Assembly (NCBI GenBank): GCA_016748015.1 | Contig: JAAOMT010000193.1 | Coordinates: forward strand, 124,001 to 188,000 | Reading direction: 5' to 3' | Origin: Geosiphon pyriformis uo1 | Taxonomy: Eukaryota > Fungi > Glomeromycota | Length of the DNA: 64,000 bases | Shown: in pieces, positions 1 to 64,000 of the stretch | Layout of the letters: every line of letters starts with the position of its first letter | Numbering within the stretch: position 1 is the first letter of the stretch | Position numbers and translations under genes: made by a program | The notes under the pieces: generated by a model | Seen by the model: only the letters and a program-made list of their open reading frames with translations | Database searches by the model: none | Told to the model about the DNA's origin: nothing

Positions 1-537
1 AAATATAGAGAATAGCAATTACCAAAATCAAAAGTGTAATCTCAAAAGAAATAAAAATAATCAAAAACAATCCACTGAAACCCAAAAAAATTATTTGGAT
101 CCCAAACTCTGATATTATCCTTGACATTATAGATTCAAAACAATTTTACAAACACTACTAAAAATTAGCACCCATTAGAGAAAAACAAGAGCAATGTTTA
201 AAAAAGCTTAATACTCATTTATGTGACTACTATTTAATTTTATGTAACTTTCAATATTGTAATAATTGTGACATCATTTACAATTTACCATCATACATGA
301 TCTACATAATTCCAAAAAAAAGAGCCAATTAGCAAATGCATTATAGAATTGAAATCAAAATTCAATTTTGATTCAAACTCTAATAATAATGATAATAATA
401 ATAGTTTCAACTCTATTTATTATAACAACAATAATAATGATTCAAATTCCAATTATACTATTGAACAATATATTGTACTTCCTGATCTTTTTAAGAAACA
501 AAAACTCAAATGTTTTAGTAATAATAATGAAGGTATT

Positions 538-935
538 ATGCCAGAATGTATATATAATACTGATACAAGTTTTGATTTGAGATATCTAAAAAAAAATGCC
601 ATTAAATTAGAACCATATTCATATACTGGCATTGATCTGAAAATAGTACTGAAAATTTCAGCAATAATAATGGTTCAATTAGCATCTAGATCTAGTTTAG
701 CAAAGAAAAAAATCAACATCAGAAAAGAAATAATTAATGCAGAATATATAAGAAATATTATTACAATACTACAAAATAACTCTGAAAAAGAATATATTAT
801 TGAACCAAATAAAAAAATAGCACAAACAATATTCCTACTCCTAGTTAAAATAGCTCAATTAGTGTCAATAGAAACAAAAAAAGAATTAAGGATTACAGCC
901 AGAGAGAAAAATAGATTTAGATTTATAAATAGGAT
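538..935 (+). pseudogene. dut: Decayed retroelement dUTPase domain (within ORF 349..1044)
   Basis: Degenerate dUTPase motifs TSFDL, LASRSSLA, IINAEY, KIAQTI; homologous to better-preserved copies at 13002-13410 and 30985-31390. Confidence 0.85.
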
Positions 936-1493
936 AAATATACCAATTAATATGGCAAAGGAAGAAGTTATTGACAAAAAAAAATTATCTCCACCTATTA
1001 ATCAATTTTTATTCTGCCATATGACCAATATATACTTAATATAGAGAGAAAAATAAAAGATCAAACTCAGATTTTTGAGATAAAAACTACAATTTGTGAA
1101 TCAAAAAAAATTAGAATTACCAATCTTTATATACTGGCTAAAAACCACAAACACATCAAAATTCCTATATACAATACAACTAGAGACCTAATCAAAATAC
1201 CAAAAGAAACAACCATTGAATATTTAAGCACTAAAGTTAAGAATTAATTACCAAATATCATTTTAGATTTTCCACAACTGTGTGAATATATGGATATCAT
1301 ATTACAAGCAATATACAGACAAAAAAAATACTATTTGCTTCAATTCAAACAATTGAAACAAATAAACTTAGAAAAAATAACCAATGCCCAATTTGAAGAA
1401 TTACAGATTGAAATAATCTAAGTAATTCTCAAAAAAAAAGTTAGGAAATATAGGAGATCTTGACAGAGCTTAATATTAAAAAAGAACAAATAA

Positions 1494-2448
1494 TGTTACT
1501 TATAGAATATAGGAATTAGATATTAGTACATTAGTTAGCCAATTAAAATAAAACATAGTAAGAATGAAATTCCAAAATTTTTTTTGGAGGAATTGTAAGA
1601 TTCCAGAATTACAGAATTCTTGTATAAAGAATTACAGAATTCTTCTTAAAGAATTACAGGATTCCAGGAATTCCAAAATTTCTGGCAAGAGAATTGAGAA
1701 ATTCAAAAAATTTTATACAATAAAATTTATGTATATATAGTAATAATATTAAAAGCAAAAAAGACAGAATTCTTAGTTTTTAAAACTTCCAATTCCAATT
1801 TCCTATTTATTTTTTTATACAATAGTATTTTATAACTTAAAATAGAAACATCTAATATCAATAAAATATTTATTACATATTATAATCCATCTTTCCACTA
1901 TTAACAATTCATATTAATAGTTGTTAATACTTAAATATACTAAACTAATAGCTCTTAATCATGGCTATTGATAAGATACTAACTTTTTCTGTTTTGGCTT
2001 ATCTCTTTATTTTTTTTTATTATTTTCTTTTATTTTCTTTTATTTTTATTTTATTTTATTGTTAATTTATTAATTGATTAAAAAATTAATGCATGGGATA
2101 TTGATGTTAGAATATAGTACTAATGAAAAATTCAGGAATAAGAATGGACATTTAAAATTAAGGATAGCTTATTAGGAGATTACCAACCATTAAGCTGAAA
2201 AAAAAATTGATAGAATATAGATATTCTAAGAAGTAATAGACAATAAAACACACTAATTCAAGAGTTAAAAAACTATTAGGAACCTTACCAAAGAATATCC
2301 TTCTTGAATCTTTGTTTATTATACAAAAGACTTAATTAAAATCTTTAGATTATGAAAACCTTTAGATATTACCAACACCACTTCAGTTATTAAACACCAA
2401 GTTATGGGTTTTTTATTTGTTCCAGACTCCAAATAATTACCTGTAACA
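1494..2448 (+). repeat. Family B 3' LTR of B0
   Basis: TGTTAC...TGTAACA termini, preceded by purine tract AAAAAAGAACAAATAA; contains CCAAT, GAATTNCAG-type repeats and a TATA-like element; similar to 47977-48829 and to the reverse complements of 35414-36205 and 37713-38578. Confidence 0.9.
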
Positions 2449-2578
2449 TTGGTTAAGCAACAAAAACCAAACATTTGGCATAAATAGCAACCAGTCTGCT
2501 TTTATTTGTTTCTGAAAAAGTTTATCATAGTAAAATACCAGAAAAAATTTTCCCACCAACTGCACAGCCCAAAGACAT

Positions 2579-3144
2579 TGTTACAGATGATTATTTAGAG
2601 TCTCAAAGCAAATAACAAACTCATAACTTGGTGTTCAATTGATAATATGATGTTGGTTTCTAAAAATTGTTTTTATTTAAAGGTTTTTGTTGGTTGAATC
2701 TTTTGTATAATGGACAGAGATTCAATTGTTGTCTTCCCAGTAGTCTCCCAGAATTGCAATTCCATCAAATTTTTTTCTCAGCATAATGGCCAATAATCTG
2801 GCAGAGATGTCTTTCTGGTAAGCTATCTTTAAATTCTTAATGTTATACTTTTCTTTTGGGATCTTTTACCAGACTATTCTTGATGTCAATAATTCAGTGC
2901 TTAATCTTTTAATCAATTAGTACACAACAAGAAAATAACAAAAAAGAAAAAAAAAGAAAATAAAAATGAAATAAAATAAATAAGTAAAGGCAATGAATGT
3001 TAGTATCCCATTAATAGCTGTGATCAAGAGCTATTGTTTCAGTGTAATTAAGTATTAATTACTATTAACATGAAGTATTGATAGTGTGGATTGAATTTGA
3101 GATATTAATTAATTATTTATTGATATTTGTGAGATAGAAAGTAG
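2579..3144 (-). repeat. Partial family B LTR interrupted by C1
   Basis: Begins TGTTACAGATGATTATTT like the LTRs at 35414 and 37713; interrupted at 3145 by the family C LTR. Confidence 0.85.
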
Positions 3145-3823
3145 TATTATGAGTTGGAGTAACAAGCTAATAGATAGCAAAGAAGAACAGGATTGTAGGA
3201 TGATAGAAATAATCAAAAGAAATTCAACTTCAAAGAGCAAATTAAATAAGTATGAATTCAATGTACAAGATCAATCTTATAAAATATTTCAGTCACTATA
3301 TTTTTCAAAAATAACTGGAGAATCTGAAGGTAGAGAAATAGTTCATACTATCAACAAATGATCATGCCTGGTATAATTTTATGCCTTACATCAGCACTTT
3401 TAGAATTCAATATCAGGTATTAGATGTATTCTTCAGTCATGTTTTATTCAATTGTCTTTAAATGCTACAATTACATGTTTCAGGAAAAGGGTAGGGAATG
3501 ACCAACAAGTAATTTTTTATCTTTAAAATGTTCAGATACTTGAAAATAGGAAAAAGGAAATTAGTGATAAAAGAATGATTGAGATGAAAGTTGTTATTTT
3601 ATTTATTTAATTTCCTTGATTTTTTCATGCTTTTCTACAGCTAAAAAATTCATCACTTATATAGTTATCAAAAGTGGTCAATGATTAGGTCAACAATTAG
3701 GTTAATGATCAGGTCAATGATCAGGTCAATGATCACTTTCTAAAAATAGAGTAGCTAATTTATGTGACATCAGTGGCTAATACATGTGATATTTAATAAG
3801 AAATATAAGTTTCAATCATAACA
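3145..3823 (-). repeat. C1 3' LTR
   Basis: T(G>A)TTATG...CATAACA; adjacent PPT (minus strand GGAGAGGATAA); homologous to 27698-28347. Confidence 0.9.
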
Positions 3824-4449
3824 TTATCCTCTCCAAAGAGATTGAGCTCCAGTAAAATCAAGCTATTTATAATGTAATCTATTTGAAAGGTTTTATCTAA
3901 CTCAAAGCTAACTAGTTTGTTGAAGTCTTTTGTGGATAAGGTATACAATACTTGAGGCAAAATGAGTTTTGTATCCAAGAGACCAAATCTTTGTATTAGA
4001 GTTTTGGCTCATCTGGCAATAGTTAAAACTCTTGGGATATTTAACTGTATAATGCCCAGAATTTCTGTCTGTATCTCTGAAGTTGTTTTCTTTATGAGTT
4101 TCATATCCTTTATGATTTCACCAAGGTGACCATAGAGTTCTAATTGCCTTCTATATAACAAGTTTTTGTCTATGGATAAGATTTTTTGAAGTGTTTTTTC
4201 AATTGTGCTGGAAGGTGGGAGTATAGTGGCTGTTATACTTTCTAACAGATATTTATCTATTTTGCTACCAATTTTTTCTCTTTCAGTAGTAGTTTTCTTT
4301 GGTCTGATAACAGTATGTGTTCCACTGCTATCAGTTATAGTGGTCTGTTTTCCAATAGTCAAAGTAACATTTGAACAGTTTTTGATCCAATACTTATGAA
4401 GAGTATAAAAGGCATTTTGAATGTTTTAATCCAGAAAATAATTGTTCAT
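3793..4449 (-). pseudogene. C1 ORF3, unknown helical protein downstream of integrase
   Basis: ATG at 4449; ORF pieces 4009..4362 and 3793..3978; motifs YGHLG…ARxAKTL…LYTLSTKDFNKL align with ORF3 of families A, B and D. Confidence 0.7.
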
Positions 4450-4490
4450 ATTAATTGAAGATACCTCTGTTTTGGGAATGGTGCATTTAT

Positions 4491-5803
4491 TTATACTTGA
4501 TTTTTGCTGATCATCTGAGTTAGTATTACCACAACAGGCAACCAATCAGGTTATTTATGATATTTCTTGAGTTGTATACCATGAACAGAACAATTATTGA
4601 AGATTGTTCCAAATTGATCTTAAAGAATATAAAAACCATTGTTCAAAACTTTGTTGACTATAAAGGGTTCTTTCTATTGGCTAAAGAATTTATTATCATA
4701 AACATTGTCTCTATCTGAACAGTATTTCAATACCAAGTCACCAACACTTAAAAAAAGTGTTTTATAGGTTTTTTTTTTCTTAAGCTTTTTTGAAACTGTT
4801 TTATCTTTTCAAAAGCAATTATTTATACTTTTACCAAGGAGTCAAGAATGGTACCAAGTCTTTTTTGCAAAATGTCTTTGTAATTTCCTATTGTGATTTT
4901 TTCAAAGGGTATTGTTTCAATGTCAGTTTCTATTGGCAGTATTGCCATGTGTCTATAGAGCAGATAAAAAAGTTCATAACTTGTTATGTCATGATTCACA
5001 GTTCTATAAGCAAACAAAGCTGAAGGCAATACTTTGTCTCATAAGTTTTTTTCTTCACTGGTTTTGGCTAAGGTTTCACATAGTGTTTTATTGAAATGTT
5101 CTACTAAGCCATTTGTTTAGGAGTGATATAGGGAGAAAAGTTTATGACATATTCCCATTTTTCTGCAAAGTTTTTCAACCAGTGTACTGAGAAAAGCTCT
5201 TCCTCTATTAGATAAAAGTTCTTTGGGGCAGCCATGATGGCAGATGATATTTTTATAAATGAAATTGGCTATTGAGACTGCTGTTTAGTCTGGAGTGGTT
5301 CTTGCTTCTACCCACTTTGTAAGATAATTGGTAGCTGTGATAATATATCTGTTGCTATTAAAAATAATTGTTAAAAGTCTAACAATATCTATACCAATTC
5401 TGTCAAAAAGTTGACCAACAGAAATTGAATGGATATCTTTTTTGCAATTGGGTTTGCCTCTTCTTTGGCAGATATTACAGATTTTGATGTATTCAGCAAT
5501 GTTTTTTCCTAAGGTAGGCCAATAATAACAAGCTAAAGTTTTCTGAATTGTTTTTGTTTTTTTAAAGTGTTTAGCTAATGGGTCAGTATGCATGTTGTAT
5601 ATTACAATTTTTCTTTCTTCAAATCTGATGACTCTCTGGAGGTGGTTAAGATCTTTTCTGTTTCTTTTGTATAATTGGTTCTGGTGAATCAAATAGAAAT
5701 TTGATTGTTTGTGCAAATGTTCTCTTTGCTGTCAAATGTATTCTGGTGGGTATTGTCTTTTACCCAAAAATTCTATTAAGGCAAAGTAGTTGTCCAAGTC
5801 TAT
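4491..5803 (-). pseudogene. C1 integrase (stand-alone ORF, decayed)
   Basis: HHCC (MHTDPLAKH…CNIC), IGIDIV, LLSNRG, NGLVEHF, ALFAYRT; start codon decayed to ATA at 5801-5803. Confidence 0.9.
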
Positions 5804-5979
5804 TATTGTGTTTGTTTATAAAAAAGTTACTAATAATTAAGTTGGTTTGGTTTAAGAGATTGTATTGTTACTGGATGATAAGTCTAGATAGAGCATTGGC
5901 ATTTTGATGATTTGTTCCTTTGCAGTGTTGAATATCATAGTCGAATTTGTCCAAGTAGAGTATCCAGTAAGTTATTTAT

Positions 5980-6771
5980 TGTTACAGAGGTGTTTTCTTG
6001 GTATATTTTAATTGTTGATCTTCCATTTTAATTGCAATCAGTCTCTTATGAGTTTTTTTATTTTATGTGTTAGATATTAATGATAATGTACTGAAGGTTT
6101 TCTCTTGATGTTGTGATGTAAGTCTTTTCTTTAATTCTAGTTGTTTTTATATGTTGTGTACTTCTTTCCAGAGGCTAATCTGAAATCTACCTGCTGTCTG
6201 GGGTCTTTTCTGAGGCTATTCTTGCAATTGTCTAATGTGTTTCTCTAATCTAGAAACATGGAATGTTAATGGCCTTTTCACAATTTCCCTAAGTATATGA
6301 TAAAGCTTTTTCAATTTAATTAGTAATCACGTGAATAATCTTAATCAGAGATTATTCTTTCAAAAGGTTCAAAAATGAAATAATAGTTTCATCCACTAGA
6401 GAGAGTATGTGAATTTTATTGTTAATCTTGTAATTGTGATGTTCATTCAATTTATTATTTTTATTAATTCTTTTTGAATAAGATTTTATTTAGATATTTG
6501 TTGCTTCTAGTTGAAGCTTGTTCTTCTTTATCATTAAAAACTATTGTATATATATATAATTATTGTTTTACAAAATAATGTTTTGTAATACTCTATTTCC
6601 ATTATTTCTAAATAGTGCTTGCTCCTTTTACACGATAATGCTTACTGCTATTGTAAAATAGTGCTTGCTGTTATTTGTAAATTATTTCTTTTTATAAATT
6701 GTTGCTGTGCTATTTCATGATTGGCTAATTTATATTATTTATAATTCTTATTAAATTCTTAAACTGTAACA
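5980..6771 (-). repeat. D1 3' LTR
   Basis: TGTTACAG...CTGTAACA termini, PPT GAAAGAAAGAGATAA adjacent; matches 22756-23535. Confidence 0.92.
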
Positions 6772-7085
6772 TTATCTCTTTCTTTCAAGATTGAGCTCTG
6801 TTGAAATTGAAGTTAATTTCTTTATTGAATTTTAAGTTGCTATAATAGTCCAATACTGTATTATTAACTTGTTGTAATTTTTGAAATTGTGAGTTGGTAA
6901 GTTATTCAATACTGTTGATTGTTATTATGTTCATGGTTGGATCCAGTAATACTTTGTGACAATTTTTCAAATGCTTTGAAAATTCCGTAAACTGCTTTTT
7001 GAATTGAATGTACTGTTGGTTTTTCCAATAAAACTTTCTAATTGTTAGATTGTTGCTTTGTCAAATACTCTAATTGATGGGTGAG
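6772..7085 (-). pseudogene. D1 ORF3, C-terminal remnant
   Basis: Translates to …GIFKAFEK/CHKVLLDPTMNIITINSIE*LTNSQFQKLQQVNNTVLDYY, homologous to family A ORF3 CKNVLQNPILQQMKIQYIGKLTELKFQQF…IFDYY. Confidence 0.7.
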
Positions 7086-7095
7086 TTCATGATTT

Positions 7096-7943
7096 TTATG
7101 TGTATCTTATTCTTGACAAACAGTTAGCATTGGCATTTTTGGTATCTTCTTTGTATTTAATGATATAATTGTATGGTGCTAATATTTGTGACTATTTAGC
7201 ATATTTTCTTTTCAGTGTTTTCTTGTTATTTAACCAGACCAGACCTCTATGATCTGTGGTAATATTAAAAGATTTGTACTGTAAATATGTGTCAAAGTGA
7301 ACACAACTCCAGACTACTGCTAAGCATTTCAGTTTGTGTGCTGCATAGTTTTACTCTGTCATACTAAGACTTCTACTGGCATAAGCAATTACACGTTCTC
7401 TTCTATTATCATCTTTTTGTGAAAGAATGGCTCCAAGTTCAGTTCCAGAGGCATCTGTGGCCAAAATAAATTTCTTGTTGAAATCCGGATAAATTATTAT
7501 TAGTGATTCAATGAGCTTTTGCCTAAGGTACTCAAAAGCTTTTTGCTGTGTTTTGGTCTATTTAAATTTCACATTTTTGGATAGTAGATAATTAAAAGGT
7601 TTGGTGATATTTGAAAAGTTTTTTACAAAGCAATAGTAGTAAGATGCAAGTCCTAAAAAGCTTTTAACTTCTGAAACATTTCAAGGTACTGGAAAATTTT
7701 TCACTTTGTCTATTTTTGATGGATCTGGTTTTATTCCATCTTTTCCAACTACATGTCTTAGAAATACTAGTTCATTTTTCCCAAAGAAACATTTTTCTAA
7801 ATTTAATTTAAGTCTAGCATGTCTCAATCTTTCAAAAACTTGTTGTAAATGTTGGAGATGATCTGCGAATTTTGGCGAGAAAACATTTGTATTGTCCAAG
7901 TAGACAACAACGGATTGCCACAGAATTCCAGAGTAAATTACGT
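7096..7943 (-). pseudogene. pol: D1 RT C-terminal half and RNase H
   Basis: YLDN, LNLEKCFFG, LATDASG, IAYASR, ITTDH, NANANCLSR; stop at 7096-7098. Confidence 0.92.
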
Positions 7944-8922
7944 TGTTACTGGAGGTTTTTGTCTCTTCTTAGCTCTTGTATGTTTGTTGTAGTGCTGTTA
8001 ATTCACGACTATAGGAAGTGTTTGAACCTCTGATAACTGAATTTTATCTTCAAATTATCTCCTATAATTTGAATGGCTGGGCTTATAAGTGGAATGGCCA
8101 ATTCTGTGTCAGTTATGTGTGTAGTTACGTTGTAGTAAATGTCAACTTTTTCCCAGGAATTGCTCATCTGGAAGCTCACTAAAAATGTGTAGTTACTTTG
8201 CTGTAAAAGTCAATTCTTCTACAGAAATCTCATTTGTAGGCTACCCTAATGATTGTAATAAGAAAAGAAAAATAAAAAGAAAAGAAATGTAAAAGAAATA
8301 GGTTTTTATCAAGAAAACGTTTTCTATTCAGGCCTGGAATCACTAACAATTTACTGAAATTAGTAGCTAATCAATTTCAAAATGTTAGTTGGGTTTTGAG
8401 GATTTTCTAAGTGCAATAATTAAAGAATTTGGTTTTTCGAATTTATTTGATATTTATTTCTTTTTGTGTGTGTAGGAATAGTTTTAAGTGATAAATCTAA
8501 AATAAGATATATTTTCTCAAAGAAAGAAGCTCTTTTTTTATACAACTTGTTATAACACTATTTCATGAACTTGAACTTTGCTTTTTTCTACAATTTTGCT
8601 GAACTAAAGATACATTTCGGCAAACTACAAGTTATTTCTGCGAACTATTAGATATTTCGGTAAACTATTAATTATTTCGGCAAATTTCTACAAATTTCAG
8701 CAAACTTTTGAATGTTACATATTTTGGGGTATTGCATGATTGATCATTGCAATTAGGTTACATTTGTGTTATGTACAAATTGAGTTATTAATTAAATGAT
8801 AATTTCGGACATTTTGCTAATATAATAAGTAATAATTTGAAATGATAATATATGCTAATTAATGATAAGAATTATAAAGATAATTTTATGCTAAATAATA
8901 TCTCTAATTTTGTCTGGTAACA
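7944..8922 (-). repeat. A1 3' LTR
   Basis: TGTTAC...GTAACA termini; direct repeat of 16836-17815. Confidence 0.95.
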
Positions 8923-9610
8923 TAACTTTCTTTTCAAGACTGAGCTCCATTAAAGTCCAAGTACTGTCTGTAATTTCCAGATAATAATCCAAAATTATTG
9001 AAGAAATTTGGTCTGAAAATTGTTGAAATTTCAGTTCTGTGAGCTTTCCAATATATTGAATCTTCAAAGGTTGTAAAATTGGATTTTGTAGGACGTTTTC
9101 ACAGGTGTGGAATAGGTCATAAAGTCTAAGAGCAGCTTTTAGTTTATAACAACTATTTGTAGGTCCAGCTGTTGTCTTGAATTTGTTGTAGAGTTGTTTC
9201 TAAATAGCTTTTTTTGTGAGGTTTGCTGCTGTAAGCTCCCGTTTTCGTTCATGAAGTGTTTTTCCAATGTAAAAATATCTATATATTGGAGTATAGTCAT
9301 AGTTTTCTTTATTAAGACACAGTTAAAGTTTTTGTTAAATAGTAGCATTTGGTGGAATACTAATAGGAGTGAGCATTAAGTTTTCTCTTAAAGCAAGCTT
9401 TAAAAGTTCTGGCAGATGAATTCCAGAATAACTTCTTGTGTTCTTCTTATATGGGTGATATTTTTATGAATTTGGGACTAAATTTGTAACTACTTCTGTT
9501 TGGGTATAATTAATGTGGTTTCCAGTAACAGTAATGGATAATTCGGGTATTGTTTTTAAAGCTAATATTAGTTTTTGGGATAATTGCTGAATGTTTTGAG
9601 GAATAGTCAT
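8905..9610 (-). pseudogene. A1 ORF3, unknown protein (~235 codons)
   Basis: ATG at 9608-9610 (MTIPQNIQQLSQKLILALK…), YFYIGKTL, RLYDLFHTC; reads through the PPT into the LTR. Confidence 0.75.
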
Positions 9611-9783
9611 TATAAGAGATTTGAAAATAAAAGAAAATTATTTTTGATGTATGGGTTTTTATGTTATTTTTGCTTTGTTTTTGTGAGATTGTTTCTAAAT
9701 TATAAGGAAATAACTATAATAATAAATTTAAGTTAAGTGTTTAAGTTAAGAGGTTGTTCAATGACAACTATTGGTTCTAAATT

Positions 9784-11118
9784 TCAAGGAATATCTTTGG
9801 GATTAATTAAAGGGGAATGTGTACTAATTTGTGAAATTAATGGTTCAGGATTGTTTCTGGAATTATAGTGTTTCAAACAATCTCCATGTGCAACTTTTGC
9901 TAGGATTTTGTCATCAAGTCTTAACTTGTATGATCCGTTGCCTAGGACTTCATGGATAAAAAATGGTCTATCCCATTTATTTTCAAATTTTCCACTCCAT
10001 TGTTTTTCAGCTTTAGTTCTGTGTAAGAGAACTTTGTTTCTGATTTTAAATTCATTGGTAACTGGAGGCAATTTGTTGTCATGTCATTCTTTTTGTTAAA
10101 CTTGAGAGTGTTTAATATGGGTGGCTGCTATTTGTTGTTTTCCTTCCAATATGCTAAGCAGAGTATAGGCTCTTCATTGTAGTGTTTCTTGAAAGTTGTC
10201 TTTATTAATTGGTTGTACTGGATATGTTTCCATTGTGAAACTAATTGGTAATGTTGCTGTCCTTCCATAGATTAGATCAAATGGTGTGTGTTTTGTGGTA
10301 TCTTGTTTTAGTGTTCTATATGCTAGTAACATTAATGGAATAAAGAGATTCCATTCTTGCTCAAAATTGGTTGAGACTTTGGCTAATGATTTACACAATA
10401 TTCTGTTGAAATGTTCTACAAGTCCATTTGTTTGTGAATGGTAAGGCAAAGATAATGGTCTCTTAACATTAAATCATCCACAAATTTTCTGGATTAAATT
10501 GTTCACAAAATGTGTTCCTTGATCAGATAAAAGTTCTATTGGGCATCTATGTCTACAAATAATGTCTTTGTAGATAAAGTTTGCTACTGATTTCATATCT
10601 GCTTATTGAATGGCTCTGGCTTCAGGCTATTTGGTGAGATAGTCTACAGCTACTGCAATATAACAGCTTTCTTGGTTTGTAATAGGTAGTGGTCTGACTA
10701 AATCGATACCAACTTGGTCAAAAGGCTGTCCAACTTTGATTGGGTTTAAAAGTTCTATAGGGCAAATTCCTCCTCTTCTTTGACAACTATTATAAGACTT
10801 AATGTATTCATAAATGTCTTTTCTCATTTGAGACCAAAAGTAATATTCTAGTGTTCTCTGGGTGGTGCTGTCTTTTCCTAGGTGTGCTGATGAAGAGTCT
10901 GAGTGCATGTTATATAAAATGGTTTCTTTTTCATGTTCTTGTATTAATCTGAGTGAATTTTCTGGGTTTCTGAAGTTTTAATAATAAATCATGTTGTTGT
11001 GTAAGAAGTATTGTTTGGCTTGTTGTTGTAACTGATGTTTTTTATCTGAGAACCAATCTGTTGAGATTGTTAATGTCTCCAAATATTGTTTAAGATTGTT
11101 GTAGTTTTCAGGATTCAT
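9784..11118 (-). pseudogene. A1 integrase (stand-alone ORF)
   Basis: ATG at 11116-11118; HHCC, VGIDLV, LLSDQG, NGLVEHFN, GPF-like WDRPFFIHEVLGNGSYKL; no chromodomain seen. Confidence 0.93.
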
Positions 11119-11164
11119 TGTTTGTTGTTTTGTTGTTAATTCAAATGAGTATTGGTTTTGTATT

Positions 11165-12480
11165 CTAATCTTGCCTCATTCTTGAGAGACAATCAACATT
11201 GGTATGAAGTTTTCCTGGTTTGTGGTGTACAATATATCAGTAGTTGGCTAAAAATTCTGTCCATCAGATTTGTTTGGCATTCAGCTGAGTGTTTTTATTT
11301 TGAAGCCATTTGAGTCCAATATTATTGGTAATAATGTCGAATTCTTTAGACCTGAGATAAAAATTGAAGTGGTGTAAGGCCCAAATTACAGCTGCTGTTT
11401 CTAGTTCTGTGGCAGAGTAGTTTTTCTTGGCTGGTTTTAATGTTCTGCTAGCATAAGCGATTACTCGCTCATTTCTGTTGTTATTTAATTGTGATAAAAT
11501 AACACCAAAAACAGTGTAAAAAGCATCTGTAGCTAGTTGAAATAAGTTACTGAAGTCTGAGTAGGCAAAAATTGGAGCTGTTGTCAGCTTTTCCTTGAGA
11601 ATTTCAAAAGCTTTTTGGTGTTTTTCCATCCATTTGTATTTGATGTTTTTAGTAGTGAGCTGGTTGAGGGGTTTTGTGATTTTTGAGAATCTTTTAATAA
11701 ATTTTTGGTAATAGGATGCTAATCCAATAAATTCTTTTAATTCTGTGGTATTTCGTGGAGTCTTGAAGTTTTTGACAGTGCTGATTTTTTCAGGGTCTAG
11801 TTTAATTCTATCTTGGCTAACAATGTGACCAAAAAAGGCCAAACTCGTTTTTCCAAAGTAGCATTTTTTGATGTTTAGTTTCAATCCTGCTTTTCATAAT
11901 TGTTGAAAAACTTTATGCAGATGTTTTAAGTGTAATTCAAAAGATAGTAAATAAACATCAGTATCATTAAGATAGACAACTACTGATTTCCAAATAAGGC
12001 CTTTGTAAACAACATCCATGAGTCTTTGGAATGTTGCTGGTGCATTGCATAATCTGAAAAATATTACATTGAACTCATAATTTCTTTTTTGAGTGGTGAA
12101 TGCTGTTTTGGAATGATTTTTGGAATCCATAACAACTTGCCAATATCCACTCTCTAAATTTAATGTCAAAAAGTATTTGGACTTCCCAAGAGCATCTAGC
12201 ATGTCATCAATTCAGAGAAAAGGGTAGGCATCTCCAATGGTGACACTGTTGAGTTGTCAATAATCAACACAAAATCATATCTTTCCATTTTTTTTTTAAC
12301 TAAGACCACAGATGAAGCCCATGGACTCATTGATGGTTGAATAAGCCCATTGTTAAGCATCCATTGTATTTTTTTATGGATAAATTGGTGACTTTCTAGA
12401 GCAACTTGATAGGCTTGCTGTCACCTTGGTTTGGCATCTCCTGTATAGATTTGGTGTTGAACCAAATCAGTTCTTCTTAA
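11165..12480 (-). pseudogene. pol: A1 reverse transcriptase and RNase H
   Basis: SGYWQV, TAFTT, NAPATFQRLMD, YLND, LATDA, IAYASR, TELE, CLSR then TAG. Confidence 0.95.
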
Positions 12481-13001
12481 GTCATTGTTGTTTTCAGCAA
12501 AAATATCGGCAAATTCTGCAATTAGCTCTTTGAGCTGGCTCTGTTGTTGTGGTTTAAGTTGTTCCATGTTGATTTGAAATAGTTTTTCCATGACAACATG
12601 GTAGTTTTCAGAGCTGGGGTTTGGGTTGATTTTTGGTAGTAAATGTCCAATAATTTCTAAAAAATTGGGAACTATTTGGGGTAGTTCTTGTTGAAAGATA
12701 TTACTGTGAATAACTCCAATTTCTAAGTTATTTAATAAAACTATGGGGAAATTGTTGGGATTGTAAAAAGTAACTCAGATTTTCTTTGTTCCTTCTGGAA
12801 TATAAATGTTTGGGATCGAGATATTATGTTCCAAGCAAATTTGTTCATTGGACTCAAAAATTTGTTGTGTGGTTGTTGGCTTTTCACAAGTGTAAATTTC
12901 AGGGTGTTCTCCAAAGGGTGAAATGGTAATTGGTTATAGAAGTCATAAATCTGGTGAGATTTTTTTTGTTCATTGAGGGCTATGTTTACTGGAACTGTGA
13001 A

Positions 13002-13410
13002 TCATCCAGTTAAACCAAAATTTTGGGTTCCTCTTTTACTTTTTCCCAATAGTTCTCTTTGATTGACTAATTGTAAACCCGAAATGTTAATTAAGGGTAA
13101 ATAAATGGCTTGGGCAATTTTCTTAGCATGTTCAATCTTAAACGGCTTGTCAGTTTCATTATGGAGTATTACTGTTATGTTACCAGTATATCCAGCATCG
13201 ATTATTCCTCCTTTGACATTGATTCCTTTGCTTGCCAGAGAGGACTGGAAGGTGATTTGAACTATTGCTCCTGGTGGGATTTTGAGAGCAATTTTGAAGT
13301 TGATTTTTGTGAGAGATTTGGGTTTAAGAATGAGAGTATTCTTGTCTGAATATCTTAGGTCATATTCAGCATCAATTTCATGTGCTTTTTCGGGTTTTAT
13401 TCCTTGTTCA
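13002..13410 (-). pseudogene. dut: A1 dUTPase domain
   Basis: All five dUTPase motifs recognisable: AEYDL, QSSLASKG, GGIIDAGYTG, KIAQAI, KRGTQNFGLTG. Confidence 0.92.
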
Positions 13411-13539
13411 TTGTTGTTGAAGTATTTGAGTTGTAAGACAGGCTGATTTTCGATAAGATAAATGAGTGTTGTTTCAATTTTTTCTGTTGCTTCAGGTTCT
13501 CCAAATTCAATTTTGTATTCATTACTTTCACTGGGCAAA

Positions 13540-14160
13540 AGAATGTTAAAAGTGTAGTATTCAGAACACCATTGTTTATCACAAAACATTATGCATTCCT
13601 TACATAATTTAATGTTTATTTGTTCTAGCCATTGAGCTTGAGCTTTTTTAGTTGAGTAGGTGTGACTTGCGATTTGATAGTACACTTCTACTTTATCTTC
13701 ATAATCAAATCCAGCTAATTCCATGGTGTATTCAATATATTCTGCTTCTTTTATTTGACAAACATCTTCTTTGGTAGCTCTATTAACTAATGCTATTGCT
13801 AGATCGAAAATCATCTCAGTATTATGAGGGTAGTAATAAAGTTTGTTGAGAGCATTGTTGTATGCTGCATCAAAAGGTGTTTCTCTTTTGACTTTTTCTG
13901 AAATTGATAAAGCATATTGGCAGGTTTGATCGCAGACTCCTCCTCTTATTGCTATATCAATCCAATTGCATTCTTCTGGTAGCATATCTCCACAAGTCAA
14001 ATAAGGGGTGTTGTTCCATTTTCTGCTTTTTTTTATTAGATGACCCCATCATTCTTTGTGGCAAGCCTTGTAGTAATAACAAGTATGATTTTCATATTCT
14101 TCTTCAGGTAAAATGCAGGCTCTCATTGAGAAGAGTTTCTTGTAGCAGTTCTTGCATTTG
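13540..14160 (-). pseudogene. A1 multi-cysteine domain between protease and dUTPase
   Basis: CKNC…CYYYKAC…LTC…CDQTC…helical region…CKECIMFCDKQWC; conserved in families B and D. Confidence 0.75.
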
Positions 14161-14429
14161 AGTGGAATATAAGAGTGTCATTTCTTTGGTTCTAGTTTAG
14201 AATATAGGATGTTCTATCCAGGGGTTTCTGGTTCCTCTGGATATGAGTTTGTTGCAAAATACATTTGCTCAGTTTTTTCAGCCCAGTTAGATGTTAATTC
14301 AATTGCCATAAATGTTTTGACTACAGGCTTTTCTTTCTTTTCTTCAAATTTGAAGACAGGGACTTTCTCTGATTGTTTGTTGAATGTACCACAAGTAGCG
14401 GGTACTCAGGCATGTTGTCCTTAATAGAA

Positions 14430-14760
14430 GAGTTGTAATTCTTGGATTTCCCAGTCTAATTTTGCATTGGCTTTTTGGAGCCAATCATTTCTGACAAGGG
14501 CTTAATACTGGGGCGCATTTATTACAAGAACTTTAACTGGAATAGTGATTCCATCAAGAGTGAACGGAAAATTGTCAATTTCTCTTACTGGAGTCTTTTT
14601 CATGCCATCAGCAGTAACAATTACTGTTTGAGCTAGTTGGTTGACATTTTTCTTTAACTGTTGTATTAACTGGTAGATGATAATGCTTCTAGCGGATTCA
14701 TTGTCTAGAATCAAGCAAATTGCCTTTCCTTTGACTTCTGCTTTAGTGTACATAACAGTG
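14430..14760 (-). pseudogene. A1 aspartic protease
   Basis: LILDNESARS (decayed DSGSAGS), VIVTADG, LVRNDWL. Confidence 0.9.
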
Positions 14761-14899
14761 ATTGCTTTTTGTTTGTTGGCAGCTGCATTGCTAAGCAGGA
14801 ATGGTGACTCATTTGCTTCGAACTTAAAAGGGAATATATCTGAAAGGTTGGCATTTTTAGCAATTCTGGCTGGTGGAATTGTGGTAGGAGTATAGAAAG

Positions 14900-16790
14900 G
14901 GTTTTGTTGTCATGCTGCAGCTCTATCTTTCGAGAGTGCAGTATGATAAAAATCCTGTTCTTCAGGTATTATAAGATAGCTAGGTTGAGTATAATAATGG
15001 GTGGGTCTTGGCTGAACTGAATTTTGGAGAACTAATTGGTTATTTGGGTTGATTCTGTTGTTGTTTGTTGCGAATCAGTTTTGTGGTACAAATTGGTTTT
15101 GTTGAACCAATTTTTGAGCAGGTACTTAGTAATGTTGAATGGGTTGTTGATACTGTTGTTGTATTGGCTGTGGAGCAGGTTGATAGTAGTCAGTTTGATA
15201 TTGTGGTATTGGTGGATAGTAAGCTGGTGGTAGTAGTGGTTGGTAATAAAATTGTTGTGACAAAAAGTAACATTGATTACTTCTATTCTGTTAGTTTTGT
15301 TGTAGCTTCCTGCAATTTCTTTTCCAGTGGCCAGGAATTCCACAGTAATGGCAATTCTGAAGCTGATTATTAGAGAATAATGTGAAGTTGTTTTGATTCC
15401 GTCTTTGGGGTGGTTGATATCTTTGGGGTTGCTGTTGTTGTTGGTTGGTAAAATAGTTTTCGACTTTCTTTGTGAGTTGGTCAATTTTCTCTTCAGCTGT
15501 TGAGCTGGTCTCTCCAATGGCTAAGTTCATGAGTTTTGTACAATTGGCTTCTTCTATGGCCATTTCATATCTCTTTACATGCTGAATGGCAGAGTTTAAA
15601 TCTTTTGGGGCATGTGGGTGAACCTTTTTAATCAGTTTATTCTTTAAACCAGCAATAAATTGATCCAAGATTTGAGCATCAGAATAATAATCATTAGTTT
15701 CAAGTTGGCAAATTCGTCTGAGAAGTTTGTTAAATTTCCCAATATAAGTCATGACAGATTTGGAGGGTTCTTGTTTGATATTGCAAAAATGATTTCAAAG
15801 TGTGATTAAGGTGTTGTTATCAGTGAATTGTTCTAAGAAGGCAGTTTTGAAAGCTGTCCAGTCATTAAAAGGAGTGGTCAAGTTTTCGAACCATTTGCCT
15901 GCTGTTCTTTTGAGAAAGTAGGGAATTGTTCTTAACATTTTGGCAGCATTCCATCTATTTGCATCTTCAGCTTTAGTAACTTGGTCAAGCCATTCTTGGG
16001 GACTGGTCTCAATGTCTTTTCCATTAAATTCAGAGATTTTTGCGATGTATGCTATTATTTCATTTTTTTCATTTTCACTGTTTATTGATTCTTCTTCAGA
16101 TATTTCAGAGTCGTTTTCTTCATTTGCTGCTGTCTTAGAGTGTTCACTTCAATTTTCAGCTAGAAAGTCAAAGAGATTGGAACTAGTTTGAAGGGGTTCT
16201 TGTTGTCTGATGGGACTTCTGGGTAATGTAAAATTTTCTAGTCTTGCAAATTGATTTAAGGGTGAGTTAGGTGTTTGTGCTTGTGCAAATGAAGCTGGAA
16301 AAAGTGTGATAATAAGTGGAAGTTTTAAACTGGTTCCTTGTTCAGGTGTTTGTAAGTGTTTGGGAGTTGTTTTTGGTAGTATTGGAGTATTTGGAGTGGT
16401 TTTTGAGTATTGCTTCAATTTTTGTTTGCTTTTGTTGCTTGTTTTTGTCTCTGATTCAAAATCAATAGAGTATTGAAACTGCACTGGATATGTTTCTTCA
16501 TAGTACTTGATAATATTAAAATTAAGTTCTTGAAAGTAAGTGGCAAGTGTTTCACTATTAAGGTCTTCAGTTCCCAACTGTGAATAGTGTATTAAATTAT
16601 TGTAAAGATTGCTTCTAACTTCTGAAATATTGTAATTTCCAAAAAGATAATTGTTGATGCAGTTTTCAATATATTGGTATACTGATTTCTTGACAACTTC
16701 AATTCCGTCTAGAATGTTAAATCTTTGCTTGCAGTGGGTGTAAATTGACTGGTAATACTCTAGAATTGTTGTGTCTGGTGTGGTCACCAC
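14900..16790 (-). pseudogene. gag: A1 Gag (N-terminal extension, capsid, CCHC knuckle, Q/P-rich tail)
   Basis: QEWLD…, QFIAGLK, CHYCGIPGHWKRNC; same frame as the protease and dUTPase. Confidence 0.9.
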
Positions 16791-16815
16791 TTTGAAGTTG
16801 TTTTTGCTGTGTTGT

Positions 16816-16833
16816 TTCTGTGGGAGAGCACCA
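16816..16833 (-). promoter_or_regulatory. A1 primer-binding site
   Basis: TGGTGCTCTC… 2 nt after the 5' LTR. Confidence 0.85.
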
Positions 16834-16835
16834 AA

Positions 16836-17815
16836 TGTTACTGGAGGTTTTTGGTCTCTTCTTAGCTCTTGTATGTTTGTTGTAATGCTGTTAATTCATG
16901 ACTATGAGAAGTGTTTGAACCTCCGATAACTGAATTTTATCTTCAAATTATCTCCTATAATTTGAATGGCTGGGCTTATAAGTGGAATGGCCAATTCCAT
17001 GCCAGTTATGTGTATAGTTATGTTGTAGTAAACATCAACTTTTTCCCAGGAATTACTCATCTGGAAGCTTACTAAAAATGTGTAGTTACTTTGCTGTAAA
17101 AGTTAACTCTTCTACAGGAATCTTGTCTGTAGGCTACCTTAATGATTGTAATAAGAAAAGAAAAAGAAAAAGAAAAGAAATGTAAAAGAAATAGATTTTT
17201 ATCAAGGGAATGTTTTCTATCCAGGCCTGGAGTCACTAACAGTTTACTGAAATTGGTAGCTAATCAATTTCAAAATGTTAGTTGTGTTTTAAGGATTTTC
17301 TAAGTGCAATAATTAAAAAATTTGGTTTTTCAAATTTATTTGATATTTATTTCTTTTTGTGTGTATAGGAATAGTTCTAAGTGATAAATCTAAAGTAAGA
17401 TATATTTTCTCAAAGAGAAAAGCTCTTCTTTTATACAACTTATTGTAACACTATTCCATGAACTTGAACTTTGCTTTTTTCTACAATTTCGCTGAACTAA
17501 AGATACATTTCGGCGAACTACAAGTTATTTCTGTGAACTATTAGATATTTTGATGAACTATCAATTATTTCGGCGAATTTCTACAAATTTCAGCAAACTT
17601 TTGAATGTTTCATATTTTGGGGTATTGCATGATTGATCATTGCAATTAGGTTACATTTGTGTTATGTACAAATTGAGTTATTAATTAAATAATAATTTCG
17701 GACATTTTGCTAATGTAATAAGTAATAATTTGAAACAATAATATATGCTAATTAATGATAGGAATTATAAAGATAATTTTATGCTAAATAATATCTTTAA
17801 TTTTGTCTGGTAACA
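16836..17815 (-). repeat. A1 5' LTR
   Basis: Direct repeat of 7944-8922, adjacent to the PBS. Confidence 0.95.
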
Positions 17816-17819
17816 ATGT

Positions 17820-20560
17820 TTATTAGTCTTTGGAATGTTATGGGAGTGTTTGTCAATCCAAATGGCATTATATTGAACTCATAATTGCCATTTTGTGTTG
17901 TGAATGCTGTTTTATGCCTGTTTTTTGGGTTCATTTCCACTTGCCAGTATCCACTGGTCAAGTCAAGTGTAAAAAACCATTTTGTTCTTTCAAAAATGTT
18001 GAAGATTTTGTCAATTAACAGTATTGGGTATAAGTCTTTGGTTGTTTTGCTGTTTAGTTTGCGATAGTTGACACAAAATCTAATTTTTCTGTTCTTTTTC
18101 CTTACTAAAACAACTGGTAAGGACCATGGGCTTATTAATGATTGAATTATTTCTTTTTCCAACATGCTTTAGACTTTTTCTCTGATAAAATTATGCTCCA
18201 TTGATGGGACACAATAAGTGCATTGTTTTTCAGGTCTGGCATCTCCAGTAGGAATTTGGTGTTGAACTAAGTTGGTTCTTCCAAATTTGCCATTTTGTGA
18301 AAATATATCAAAGTATTTTAAAATTAATGCTTTTAATTGTCACTGTTGGTCTGGATCCATTGTTCTAATGTTTAATTTGGCCAATTCTTCTGGCATAAAT
18401 TGATAGCATTCCAACAGTTGTTGCCACTTTATTAAAGTGAGTTCACAGTAAAGGGCAATTTCTGGAAAATTTAAAATTTTTTGTGGTATTGACACATTTT
18501 CTAGTTCTGTTCCAAGGTATCCCATGATGGTGTTTTCTGGAATGTATATAAGCTCTTCTATGGTATTTGTAATAGGAATTTTTATCCATTGTGTTTTGTC
18601 AGCTGGAATAAAAAAGTTAGTAAGTCTTATGGAAAACTGTTGGCAAGTTTCTGAGTGGGGCTCAAATATTAAATTTATATCTTTTATTGTTCTTTTTATT
18701 TTAATTTCTGATTTTCTGTAAGGCATAAGCATAATTGACCACTTATTTCTGATTAATTCATTTTTTTCCTTTGGCATTTCAATAAAATTTGCTTCAATTC
18801 CTTTTCTTGTTAATTTAAAACCAAAAGTTCCTCTTATTGTTTGTATCAATTCCTCACAATTTTCCACTGGCACAAATTTCCCAATTTTTACCAATAGTAA
18901 AAAAATTGCTTGTGCAATTTTTTCCTTAGATTCAATCATATAAGATTTTTCTGAATTATTCTGTAGCAAAACCATTAAATTTCCAGTGTAGCCAGAGTCA
19001 ATTACTCCTCCTTAAACACTTATTCCTTTTTTTGCAAGGCTTGATTATAACACTATTTAAATCATTATTCCTGGTGGAATTTCAACTGCTATTTTCAAGT
19101 CAATTTTGGTAATGCTCCTGGATGGTAACGTTGTGGATTGGTTTTCTGGATAATGTAGATTAAATCTGGCATTGGTTGGATGAGCTTTTTTGGGTATTAT
19201 TCCTAAATGCCCATTGTCAAAGTATTTGATGTCAATTTCTTGTTCTAAATTAGTATAGGCTACAAATTTTTCTAACTTGGGACCATTAGGTGAGTCTTGT
19301 TGATTTATTGATTGATTTTGGTACTACTGATTCTCAATTTCCATTTTTTTTGCCAAGTTTTTTTTGTATTGACACTTTTCACATTGCTAACTTTGGCATG
19401 GGATAAGACAGTCTTTGTAAAGGTAAGTGTTGATCTGGATGAGATACTGTTCTTGCTTTTGGCAAGTAGAGCATAGCTGTTGGTAGTTTTTCTGGAATTT
19501 GTCCACTGGGTCAAACATGTTGTAGTTGGCAACTTCATTGGCTATTTTGGCTGACATTTTCCAACATCATATTTCTTCAGTGGTTCCTTTTCTTACTTTG
19601 GCCTGTGCAGTGTTGTATAACTCATTCTCATTATGTGAGTAGTGCTACAGTCTTTTTAATGCTCTGTTGAATGCTGCTTTGAATAGCATTTCTCTTCTTA
19701 CCCAGTCACAGATGAGCATCGTGTATTGGCAAGTTGTGTTACACATTCCTTTTCTGCCTGGCATGTTGATCCAGTCACACCCTTTTGGCAATGGTTCTTT
19801 ACAAGCAAAACACGGTTCTTCATCCTATTTTCCATGTCTTTCTGGGTAATCGTATTTTTCTTTGTTACAATGGTTACAATAGTAGTGGGTGGGATTTCTT
19901 GGGTTTTTATCAGGTGCGCTGCACACAGTCATGGACGAGAGTTTCTTATTGCAAACTGAACATTCTAGTTTTGGTCTGCATTGCTGGTGGTTTTTTTGTG
20001 GACTTACCTGGTTCTATTTGGATCTTTCTTTGCTCCTTCATGTTGGTATGGCCAGTAGTCCTGTTCTTTGGTCATCAGCCCATGAGAGCTGATAAGTTTT
20101 GATGGCTGGTAGGGCTGGATTTTCCTCAAATTTAAAGGTGGGTCTTTGGTTGGTGCTGAGTTTTTGGAAGTGGCTACATGTGGTTGGAATTCTGGCATGG
20201 TGGCCATTATAGCTAATAAGAAGCTCTTGGGTGGTCCAGTCTAATGTGGTGTTGGCTTTTGTTAGCCAGTTATTCCCTACTAATGCTTGATATTATGTAG
20301 CATCTATTACTAATACTTTTGTAGGTATTATTATGCTGTTAATTTCAAAAGGGAATGAATCAATTTCACCATAAGACAGCTTGGTACTTCCATTGGCTGT
20401 TATAATTTGGGATGTCACGGCACGATCAACTTTGAAACCCAGTTGGTTTACTAGTTGAAGCGTCATAATGCTTCCGGCAGATCCATTGTCTAAGATGAGT
20501 TTAATTAGCATGTTGTTTATTTTTGCTTCTGTGTACATAGCAGTGATTGGGTGTTTTTCA
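17820..20560 (-). pseudogene. pol: D1 protease, multi-Cys domain, dUTPase, pseudo-dUTPase and RT N-terminus
   Basis: LILDNGSAGS (~20490); CSVC…CNHC…CFAC…CNTTC (19720-19965); GVIDSGYTG, KIAQAI, RGTFGF (18810-19200); SPWSLPVVLV, DLTSGYWQV. Confidence 0.9.
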
Positions 20561-20885
20561 TTCAATGCTGCTCCACTAAAAATAGCCTTTTTTTCTTCTA
20601 ATTTAAAAGGAAAAATAGCTGCGAGGCTGCTATTTTCCATGACAATAACTGGTGATATTGTTTGGATCAAGTTCTGGCTATTGGTGATATTTTCAGTTCT
20701 AGGTATATTACTATTAATATTTCTGAGATTTAAGTTTTCTGATATATTAAGGTAAGTTGGCTGGAAATTTGAGTAGTTTGCATTTGTTTGCTGATTAGAT
20801 CCTACGTGGTTTGGATTTCTCTGAACTAATGCATTTTGATTCCACATGAGCTAATTTTAAGACTCGAAATGTTAATTTTGGTTGG

Positions 20886-22673
20886 CTACCATGGGCTGTT
20901 GCTGGTAAGTTTCTTGGTTTTGGTACATGGTAAAGTATTAACATGGTATTGGTGTGTATTGATTCCTGGGCATTTGGATAATGCATAATAATTATTCTCA
21001 CATGCCTCGTGTATCATTCGCATTTGACATTGATTAATCAAATGTCCTACACATTTGTAAAAATGGCAGACACGTGTTTCTGTTCTGAAGTCTTGATGTG
21101 ATGAGCAATTATTTTGGCTGCTGCTGAATTCCTGGTTGTGTCTTTGAGATGTTTGATATGTGTTATTTCTTTCTGGGTCTGAAATGAGATAACTTTCTAT
21201 TTTCTTAGAGAGTTCCTCTTCTAATTGTGTTACTTTCTTTTCTAATGTTTCTGTCTTGTTTTTCTCAATCATTATGTTAATTATTTGACTATAGTTAGCT
21301 TCTTTCTCAGCCGATTTAAGGGCTTTGGCAAGCATAATGGCTTCTGGTAAGGAATTAGAGTGGGCAGAATGTACTCTTCCTAAAATGCTGCTTTTTAATC
21401 CTTTAATAAATTGATTTAAAACCTAAGGATTGGTATAGTATCTTTGCTTAATCACTTCAATCTGACAGCAAATTCGATTGAATTGAGCAAAATATTGGGT
21501 AACAGTTTTACTTGTATCTTACTTAATAGTATTGAATTCATTCTGCAGTTGGATTATGGCATTTGAATTGCTAAAATACTCCAAAAGTGTGTCTTTAAAT
21601 TCGGCAAAGCTCATGGGTTTTGTTTTTAAGCTTTGATACCATGAGTTGGCAATGGCTTTCAGGAAGAAAAGTAACGTTTGGATTGCTCTTTGATCATTCC
21701 AGTTATTTGCCTGGATGGCTTTTTGTGATTTTCTGAGCCACATGTACACATCTATTTTTTCTTTCTCTCTTGAGAAATCCATTAATTGCGTGATGTATAA
21801 TGTGGTTATTTCATCACCATTTTCTGCTGGTGGGTTTATTGATCTGAGAGGGGTGAGAATGATATTTTTTTGAGCATCCCTAAAAGTGGTTTCTCTTATA
21901 TTCAGTTCTTTCTCTTGATTACAAGTTTCTTGGTTTCTGGACTGGCTGCTTGTTCCAATGACTGATTTTGTGCTTGTTTTTTCACTGGTTTCTTCAGATT
22001 CTGATTCAGACTCCTCTTCGCGGTTTTCAAACCCCGCTCCAAATTTTGGTTGAAAAAGAGGTTTTTGGAATAGCAATAAATATCCTCCTGTAATTGGTAT
22101 ATTTCTCCAATTGCATTGTTTGAGCTTCTCAGTGTAATTAGAAGTTCTTGGTATTTGTGGAGTTGATATGGATGATGATGCAGCTCCTAATGGGAGTTAG
22201 ATTTTATTATCTGGAGAAAAATGGTAAGATCTTTCTTCTGGTGAATAAAGGCATTATTTTTTTACTGATTATGCAATGTTTTTTTTGGGTGTTTGAGCAG
22301 ATGTTCCTAATTTTTGCTGATTTTTTTTGTGATTAATTTTTGGATTATGGATGCATTTTCTGGTGTTCTTTGTGGATATTGGGTAATTTTCATTGGTGTA
22401 TTGCTCAATTTCGCAATGAATTTAAACAATAGTCGCAGCTAATGCTGTTGTTTTTTTTGTAGTAAATTGAGATAATTCTCTATATAATTAATGTTTTGTG
22501 TTATTTGGTTCTTCTTCCCTTCCTATGTGATAATTTATTCTGGTATTAATGTAATAGATGAGGGCGTTTTCAGCTGGACAACACTCTTCTGGTAATCCAA
22601 AATCACTTTGATATTGTAAATAAAGGGCACAGCAAAATTCAACAACAGTAAGATTAGGAGTTTTTGTTGTCAC
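20886..22673 (-). pseudogene. gag: D1 Gag
   Basis: Capsid AIQANNWNDQRA, QFIKGL, knuckle CHFYKCVGHLINQC; starts at AAA-GTG 22671-22673. Confidence 0.85.
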
Positions 22674-22739
22674 TTTTGTTTCTTCTTTTTTAGCAATGAA
22701 TTATTGCTAATTATTATTTTTTTTTTGATTTTTTTTCTT

Positions 22740-22753
22740 TATAGGGTTCACCA
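22740..22753 (-). promoter_or_regulatory. D1 primer-binding site (different tRNA from families A, B, C)
   Basis: TGGTGAACCCTAT 2 nt after the LTR. Confidence 0.75.
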
Positions 22754-22755
22754 AA

Positions 22756-23535
22756 TGTTACAGGGGTGTTTTTTTGGTATATTTTAATTGTTAATCTCCT
22801 ATTTTAATTGCAATCAGTCTTTTGTGAGTTTCTTTATTTTATGTGTTGAATATTAATGATAATGTACTGAAGGTTTTCTCTTGATGTTGTGATGTAAGTC
22901 TTCTCTTTAATTCTAGTTGTCTTTATATGTTGTGTACTCTTTCTTAGAGGCTAATCTGAAATCTACCCATTGTCTGGGGTCTTCTTTGAGACTATCCTTG
23001 CAATTGTCTAATGTGTTTCTCTAATCTAGAAACACAGAATGTTAATGATCTTTTTGTGATTTTCTTAAGTATATGATAAAGCTTTTTTAATTTAATTAGT
23101 AACCATGTGAATAATCTTGATCAGGAATTATTCTTCCAAAGGGTTCAAAGATGGAATAATAGTTTCATTTGCTAAAGAGAGTATGTAAATTCTATTGTTA
23201 ATCTTGTAATTGTGATGTTCATTCAATTTATTATTTTTATTAATTCTTTTTGAATAAGATTTTATTTAGATATTTGTTGCTTCTAGTTGAAGCTTGTTCT
23301 TCTTTATCATTAAAAACTATTGTATATATATATAATTATTGTTTTACAAAATAACGTCTTGTAATATTCTATTTCCGTTATTTCTAAATAGTGCTTGCTG
23401 TTATTGTAAAATAGTGCTTGCTACTATTGTAAAATAGTGCTTGCTGTTATTTGTAAATCATTTTTTTTTATAAATTGTTGCTGTGCTATTTCATGATTGG
23501 CTAATTTATATTATTTATAATTCCTATTAAATTCT
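22756..23535 (-). repeat. D1 5' LTR (outer end truncated)
   Basis: Direct repeat of 5980-6771. Confidence 0.9.
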
Positions 23536-25730
23536 AGCTTCTTTTTTTTGCACAGCCAAATCAAGACTTAATGATCTGTTATTACTAAAAATTTTGCACC
23601 AAGAAAATATTGATCCCAGTAGTTGGTAGTCTAAACTACTGCTAAAGCATTCCTGTTCAGTAACTGAATAGTTTTTTTCTGCTGATGTGAAGAATCTACT
23701 GGCATATGCTATAATATGTTCTCTGCCATTTTCATTTTTTTGTGAAAAAACAGCACCAAGTCTATAACCAGATGCATCAGTGTAGAGAATAAAAAATTGG
23801 TCCAGATCAGGTTGTTTAAGAATTGGTTCAGTAACAAGTTTTTCCTTCAGAAATTCAAAAGCTTTTTATTGATGAATGCCTCAGTGATAATTGACATTTT
23901 TTTTGAGTAGTTGATTAAGAGGAAAGGCAATTTTGGAGAAATTCTTGACAAATTTGTGATAGTAAGAGACCAAACCAAGAAAAGAGTGTAGTTTAGAAAC
24001 ATTCATTGGTTGTCTAATGTTTTGAACTTTTTCAACTTTAGCTGGGTCAGGAAAAATTCCATCTTTTGTAACAAGATGACCAAAAAATTGGGTGGATTAG
24101 CATTCAAAGAAAGATTTGATTGGATTGATCTTAAGGCCAGCATTTCTGAGCAGGTCAAAAATCTTCTGTAAATGTTTAAGATATTCATCCTAGGTTTTTG
24201 AGTAAACCATTATATTATCTAAGTAGACCAGAACAAAGTTTTCTTTTACTGATTCAAACACTTTATCTATTAGGCATTAAAAAATGGAAGAAGCATTGGT
24301 GAGACCAAAAGGCATGATTGTGAATTAATAGGTGCCATACTTGGTGATGAAAGCAGTTTTTTTTCTGCTTTCTGGATCTATTTTTACTTGCCAGAATTCA
24401 GCAGTTAAGTCAATAGTTGAGAAAAAAGCAGCACCATTGAATTTATCTAGCATTGCATTAATCTTGGGAAGTGGGTATATATCTCTTATAGTGATGGCAT
24501 TTAATTGGCAGTAGTCAACACAAAAGCATAGGGTTCCACCTTTCTTGGATACTACTACAACTAAGAAACCCCATTTACTCTTGATTTTTTGTATGAATCC
24601 AAGATCTTTCATCTGGTTTATCTCTTTCTTGATAAATTCATTATTGTGTTGATTGGATTAATAAGACTTCAAATAGATGGGACAAGTTTCTTTTGTGGTG
24701 ATAGTGTGTTGTATCACATTAGTTCATCCAGGGGTATTATCTTCTTTTGAGATAACTGGGCTATTCCTAGCCAACAGATTTTCAATGTTCACTTTTCTTT
24801 CTTCAGAAGAAGATTCTTTCTGTTCTGCAACTAGTGATTGGATTTCAGGTAGTTTACTCTCAAAGGACTTTTGTACTTTTTTTAATTCTTCTCTGAATAT
24901 CAAACTAATTGGTTCCCAATTTTTGTAATAAATTAGACAGGATTTGCATTTATTACTTGGTGAATACAAAGGTTTATTACACCAGTACCATGCATAAGAG
25001 CCATGCCACCAATAACTGTATTTTGCTTTCTTGCTAGGTTTTTTGTCAAAGGTTCTTCTGAGAATATTATATTAGGACCAGCAGATCAGCTTATCATTTA
25101 CTATGATTTCTTCTTTGTCAGCTTTAATATTATCCAGTGGCTTGCCATTGCTGGTAAAGATGATATAGACAAATTCAACAGTTTTTTTTTGTTCTTCTTG
25201 ATCTTCATCATCACTCTCATCATTATCTGATTCATTTGATTGTTTTTCTTCTTGGTTTTGCTTGGGTACTGAAGAAGTTGTCCAATAATGGCATTTAATT
25301 ACAATGGGCTTTTTACCATATCTGATGGTTAGTTTGCAAAGTTCATAGTTAAGTAGTGCTTTGGCTTTCTTAAGCCACTCATTGCCAACAATTATAGTGT
25401 ACTCTTTTGCTTCAGATACTTTCATATTAATTTCAATGCTGATATCATTGATGTGAACAGGAATAGCTTTGACTATGCCCAGGTCTTTCTTTTTGTTACC
25501 ATATATGTTGGTTATTGGTCTTGTGGAAGGCTCATCAATTTTTCTGCCAATTGCTTCAAGAAAGTGTTTGGCAATTACACTAACAGATGATCCACTATCT
25601 AGGATCAGATCAATAAAGTAACCAGCCACTTGGGTTTTACAAATCAGAGAGGTAACATTGCTGTTATCAGCAAATCCAGTTTGGCAAAGACATTTGTTGG
25701 TTTTTGGTGTTTTCTTTTTTGGTATCAATG
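23536..25730 (-). pseudogene. pol: C1 protease, short Cys motif, RT and RNase H N-terminal part
   Basis: LILDSGSSVSVI, IIVGNEWL, CNKPLYSPSNKCKSC, FCVDY, YPLPKI, YLDN, LYTDASG, IAYASR. Confidence 0.9.
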
Positions 25731-26199
25731 ATTTGTGAAAATTTTTTCTGAACTATGAATGGGTCATTAGTTGGCCAAATGTAATGTGTGCGGGGGTTTT
25801 CATGAGATCTTTAACAACAGAATAGAGACCAGATTTTTGTACTATTTCTGAAAATTCCAACTTTGGAAGATTTTTAAAAACTTTAGCCTTTGGTGACTTA
25901 TTGTTATCAGCAATTAATGTGGAGGCTTTTTTTGGATCTAGAACGAAATCAACCTTGGCTTTCTTCTTTTTTCTTGTTGATTCAGAAGTGTTAATTGCTA
26001 ATTCATCTATGTCATGATTATCATCAGTTAGGTTAAAAGCATAAAAAGAGTTTTTTTCTGGTTGGCTTGCACTCTTACTCTTTGGAGATGTGCCTACCAG
26101 TTTAAAGGCTGATAAACAGTAGCTTCAACTAAGAGATCCTCTCCAAAGAAATTGATGTTGGCATAATTGGGTTTTTAATTGGAAACATTATTATTGTTG

Positions 26200-27645
26200 G
26201 GTTTGTTATTCTGGGTGTCATTATTTCTAGAAGCTGGAGGGGGCAATAGAGAATTGTTGCAGTTTCTGGAAAAGTGTTCAGTTAGTTTACAGTGATAGCA
26301 CACAGGTGGGCCACAATTTTGTTGTCTTTGATATAGTAGTTGTTAGGGCTGATTAAAGCGGGATTCAAATCTGGGTTTTTGGAATTGCTGGTTGTTTTTG
26401 ACTGCTTGGGTTAATGGTTCTAATAGTCAAGCAAAATTAGTAGTAAGTCTGTCTATTAATTGTTTATTAGGGTCTTGAGTATGAGTGGCAAAAAAGGAGC
26501 AGCCATTTGTAGAGCTAGAACCATGGCAGGAGCAGGAGCAAAAACTGAAAGTATGGATTCCAAATGCATTCTTTGGTTATCTTCAATTTTTTGTGTCAGT
26601 TCAATAGCCATGTCCATTGTTGGGTTGTTTTTTAAAGTCAAGAAAGACCAATGAGCATACAATAGATCAGTTCTTAATCCTTTTGTAAAGGAATAGATTT
26701 TTTGCTCTTCTGTCCAATTTTTCCTGGAGTCTACACATTTGATTAGCTTTCTGATAGCTTTGGCATATTTAGTCACTATTTTTTTAGGGCCTTGGATTCT
26801 TTTTTCCAATTCCATGTGCCATTTGGATATTAATATTGGGGTTTAAACTTGGTCTCAAACTGAATAATGAAAGAGGTATTTTCTTCTCTAGCATTGGTTA
26901 GTGTTTATCTGATTATTCAGTGTTGAGCATTGGCATCTGTTTTTTGTAAGAACCAGGTAGTGAAAGAGCCTTGGAGATAGCCACCAATGATTTAGAACTT
27001 GTATTCTTCATCATATTGGTTGGCTGTGGCAGCTCTCTTAAAATCATCTAACCATTCAATTGGATTTTGTGTATTATCTTTAAATAGTGTTAGTGGGATA
27101 TTGTTTTTTCTTCCTAGAGCAGTTTGTATACTTTAGAGGGTGGCCAGAATGTTTGCTTACATGAGATCATTAGCCATTGGTTCAAGGGTAACTGTTTGTG
27201 TAGATAAATCTGATTTGCTTAATAAAAGGTCAAAAACAGAGGCAGTTTGGTAGCTTTTTTCTTCTGTTTCAAAGAGAGTTTCAGTTGCTTAATGGGCAGC
27301 AATTCAAATGTGGATTTAATGATTCAGATATTCGAAATCAGAAGACTGTTGTTCAAAGGTTGTGGAGTATAAAAGTTGATTGATGCTGTTGTTTCTTTCT
27401 TCAAAGTTGTCTTTAAAATAAGCTTGATCAAAGTAATAAGTTGTATAGGCTGTATAGATTTCAGCTAAATGCTCATTTAGGAACCAGTTCCAAAAATCTT
27501 GGAATTGTTTACTGGATTGATCTTCAATGGAGAAGCAAATCAAGCAGAAGGGCAAAGGATTGAGTTTAATAAAGTCTAGATTGTTTTTGTTGTATGCTTC
27601 AAAGTGTTTTTCTGATTGTTGTGGCAGGTATGAATAATCACCCAT
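26200..27645 (-). pseudogene. gag: C1 Gag
   Basis: NPIEWLD, FTKGLRTDL, knuckle CYHCKLTEHFSRNC. Confidence 0.85.
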
Positions 27646-27673
27646 ACAATAGAAAACAAAGAAGATTTTGACA

Positions 27674-27691
27674 ACCTTACAGAAAGCACCA
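27674..27691 (-). promoter_or_regulatory. C1 primer-binding site
   Basis: TGGTGCTTTCTGTAAGG, 6 nt from the LTR; decayed version of the family B PBS. Confidence 0.7.
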
Positions 27692-27697
27692 CTTTTA

Positions 27698-28347
27698 TGT
27701 TATGAGTTGGAGTAACAAGCTAACAGATAGCAAAGGAGAACAGGATTGTAGAGTGATAAAAGGAATCAAAAAGAACTTCAAAGAGTGAATTAAATAAGTA
27801 TGGATTCAATGTGCAAGATCAGTCTCATAAAATATTTCAGTCGCTATACTTTTCAAAAGATAACCAGAAATCTGAAGGTAGAGAAATAGTCCATACTGTC
27901 AACAAATGATCATGCCTGATATAATTCTATGTCTCACATTGGTGTTCTTAGAATTCAATATTAAGTATCAGATGTACTCTTCAATCATGTTTTATTTAAT
28001 AATCTTCAAATGCTGCAATTATATGTTTTAGAAAAAGGGTAAAGAATAACCAACAAGTGATCTTTTATCTTTAAGATGTTCAGATACTTGAAAGTAGGAA
28101 AAAAGAAATTAGCAATAAAAAAGAGATTGGAATAAAAGTTGTTATTTTATTTATTTGATTTTCTTGATTTCTTTATGCTTTTCTACAGCTAAGAAATTCA
28201 TCATTTATATAGCTATCAAAAGTGATCAATGATCAGGTCAACAGTCAGGTCATTAATCACTTTCTAAAAATAGAATGGCTAATTTATATGACATCAGTGG
28301 CTAATACATGTAATAATTAATAAGAAATATAAGTTTTAACCATAATA
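27698..28347 (-). repeat. C1 5' LTR
   Basis: Direct repeat of 3145-3823. Confidence 0.92.
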
Positions 28348-28361
28348 GTATAATTAAATTT

Positions 28362-29128
28362 CATTTATCCTGGTTTTTTTGGCTGATTTTGGCTATTGCT
28401 TCATACAATGTTCTGTTGAATCTTTTAACTAATTCATTTGTTTACAGATAGTATGGTAATGATAATAGTCTTTTGATTCTAAATCTTTGGCTTAATTCTG
28501 CTAATGTTCTATTTACAAAGTGAGTTTCTTGATCAAATAATAATTTTTTTGGACATCTGTATCAACAGATCAAATCCTAATGAATGAATTTGGCAATAGA
28601 TTCTGCATCTGCTCTTTGAATGGCTTTTGCTTCTGGTTATTTTGTAAGATAATCCATGGCTACTGCAATATATTTGTTGCTTTTGCTGTTAATTGTTAAT
28701 AATTTGACTAAGTCAATTCTAATATGATTAAATGGTTGTCCTACTTTGATTGGTCTTAATAATTCACTGAGTTTTGTTCCATCTTTTCTTTAACAAGCAT
28801 CACAATTTTGGACATATTGTATAATGTCCAGATACATTGATGGCCAATAGTATTTTTTTCTGATTTTTTTTATGGTTGCTTCTTTATGAAAATGTTCTGT
28901 TGTTGGATTTGAGTGCATTTTGAATAATATTGTCTCTTTTTCTGATTCTGTAATTACTCTGGTTGGTTGGTTTGGATCTTTTCTGTTTTTTTGGTAAAGT
29001 ATATTTTGGTAGTTGATAAAATATTTTGATTGTTGCTTTATGTTGTTTTGTTCCTTTTGGGATAATTTCTTCTTGAACAATTGGATATTTATATAATATT
29101 GGAGTTGTTGGTATTTTTGTATATTTAT
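28362..29128 (-). pseudogene. B1 integrase N-terminal and core part
   Basis: MHSNPTTEHFH…CDAC, IRIDLV, DQETHF, NELVKRFN. Confidence 0.88.
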
Positions 29129-29157
29129 ATTTTGTTATATTTTGGATTGAAATGTTT

Positions 29158-32100
29158 TTAGATTTGTCTCATTTGTGACAGACCATCAGCATTTTCGTTG
29201 TCTTTTCCTTTTTTATAGTGTACTGTATAATTAAATGGTGAGAGTTCTATTTTCTATCTGACATGGTAATTATCTGCAAATTTTTGTTTCTGGATTAAAG
29301 TTAATCCTTTGTGATTAGTGTACACATTAAACTTTTGACTCAAGTATTCTTTTTATTTGATAACAACCCAATAGATAGGTAAATGTTCTAGTATTAGAGT
29401 TCTATAGTTTTTTTCAACTGAACTTAAGCTTCTACTGGTTTAAGCTACTGGATGTTCTCTTCCATTTGGTCTTTTCTGTGATAGTACTGCTTCCAATGCT
29501 TGACCAAATGCATCAGTTGTGATTATAAATGGCTTGCTATGATCAAGATAGATTAGTACTGGAGCTTAAATAAGATTTCTTCTTAATATATCAAAAGCTT
29601 CTTGCTGAGTTTCTGTCTATTCATATTTGGTGTTTTTTGTTTGGAGTTGGTATAGTGATTGAGCTATTTTGGAAAAGTTCTTGATAAAGTGGCAGTAGTA
29701 TTCAGCAAATCCCAAGAATGTTCTCAATTCTGTGAAATTATTTGGTACTAAAAAGTTCTTAACAATCTCAATCTTGTTTGGATCTATTTTGATTCCATTT
29801 TTGCTTATAATATGTCCTAAAAACTTAAGTTCAGTTTTTCCAAAGAAACATTTGGTTGTATTTAACTTTAATCCAGCTTTTCTTAGTCTTTTGAACACTT
29901 GTTGGAGATGATGCAGATAATTATTAAATGTTTTTGAGAACACATTGGTATCATCCAAGTATATAACTACTGATTTCTATAGTAACTCAATATAAACAAT
30001 TTCTATAAGTTGCTGGAAAGTGGCTGGAGCATTCATCAAACCAAATGGCATAATCTTGAATTCAAAATTCCCTTCCCATGTTGTAAAAGCTATTTTCTCT
30101 TTATTTTCCAGTTTCATGGCTATCTGTTAGTAATCATTGTCTAAGTCTAATGTTAAAAACCATTTTTTTCTTCCAAAAGCATCAAAAAGTTCTTGGATTT
30201 TTGGAGTTGGGTAGCTGTTTCCTTTTGTTACTCCATTTAATTTCTGATAATCCACACAAAAGCAGATTTTTCTATTCTTTTTATAGACTAATACCACTGG
30301 TGATGACCATGGACTCATTGATGACTGAATTAGCCCATTGTCAAGTATCCAATTGATTTCTTGACAAATGATCTCATGGCTGGCTGGTGGTACTTTGTAT
30401 GTTCTCTGTTTAATTGGCATTGCATTTTCAGTCTTGATTTGATGTTGAATAATATCAGTTCTGCCAAATTTGTTTTTGCTGGCAAAGATGTTGTTGAAAT
30501 TGTTGAGTAATATTTTGAGCTGCATATACTGTAGTAGATCTAAGTTTCCCATGTTCATTTGTTCCAATTGTTCTGGTTGAAGCAGATAACATTCTTCTCA
30601 TCCATAGATTGTTTGTAATATAATATCCACATATTCACACAATTGTAGAAAATCTAAAATAGTATCTGGTAGTTGATCTTCAATTTTAGTGGTTAAATGT
30701 CCAATAGTGGTTTCTTTTAGTATTTCTATGATCTCTTTTGTGTTGTTGTAAATGAAAATTTTTATGTGGCTGTGGTTCTTGGTTGGTATGTGTAAATTGA
30801 CTAATCCAATTTTTTTTGATTCACAAAGTGTTGCTTCTGCTTCAAAAATCTGTACTTGATCCTTTACTTTTCTCTTTATAACTACCATGTACTGGTCATA
30901 TAGTAGAATAGAAATTGGTTGACAGGTGGAGATAATTTCTCTCTTGTCAACAATTTTTTCCTTTGCCATATTAACTAATACATCTATTCTATCTGTAGAT
31001 CCAAATTTTTGTATTCCTCTAACAGTAATTCTTAATTTTTCTCTGTTTCCCATTAATACTAATTGAGCTAATTTTACCAGAGGCAGAAATATTGCCTGTG
31101 CTATCTTTTTGTTTAGTTCTATAATATAGGCTTTTTCTGAGTCATTTTGTAACATAGCAATAATATTTCCTACATATCCTGTGTCAATTATCCCTCCTTT
31201 GATGTTGATTTCTTTTTTCGCTAAACTACTCCTGGATGCTAGTTGAACTATTGTTGTTGCTAGAATTTTCAGTGCTAATTTGAGATCAATGTATGTGTGC
31301 AAATGTGGTTCCAATTTGATAGTGTTTTTCCCTGGATATCTTAAATCAAATCCTGCATCAGTATTATGTGCACATTCTAACATAATACTTTCATTATTAT
31401 CACTAAATCATCTGAGTTCCTGCTTCTTAAAAAGATCAGAAAGTGCAATATATGTTTCAGAGTTTGAATTGGAGTCCAAATTGTTATTAATTTTGTTGCC
31501 ATATTGAATGGAACTAGAACCATTGTTTTTGTCATTGTCATTGTTGGAGTTTGAATTAAGATTGAAATCTGATTCTGATGCACAGTTGTTGATTGGTTTT
31601 CCCTCTTCTAAGATCATGTAGATCATGTGTGTTGGTGGATTGTAAATGAGATCACACTCATTACAATATTGAAAGTCACAGGAAATTAAGCAATGTTGAC
31701 ATAATTGAGTATTCAATTGCTCTAAATGCTGCTTTTGTTCTTCCTTAGTGAGTGTTAATTGTTGGTAATATTTATAGAATTCTTCTGGATTGTCTTCAAT
31801 GTTACCAAAAACATCAAAGGTAAAGATGTATTCAGATTCAGGCAGTAAAAGTGGGTTATTCTTAATTTCTAATAACTTGCTGGTAGTGGCATCTTTTGCT
31901 TTCACACTTGCCATTCTCCAGATTTTATGTTTGTCATAAAAATATTTTTCCAACTGTCGCAATACTTTTTTCCAGGCATTATCAATTGAAGTTCCTTTAC
32001 ATACCCAGTTATTTATCAGAATGGTATACTGGCATGTCTTGTTACATGTTTCTCTTCATCCAGGAATGTCATTCCACATTTCTTCATTGGACAGAATAGT

Positions 32101-34383
32101 TTCACATGTGAGACAAGATTCATTATCCTATTTTCCTTGTTTTTTTGGGTATTCAAACTGTTTTATAATGCATGGGTGACAATAAAACTTTGTTGTGGTG
32201 GAGTATTCCTTGTTATCGCCACAGCATATGTCTATTGATGACAATTTTTTGTCACAATCTACACATACTAATTTCAGTTAGCGATAGTTAGATGGCGATA
32301 GTGAAGAGTAAGTGTATGGGCTATAAGTGGTGGTTAGTGTTGGACTTTTTTTCTCTTCTTTCTTTTTTTCCTTATTGTTATCTTTTTTTTACTCCCAAGT
32401 TGTTAATTTGTTCTAATTGTTATTGGTTACCCAGGCTTGGTCAACATTCCAAGTAGGTTCTTCCTTTCATTTTCTTTTTCCCTTGTTGTTCTAAGAAAGT
32501 ATCAGTAGTAGCTTATTGTGATCTTTGTTGGCTCAAGACACTTGATAGGCTTCCCAGATAGGTTTCTCTTTTTCTTCCTCAAATTCTATCAGTAGTACTG
32601 GTGGGTTGTTGGTTTTGAAGTGATCACACATGGCTGGTACTCATGTGTATTGGCCGTTTTGGCTAAGTTGAAACTCCTGTATTGTCCAATCAAGTATAAC
32701 ATTGGTTTTAGATAATCAGTCATTTCTTACCAATGCCTAATATTGAGTTGCTTCCATCACTAAGACTTTGGTAAGAATGATGATGTCATTGACTTCAAAA
32801 AGGAAGTCATCAATTTCACCAATAGGGGTTTTGGTTGTCCCATCAGCAATAATTATGCGAGCATTGGCAGCACAATTAACTCAGCAACTTAATTGGTCTA
32901 TGAATTGTCTTGTGATGATACTACTAGTGAATTTACTGTCTAAGATCAGTTTAATGAAGTGTCCATCTACTTTGGCATCAGTGTACATTATGGTTATAGA
33001 TTTAGTGTTCAATATGGCTCCACTAAATAATGGAACTGGAGTTGTTTCTTTGAGTTCAAAGGGAAATATGACAATAAAAGTTTTGTCTTCGGTGCTGGTT
33101 ACAGGTGAAATATTATTGGTAAGTGTTGGTTGTTAGTTGGTTTTCAGATTATTGGGTTGAGCATCTTCTGGAGTAACCAGAAGACTTAAATAGTGTTGGG
33201 AATTTGGGTTTTGAATGTGCCCAGTTCCCAAATTCTGAGAATGTGATCCTGTTGGTTGGTGAAAGGAGCTGGAGATTGGTTGGTAAACAACTATTGCTAA
33301 TCTTCAATTTTGAGTAACTTTCAATCTAGGGTTTCCTGATGTTATTTGAGCTGGATTTAATAGCAGTATTTGAATTGCAGGTGTCTGATAAATTATTTGT
33401 GGCTGTGGTGATTGATATATTGTTGGTGGCTGTGGTTAATAAACTGAAGTTTGATATACAGGTGGTTAATATATTGGCTGTTGTATCATTGACAGATAAG
33501 TTGGTTAATATGATGCTGGGTTGAGTTGGTAACTTAGAGTTAGAAACTGGTGATCAGAATTTTGATATTGATTTCTTAATCATTGGTTATCTATTCTTAA
33601 CCTGCAGTCAATCCTCAAATGTTCTTGTTTACCACAGTAGTGGCAAACACATGTCTCCTACTGCCATTGTTGATTGGTCAAGGATGACAAACATGACTAA
33701 TTCTGGAAATGATTTGCGTTTTTTTGATTATTGCATCATTGTGGAGGTTGATAAATTGCCTGATTGTTAGCTAAGTATTTCTCTAATTTTTGGTTAATAG
33801 AATCACTGAATTGTTTCAACTTAGAATTCAATTTAGATGATCCATTCATCACTAGATTGATGGCTTAAGCATGGTTAACTTCAAGTTCAGCTGCTTCAAA
33901 GTCTCTGGTATTCATAACAGTGACTTGAAGATCTACTAGATGCATTCGACAGATGCATTGAAGGATGCTACTGTGCAGTCCATGGATAAACTGGTTTAGA
34001 ATTTGAGGTGCTGTAAAATAGTCAGCTTGGATTGCTTAGATTTGATGCAAGTTCCTGTGAAAATGTCCCAAGTAAGTGATAACTGCTTCCATTTCTCTTT
34101 GTTTAATTGTAATGAAAGTGTTGGCTAAGTGATTAATACTGTTGTTATTACTGAAATATCCTAAGAATACAACTTTAAATTCTTGGAATGTTTGAGGTTT
34201 GGCAGCTAAACTTTGATACCACAAGTTAGCAGTATTCTACAAGAAATAGAGAATAACTTGGAGTGCTCTGGCATTGTTCCATCTATTGGCTGTAATGGCC
34301 TTTTCCACATCATTCAGTTACACTTGTGTGTCATTTTTTTCTCCTGTGAATTTCTTAAGTTTGGCTATTGGAACATAGGCCAT
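29158..34383 (-). pseudogene. pol: B1 Gag-PR-multiCys-dUTPase-RT-RNase H polyprotein (single frame, many stops)
   Basis: ORF fragments ending at 34224, 31962, 31383, 30567 and 29958 and the RNase H stop all share one frame; CHYCGKQEHLRIDC, LILDS, DAGFDL, GGIIDTGY, intact YLDD. Confidence 0.88.
30985..31390 (-). pseudogene. dut: B1 dUTPase domain
   Basis: TDAGFDL, LASRSSLA, GGIIDTGYVG, KIAQAI, RGIQKFGST. Confidence 0.93.
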
Positions 34384-35393
34384 TGGATCTATATTTGGTT
34401 GTTGTGATAGTTGAAGTGGTAATTGAATTTGGGATTGTGGCAGTGGCTGTTATTGTGGAGCAACTAGTAGTGGGTTAATAACGATTATTGGAGATAAGTG
34501 TTGTTGATTATTAATGTTGGGGTTTCAATTATTCTAATTTTGCTGAGTTTGAAAATTTGGAGTTTTGACTTCCAGATTTTCTAAATTTTGATTTTGCTGA
34601 GTCTAAAAGTTTGGGGTTTCAATGTCCAGGTTTTCCAGAATCAAGTTCTGATAAGTAAATTTTTGATCTTCAGCTTCTTCTTCTTTCTCTTCTTCTGATT
34701 TTGTTATCTCCCAAGAATTCACGTTTCTGAAATCTGGTTGAGGTAGCAGTGATCAAAATCCTGATGACATTGGCAATTGTGATTTAAATTTTTCGAAATA
34801 ATTACTATAGGTTCCTAGTAATTTTGCTTTCTTTTGTTTACTTTGGAATGAGAGTTGTCCAAATGTTGATTGTCACATGTGATATGGACATGCCTGTAGA
34901 TGAGATGTTAATGGTGCTTCCAAATGTATAGTGATATGATGGGTTGGTTGGTAATTCAATCCTAGTTTTCTTCCAAGTGGGTGGTTATATTTTTTTGGGT
35001 ATTACTGCTGGTATTTGCAATTTTCCCTTGTCTTTGTCTGTATAGATGATGGAAAATTATTATTGAGTGTATTTTTTAATGATTTGATTAATTTTTCTGA
35101 TAATTGGCACAAAACTATGCTTTTATGATAAGCTGGTGTGTTGGATTAATTCTGTGTAGAAATTTTCTCTTGCTGATTCAATGTCAACTGGTATTCCTAA
35201 GAAATCTTTGATTCTTTCATTGACATAAAAATTGAAGGCTAATTTTGCTAGATAATAATTGTTGCTTAGTCCTAATTGTTGGCTGTACTATTGGAATAAA
35301 GATTTGGTGAATCCTAAATGGTTTGTTCCTACTATTTCTGTTTCTGCCACTTTTGGAATAGTTGTAGTTGGTGCTGGTTTTCTGTAGAATTAT

Positions 35394-35411
35394 ATCTCAT
35401 AGAGAGCACCA
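35394..35411 (-). promoter_or_regulatory. B1 primer-binding site
   Basis: TGGTGCTCTCTATGAG 2 nt after the LTR. Confidence 0.85.
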
Positions 35412-35413
35412 AA

Positions 35414-36205
35414 TGTTACAGGTGATTATTTGGAATCTCAAAGCAAATAACAAACCCATAACTTGGTGCTTAATTAATTAAATGCTTGAGGATATCTGAA
35501 GATTTTAGTGTCTGAAGATTTTTGGTTGAGTCTTTTGTATAATGAACAGAGATTCAATAGTTGTTTTCAATAGTCTCCCAGAATTGCAATTCCATCAAAT
35601 TTTTTTCTCAGCATGGTGGCTGGTAATCCTCCTGATAAGCTATCCTTAAATCTATAAGTGTTCTATTCTTGTTTTATGGGTCTTTTACCAGTTCTTATGA
35701 CATCTTTTTTTTCAGTGCTTAATTCTTTAATCAATTAGTAAATAACAGCAAAGAAAAAAAATAAAAATAAAAGAAATAAGAAATAAGAAAATAAGCCAAG
35801 GCAATAATAGTTAGTATCCCATCAATAGTCATAATCAAGAGCTATTGTTCCAGTGTGGTTAAGTATCAATTACTATCAACAGAAAGTGTTGATAATAGAG
35901 AGTAGATTTGAGATAGAGAATAATTATTTATTAATAGTTGTGAATGAAAGATTGTTTAGATTAAATCTAAAACTGGGAGGTCTGTCTTTTCTGTTTTTAA
36001 TACTACTGCTATATATACATTATTGAGATTCTTCAATTCCTCAATTTTTTACACCAGGAATTCTGCAATTTCTTATATTAGAATCCTAAAATTTCTGGAA
36101 TCTTGCAATTCTTTTGAGAGGAATTCTGAAATTTCATATTTATTACGGCTACTTCTGATTGGCTAATTTATATGCTAATATACTTCCTATATTCTATAAG
36201 TAACA
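35414..36205 (-). repeat. B1 5' LTR
   Basis: TGTTAC...GTAACA termini, family B sequence. Confidence 0.9.
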
Positions 36206-38578
36206 GCATATGCATTGGAGAATACTACTGCACAAACCTCTAATAAATTGATTTAGAATCTATAGTGCTGTAAAATAGTCAGCTTAGATTGCTTGAATTT
36301 GGTACAGATTTCTATGGAAGTGTTCTAGGTATGTAGTAACTGCTTCAGTTTCTCCTTGTTTCATAGTGGTAAAAGTGTTGGCCAGGCAATTGATACTATT
36401 ATTGTTGCTAAAGTATCTCAAAAATTCTGTTTTGAACGTGTTAAAAGTAACTGGTTTGTTGATTAAGCTTTGATACCAGGAATTGACAGTGTCTTGTTAG
36501 AAGTATGGGATCACTTGAAGTGCTCTGGCGTTGTCCCAATTATTAGTGGTGATGGCTTTTGTGACATTATTGATCCATGCTTGAGCATTGTCTTTTTTGC
36601 CAGTGAATTTCTTAAGTTTGGCAATTAGAATGTAGGCCATTAAATTCAAGTTTAATAATTGTTGTGGCTATTGAGATTGTTGTGGCTGTTGAAGCAGCTG
36701 TTGGAGTTGTTGAAGTGGTATTAGCGGCAGTTGGATTTGCTGATCTGGTTGTTGTAATGGCTGGCCAATTGGTTCAACTGGTTGATTAATTACAATTTCT
36801 GGAGGTACATGTTGTTAATTAATTAAATCAGGGTTTTGATTGTTTTGATTTGGCAGTGTTTGAATATTTGGAGTTTTGATTTTTGGATGTTCTAAATTTG
36901 GATTTTGTGGAGTTTAAACATTTGGGGTTTTAATTTCTGGGTTTTCTAGAATTGGGTTTTGGTAAGTAAATTCCTGATCCTCTTTTTCTACTTCTGATTT
37001 TGTTACTTTCCATGGGTCAGAAATTCTGAAATCAGGTTGAAATAATGATGATTGATATCTTAATAGTGTTGGTGATTATGATTTAAATCTTTCAAAATAT
37101 TTGCTATATGGTTTTAACAATTCTGCTCTTCTTTGTTTACTTTGGAATGGAAATTGTCCAAAGGTTGATGTTGTATTTGGTGTGGACATGTCTACTAAAG
37201 AGATATTGATGGCACTTTCTGGCATATAATGATATAATAGATTGGTTGGTGATTCAATTCAGGTTTTCTTCCAAATGGGTGGTTGTATTTGTTTTGGTGT
37301 TCCTGCTGGTGTTTGCAATTTTTTTTTGCCTTTGTCTGCGTAGGTAATAAGGAATTGTTATTGGGTGTACCTTTCAATGGTTTGATTGATTTCCTTAATA
37401 ATTGGTGTGAAACTGTAATTTTTTGATAGACTGGTATGTTGAAACAATTTTGTATAGAAATTTTCTCTTGCAGATTCGATGTTAACTGTTTCTCCTAAGC
37501 AGTCTGTAATTTTATCATTAACATAAAAGTTAAAGGTTGATTCTGCTAGGAAGTAGTTATTGTTTAATCCTAATTGTTGGCTGCATTGTTAAAACAAAGA
37601 TTTGGCGAATTCTAAATGATTTATTCCTATGATTTCTGATTCTGCCACTTTTGAATGATTTGTTTGTTGGTGCTGGTTCTCTGTAGAATTATACTTCACA
37701 GAGAGTACTAAATGTTACAGATGATTATTTGGGGTCTTAAACAAATAACAAACTTGTAACTTGGTGCTTGATTGATATTGTTGGCATTTGGTATCTAAAA
37801 GTTTTGTTGATCTGAAGATTTTGTTATAAAGTTTTTTGTATAATAGACAGAGATTTAATAGTTGTTTCAGTAGCCTCCTGGAATCACAATTCTGTCGAAT
37901 TTTTTTCTCAGTGTGGTGGTCAGTAATTTTCCTGGTAAGCTATCCTCAAATTGATGAGTGTTCTATCCTTGTTTCACGGGTTTTTTACCAGTCTCTATGA
38001 TGTCTGTAATTTAGTGCTTTAATTTTTAATCAATTAATTAAACAAAAAAAATATCAAAGAAATAAAAGAAAAATAAAAAAAGATAAAGAAATAAGCAAAA
38101 GCAATTGTAAGTTAGTATCTTATCAATAGCTGTGATCAAGAGCTATTGTTTCAGTGTGGTTAAGTAGCAATTACTATCAACATAAAGTGTTGATAATCGA
38201 AAGTGGATTGGAGATAAAGAATAATACTTTATTGATATTTGTGAATAGAAGGTTGCTTAGATCAAATCCAAACTGAGAGATCTTTAATTAAAAGATTCTG
38301 TCTTTTCTTTTTTTTAATACTACTGCTATATATACATAATTGAGATTTCTTGATTTCTCAATTCTCGCACCAGGAATTTTGAAATTCCTGGAATTCTGCA
38401 ATTTCTCTTGAAAGAAATCCTGGAATTCTGAAATCCTGTGATTCCTTATACAAGAATCTTGAAATTCTTGGAATCCTGCAATTCTTCTGAGAAGAATCCT
38501 GGAATTCCACATTTACTATGATTATTTCTGATTGGCTAATTTATGCTAATATATACTTTTTATATTCTATGAATAACA
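36206..38578 (-). mobile_element. gag: Family B element B2, 5' part (gag 36206-37648, PBS, 5' LTR 37713-38578)
   Basis: Gag paralogous to B1 33950-35350; decayed PBS TAGTACTCTCTGTGAAG; LTR TGTTAC...ATAACA. Confidence 0.88.
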
Positions 38579-38811
38579 ATGTTTAGCATTATCTTTGACT
38601 AATTAACAGTAATAGCAAAAAATGTGTGCATGCCACTATTGTGGTAAACAAGAACATTTACAGTTTAAATGCCATAAATGGCTAAATGAACAATGATTAG
38701 ACCATCAATATTGAAACTTCAATCACTGACTACAAACTTAGAATTATGTCAGTAATTAATCACCAGAATAATATTAACCTCAATTACATTACTTTTTAAT
38801 AATATAGCCGA
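38579..38811 (+). pseudogene. gag: Family B gag fragment (zinc knuckle) in plus orientation
   Basis: Encodes CHYCGKQEHLQFKC. Confidence 0.75.
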
Positions 38812-39392
38812 TGTTACCGGAGGTTTTTGGTCTCTTTTCTTAAATGTTGTTGATGCTTGTTTGCTGTTTTATTCATGACTAGAGGAAGTAGTTGAACCTT
38901 CGATAACTGAATTTATCTTCAAATTATCTCCTATAATTTGAACTGCTGGGCTTATAAGTGGAATGGCCAATTCCGTGCCAGTTACTTTATGTAGTTACGT
39001 TGTAGTAAACGTCAACTCTTTCCCAGGAATTGCTTGTCTGGAAGCTCACTAAAAATGTGTAGTTACTTTGCTGTGAAAGTCAACTCTTCTACAGGAATCT
39101 CGTCTGTAGGCTACCCAAATGATTATGATAAGAAAAGAAAGAGAAAAATAAAAGAAACGTAAAGAAATAGAATTTTGTCAAGGAAACGTTTTCTATCCAG
39201 GCCTGGAGTCACTAACAAGATTACTGAAATTGGTAGCTAATCAATTTCAAAATGTTAGTTGTGTTGAGAGAATTTCAAGTGTAATAATCAAAGGATTTGG
39301 TTTTCGAATATTTAATTTTTATTTGAGATATGTAAAAAGTGATTTGTTCTAATTAAGATACCTAAAGTAAGATACTATGGTAGGATATGAGA
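38812..39392 (-). repeat. Young family A LTR, partial, ending at an assembly gap
   Basis: Near-identical to the first ~580 bp of 40103 and 43925. Confidence 0.9.
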
Positions 39393-41044
39393 NNNNNNNN
39401 NNNNNNNNNNNNCTGAAGCTATACAAAAACAAATTCACAATAAATTCAAAACAGCAGCTGGACCAACAAATACTTACTACAAACTTAGAAAAACATTTAG
39501 ACTCTATGATTTATTTAACACTTGTGAAAACATCTTACAAAATACAATACTTTATTCAATGAAAATACAATACATTGGAAAGCTCACAAAACTGAAATTT
39601 CAACAATTTTCAGACCAAATTACTTTAATTATTTTGGATGATTATTTTAAAATTACAGATAGTGCTTGGACTTTGATAAAACTCAGTCTTAAGGAGAAAA
39701 TTATGTTACCAGAAGAATTTTAGTTATTAATTAACATGAAATTATCTTCATAATTCTTATTATTAATTAGCATATATTATTACCATTTTAATTATTACTT
39801 ATTATTTAATCAAATTATCAAATATTATTACTCAATTAATAATTCGATTTGTACCATAGAAATTAAGATAATCAAATTATACAATACTCTAAACCATTTA
39901 ATATAGTCAAAATTTGCCGAAATTAATAAAAATTGGCCAAAAAATTTAATAGTTCAGCAAAATAACTTGTAGTTCACTAAAATATATCTTTAGTTTACCA
40001 AAATTATAGCAAAAAAAAAGTACAAGTTTAAAGATTAGTACTATAACAAGTTGTATAAAAGAAGAGCTTCTCTCTTCAAGAAAATATATCTTATTATAGT
40101 ATTGTTACCGGAGGTTTTTGGTCTCTTTTCTTAAATGTTGTTGATGCTTGTTTGCTGTTTTATTCACGACTAGAGGAAGTAGTTGAACCTTCGATAACTG
40201 AATTTATCTTCAAATTATCTCCTATAATTTGAACCGCTGGACTTATAAGTGGAATGGCCGATTCCGTGCCAGTTACTTTATGTAGTTACGTTGTAGTAAA
40301 CATCAACTCTTTCCCAGGAATTGCTCGTCTGGAAGCTCACTAAAAATGTGTAGTTACTTTGCTGTGAAAGTCAACTCTTCTACAGGAATCTCGTCTGTAG
40401 GCTACCCAAATGATTATGATAAGAAAAGAAAGAGAAAAATAAAAGAAACGTAAAGAAATAGAATTTTGTCAAGGAAACGTTTTCTATCCAGGCCTGGAGT
40501 CACTAACAGATTACTGAAATTGGTAGCTAATCAATTTCAAAATGTTAGTTGTGTTGAGAGAATTTCAAGTGTAATAATCAAAGGATTTGGTTTTCGAATA
40601 TTTAATTTTTATTTGAGATATGTAAAAAAAGTGATTTGTTCTAATTAAGATACCTAAAGTAAGATACTATGGTAGGATATGAGAAGATACATTTTCTTGA
40701 AGAGAGAAGCTCTTCTTTTATACAACTTGTTGTAGTACTAGTCTTTGAACTTGCACTTTTTCTCTTTTCTAGAATTTCGGTGAACTAAAGATACATTTCG
40801 GCGAACTACAAGTTATTTCGCTGAACTATGAATTATTTCGGCCAATTTCCATTAATTTCGGCGAATTTTTGCTATGTTATATGGTTCAGGGTATTGTGTA
40901 AATTGATCATCTCAATTTCTATGGTCCAAATCGGGTTATTGATTAAATGATGATAATTGCTAATTTGATTAAATAATAAGTGAAATTCGAAATGATGCTA
41001 ATTAATGATAGGAATTATAAAGGAAATTTCATGCTAATTAATAG

Positions 41045-41356
41045 CTAAAATTTTACTGGTAACATAATCTCCTCCTTAAGACCGAGCTCCGTCGAAGTCC
41101 AAGCACTATCTGTGGTATTAAGATAGTAGTCAAAAATGATTGAAGTGATCTGGTCTGAAAATTGTTGAAATTTCAGTTCTGTGAGTTTTCCAATATACTG
41201 AATCTTCATTTGTTGAAGTATTGGGTTTTGTAGGACATTTTTGCAAGTGTTGAACAAATTATAGAGTCTAAAAGCTGCTCTAAGTTTGTAGCGAGTGTTT
41301 GTTGGTCCAGCTGCTGTCTTGAATTCATTATGAATTTGTTTTTGTATAGCTTCAGG
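41045..41356 (-). pseudogene. A2 ORF3 C-terminal part (least decayed copy)
   Basis: AIQKQIHNEFKTAAGPTNTRYKLRAAFRLYNLFNTCKNVLQNPILQQMKIQYIGKLTELKFQQF…ELGLKEEIMLPVKF*. Confidence 0.8.
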
Positions 41357-41406
41357 NNNNNNNNNNNNNNNNNNNNNNNNNNNNNNNNNNNNNNNNNNNN
41401 NNNNNN

Positions 41407-43879
41407 TTCATACCATCAGCAGTGACAATAACTGTTTGGGCAGGTCTATCCACATTCCGGTGGAGCTGTTGCATCAGTTGGTAAGTGATGATGCTTCCGG
41501 CGGATCCACTGTCTAAGATTAAGCGGATTTGTTTTCCTTCTACTTCAGCCTCCGTATACATAGCTGTAATTGCTTTTTGTTCATTGACAGCTGCATTGCT
41601 AAGCAAGAATGGTGATTCGTTTGCTTCAAATTCAAATGGGAATATATCTGAAAGGTTGGTGTTTTCAGCAATCTTTGCTGGTGGGATTGTTTGGTTGTTG
41701 GTAGAAGGGTTTTGTCTTGGTGCTGCAACTTCACCTTCAAAAAGTGCAGTTTGTTGAAAATTCTGTTCCTCTGGCAATGTTAAGTAACTTGGTTGTGTTT
41801 GGTAATGATTATGTCTCTGTTGAATCGGATTTCTGGGTACCAATTGATTGTTGGAGCTAGTTCTGTTGTTGTTGTTTTGAAAACGATTTTGTGGTGTGAA
41901 TTGATTTTGTTGAGTGATTCTCCTAGCAGGTACTTGGTATTGTTGAACCGGAGGTGGTTGTTGATATTGTGCAATTGGTGGAGGTTGTNNNNNNNNNNNN
42001 NNNNNNNNNNNNNNNNNNNNNNNNNNNNNNNNNNNNNNNNNNNNNNNNNNNNNNNNNNNNNNNNNNNNNNNNNNNNNNNNNNNNNNNNNNNNNNNNNNNN
42101 NNNNNNNNNNNNNNNNNNNNNNNNNNNNNNNNNNNNNNNNNNNNNNNNNNNNNNNNNNNNNNNNNNNNNNNNNNNNNNNNNNNNNNNNNNNNNNNNNNNN
42201 NNNNNNNNNNNNNNNNNNNNNNNNNNNNNNNNNNNNNNNNNNNNNNNNNNNNNNNNNNNNNNNNNNNNNNNNNNNNNNNNNNNNNNNNNNNNNNNNNNNN
42301 NNNNNNNNNNNNNNNNNNNNNNNNNNNNNNNNNNNNNNNNNNNNNNNNNNNNNNNNNNNNNNNGTTGATTATTCCTTTGCTGCTGGTCTCTTTGCAACTT
42401 CCTACAATCTCGTTTCCAATGTCCTGGAATTCCACAATAGTGGCAATTCTGGGGTTGACCAATGGGTGCTGATGAGAAGTTTCCTTGGTTCCGTCGTTGG
42501 GGTGGTTGATATCTTTGCGGTTGTTGCTGTGGTTGTTGTTGATTGGTGAAGTAGTTTTCAACTTTCTTGGTAAGCTGGTCAATTTTCTCTTCAGCTGCTG
42601 AGCTGGTTTCACCAATGGCAAGGTTAACAAGCTTTGTGCGGTTAGCTTCTTCCATAGCCATTTCGTAATTTTTCGCATGGCGAATGGCAGTAGCTAAATC
42701 TTCTAGGTTGTGTGGGCGAACTTTCTTGATCAGTTTGTCCTTTAGTCCAGCAATAAATTGATCCAAAATCTGAGCGTTGGAGTAATATTCATCGGTTTCC
42801 AATTGGCAAATTCTTCTGAGTAGTTTGTTGAACTTTCCAAGGTAGGTCATGACTGATTCTGATGGATCTTGCTTAATGTTTCAGAATCAGTTTCGGAGTG
42901 TGATAGAGGTGTTGTTGTCGGTGAACTGTTGAAGAAAAGCATCTTTGAATGCTTGCCAGTTTTCAAATGGTCCTTCCAAATTTTCGAACCATTCTCCGGC
43001 CGTTCCTTGGAGAAAGTAAGGAATTGCTTTGAGCATTCTGGCTGCATTCCATCCATTCGCATCTCCAGCTTTCGAAACTTTGTCAAGCCATTCTTGAGGA
43101 CTGGTATCGCTATCTTCACCAGTAAATTCGGGAATTTTTGCAATATAAGCAGTTGCCATTTCTTCGTTTTCAAGGTCTTCTGGTTCTTCCTGTTCTGATT
43201 CAGTTCCTTCGCTTTCTAGGTTCTCAGAATGATTACTTTGATTCTCTTGTAAGTAATCAAAAAGGTTGGTGCTAGTTGATATTGGTTCCTGCTGTTGAGT
43301 AGGATTCTTTGGTGACTGAAAATCTTCTATTCTTGAGAACCGGACAAGTGGTGAATCTGGTGTCTGTGGTTGAGCAAGTGAAGCAGGAAACGGTGTAAGG
43401 GATAGTGGTAGTTTGATATTGGTTCTTTGCTCTGGTGTTTGTAGATGTTTGACAGTTATCTTTGGAGTTTTTGGAGTATTGGGGGTGGTGCTGAAAAGTT
43501 GTTTCTGTTTCTGTTTGCCTTTATTGCTTGTTTCTGTCTCTGATTCGAAACCTAGAGAAAATTGTTGTGGGACTGGATATTTTTCTTCACAGTATTGGAT
43601 GATATTGAAATCAAGTTCTTGAAAGTAGGTGGCAATTGTTTCACTGTTGAGCTCCTCAGTATTTAGATGAGAATAGTGTAGTAAGTTGTTGTAGAGGTTG
43701 CTTTTGACTTCAGTAATATTGTAGTCTCCAAGTAGGTAGTTGTTGAATCGGTTTTCGATGTATTGGTATAATGATTTCTTAAATGCCTCAATTCCATCTT
43801 AGATGTTGAATCTTTGCTTGCAGTGAGTGTAAATCGACTGGTAGTACTCTAGAGTTGTTATGTCTGAAGCAGACGCCAC
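41407..43879 (-). pseudogene. gag: A2 Gag and protease N-terminal half
   Basis: MATAYIAKIPEFTG…EWLDKV, CHYCGIPGHWKRDC, intact LILDSGSAGS; only a few CGA>TGA or CAA>TAA stops. Confidence 0.92.
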
Positions 43880-45447
43880 TTTGAAGTTGTTGTTGCTGTG
43901 TTGTTTCCGTGAGAGAGCACCAAATGTTACCAGAGGTTTTTGGTCTCTTTTCTTAAATGTTGTTGATGCTTGTTTGCTGTTTTATTCACGACTAGAGGAA
44001 GTAGTTGAATCTTCGATAACTGAATTTATCTTCAAATTATCTCCTATAATTTGAACTGCTGGGCTTATAAGTAGAATGGCCAATTCCATGCCAGTTACTT
44101 TATGTAGTTACGTTGTAGTAAACGTCAACTCTTTCCCAGGAATTGCTCATCTGGAAGCTCACTAAAAATGTGTAGTTACTTTGCTGTGAAAGTCAACTCT
44201 TCTACAGGAATCTCGTCTGTAGGCTACCCAAATGATTATGATAAGAAAAGAAAGAGAAAAATAAAAGAAACGTAAAGAAATAGAATTTTGTCAAGGAAAC
44301 GTTTTCTATCCAGGCCTGGAGTCACTAACAGATTACTGAAATTGGTAGCTAATCAATTTCAAAATGTTAGTTGTGTTGAGAGAATTTCAAGTGTAATAAT
44401 CAAAGGATTTGGTTTTCGAATATTTAATTTTTATTTGAGATATGTAAAAAGTGATTTGTTCTAATTAAGATACCTAAAGTAAGATACTATGGTAGGATAT
44501 GAGAAGATACATTTTCTTGAAGAGAGAAGCTCTTCTTTTATACAACTTGTTGTAGTACTAGTCTTTGAACTTGCACTTTTTCTCTTTTCTAGAATTTCGG
44601 TGAACTAAAGATACATTTCGGCGAACTACAAGTTATTTCGCTGAACTATGAATTATTTCGGCCAATTTCCATTAATTTCGGCGAATTTTTGCTATGTTAT
44701 ATGGTTCAGGGTATTGTGTAAATTGATCATCTCAATTTCTATGGTCCAAATCGGGTTATTGATTAAATGATGATAATTGCTAATTTGATTAAATAATAAG
44801 TGAAATTCGAAACAATGCTAATTAATGATAGGAATTATAAAGGAAATTTCATGCTAATTAATAGCTAAAATTCTACTGGTAACAGTATCTTACTATAGTA
44901 TCTTAATCAGAACAAATTACTTTTACACATTTCAAATAAAAATTAAAATATTTGAAAAACCAAATCTTTTGATTATTACACTGAAATTTTTTCAACACAA
45001 CTAACATTTTGAAATTAATTAACTACCAATTTCAGTAATCTGTTAGTGACTCCAAGCCTAGATAGAAAACATTTCCCTTGACAAAATTTTATTTCTTTTA
45101 TATTTTTTTTATTTTTTCTTTCCTTTCTTATTATAATCATTAGAGTAGTCTACAGACAAAATTTTTGTAAAAGAGTTGACTTTTATAGCAAAGTAACTAC
45201 ACATTTTTAGTAAGCTTCCAGATAAGCAATTCCTAAGAAAAAGTTGATATTTACTATAACATAACTACATAAAGTAACTGGCAAGATATTGGTCATTTTA
45301 CTTATAAGCCCAGCAGTTTAAATTATAAGAGATAATTTAAAGATAAATTCAGTTATTGGGAGTTCAACTGCTTCCAGAAAACGTAAAATTAGCAACAAAC
45401 AAACATTAATAACATTCAAAAAAAGAGACCAAAAACCTCTAGTAACA

Positions 45448-47976
45448 ATGTTATACTTGGTGATAAAAACAGTTTTTTTTCTGCTTTCTGGATCTATTTC
45501 TACTTATCAGAATTTAGCAGTTAAGTCAATAGTTAAGAAAAAAGCAGCTCATTGAATTTGTTTAATATTGTATCAATTTTAGGAAGTGGATATATGTCTC
45601 TAATAGTGATGATATTTAATTGGTGATAATCAACACAAAAGTGTAGAGTTCTACCTTTTTTAAATACCACTACAACTAGAAAAGCTCATTTACTTTTGGT
45701 TTTTTGTATGAATTCAAGATTTTTCATTCAGGTTATCTCTTTCTTAATAAACTCATTATTGTACTAATTAGATTGATAAGGCTTTAAATAGATAGAGTAA
45801 GTTTCTCTGGTAGTAATAGTATGTTGTATCATATAGATTCATTCAAAAGTATTACTTTTTTTTAAAATAACTGGACTATTTCTAGCCAACAGATTTTCAA
45901 TGTCTATTTTTTTTTCTTTTGGGAAGATTTTTTTTGTTCTATTGCAAGTAATTAGACTTTAGGTGGTTTATTCTCAAAGGACTTTTGTACTTCTTTTATT
46001 TTTTCTTTGAATATCAAACTAATTGGTTTTTAATCTTTGTAATACATCAAACAGGACTTGCATTCATCACTAGGAGAATACAAAAATTTATTGCACCAGC
46101 ATCTGGCATAAAAACCATGCTATCAATAACTGTATTTTGCTTTTTTATCAGGTTTTCTATTGAAAATTCTTTTAAAGATATCATAATAGGACTAGTAGAT
46201 TAGCTTGCCATTTATCATGATTTCTTTTTTGTCAGCTTTAACATTGTTCAATGGCTTGTTGTTATTGGTAAAAATGATATAGGCAAGTTCAGCAGTTTTT
46301 TTTTATTCTTCTTAATCTTTTTTTTCATCACTTTTTTTATTCTTTGATTCATCTGATTGTTCTTCTTCTTGGTTTTGCTTGGATACTAAAAAAATTGTTC
46401 AATGATAGCATTTAACCACAATGGGCTATTTATCACATCTGATAGTTAGCTTACAAAGTTCATAGTCAAGTAGTGCTTTGGCTTTCTTGAGTTACTTATT
46501 GCCAACAATTATGGTGTACTCTTTTGTTTCAAATACTTCTATGTTAGTTTTAATGCTAATGCCATTAATGTGAACAAAAACAGCTTTGGCTATGCCCAGG
46601 CTTTTTTTTTTGTTACCATGTATATTGGTCATTGGTTTAGTTGAGGGTTTATTAATTTTTCTGTCAATTGCTTCAAGGAAATATTTGACAATAATGCTAA
46701 CAGATAATCTATTATTTAAAATCAGATCAATAAAGTAACCAGCCACTTGGGTTTTGCAAATTAGAGGAATAACATTGCTGTTGTTAATAAATTCAGCTTG
46801 GTAAGAGCACTTGTTGGTTTTTGGTGTCTTCTTCTTTGGGATTAAAGATTTACAAAGATCTTTCCTGAATTGTGAATAGATTATTAACTGGCCAAAAGTA
46901 ATGTGAGCTGAAGTTTTCATAAAATCTTTAACAATGGAATAAAAACCAGATTTTTGTACAATTTCTGAGAGTTCCAACTTTAGAAGATTTTTAAAAACTT
47001 TGGTTTTTAGTGACTTATTGTTATCAGCAGTTAATGTGAATGTTTTATTTGAATTCAGAACAAAATTAACCTTAGCTTTTTTTTTTTGTTGATTCAGAGA
47101 TATTGATTGCTAGTTCATCTATGTCATAATTAATATTAGTTAAGTTAAAAGCATAAAAAGAGTTTTCTTTTGATTGGCTTGTATTCTTACTCTTTGGAAA
47201 TGCACCTATTAGTTTAAAGGCTAATAAACAGTGGCTTCAACTAAAAGATCTTCTCCAAAGAAATTAATTTTGGCATAATTGGGTCTTTGATTGAAGACAT
47301 TGTTGTTGATAGTTCCATTGTTTTGATTGTTATTGTTTTTGGAAGCTGGAAGAGGCAGAAAAATATTGTTGTAATTTCTAGAGAAATGTTCAGTTAATTC
47401 ACTGTGATAACACACAGGTAGACCATAATTTTGTTGTCTTTGATAAGAGAGTTGCTGAGGCTGATTAAAATAGAGTTTAAATCTGGGTCTTTGGAGTTGT
47501 CAATTTTCTCTGACTGCTTGGACTAAGGGCTTTAATAACTGGATACAATTGGCTGTAAGTCTATTTATTAATTGTTCATTAGGATTTAGAGTTTAAGCAG
47601 TAAAAAAAATAGCAGCCATTTAAAAAGCAAAAGCCATAACAGAAGCAGAAACAAAAACTAGAAGTATAGATTTTAAGTGTATTCTTTGATTATCTTCTAT
47701 TTTTTGGGCAAGTTCAATAGTCATATCTATTGTGAGATTATTTTTCAGAGCCAAAAGAAACCAAAAAGCATATAAGAGATCAGTTTTCAATCTTTTTGTA
47801 AAAGAGTAGATTTTCTGCTTTTTTGTCTAATTTCTTTTAGAGTCTACCCATTTGATTAACTTTCTGATTGCTTTAGTATATTTAGTTACAATTTTATCAA
47901 GACTTTGAGTTTTTTTTTTAATTTTATGTGCCATTTAGATATTAAGATAAGAGTTCTAAATTTTATTTTAAATTGG
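45448..47976 (-). mobile_element. Family C fragment C2 (gag C-terminal half, protease, RT N-terminus)
   Basis: Paralogous to C1 24335-26870; both ends cut by LTR insertions. Confidence 0.88.
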
Positions 47977-48415
47977 TGTTACTTATAGAATATAGAATTT
48001 ATATATTAATATATAAATTAGCCAATTAGAATAGACATAATAAAAGTAGAATTCCAGAAATTCCAGGATTTCTGACTAAAAAATTAAGGAATTCAAGAAA
48101 TCTTGTACAATAAAATTTATGTATATATAAAAATAATATTAAAAGTTAAAAAATTAGTTAATTAGACTTTCAAAGTTAATTAAACTTGCAAATTATAATT
48201 ATTAAATACAAAAAAAGCAAAATCTTCAAGTTAAAATCCTTAGTTTAAAACATTAAGTTCCAACATCTTATATCAATAAAATACTTATTTCAATCATAAT
48301 CTATTGCCTACTATCAACATGAAATGTTGATAGTAATTGATATTTAACTATATTAGATCAATAGCTTTTGATCATGACTATTGACAAAATACTAATTTTG
48401 CTTGTTTTGGCTTAT

Positions 48416-48446
<31 letters not shown>

Positions 48447-48829
48447 ATTTTTTTATTTTTTTGTTGTTGATTTATTAATTGATTAAAAAAAATTAACACA
48501 CAGGATACTAATATCAGAATATAGTACTAGTAAAAAACTTAAGAATAAGGGTAGACACTCGAAATTAAGGATAGCTTATTAGAAGATTATTAGCCACCAA
48601 GCTGAAAAAAAAATTAACAGAATTGCAATTCCAAGAAGTGATAAACAATAAAACACACTAATCTAAAGGTTAATACTAAAAACATTACTAAAAAAATTTC
48701 TATTGAATCTCTGTCTATTATATAAAAAACTCAATTAAAACCTTCAGATATTACCAACAAAATTAGCTATTGAGCATCAAGTTATGGGTTTGTTATTTGA
48801 TTTGAGATCCCAAATAATCATTTGTAATA
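47977..48829 (+). repeat. Family B solo LTR
   Basis: TGTTAC...TGTAATA; flanks TTGG/CTGA are compatible with a decayed 4-bp TSD. Confidence 0.85.
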
Positions 48830-48833
48830 CTGA

Positions 48834-49625
48834 TATTATAAGTAATTATTTGGAGTCTCCAATCAAATAACAAACCCATAACTTGGTGCTAATAGCTGAT
48901 ACAATTGTTATTATCTAAAAATTTTAGTTGAGTTGTTTGTATAATAAACAGAGGTTTAATGGTGTGCAATTCTTTTGTGATGAGTTTCCCAATTTTTTTT
49001 TAGCTTGGTGGCCAGTTTATTTTGGCAGTTATGTTTTTTTGATAAGCTATTTAATTCTTACTCTGTACTTTTCTATTTAGGTCTTTTACCAGACTATTTA
49101 TAACATCAATAATTTATTGCTTAATCTTTAATCAATTAATATACAATCATAAAAGAGAAAATAAATAAAATAAATAAATAAAAAAAATAAAGAGAATAAA
49201 TCAAGGCAATTAAAATTAATATCTTATCAATAGCTATGATTAAAAACTATTGTTTCAGCATAATTAAGTATTTGATACTATCAACATGAAGTGCTAATAA
49301 TAAAGAGTGGATTGAGGTAGCAAATAATTATTTATTGATATTTGTAAATTAAAAGATTTTTTAGATAAAATCTAAACTGAGAGATCTGCTTTTTCTGCTT
49401 CTAATACTATTGTTATATATACATATTTGAGATTCCTTAATTTTTCTATTTTCTCTACCAAAAATCCTGAAATTTTTGGAATCCTGAAATTTCTAATATA
49501 AGAATCCTGTAATTTTTGAAATCTTGTAATTCCTCTAAGAAGAAATCTGGAATTCCATATTTTACCATATTTACTTCTGATTGGCTAATATATACTACTA
49601 TAATTCCTATTTACTATGAGTAATA
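48834..49625 (-). repeat. B3 3' LTR
   Basis: Decayed termini TATTAT...GTAATA, family B sequence, adjacent PPT. Confidence 0.85.
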
Positions 49626-50961
49626 TTATCCTTTTTTTTTAATATTGAGCTCTATTAAGATCTCTGAACTCTTTTAATTCTCTTTTTTTGATCATTTCTT
49701 GGACTTTTTTTTTAAAAATTACTTGTGTTTTTTTGGTTTGTAATTTTTTAAATTGGGCATTAGTCATTTTACCTATTTAATTAGTGGTAACTGTGTTTAT
49801 TACTGTATTAAATAGTATTTCTGATCAGTCTTGAAATCCAGCATGTAATCAATAAATAGTTTATGCTTGTATTGTTAGATTGTTTTTTCATATAAATTGC
49901 TTAAGTTGTTGTACTATTGTTGTGTCAAATAATCATTTTGTTTTATCCATATATAAGTTCTAAATATTCAAATGTTGTCTTAAGTGGAAATAACAAAAGT
50001 TTCTTGGAAATTGTTGTATCCACTGTTACTGGAGGTTTTTGGTCTCTTTTTTTGAATTTTGTTAATATTTGTTTGTTGCTAATTTTACGTTTTTTGGAAG
50101 CAGTTGAATTCCCAATAACTGAATTTATCTTTAAATTATCTCTTATAATTTGAACTGCTGGGCTTATAAGTAAAATGACCAATATCTTGCCAGTTACTTT
50201 ATGTAGTTATGTTATAGTAAATATCAACTTTTTCTTAGGAATTGCTTATCTGGAAGCTTACTAAAAATGTGTAGTTACTTTGCTATAAAAGTCAACTCTT
50301 TTACAAAAATTTTGTTTGTAGACTACTCTAATGATTATAATAAGAAAGGAAAGAAAAAATAAAAAAAAATAAAAGAAATAAAATTTTGTCAAGGGAAACG
50401 TTTTCTATCTAGGCTTGGAGTCACTAACAGATTACTGAAATTGGTAGTTAATTAATTTCAAAATGTTAGTTGTGTTGAAAAAATTTCAGTGTAATAATCA
50501 AAAGATTTGGTTTTTCAAATATTTTAATTTTTATTTGAAATGTGTAAAAGTAATTTGTTCTGATTAAGATACTATAGTAAGATACTATAATAAGATATAT
50601 TTTCTTGAAGAGAGAAGCTCTTCTTTTATACAACTTGTTATAGTACTAATCTTTAAACTTGTACTTTTTTTTTTGCTATAATTTTGGTAAACTAAAGATA
50701 TATTTTAGTGAACTACAAGTTATTTTGCTAAACTATTAATTATTTTGGCCAATTTTTATTAATTTCGGCAAATTTTGACTATATTAAATGGTTTAGAGTA
50801 TTGTATAATTTGATTATCTTAATTTCTATGGTACAAATCGAATTATTAATTGAGTAATAATATTTGATAATTTGATTAAATAATAAGTAATAATTAAAAT
50901 GGTAATAATATATGCTAATTAATAATAAGAATTATGAAGATAATTTCATGTTAATTAATAA

Positions 50962-51667
50962 CTAAAATTCTTCTGGTAACATAATTTTCTCCTTAAGACT
51001 GAGTTTTATCAAAGTCCAAGCACTATCTGTAATTTTAAAATAATCATCCAAAATAATTAAAGTAATTTGGTCTGAAAATTGTTGAAATTTCAGTTTTGTG
51101 AGCTTTCCAATGTATTGTATTTTCATTGAATAAAGTATTGTATTTTGTAAGATGTTTTCACAAGTGTTAAATAAATCATAGAGTCTAAATGTTTTTCTAA
51201 GTTTGTAGTAAGTATTTGTTGGTCCAGCTGCTGTTTTGAATTTATTGTGAATTTGTTTTTGTATAGCTTCAGAGGTAATGTTGGTTGCTTTAAGTTCCAG
51301 TTTTCGTTCATAAAGTGTTTTTTCAATATGAAAATATCTGTGTATAAGAGTATGTTTATTGTTCTGTTTATTAAGAAATAGTACAAGTTTTTGTTGGATT
51401 GTGGCATTTGGTAAAATGTTAATAAGGGCAAATAAAAAGTTTTCTTTTAGTGCTTGCTTCAAAAGTTCTGGTAGTTAATTTCCAGAGTGACTTCTTGTTT
51501 TTCTTCTATAAGAGTGATAATTTTGAGAATTATTTTCTATTGGTGTTGTAGTTTTTTTTGAGTGTAATTAATTGACTTCTATTAATTGTTATAGATAAAT
51601 TAGGAAGTGTTTTTAAGGCTAACATTAATTTTTGGAATATTTGTTGGATATTTCAGAAAATAATCAT
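50962..51667 (-). pseudogene. A3 ORF3, unknown protein
   Basis: ATG at 51665-51667; includes ORF 50962..51462 (…HRYFHIEKTLYERKLEL…RLYDLFNTC…). Confidence 0.78.
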
Positions 51668-51829
51668 AATAAAAAAATGATTAACTAAAAAAAAAAATAA
51701 AGAAAATTATTTTTGGGTATGAAGTTTTTATTTATTTTTGGATTTAGGTGTTTCTTGTAATTATTTACTATTTTTGTTTTTTGTGTATTATAAAAAAAAT
51801 TATTGTAAAAATATGTTGAATTAAGTATT

Positions 51830-53206
51830 TAAGTTTGGTTGTAGTTCTATTATAATTATTGGTTATAAATTTTGGGAAATATCTTTAGGATTGATTAAAA
51901 AGAAATGTATACCAATTTGTGGAATTAATAGTTTAGAATTGTTTCTAAAATAATAGTGTTTTAATTAATCTCCATGTGCAACTTTTGCTAATACTTTGTC
52001 ATTAAGTCTTAATTTATATAATCTATAACTTAGAATTTCGTGAATATAAAATGATCTATTCTATTTATGTTTAAATTTTTCACTTCATTGTTTTTCAGCC
52101 TTAGTTTTGTGTAAGAGAACTTTATTTCCAACTTTAAATTTGTTGGTAACTGGTGGCAGTTTATTGTCATGTTTTTCTTTTTGTAGAACTTAAGAGTATT
52201 TAATATGAGTGGCTGCTATGTGTCTTTTTCTTTTTAATGTACTAAAGAGAGTGTAAGCTCTTTTTTGAAGTGTTTCTTGAAAGTTTTTTTCATTAATTGG
52301 TTGCACTGGGTATGTTTTTACTGTGAAATTAATTGGTAATGTTGCTGTTTTTCTATAAATAAGATTAAATAGTGTGTGTTTTATAGTATCTTGTTTTAGT
52401 GTTTTGTATGCTAGTAATATTGATAGAATAAAAATATCCTATTTTTGTTCAAAATCAGTTGAGACTTTGGCTAAAGATTAACACAATGTTCTGTTGAAAT
52501 GTTCTACTAGTCTATTTGTTTGAGGGTAATAAAATAATAATAAAGGTTTTTTGATATTGAATCATTCACAAATTTTTTGTATTAAATTGTTCACAAAATG
52601 TGTTTTTTGATCAGATAAGAGTTCAATTGGGCATTTATATCTACAAATAATGTCTTTATAGATAAAATTTGTTATTGATTTTGCATCTGCTTTTTGGATG
52701 GCTCTAGCTTCAAACCATTTGGTAAAATAATCTACTGTAATTACAATATAATAATTTCTTTAGATTATAATAGGTAATAGTCCGACTAAATCAATTCCAA
52801 CTCTGTCAAAAGGTTGTCCAACTTTGATTGAATTTAAAGGTTCTGTGGGGTGAGTTTCTTCTTTTTTTTGACAACTATTACAAGATTTTACATATTATCG
52901 AATGTCTTTTTGCATGTAGAGCCAAAATTAATGTTCAAAAGTTTTTTGGATTGTTTTATTTCTTCCCAAGTGTGCTGAAAAAAAATCTGTGTACATCTTG
53001 TATAGAATTGTTTCTTTTTTATTTTCTTGTACTAATCTGAATGGTTGATTTGAGTTTCTGCAATTTTTATAATAAATTTTGTTGTCATGTAAGAAATATT
53101 GTTTTAATTGGTATTGTAATTGATGTTTTTTACTTGAAGACCAATTTTCTAATATAGTAAAAGTCTCCAAATAGTTTTTAATGTTGTTGTAATTTCTGAA
53201 ATCTAT
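51830..53206 (-). pseudogene. A3 integrase (stand-alone ORF)
   Basis: VGIDLVG, LLSDQ, NRLVEHFN; start decayed to ATA at 53204-53206. Confidence 0.88.
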
Positions 53207-53263
53207 TGTTGTTTTGTTATTCTGTTGATAGATTGATAAGTTATGATAGAATTGTTGTTGGTG

Positions 53264-56200
53264 TTAATTTTGTCTCATTCTTGAGAGACTGTCAACATTG
53301 GTGTGTTGTTTTCTTGGTTTGTAATGTACAATATATTTGTAGTTTGTTAGAAAGTTATTCCATCAAGACTGTTTAGTACTTTGTTCAGTTTTCTTTTTGT
53401 TGAGCCATTTGAGACCAATATTGTCAGTTATGATATTAAATTTTTTTCTATTCTTCAAATATTATTAAAAGTGTTTAAGAGCCCAAATAACTGCAGCAGC
53501 TTCTAATTCAGTTAAGCCATATTTGAGTTCTGTTGGTTTGAGTGTTCTATTGGCATAAGTAATGACTTGTTCCTGGCTATTTTCATCTAATTGTGATAGG
53601 ACGACACCAAATGCTGTGTGTAAAGCATCAGTGGCTAGTTGAAACCATTTGTTAAAGTTTAAGTGAGCAAAAACTGGTGCTGTTGTCAATTTTGTCTTGA
53701 GGGTTTCAAAAGCTTTCTGTTGTTTTTCAGTTCATTAGTATGGTATGTTTTTGTTGATAAAATAATTAAATAGTTTGGCAATTTCTGAGAATTCTTTAAT
53801 AAATTTCCAATAGTAAGAGGCTAATTCTATAAATTCTCATAGCTCTGTGGTGTTTTTGAGAGTTTGAAAGTTTTTGACAGCACTAATAGTTCCTGGATTT
53901 GGTTTGACTCTATCTTCACTAACAATATATCCAAGAAAAATTAAATTTGTTTTTCCAAAGTGACATTTCTCAATGTTCAATTTTAATCTTGCTTTTTGTA
54001 ATTATTAAAAAACTTTGTGCAGATAGATGAGATAAGCTTCAAAGCTTGATGAATACACATTAGTATCATTATGATAGACAACTACTAATTGCCATAAGAG
54101 TCCTTTATATACAACATTCATGAGTTGTTGGAATGTTGCTGGTGCATTGTAGAGTTCAAAAGGCATAATATTGAATTCATAGTTTTTTTCTTGGGTAAAT
54201 GCTGTTTTGGGTCGATTTTTTGGATCTATTTCGACTTGTCAGTATTCACTTTCTAAGTCTAAAGTTGAGAAGAACTTAGCTTTTCTTAAAGCATTTAATA
54301 TGTCATCAATTCTTGGAAAAGAATAGACATCTCCAATTGTCATATTGTTTAGTTGACAATACTTAACACAAAATCTGATTTTTCCATTTTTTTTTTAACC
54401 AGAACTACTGATAAGGCCCATAGACTTTTTGATGATTAAATCAATCTGTTATTGAGCATTCTTTGAACCTCTTTTCTGATAAATTAGTGGCTGGCAGGTG
54501 GAACTTGATAGGCTTGTTGTCATTTTGGTGGAGCATCTCTTGTGTGAATCTAATGTTAAACAATATCAGTTTTTCCAAGATCATTGTTGTTTTTTGCTAT
54601 TTGCAAATTCAGCTATTAGTTGTGTCAATTGTTTTTGTTATTAGGGTTCTAAGAGACTTATGTTAATTTAAGAAAGTTTTTCTTCTAAAAAGTTGTAGCT
54701 TTTAGTAATAGAAATAATGTTTGGATTGGGAAATAGGGTATGTCTTATAATTTCAATAAAATTAGAAACAGTTTGAGGGTTTTTATTTTGAAAGATGTTG
54801 CTATGTATAATTCTAATTTCTAATTTATTTAATAAGACAATAAGATAATTGTTGGAGTTGTAAAATATAACTCAAAATTTCTTTATTCTTTTAGGAATAT
54901 AAACATTTGGGATTAAAATTTTATGCTTTAAACAGATTTGTTTATTGGATTCAAAGATTTGTTGGGTAGTAGTGGGTTTTGAGCAGGTGTAAATTTTGTG
55001 ATGTTCTCGAAAAAATAAAATAGTAATTGGTTAAGAAAGTTGAAAAATCTGGTGAGATTCATTCTGTGTATTAAGAGTTATGTTTATTAGAACTGTGAAT
55101 TATCTAGTTGAACCAAAATCTTGAGTTTCTCTTTTACTTTTTCTCAATTTTTTTCTGTTGTTAACTAATTGTAATTCGAAATGTTGATTAAAGGTAGGTA
55201 AATTGCTTGAACAATTTTTCAGCATGTTCAATCCTAAATAATTTGTCTGTTTTATTCTGTAACATAATGGTAATGTTTTCAGTATATCATGTATCTATAA
55301 CTCTTTTTTTGACATTGATTTCTTTGTTTGTCAATGATGATCAAGAAGCAATTTGTATCATTGCTTCTGGTGGTATTTTAAGAGCAATTTTGAGGTTGAT
55401 TTTGGTTAAGGATTTTGGTTGAAGAACTAAAGTGTCTTTGCCAGAATATCTGAGATTATATTCTGCATCCAATTCATGAGCTTTTTTTGGTTTTATTCTT
55501 TGTCTATTGTTGTCAAAGTATTTGAATTGTATAGCAGACTGGTTTTCAATAAGATAGATTGATATTGTTGCAATTTTTTTCTTTGTTTTAGGTTTCCCAA
55601 ATTCAATTTTTTTCTGGTTATTTTCACTGGGCAGAGAAATACTAAGAGCATAGTATTTTGGACACTATTTGTCATTACAAAACATGATGTATTTTTTACA
55701 CAATTGAATGTTTATTTGCTCTAATTATCGAATTTGAACTTTTTGGATTGAATAAGTGTGACTTGCAATTTGGTGGTATGTTTCTACTTTATCTTCATAA
55801 TTGAATTCGGCTAATTCTATAATGTATTCAATATATTTAGCTTTTTTTATTTGGTGAATATTTTCTTGTGTGGCTCTATTAATTAAAGCTATTGCTAGAT
55901 CAAAAATTTTTTTAGCATCATAAAGATAGTGGTAAAGTTTATTGATAACACTGTTGTATGTTATATCAAAAGGTGCTCCTCTTCTGACTTTTTCTGAAAT
56001 TGATAGGACATATTGGCAGGTTTGATTACATACTTCTCCTCTCATTACAACATTAATCCAGTTGTATTTTTTTAGTAGCATATTTTTACATGTAAGGCAA
56101 AAGTGTTGTCTTATTTTTTACTTCTATTAAAATATTCAAATCGTTTTCTATGGCATGCTTTGCAAAAATAGCAGATGTGAGTTTCATATTTCTTTTCTGG

Positions 56201-58835
56201 AAAAATACATGCTCCCATTGATGAAAGTTTCATTTTACAATCTTTACATTTAAGTAAGATATAAAGTAGTTGTTTCTATGATTTTGGTGTAGAATATCTA
56301 ACTACATTCTATCCTCTGGTCTTCTTAAAGATTTTTTGTTCTGTTTTTTTAGTCTAATTAGATGTTAATCCAAGAGCCATAAAGGTTTTAGTAATTAGTA
56401 GTTTTTTCTTCTCTTCAAATTCGAATACTGGGGTTTTCTTAGATTTTTTATTAAAAGTACCACAAGTAGCAGGTACTCTGGTGTATTGTCTTTAGTATGA
56501 AATTTTCAATTTTGGGTTTCTCAATCTAAATTTGCATTGGCCTTGAGAAGTTAATTATTTCTGATGAGAGCTTAGTATTGGGATGCATCTATGACTAGAA
56601 CTTTGACTGAAATGGTAATTTTATCAATGGTAAATAAGAAATTCTCAATTTCTCTTACTGGAGTTTTTTCATGCCATCAGCTGTAACAATTACTGTTTAA
56701 GCTGGTTTGTCAACATTTTTTTCAAGCTGTTGCATTAATTGATAGGTAATAATGCTTCTGGCAAATCCACTGTTTAGAATTAAGGAGATTTGTTTTTTTT
56801 CTACTTTAGCTTTAGTATACATAGCAGTAATTGCTTTTTGTTTATTAACTGCTGCATTGTTAAGCAAGAATGGTAATTTATTTGCTTCAAATTTGAATGG
56901 AAATATATCTAAAAGATTGGCATTCTGAGCAATTTGTGTTAATAGAATAGTATTGTTGAAAGGGTTTGATCTTGGTGCTGCAACTTCACTTTTAGAAAAT
57001 GCAGTTTGTTGAAAATCTGATTTTTCTGGAATTGTATGATAACTGAATTGAATGTGGTAGTAATTGGGTCTTTGCTGACCAGAATTTCAGAGAACCAACT
57101 GGTTGTTTGGATTAATTTTGGAATGTAAATTGGTTTTGTTAAACCAATCTTTGAGCAAATACTTGATATTGTTGTATAGGTGGCTGTTGCTACTGTTAAA
57201 TTGGTAAAAGTTGTTAATATTGTTGCTGTGGAGAAGGTTGATAATATCTGTTTTGCTGTTGGGGTTTTGAGAAATAGTAAACTGATAGTGGAGACTGATA
57301 ATGAGATTGCTATATTAAAGAGTAATTTTGATTGCTCCTGTTTTGTTGGTCTCTTTGTAGTTTTTTGCAGTTTTGTTTTCAATATCCTGAGATCTCATAA
57401 TAGTAACAACTTTGGTTTTAACTGTTTGATAATAATGAGTAGTTGGTTTGGTTTCATCATTGGAGTGGCTAATATTTTTGTGTTTGTTGTTACTGTTGTT
57501 GGTTGGTAAAATAGTTTTCAATCTTCTTTGTAAGTTGGTCAATTTTTTTTTTAGCTGTTGAGCTGGTTTTTTCAATAGCAAAATTCACAAGTTTGGTATA
57601 GTTTGCTTCTTCTATTGTCATTTCATAGTTTTTTGCATGTCTAATGGCTGTTGCTAAATCTTCTGGGACATGTGGACAAACTTTCTTGATCAACTTGTCT
57701 TTTAATTCTGCTATAAACTGATCCAAAATCTGGGCATTGGAATAGTATTTATTGGTTTCCAATTGTCAAATTTGTTGAAGAAGTTTGTTGAATCTCTCAA
57801 GATAGATCATAACAGTTTCAGATGTTTTTTGTTTGATATTGCAAAAGCAATTGTAGAGAGTAATAGAGATGTTGTTGTTAGTAAATTATTGTAGGAAAGC
57901 ATTTTTGAATGCTTGCCAGTTTTCAAATAGTTCTTCTAAGTTTTCAAACCATTTTTCTGCAGTTCTTTAAAAAAAGTATGAAATTGTTTTGAGCATTTTT
58001 GTTGCATTTCATTCATTTGTATCTTCTGCTTTTTGAATTTTGTCAAGCCATTCTTAAGGGCTGGTATTATTATTTTTATCAGTGAATTTTAGAATTTTTG
58101 CAATATAAGCAGTTGCCATTTTTTTTCATTTTCTGTAGTTTCTTTTTGTTCTGATTTAGTTTCTTCACTTTCCAAGTTCTCTGAATAATTACTTTTGTTT
58201 TCTTGTAAGTAATCAATAATATTGGTGCTAGTTAATATTGGTTTCTGTTGTTGAGTAGAACTTTTAAGTAACTAAAAATCTTCTGGTCTGGAGAAATAGA
58301 TAAGTAATAAACTTGGTGTTTGTGGTTGAGCAAGTGAAATTAGAAATGGTATGATAAAAAGTGGTAATTTGACACTGGTTTCTTGTTTAGGTGTTTGCAA
58401 GTGTTTAGCAGCTGTTTTTGGTAATATTGGAGTGTTTGGAGTGGTTCTTGAATATTGTTTTACTTTTTATTTGCTTTTATTGCTTGTTTCTGTTTCTAAT
58501 TCAAAGTTAAAAAAGTATTTGGACTGTACTGAGTAGTTTTTTTCACAATACTGAATAATGTTAAAATTAAGTTCTTGAAAATAGGTGGCAAAAGTTTTAC
58601 TGTTCAGGTCTTCTGTTTCCAATTGTAAATAATGCAATAAATTATTGTAGAGGTTGTTTTTAACTTCTGAAATGTTGTAGTTTCCAAAAAAATAATTGTT
58701 GATACAGTTTTCAATGTATTGGTATACTGATTTTTTAACAACTTCAATTCCGTCTGGAATGTTAAATTTTTGCTTGCAATGAGTGTAAATTAACTGATAA
58801 TACTCTAGAGTTGTTGTGTCTAGTGTGGTTACCAC
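53264..58835 (-). pseudogene. pol: A3 Gag-PR-multiCys-dUTPase-RT-RNase H polyprotein remnant
   Basis: Paralogous to A1 11165-16790; ends SLSRMRQN*. Confidence 0.88.
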
Positions 58836-59856
58836 TTTGAATTTGTTGTTGCTGTGTTATTTCTGTAGAAGAGCACTAAATATTACCAGAGGTTTTTGGT
58901 CTTTTCTTGAATGTTGTTAATGTTTGTCTGTTGCAAATTTCACATTTTCTGAAAGCAGTTGAATCTCCAATAACTGAATTTATCTTCAAATTATCTCTTA
59001 TAATTTGAACTGCTGGGTTTATAAGTGGAATAACTAATTTTTTGCCAGTTACTTTATGTAGTTACATTGTAGTAAATGTCAACTCTTTTCTAGAAATTGC
59101 TTATCTGGAAGCTTATTAAAAATGCGTAGTTATTTTGCTGTAAAAGTCAACTCTTCTACAGAAATCTTGTCTGTGGACTGCCCTAATGATTATAATAAAA
59201 AAGGAAAAGAAAAATAAAAAAAATGTAAAAGAAATAGAATTTTGTCAAGAGAGACATTTTCTATCCAGGCCTGGAGTCACTAACAGATTACTGGAATTGG
59301 TAGCTAATCAATTTCAAAATGTTAGTTGTGTTGAGGGAATTTCAAGTATAATAATCAAAAAATTTGGTTTTTCAAATATTTAATTTTTATTTGAAATGTA
59401 TAAAAAATGATTTGTTCTAATTAAGATATCTAAAGTAAGATACTATGATAAAATACTATGATAAGATACATTTTCTTGAAAAAAAAAGCTTTTCTTTTAT
59501 ACAACTTGTTATAATACTAGTTTTTGAACCTGCACTTTTCTCTTTGCTATAATTTTGGTGAACTAAAGATATATTTCAGTAAACTACAAGTTACTTCGCT
59601 AAACTATTGATTATTTCGACCAATTTTTATTAATTTCGGCAAATTTTGACTATATTAAATGGTTCAGGATATTGTGTAATTTGATAATCTTAATTTTTAT
59701 AGTACAAATTGGATTATTAATTGAGTAATGATATTTGATAATTTGATTAAATAGTAAATAATAATCAAAATGGTAATAATATATGCTAATTAATAATAGA
59801 AATTATGAGGATAATTTTATGCTAATTAATGACTAAAATTTTACTGGTAACACCAC

Positions 59857-60135
59857 CAATGTCACGTTTTTATTGTCAATTCTTGATATAGTACACTTTT
59901 TGTTTGTATTTCTATTGCCATTTTTACTTTTGTTATTATTTTGTCAATAGTGTTTTCTGGTTTTTTTGTTCTTCATGTTGAAGTTTTTTCTTTGTATTTT
60001 TATATCTAATAGTTTGTTGATTAATAATATTTTTTATATTTTGTTGTTAAATTAGTTAAAAAAGTTGTTGTGCCAATATGTATATCTTGTCAGTAATTTT
60101 TATTTTCTTTTTATTGCTCTTGTTATGTATACCAT
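59857..60135 (-). pseudogene. B3 ORF3 N-terminal part (C-terminal part at 49626-50023)
   Basis: ATG at 60133-60135, 24 nt after the integrase stop; the other half encodes YFHLRQHL and IGKMTNAQFKKLQ. Confidence 0.65.
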
Positions 60136-60159
60136 GTCTTTTTATACTCTTATGGTTGT

Positions 60160-61492
60160 TCAATTTAACATGTTTGGTTCAATAATTATAATTGGTTTCA
60201 GATCTCATGGAATCTTATCTGGTTGGACTAATATTTATTGTACTTCTAGTTGTGGAATATTATTGGTAGATGATAATACTATATGGTAATATGGTTTTAG
60301 TTAATTATTATGTATTGCTTTGGCCAAAATTTTGTTGTCTCATCTTAATTTATAAGCTCTATTTCCTAGAATTTCTTCTATGTAAAATGGTCCATCCCAT
60401 TTGGGGTCAAATTTTCTATTCCATTGTTTTTCCACTTTGGTATAATGTAAAAGTACTTTGTTTTTAATCTTGAATTCAATTGTTTTATCTAGTAGTTGGT
60501 TATCATGTCTTTCTTTTTGTTTTTCTTGTGACTTTTAAATATTATCAGCTGCTCTTTGTTATTTGTTTTCTAGTGTTTCTATTAAGTCATATGTTCTTTT
60601 TACCAATGTTTTTTGAAAATTGTCTTCTGTTATTGGTTTAGTTAAATACATGCTAACTTCTATTTTCACTAGTAATATTGCTGTTTTACTATATACTAAT
60701 TTAAATAGTGTTGTTTGTGTAGTGTTTTGCTTTATTGTTTAATAAGCAAATAATACTAATAGTATAAACAAATCTCATTTGTCTTGATTTTTTTGGCTGA
60801 TTTTGGCAATTGTTTTACACAATATTTTATTGAATTTTTCAACTAAGCCATTGGTTTGTGGATAATATAGTGATAATAATAGTCTTTTTATTCCAAATCT
60901 TTGGCTTAATTCTGCTAACATTTTATTTACAAATCAAATCTTGATGAATAAATTCAGCAATAGATTCTGCATCTGCTCTTTGAATGGCTTTTGCTTCTGG
61001 CTACTTAGTAAGATAATCTATGACTACTGCAATATATCTGTTTCTTTTGCTGATGATTGTTAATGGTCTAACTAAGTCAATCTTAATGTGATCAAATAGT
61101 TGTTTCACTTTGATTGGTCTCAATAACTTACTGGATTTTGTTCCTCCTCTTTTCTGACAAGCATCATAATTTTAAACATATTGGATAATGTCTAAATACA
61201 TTGATGGCTAGTAGTATCTTTTTTTGGTTTTTTCTATGATTGCTTCTTTATGAAAATGTCCTGCTGTTGGATCTGAATACATATTGAATAGTATTGTTTC
61301 TTTCTCTGGTTCTATAATTACTCTAAGTGATTGGTCTGGATCCTTTCTGTTTTTCTGATATAATATATTTTGGTAAGTGATAAAATATTTGAATTGTTGT
61401 TTTATATTATTTTGTTTCTTTGGAGATAATTTCTTCTTGAACTGCTGGGTATTAATATAGTGTTGAAGTTGTTGATATTTTTGTGTATTCAT
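60160..61492 (-). pseudogene. B3 integrase (stand-alone ORF with intact ATG)
   Basis: MNTQKYQQLQHY…PTAGHFH, IDLVR, NGLVEKFN, WDGPF; ~55-bp internal deletion near 60935. Confidence 0.9.
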
Positions 61493-61522
61493 TTTTTGTT
61501 ATATTTTTGGGTTGGAATAGTT

Positions 61523-63745
61523 TTAAATTTGTTTTATTTACAACAAACTATCAGCATTTCTGTTTTTTTTTCCTTTTTTGTAATGTACTGTATAATTAAA
61601 TAGTGAAAATTCTATTTTTTATCTAGCATAGTAATCATCTTCAAATTTTTGCTTTTGAATTGAAGTCAATTTTTTGTGGTCAGTATATATGTCAAATTTT
61701 TGGCTTAAGTATTTCTTTTATTTCATAATTGTCTAATAGATTGCTAAGTGTTCTAATGCTAAAGTTCTATAGTTCTTTTCAGCTGGGCTTAAGTTGTGAT
61801 TAACATATGTTACTGGGTGTTCTCTTTTATCTGGTTCTTTCTGAAATAATACAGCTCCTAATGCATGACCTGATGCATCAGTTGTGATTATAAATGGCTT
61901 GTTATAATCTGGATAGATTAGTACTAGAGCTTAAATAAGCTTTCTTCTTAATATATCAAAAGCTTTTTGCTGGTTTTCTATTTATTCATATTTGGTGTTC
62001 TTTGTTTGGAGCTAATATAATGACTGAACCAGTTTGAAAAAATCTTTGATAAAGCAACAGTAGTAACCTGCAAATCTCAAGAATATTTATAGTTTAGTTA
62101 AGTTGGTAGATACTGAAAAGTTTTTAACTATTTCAATTTTGTCTGGATCTGTTTTGATTCCATCTTTGTTCACAACATGTTCCAAGAATTTTAATTCTAT
62201 TTTGTCAAAGAAGCATTTAGTAACATTTAACTTTAATCCTGCTCTTCTTAGTCTTTCAAATACTTGTTGGAAATGGTGTAAATAATCATTGAATGTCTTG
62301 AAAAACACATTAATATTATTTAAGTAAACAACTACTGATTTCTACAATAATCCAGTATAGACAATTTTCATGAGCCATTGAAATGTGGCTGAAACATTTA
62401 TTAAGCCAAAAGACATAACTTCAAATTCGAAATTTTTTTCTCAAATTGTAAAAACCATTTTTTTTTTATCTTCTGGTTTTATGGCTACTTGCCAGTAATC
62501 ACTGTTTAAGTCTAATGTTAAGAACTATTTCTTTTCTTCAAAAGCATTAAAAAGTTTTTGGATCTTTGGAGTTAAGTAGCTATCTTCTTTTGTTACTTTA
62601 TTAAGTTTTCAGTAATCCACACAAAAACGAATTTTTCTATTCTTTTTACAAACTAATATCACTGGTAACAACCATGAACTCATTAATGATTGAATTAACT
62701 CATTGTCTAATATTTGATTAATCTCTTGTCAGATAATTTTATGGCTTGCTGGTAGTACTTAGTATGTTTTTTGCTTAATTGGTATTGCATCTCCAGTTTT
62801 GATCTGATGTTGAATAATGTCAGTTCTGCCAAATTCATTTTCACTGGCAAAGATGTTAGTAAAATTGCTGAGTAGCATTTTGAGTTGTATTTGTTGCAAT
62901 GGATCCAAGTTTCTTAAATTCATTTGTTCCAATTGTTTTGGTTGGAGCAAATAACATTCTCCTTGTCCATATATTGTTTGTGATATAATATATACATATC
63001 TATACAGTTGTGGAAAATTTGGAATGGTGTTTGGTAGTTGTTTTTCAACTTTAGTGCTTAAATATCCAATGGTAATTTTTTTTGGTATTTCAATGACATC
63101 TTCTGTTGTGTTGTAAATAGGCATTTTGATATGTTTTGGGCTTTTGGCTAATATGTAAAGATTGATAAGTCTAATTTTTCTTGATTCACAAATGGTAGTT
63201 TGCACTTTAAAAATTTAAGCTTGATCTTTTACTTTTCTTTCTATAACTAATATGTACTGGTTATATGACAGAATAAAAATTGATTAATGAGTGGAAATAA
63301 TTTCTCTTTTGTCAACAATTTCTTCCTTTGACATATTGACTAGTACATTTATTCTACCTGTGATTCCAAATTTCTGTATCTTTTTTGCTGTTATCTCTAA
63401 TTTTTTTTTTCTCATTAACACTAATTGAGCTATTTTAACTAAAGGCAAGAATATTGTCTGTGCTATTTTTTTGTTGGGCTCTATAATATAGGCTTTTTTT
63501 GAATTATTTTGTAGCATTACAATAATATTTTCTATGTATTCTGTGTTAATTCCTCTTCTGATGTTGATTTCTCTTTTTACTAAACTACTTTTTGCTGCTA
63601 GTTAAATTATTGTTGTTGCTGAGATTTCCAGTACTATTTTAAGATCAATGCATATGTGTAAATATGGTTCTAATTTGATAGTATTTTTCTCTGGATATCT
63701 TAGATTAAACCCAACATCAGTATCATGTGCATGTTTTGGCATAAT
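61523..63745 (-). pseudogene. pol: B3 dUTPase, pseudo-dUTPase, RT and RNase H
   Basis: HAHDTDVGFNL, KIAQTI, RFCVDY, ITTDASG; RNase H stop at 61523-61525. Confidence 0.9.
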
Positions 63746-64000
63746 ACTTTTATCATTATTGCTAAACCATTTTAGTTCTTGCTCTTTGATAAGATTAGAG
63801 AGTATAATGTATTGTTTGGGATTTGAATCATTGTTATTTTGGTTGTTATATTGAACAGTGCTAGAACTATTGTTATTATTGTTGTTATTATTGGAGTTTA
63901 AATCAGAATTGAGATTTGATTTCAATTTTAATGCACAGCTGCTGATTGGTTTTTTCTCTTCTGGAATCATGTAGATTATGTGTAGTGCTAGATTGTAAAT

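Follow-up and report, generated by a model that had tools for sequence, protein, structure and literature searches.

Integrase and a third open reading frame lie apart from Pol in Ty3/Gypsy-like retroelements of Geosiphon pyriformis and their intact relatives

We found that the integrase and a third open reading frame (ORF3) of Ty3/Gypsy-like elements in the fungus Geosiphon pyriformis are separate frames with their own start codons, and that this arrangement is kept in intact relatives. The DNA analysed, here called the window, is a stretch of 64,000 nucleotides. Judging from the reading frames, the element is probably expressed polycistronically. In our main reading, to which we give a probability of roughly 0.45, the integrase would be made by stop-and-restart translation and would then enter the particle unjoined to Gag.

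Results

Element A1 is a full-length Ty3/Gypsy LTR retrotransposon copy, killed by mutation, at positions 7944-17815 of the minus strand (all features below are on the minus strand unless stated). Its 5' LTR (16836-17815) and 3' LTR (7944-8922) are 980 nt long, have TG...CA ends and are 94% identical to each other; the 3' LTR was assigned from this identity and its ends. A 4-bp target duplication, ACGT at 7940-7943 (plus strand) with its partner ATGT at 17816-17819, surrounds the element and lies within the RT of element C. Transitions make up 55 of the 58 changes between the two LTRs, and CpG is depleted (observed/expected 0.17). Many diverged copies of family A, differing mostly by transitions, are present in the 54,427 contigs of run X1.

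The 5' LTR is followed by the PBS (16822-16835), which reads TT and then TGG... and has the same position in A2, C and E. Gag (capsid and CCHC knuckle), protease, a Cys-rich region and dUTPase share one frame (13008-16835; 12 stops in 1276 codons) with Pfam matches to PF03732 (E 5e-11), PF19259, PF00098, PF08284 and PF00692 (E 1e-18). RT and RNase H occupy 11168-12615 (PF00078, E 4e-17; PF17919, E 1e-30), with a frame change near 12256. The polyprotein ends at a TAG (11165-11167) four codons past NVDCLSR. A spacer of 46 nt (11119-11164), which holds one G, no ATG and no AG, leads to the free-standing integrase with its own ATG (9733-11118). It has an N-terminal extension, an H2C2 finger, a DDE core and an SH3-like end, and internal stops break its frame. 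After a further spacer of 122 nt (9611-9732) comes ORF3 (8891-9610; 239 codons, 4 internal stops), which crosses the purine-rich polypurine tract (PPT, 8923-8947) into the 3' LTR. The order of Pfam domains is thus Ty3 capsid, CCHC, protease, dUTPase, RT and RNase H, and then H2C2, rve and SH3 of the integrase.

Two further regions of the polyprotein are conserved between copies. The Cys-rich region between protease and dUTPase (13416-14315) was aligned in A1, A2, B1 and C and matched no Pfam entry, PDB entry or known family. The sequence-only reading had placed a multi-Cys region in families A, B and D; in D its location falls beyond the window end, and our copy letters A-E may differ from the letters used there. 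The dUTPase domain itself (13008-13415) is supported by PF00692 (E 1.1e-18) and by alignment. Between it and RT lies a region of about 110 aa (12610-12933), aligned in six copies, that had been called a pseudo-dUTPase. The region is indeed conserved, but its likeness to dUTPase found no support (hhalign probability 0.2%, no PDB match, low-confidence model with pLDDT 40).

At all six RNase H/integrase junctions of the window, a TAA or TAG stands exactly four codons past the ADxLS[RQ] motif at the RNase H end. The second full copy, A2 (50024-59852; 74.5% identical to A1), has its TAA at 53266-53264 and a spacer of 57 nt before an integrase start read as ATA. The TAA is followed by 29 nt and ATA in B1 (29129-29160), by 64 nt and ATA in E (5804-5870), and by 30 nt, including a second in-frame TAA, and ATG in D (61493-61525). 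In C (7091-7098) only 5 nt separate TAA and ATG, and the integrase is mostly deleted beyond. The integrase start reads ATG at three of the six junctions and ATA at the other three. That B1 carries capsid to RNase H in one frame and integrase in another was borne out by stop counts: over 1719 codons the capsid-to-RNase H frame has 33 stops and the other two frames have 133 and 149. In A2 and D, the integrase shares the RNase H frame behind the stop. Of the single layout proposed for all families of the window, the RNase H stop holds throughout, ORF3 is significant in family A only, and the integrase of A2 and D is in frame.

The layout was then compared with related loci. A continuous RT-RH-IN frame was found in none of the 58 loci with RNase H upstream, and in 57 of these an ATG occupies the homologous position, with each of the three phases represented (16/23/18). 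Spacers range from -20 to 506 nt; at 12 of 57 junctions stop and start overlap, four times as ATGA. The same stop is present in L009, L031, L047 and L073, whose polyproteins (1,400-1,600 aa) and integrases are open. Several relatives have an in-frame stop or a shift of frame between Gag and RT. The 546 integrase homologs have 242-770 aa; among the 120 matches listed, nearly all have 381-453 aa and 117 begin with Met. Intact integrase and ORF3 genes of this type are present in Rhizophagus irregularis. Among solved structures, the integrase is closest to that of Ty3 (E 5e-51), and the viral contig collection gave three matches, all weak. A continuous frame without ORF3, which would speak against the proposed layout, was thus absent from the intact relatives, where the ORF3 family is conserved. 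The copies are full of transitions and poor in CpG, as an ordinary Gypsy element with junction stops and frame changes produced by decay would be. However, the stop falls on the same codon in all six window copies, while elsewhere stops make up about 1-2% of codons, and the four open relatives have this stop too. Since no locus is fused and 57 of 58 keep the ATG in place whatever its phase, decay does not explain the split, and we regard this explanation as refuted.

Next, we analysed the spacers and start sites. Dinucleotide shuffling predicts 19.0 ATGs for the 36 non-redundant spacers no longer than 110 nt (lowest count in 200 shuffles, 9), but these hold only 2; of the 7 longer spacers, 6 contain upstream ATGs. 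AG is also depleted (70 against 102 expected) and the distance to the nearest upstream YAG ranges from 1 to 267 nt, which leaves no splice acceptor of fixed position. Folding of the 80-nt stretch ahead of the AUG is weak (mean -5.5 kcal/mol; z below -2 in 0 of 51), and the start context has a purine at -3 in 42 of 51 and a G at +4 in 40 of 51. The motifs CGGA (26 against 9.8) and TTAAC (22 against 11.1) are enriched. UGGGA, motif 1 of TURBS, occurs in none of the 36 spacers, with 0.5 expected when the spacers alone are scanned. In one subclade a covarying hairpin directly precedes the integrase AUG, and 5 of its 12 pairs show compensatory changes across 12 sequences; it had no Rfam match and no pattern match in the viral contig collection. 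By eye, the hairpin was seen in 14 loci. Outside this subclade, the spacers are G-poor and A/C-rich.

ORF3 is a non-membrane family under purifying selection, with 575 clusters, 120-240 aa and a structure model that is all-helical. An HMM built from the relatives finds A1 ORF3 (iE 2e-8), which is 28% identical to the intact ORF3 of L002; the iE is only 0.24 in E and 0.13 in C, and in B1 and D ORF3 is deleted or cut by insertions. Among 30 loci with enough downstream DNA, ORF3 is present in 21 and absent in 9. The claim of a conserved ORF3 is thus right as to a real family and too broad as to universality. An Env was considered and rejected: ORF3 is short and helical, and just 2 of 199 homologs have a membrane segment (Kyte-Doolittle mean 1.6). 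No Pfam family was found with 21 members and then 30 more proteins, none in PHROGs, and Foldseek searches of PDB and BFVD matched nothing at E 0.001; the best VIA score was Z 5.0, and ESM Atlas hits scored under 0.9. This lack of matches does not show a new fold. YhcG-N (DUF1016_N) was a tentative lead; the likeness covers one helix hairpin (P 0.014) and weakened to P 0.14 with a deeper alignment. Since plain helix-turn-helix genes replace ORF3 in its slot in two loci, it may quite possibly be an accessory regulator that binds nucleic acids, at somewhat less than even odds.

The RT-RH trees were built from database proteins, without named GyDB/REXdb references. FastTree places the split-integrase rows (45 of 143) in one clade with SH 98. 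In the IQ-TREE analysis (41 rows) a single origin was not recovered; two changes are needed, with one side present in 4% of 200 bootstrap trees. The AU test does not reject a single origin (p 0.319). The suggestion of a distinct lineage is hence favoured by one method and not recovered by the other. The sequence-only reading could not match the layout to a described clade, and our literature search found no description of it, although subscription papers, Repbase, GyDB entries and supplements may hold one.

Discussion

The elements resemble Ty3/Gypsy (Metaviridae) in their TG...CA LTRs, PBS, PPT, short target duplication and Gag-PR-RT-RH-IN order. As in A1, the dUTPase lies between protease and RT in fungal elements such as PosPlaTy3-5 (PMC2864245). 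The consulted portions of PMC3248453, PMC2864245 and PMC12440569 place the integrase in the pol ORF of Ty3/Gypsy elements, whereas here it lies outside Pol and is followed by a third ORF that is not Env. They are not chromoviruses: the chromodomain PF00385 is missing from the A1 integrase and from the 120 homologs listed. Ginger1 DNA transposons (PMC2836005) likewise have a free-standing Gypsy-type integrase of about 400 aa, extended N-terminally ahead of the H2C2 finger, and likewise duplicate 4 bp of target; by eye, their YPYY motif seems to resemble the extension found here. Identity with Ginger1 was rejected, given the direct LTRs and upstream RT-RH here and the lack of an OTU or Ulp1 match. 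ORF3 occupies the slot of Errantivirus env and other extra 3' Gypsy ORFs, between integrase and 3' LTR, but differs from that env in its 120-240 aa, all-helical model, and lack of a membrane segment or Pfam or fold match.

For the integrase, we prefer a restart of translation. Ribosomes finishing the polyprotein would restart at the next AUG of the genomic RNA after a short traverse of the AUG-free spacer, as proposed for LINE-1, and contacts with RNA or with Gag/RT would bring the product into the particle, as in the packaging of foamy virus Pol. The missing fusions, the kept ATG and the stop-start overlaps with their ATGAs argue for this, as do the AUG-poor and weakly folded short spacers, the good start context and the lack of a fixed acceptor. 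LINE-1 and SART1 ORF2 and viral termination-reinitiation offer precedents in which a further frame follows a long ORF, with an overlapped stop-start in SART1 and a 63-nt spacer in LINE-1 (PMC5972666). These are, however, non-LTR elements or RNA viruses, and the UGGGA motif is absent from the 36 spacers scanned here. The upstream ATGs of the long spacers are poorly explained by scanning restart, and any 5' leader would also be expected to be AUG-free. Since Gag and RT are parted in several relatives, only a small share of the ribosomes would get as far as the RNase H stop, which argues against restart. The main rival, possible but rather unlikely in our judgement, would work there: integrase and ORF3 would each be translated from a subgenomic mRNA that starts at an internal promoter or is spliced from the 5' LTR. 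Foamy Pol is an enzyme made apart from Gag, from a spliced mRNA, and has to enter the particle by a route of its own, although foamy virus splits off the whole Pol and here it is integrase alone, with RT often in the Gag frame (PMC3705302, in the part available). The spread of spacer lengths within a single well-supported subclade (-20 to 506 nt) and the upstream AUGs of the long spacers also suit separate mRNAs; the unfixed YAG, the depleted AG and the overlaps, a pattern of translational coupling, do not.

The enriched CGGA and TTAAC and the subclade hairpin are as compatible with an internal promoter or with internal ribosome entry as with restart. A ribosome entry element that works on the genomic RNA whether or not the upstream frame is translated would agree with the covarying hairpin directly ahead of the AUG and with G-poor, A/C-rich spacers elsewhere. 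We consider it improbable, as the window spacers lack such structure, most junctions are unstructured, and the hairpin, with no Rfam match, could be a packaging or protein-binding site. That a normal RT-RH-IN Pol is still made, through readthrough, frameshift or a stop-removing intron, is very improbable. Some database proteins of mycorrhizal fungi are fused (P0124-P0126, P0131), and the integrase of A2 and D is in frame. Yet the three phases are about equal, the overlaps and the kept ATG speak against fusion, and D has two in-frame stops; P0124-P0126 lack the ADxLSR RNase H end, two of them also the integrase N-terminus, and look like gene models spliced across the stop. In P0131 the fused parts are joined by a long linker.

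In described LTR retrotransposons, as far as our sources cover them, integrase enters the particle as part of Pol. A large group of elements that makes it separately has to translate an internal cistron and to package the product in trans, and would be a natural fungal system for both questions. The split also matters for annotation: in mycorrhizal fungi, gene models seem either to bridge the junction with a splice or to present integrase and ORF3 as orphan genes. Tentatively, and with the odds somewhat against the whole picture, we propose an old, undescribed fungal branch of Metaviridae with a virus-like genome of three genes, in which integrase was freed once, its restart would be steered by subclade RNA elements, its packaging would occur in trans, and ORF3 would be a dedicated accessory protein whose fold is absent from PDB. 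The split layout bears on the movement of integrase genes between retrotransposons and Ginger-like DNA transposons and, if this proposal is true, the branch would form a living link from LTR retrotransposons to Ginger-type transposons that carry integrase only.

Integrase as a separate frame behind RNase H

The window consists of decayed LTR retrotransposons nested in one another, almost all of which lie on the minus strand. Its GC content is ~30%, and CpG is strongly depleted. The LTR content of G. pyriformis is given as 41.2% in PMC11952901. Element A1 lies inside C, C inside E and E inside B1. A1 (7944-17815, minus strand) has 980-nt LTRs with TG...CA ends, a PBS and a PPT, and was inserted into the RT of element C with a 4-bp target duplication. 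Its LTRs are 94% identical, and 55 of their 58 changes are transitions. The Gag frame (window 16700-16900) is open from within the 5' LTR across the PBS and has no early ATG. The Pfam order is capsid, CCHC, protease, dUTPase, RT and RNase H, followed by H2C2, rve and SH3 of the integrase. The RNase H frame ends with TAG at 11167-11165 (minus strand). A 46-nt spacer follows, which contains a single G and lacks ATG; the integrase then runs from the ATG at 11118 to 9733 (minus strand) in a different frame, and ORF3 starts at 9610 (minus strand) and extends into the 3' LTR. Element C (5980-23535) kept its LTRs, Gag and RT-RH, while an internal deletion took most of the integrase and the ORF3 start.

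In all six RNase H/integrase junctions of the window the stop lies four codons past the ADxLS[RQ] motif, the spacers span 5-64 nt, and the integrase starts with ATG in three and ATA in three. The sequence-only reading that B1 keeps its capsid to RNase H fragments in one frame, with the integrase outside it, agrees with what we read. In A2 and D the integrase shares the RNase H frame, yet stands behind the stop.

Since the window copies are heavily mutated, the question of decay was taken to intact relatives. A search with the integrase gave 546 protein matches of 242-770 aa. Methionine comes first in 117 of the 120 listed homologs, and the start site is mostly shared. Among those listed, the nearest named match is a Geosiphon pyriformis protein (78%, covering 37% of the integrase); Rhizophagus irregularis supplies several intact homologs. 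Of 536 related metagenome stretches matched by a profile from 44 homologs, we took the 80 best; the junction counts rest on the 58 with an RNase H end upstream of the integrase. None of these 58 loci, a set picked by resemblance to free-standing integrases, has a fused RT-RH-IN frame, and 57 have ATG at the homologous start. The integrase phase relative to RNase H is distributed 16/23/18, and spacers range from -20 to 506 nt, with 12 overlaps, four of them as ATGA. Several relatives (L009, L031, L047, L073) have open polyproteins of 1,400-1,600 aa. Decay was rejected as the source of the split, because the same layout of stop and ATG is found in these intact relatives. The free-standing integrase claimed from the sequence alone is real and conserved.

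Because the loci were picked by likeness to free-standing integrases, longer proteins were searched as well (659 matches, 120 listed, the first 40 of these examined). Among these 40, the three closest (P0124-P0126) are without the conserved RNase H end; these gene models, from Rhizophagus clarus and Cetraspora pellucida, join RNase H to integrase with that end missing, apparently an annotation artefact produced by splicing. P0128 (44% identity) is truly fused and P0131 is a candidate fusion.

Phylogeny and known elements

In a FastTree of 143 RT-RH rows (20 of the 120 long proteins excluded for short RT coverage), all 43 split rows and two of these gene models form one branch (SH 98), with P0128, P0132 and P0138 just outside. 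The distinct lineage proposed earlier stands in this tree and not in the IQ-TREE of a 41-row subset, which left the base open and needs two changes for the split. The AU test did not reject a single split clade (p 0.319), and a single origin is likely. Of the window copies, A, B, C and D group together with support (98/98), and E stands apart.

In PMC3248453, PMC2864245, PMC12440569 and PMC11673190, as far as their available text goes, the integrase is placed inside Pol, whereas in the window elements it is separate. Ginger1 transposases resemble the window integrases as free-standing Gypsy-like integrases, but they belong to DNA transposons with inverted repeats (PMC2836005). The layout is not mentioned in the available portions of PMC6431247 or bioRxiv 10.1101/2021.03.30.436303. 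No description of it, nor a clade already described with it, was found in the available text of the literature searched, and it is apparently absent from that literature. Judged by sequence, the split layout is a real, conserved variant of Ty3/Gypsy.

Polyprotein inserts and ORF3

Fungal Gypsy elements with a dUTPase between protease and RT are already known (PMC2864245). A Cys-rich region is conserved in four window copies and matched no family in Pfam and no structure in the PDB. Of the proposed pseudo-dUTPase, the conserved region stands; a dUTPase-like fold was sought and none was established. L053 (2-2443) has a NUDIX domain (E 1e-13) between protease and RT, the position of the dUTPase in the window families. 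In L031 (4940-5716) and its subclade the polyprotein extends 260-360 aa past RNase H; this extension includes an acidic stretch as well as a Cys/His-rich domain, which is conserved and had no Pfam match.

ORF3 is one family: in leave-one-out testing each of the 21 members outscored its own shuffles. The family profile detects A1 ORF3 at iE 2e-8. With clustering at 50% identity, 575 clusters match ORF3, as do two R. irregularis proteins. The dN/dS is 0.14-0.28 in the 4 unsaturated pairs of 12, two pairs resting on few changes. ORF3 is not Env, since only 2 of 199 homologs have membrane-like hydropathy and the model is all-helical (pLDDT 92). Searches in Pfam, PHROG and by fold gave zero matches.

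Conservation of ORF3 as a family holds, its universality does not: it was found in 21 of the 30 loci that extend 700 nt or more beyond the integrase. An in-frame TGA followed by CTA, a readthrough context, lies between protease and RT in all eight of L023, L027, L028, L029, L030, L033, L043 and L046, and the four of these with at least 700 nt behind the integrase lack ORF3. In L021 (6546-6944) and L040 (1524-1889) a helix-turn-helix gene occupies its slot (HTH_24, E 8.5e-6 and 9.4e-4). Since the readthrough subclade has no ORF3 and these two loci carry another gene in its place, ORF3 is accessory. Its conserved Arg and Tyr residues, together with the replacement, tentatively suggest a nucleic-acid-binding regulator.

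Expression of the integrase

We infer the separate-cistron mechanism from sequence features. Across 51 non-redundant junctions the integrase ATG lies in a favourable context: 42 have a purine at -3 and 40 a G at +4. No splice acceptor was found at a constant distance before the integrase. ATG occurs twice in the 36 spacers of at most 110 nt, vs 19.0 expected, and the 80 nt preceding the integrase AUG fold weakly. Together with the overlaps, these features favour stop-and-restart translation, to which we give a probability of roughly 0.45. SART1 is described as using such translation, and it has been suggested for LINE-1, with its 63-nt spacer (PMC5972666). Against restart, UGGGA is absent from the spacers, 6 of the 7 long spacers contain upstream AUGs, and some relatives would bring few ribosomes to the RNase H stop.

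Some spacers carry conserved elements. The L001-L074 subclade (alignment A9), whose spacers measure 74-101 nt, has repeated CGGA and a TTGA(T/C)TTAAC-like motif 3-15 nt upstream of the integrase ATG. A conserved stem-loop of ~45 nt with an invariant purine-rich bulge lies directly 5' of the ATG in L031, L047, L056, L063, L068, L073, L050, L059, L064, L075, L054, L053, L040 and L044; compensatory changes occur at 5 of its 12 pairs (12 sequences aligned), and six loci searched in Rfam gave no match. The motifs and covarying hairpin count against restart too, as they also fit a separate integrase mRNA from an internal promoter or internal ribosome entry at the junction. The overlapping stop-start junctions favour restart over a separate mRNA, for which no fixed acceptor was seen; a separate mRNA is the main rival, less likely than restart, and internal entry is less likely still.

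With stop-and-restart, ribosomes would finish the polyprotein and then restart at the integrase AUG. The integrase would require its own way into the particle, as may be compared with foamy virus Pol, which likewise needs one (PMC3705302).

Follow-up and report, generated by a model that had tools for sequence, protein, structure and literature searches.

Sense-oriented additional open reading frames between pol and the 3' LTR (aORF-3S) are a known class of LTR retrotransposon gene, and those described in the accessible part of the survey are env-like, some with transmembrane domains (PMC7264820). Gypsy-like elements that combine a dUTPase with a non-env ORF3 have been reported from bdelloids, where, in the available text, ORF3 codes for a GDSL esterase, a DEDDy exonuclease or env (PMC5408684). 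Among Ty3/gypsy accessory proteins, CERV of the C. elegans element Cer1 is nuclear and needed for Cer1 expression, and the accessible portion of that report describes a spliced mRNA, H, M and G domains and a GTPase-like fold (PMC10309623). Maize Grande GENE23, which is antisense (PMC7264820), and foamy virus Tas, which is retroviral (PMC13220597), are further 3' accessory genes, given in the available excerpts as having their own promoters and nuclear, regulatory products.

The dUTPase-bearing Ty3/gypsy elements of the Glomeromycotina fungus Geosiphon pyriformis carry a gene, here ORF3, that invites comparison with each of these systems. ORF3 lies on the same strand after pol, occurs in many copies and is conserved by selection, as is characteristic of sense additional ORFs. 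As far as the description of the aORF-3S is accessible, it lies in the same place and orientation as these, is likewise carried by most copies and is conserved about as well as the element's other genes, but is soluble, basic and predicted to be helical, overlaps the polypurine tract (PPT) and LTR, and comes from a Glomeromycotina host. The bdelloid elements are similar in pairing a dUTPase with a non-env ORF3, but in our Pfam search the Geosiphon protein has no enzyme match. Our searches showed no similarity to CERV, which also differs in its spliced mRNA and domains as described. Its likeness to GENE23 and Tas is one of description, with no sequence relationship found. Our literature searches, which fell short of most subscription journals, returned no paper describing the family. 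Non-env gypsy ORF3s are already a known class, and ORF3 is a real accessory protein family of this kind that, as far as these searches reach, is undescribed.

The window analyzed here, a stretch of 64,000 nucleotides, is AT-rich and CpG-depleted (CpG observed/expected 0.17), and is composed of nested LTR retrotransposons lying mostly on the - strand (Table 1). By Pfam and tblastn, the coding domains follow the Ty3/gypsy order of Gag, zinc knuckle (zf-CCHC), protease, dUTPase, RT/RNase H and integrase, and the elements show the other hallmarks of this group, namely TG...CA LTR pairs, target site duplications (TSDs), a TTTGGTG-type primer binding site and a PPT. In a self-comparison of the window, the LTR pairs of elements A1, A2, A3, C and D are 87.6-98.8% identical, with 4-bp target duplications in all three A copies; the 3' LTR of A2 is 88.7% identical to its 5' LTR (58883-59852; TSD CCAC). 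Transitions make up ~91-95% of the differences between paired LTRs (A1, A2, C and D), mostly in CA/CT context, and this bias, together with the CpG depletion, is a strong cytosine-directed decay of repeats. Since the paired-LTR differences are almost all transitions, we attribute the many stops in the window copies to this decay. We note that an inverted stretch on the + strand (39413-40102 and 44884-45450), into which A3 inserted (TSD GTAT), is 98-99.4% identical to the 3' end of A2 (51272-50021), despite the much lower identity between A2's own LTRs; this stretch adjoins an N gap, and is either a segmental duplication or an assembly artefact.

Table 1. Positions of elements, ORF3 copies and associated features in the window and, where stated, on metagenome contig L001.
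Feature	Position	Strand	Remarks
Element A1	7944-17815	-	self-comparison
Element A2	50024-59852	-	self-comparison
Element A3	40103-44884	-	self-comparison; young, LTRs 98.8% identical
Element C	3147-28351		self-comparison
Element D	5980-23535		self-comparison
A2 3' LTR	50024..50981	-	starts TGTTACC within final ORF3 codons
A2 CTC-AGTCTT motif and PPT	50982..51005	-	within ORF3 reading frame
A2 integrase	51822..53191	-	tblastn with L001 integrase, 49% identity
A2 RT/RNase H	53270-54046	-	frame separate from integrase
RNase H-integrase junctions	window 11118-11171, 53191-53270, 5788-5860, 61492-61529, 29113-29164; L001 774-799
GAGCTC-type motif sites	window 8922-8960, 3827-3860, 6773-6800, 49620-49650; L001 3091-3118
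ORF3, A2 (focal)	50962..51667	-	broken; P0058/P0069 subfamily
ORF3, A1	8891..9610	-	one frame, 4 internal stops
ORF3 3' part, A3	41045..41356	-	remainder in N gap
Extra partial ORF3	39413..39720	+	inverted stretch, 99.4% identical to 51272-50582
ORF3, C	3793..4449	-	2 internal stops; 218 aa when intact
ORF3 3' remnant, D	6764..7077	-	5' part and integrase missing
ORF3 3' part, B	49627..50022	-	55% identity to P0289
ORF3 5' part, B	59793..60135	-	parted from 3' part by A2 insertion
B-type ORF3 tail	1368..1490	+	E 4e-4 to P0289

The gene order of these elements is Gag-protease-dUTPase-RT-RNase H, followed by a separate integrase frame and by ORF3, which runs through the PPT into the 3' LTR; judged by their reading frames, the elements are three-cistron. 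A stop codon closes RNase H both in L001 and in those window copies that were examined, and integrase then occupies its own frame after a spacer of 24-47 bases, which in A1 and L001 is G-poor and CAA-rich, with integrase having its own ATG. This separate frame suggests that integrase may be translated by reinitiation or internal initiation. The gap between integrase and ORF3 is 25-316 bases, and no AG occurs within 60 bases upstream of the ORF3 ATG in A1 or L001, so that an env-like splice acceptor at its start seems less likely than expression of ORF3 from a subgenomic RNA or by internal initiation.

A first-pass annotation of this DNA had placed a shared ORF between integrase and the 3' LTR of each family, with the focal copy at 50962-51667. 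A position downstream of integrase holds for A1, A2, A3, C and B, but not for D, where integrase is absent. The focal copy is no longer an open frame, being interrupted by a frameshift near 51560-51540 and by stops at 51655 and 51477. The A1 copy is 88% identical to intact 239-aa proteins, and the B copy is split by the A2 insertion (TSD CCAC); a proposed B-type tail near 1375-1490 is real, matches over 1368-1448, and lies on the + strand. In D, RNase H ends at 7108 and ORF3 resumes at 7077 with only about its 3' 40%. We note that a single deletion removed integrase and the ORF3 5' part of D, yet its LTRs are 91% identical; D may be a non-autonomous derivative.

Contrary to the initial description, ORF3 does not end before the 3' LTR. 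The ORF3 frame of A, C and L001 crosses a GAGCTC-type motif and the PPT, and stops 6-11 codons into the LTR, which begins at 8922 in A1 (ORF3 codon 230) and at 3827 in C (codon 208). This overlap resembles that of HIV nef with the PPT and U3. The B frame stops at the motif (RAQY-stop), as it does in the intact proteins P0288 and P0289. The motif, of the type GAGCTC-[AG]-x-TCTT and directly upstream of the PPT, is common to all families (A, B, C, D and L001), falls in one ORF3 frame in A, C and L001 and in another in B, and is likely a cis element of reverse transcription. Because the frame runs through the shared motif and PPT, ORF3 C-termini are alike partly from DNA constraint; the PPT/LTR-overlapping tail was excluded from the tests of selection and of C homology below.

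Between the A1 and A2 subfamilies, ORF3 has a dN/dS of 0.23 (0.15-0.35) over 207 codons. For comparison, the value is 0.29 for the C-terminus of integrase and 0.59-0.68 for the LTR, translated in each of three frames, while frame shifting yields 0.46 and 1.51. Differing sites, a count robust to the transition bias, comprise 65/382 0-fold and 22/55 4-fold positions (p 2e-4), the corresponding comparison for transversions only giving p 8e-4, and the LTR shows no comparable 0-fold/4-fold difference. ORF3 is therefore a real gene under purifying selection.

Searches for protein relatives at E<=0.001 retained 194 of 357 candidates for family A and 129 of 402 for family C, and among the matches listed (120 for A and 120 for C) all are G. 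pyriformis proteins, which makes this fungus very likely the source of the window. Intact copies number in the dozens, with lengths of 218-244 aa; among the 120 listed for each family, the commonest A lengths are 221 aa (26) and 239 aa (23), and 20 C proteins have 218 aa. Many G. pyriformis "hypothetical protein" gene models (P0003-P0312) are ORF3 copies, some of them fused to unrelated transposon pieces.

The absence of a transmembrane stretch, already proposed from the window, extends to all 79 intact proteins, with a Kyte-Doolittle 19-mer maximum below 1.9 in 53/53 A and 26/26 C (values of at least 1.6 occur in 0/53 and 4/26, respectively), and, with regard to a possible signal peptide, this hydropathy scan shows no hydrophobic core reaching 1.6 in any of the 53 A proteins. 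Of the motifs put forward as shared between families, Y-x-H-[IL]-G (19/53 A, 7/26 C; 43/53 and 18/26 when relaxed to Y-x-x-[ILV]-G) and A-x-R-x3-4-L (46/53 A, 17/26 C) do recur in both A and C, but I-x-x-[LM]-T-x3-F-x2-[LF] is found in 49/53 A and 0/26 C proteins. The PY-containing basic motif noted in family A, in the PY-NLS form [R/H/K]-x2-5-PY, is kept in A (23/53 copies), in D, in both metagenome lineages (P0275 and P0277) and in P0010, within a low-confidence linker (segment pLDDT <50); its counterpart in B is PW, and C lacks the motif.

A joint A+C alignment was searched as a profile against 1.84 billion representatives, where C matches by construction. This gave 54 matches, the 7 weakest of which, when looked up, were 5 Geosiphon proteins, including family D, and the 2 metagenome proteins. 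A third search gave 19 matches among 1,890 candidates and added intact B-type proteins. ORF3 identity among A, B, D and the two metagenome lineages is 21-37%, and when a profile is built from A, D and the metagenome proteins, the window B piece scores 66 bits with it, where 299 scored shuffles reach at most 7.3; by these sequence comparisons the five lineages are clearly homologous. Furthermore, on L001 an intact ORF3 of 230 aa, with a matching PPT/LTR overlap, accompanies RT/RNase H and a separate integrase frame, and the gene order is therefore present in another, divergent source. Trees of RT and of ORF3 (7 sequences each) both recover the B+D split and differ in the placement of A and L001, with weak support; these small trees are compatible with vertical inheritance.

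The single family first envisaged across A, B, C and D thus stands for A, B and D, while for C the profile and global comparisons diverge. Profile comparison of C with the other families is not significant, with a probability of 0.2-0.5% and a score of 2.6 bits where shuffles reach up to 8.9. In contrast, global alignment without the PPT tail, against the A/B/D/metagenome set, gives a summed z of 5.2-6.3, which 0/300 shuffles reach in each case, with controls at 1.5-1.8 (reversed) and -1.6 to 0.4 (eight unrelated element proteins), although shared amphipathic patterns can inflate this z. For that reason we go no further than to call the C ORF3 probably a distant homologue of the others. In ESM Atlas features, the top matches of the ORF3 core are unnamed Mucoromycota clusters at 0.94 (172 features) and 0.93, which hints at a wider fungal ORF3 family. 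The dN/dS, the hydropathy profile, the cross-family homology and the structure prediction that follows together bear out the proposal of a conserved, selected, non-env, predicted-helical accessory gene.

The predicted structure comprises an N-terminal helix and beta-hairpin, a disordered basic PY linker and a four-helix core, the last with fair prediction confidence. At E<=0.001, Foldseek matches ORF3 to nothing in BFVD or PDB, and on these models it is a soluble, predicted-helical protein of no named family. The core has no clear fold match, helix-turn-helix DNA-binding proteins of the ParB/KorB type being at most candidates. The resemblance to DUF1016_N (PF17761) raised in the first-pass annotation finds weak support. 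In Pfam, 2/24 members give E 0.05-0.12 (best 14.1 bits), these being the only two at E<=1, and all 24 stay below the 32.8 bits of the gathering threshold; with 10 YhcG-like N-termini, hhalign gives a probability of 3.3% and P 0.013, just above 100/100 column shuffles; and the ESM-feature match is 0.85. None of these leads is significant alone, and the Pfam and hhalign results are not independent. DUF1016_N is the best, if non-significant, lead for the fold of ORF3. The likeness lies in the helix order and, over 60 columns, in YF-x-IG ~ YW-x-IG, GKTN ~ GKGF and RLY-x-x-F ~ R-x-FY. ORF3 differs from this YhcG-like N-terminal domain in falling far under the Pfam cut-off, in having an extra N-terminal module and a eukaryotic retroelement context, and in lacking the nuclease domain that follows.

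Taking these results into account, a nuclear nucleic-acid binder is the best reading of ORF3, because the protein is soluble and basic, with a PY-type flexible linker and an HTH-like turn followed by a basic helix. We tentatively favor, with a little less than even confidence, a role at the LTR of its own element, either activating or anti-silencing. Such a protein would enter the nucleus through its PY or basic linker and bind nucleic acid through a conserved turn, G-K-[TN]-N, and the basic helix after it, which align with the GKGF...R-x-F-Y segment of DUF1016_N. Binding to the element's own DNA, most likely the LTR, would then promote transcription or block silencing, with LTR DNA as the target and activation as the sign both drawn by analogy with the 3' accessory genes of other retroelements. 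A more specific version, in which a retrovirus-like three-cistron element encodes an HTH-type protein, distantly akin to the bacterial DUF1016/YhcG N-terminal domain and with a eukaryotic PY nuclear signal, as its transactivator or anti-silencing factor, we consider doubtful. Also unlikely in our estimation is action on the element's RNA, either by exporting unspliced genomic RNA in the manner of Rev or CERV or as a TAV-like reinitiation factor for integrase. The elements are polycistronic, with integrase in its own frame after the RNase H stop, a basic PY-motif protein would fit RNA binders equally, and there are precedents, as far as their accessible descriptions go, in CERV of Cer1 (PMC10309623) and CaMV TAV (PMC5902531). 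However, neither by sequence nor by fold did the Pfam and Foldseek searches match ORF3 to CERV, Rev or TAV, CERV has a different architecture with its H, M and G domains in the available account (PMC10309623), and DUF1016_N, the sole lead to a family, occurs joined to a PD-(D/E)XK nuclease.

A partner of the integration complex, whether integrase chaperone, nuclear-import adaptor or target-site tether, appears less probable still, as ORF3 diverges much faster between families (21-37% identity) than RT/RNase H (39-55%). The ESM-feature match to the closterovirus coat protein (PF01785; 0.93, 147/256 features) would fit a coat- or nucleocapsid-like particle or movement protein spreading the element between nuclei of the coenocytic fungus, but the unnamed Mucoromycota clusters score above it, the closterovirus coat family has no Pfam match at E<=1 in the 24 members, and the Foldseek searches were equally negative, which leaves this quite improbable. 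Finally, ORF3 occupies the position expected of env, and its C-terminal EL-x-L-x-E-E-x-x-M-L coincides with the DNA motif and PPT common to all families, as might be expected were it a non-coding by-product of that conserved region. However, selection and homology were measured without the overlapping tail, or within the core, and the lack of a transmembrane stretch in 79/79 proteins indicates that ORF3 is not env; an env-like membrane protein or non-coding by-product is thus very hard to credit. Both readings are largely refuted, by the hydropathy and by the purifying selection.

The usual view is that gag and pol suffice for fungal LTR retrotransposons. That a soluble accessory gene is under selection and persists across lineages with no more than 21-37% identity implies instead a required, uncharacterised step in their life cycle. 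It also means that hundreds of G. pyriformis "hypothetical proteins" are transposon ORF3 and not fungal genes. LTR elements make up 41.2% of the G. pyriformis genome, according to the accessible part of its description (PMC11952901). Were ORF3 an activator or silencing antagonist, it would offer a testable reason for this LTR expansion despite a decay of the copies that proceeds almost only by transitions, and a three-cistron element with a DUF1016-like transactivator, if true, could help account for LTR expansion in Archaeosporales genomes.
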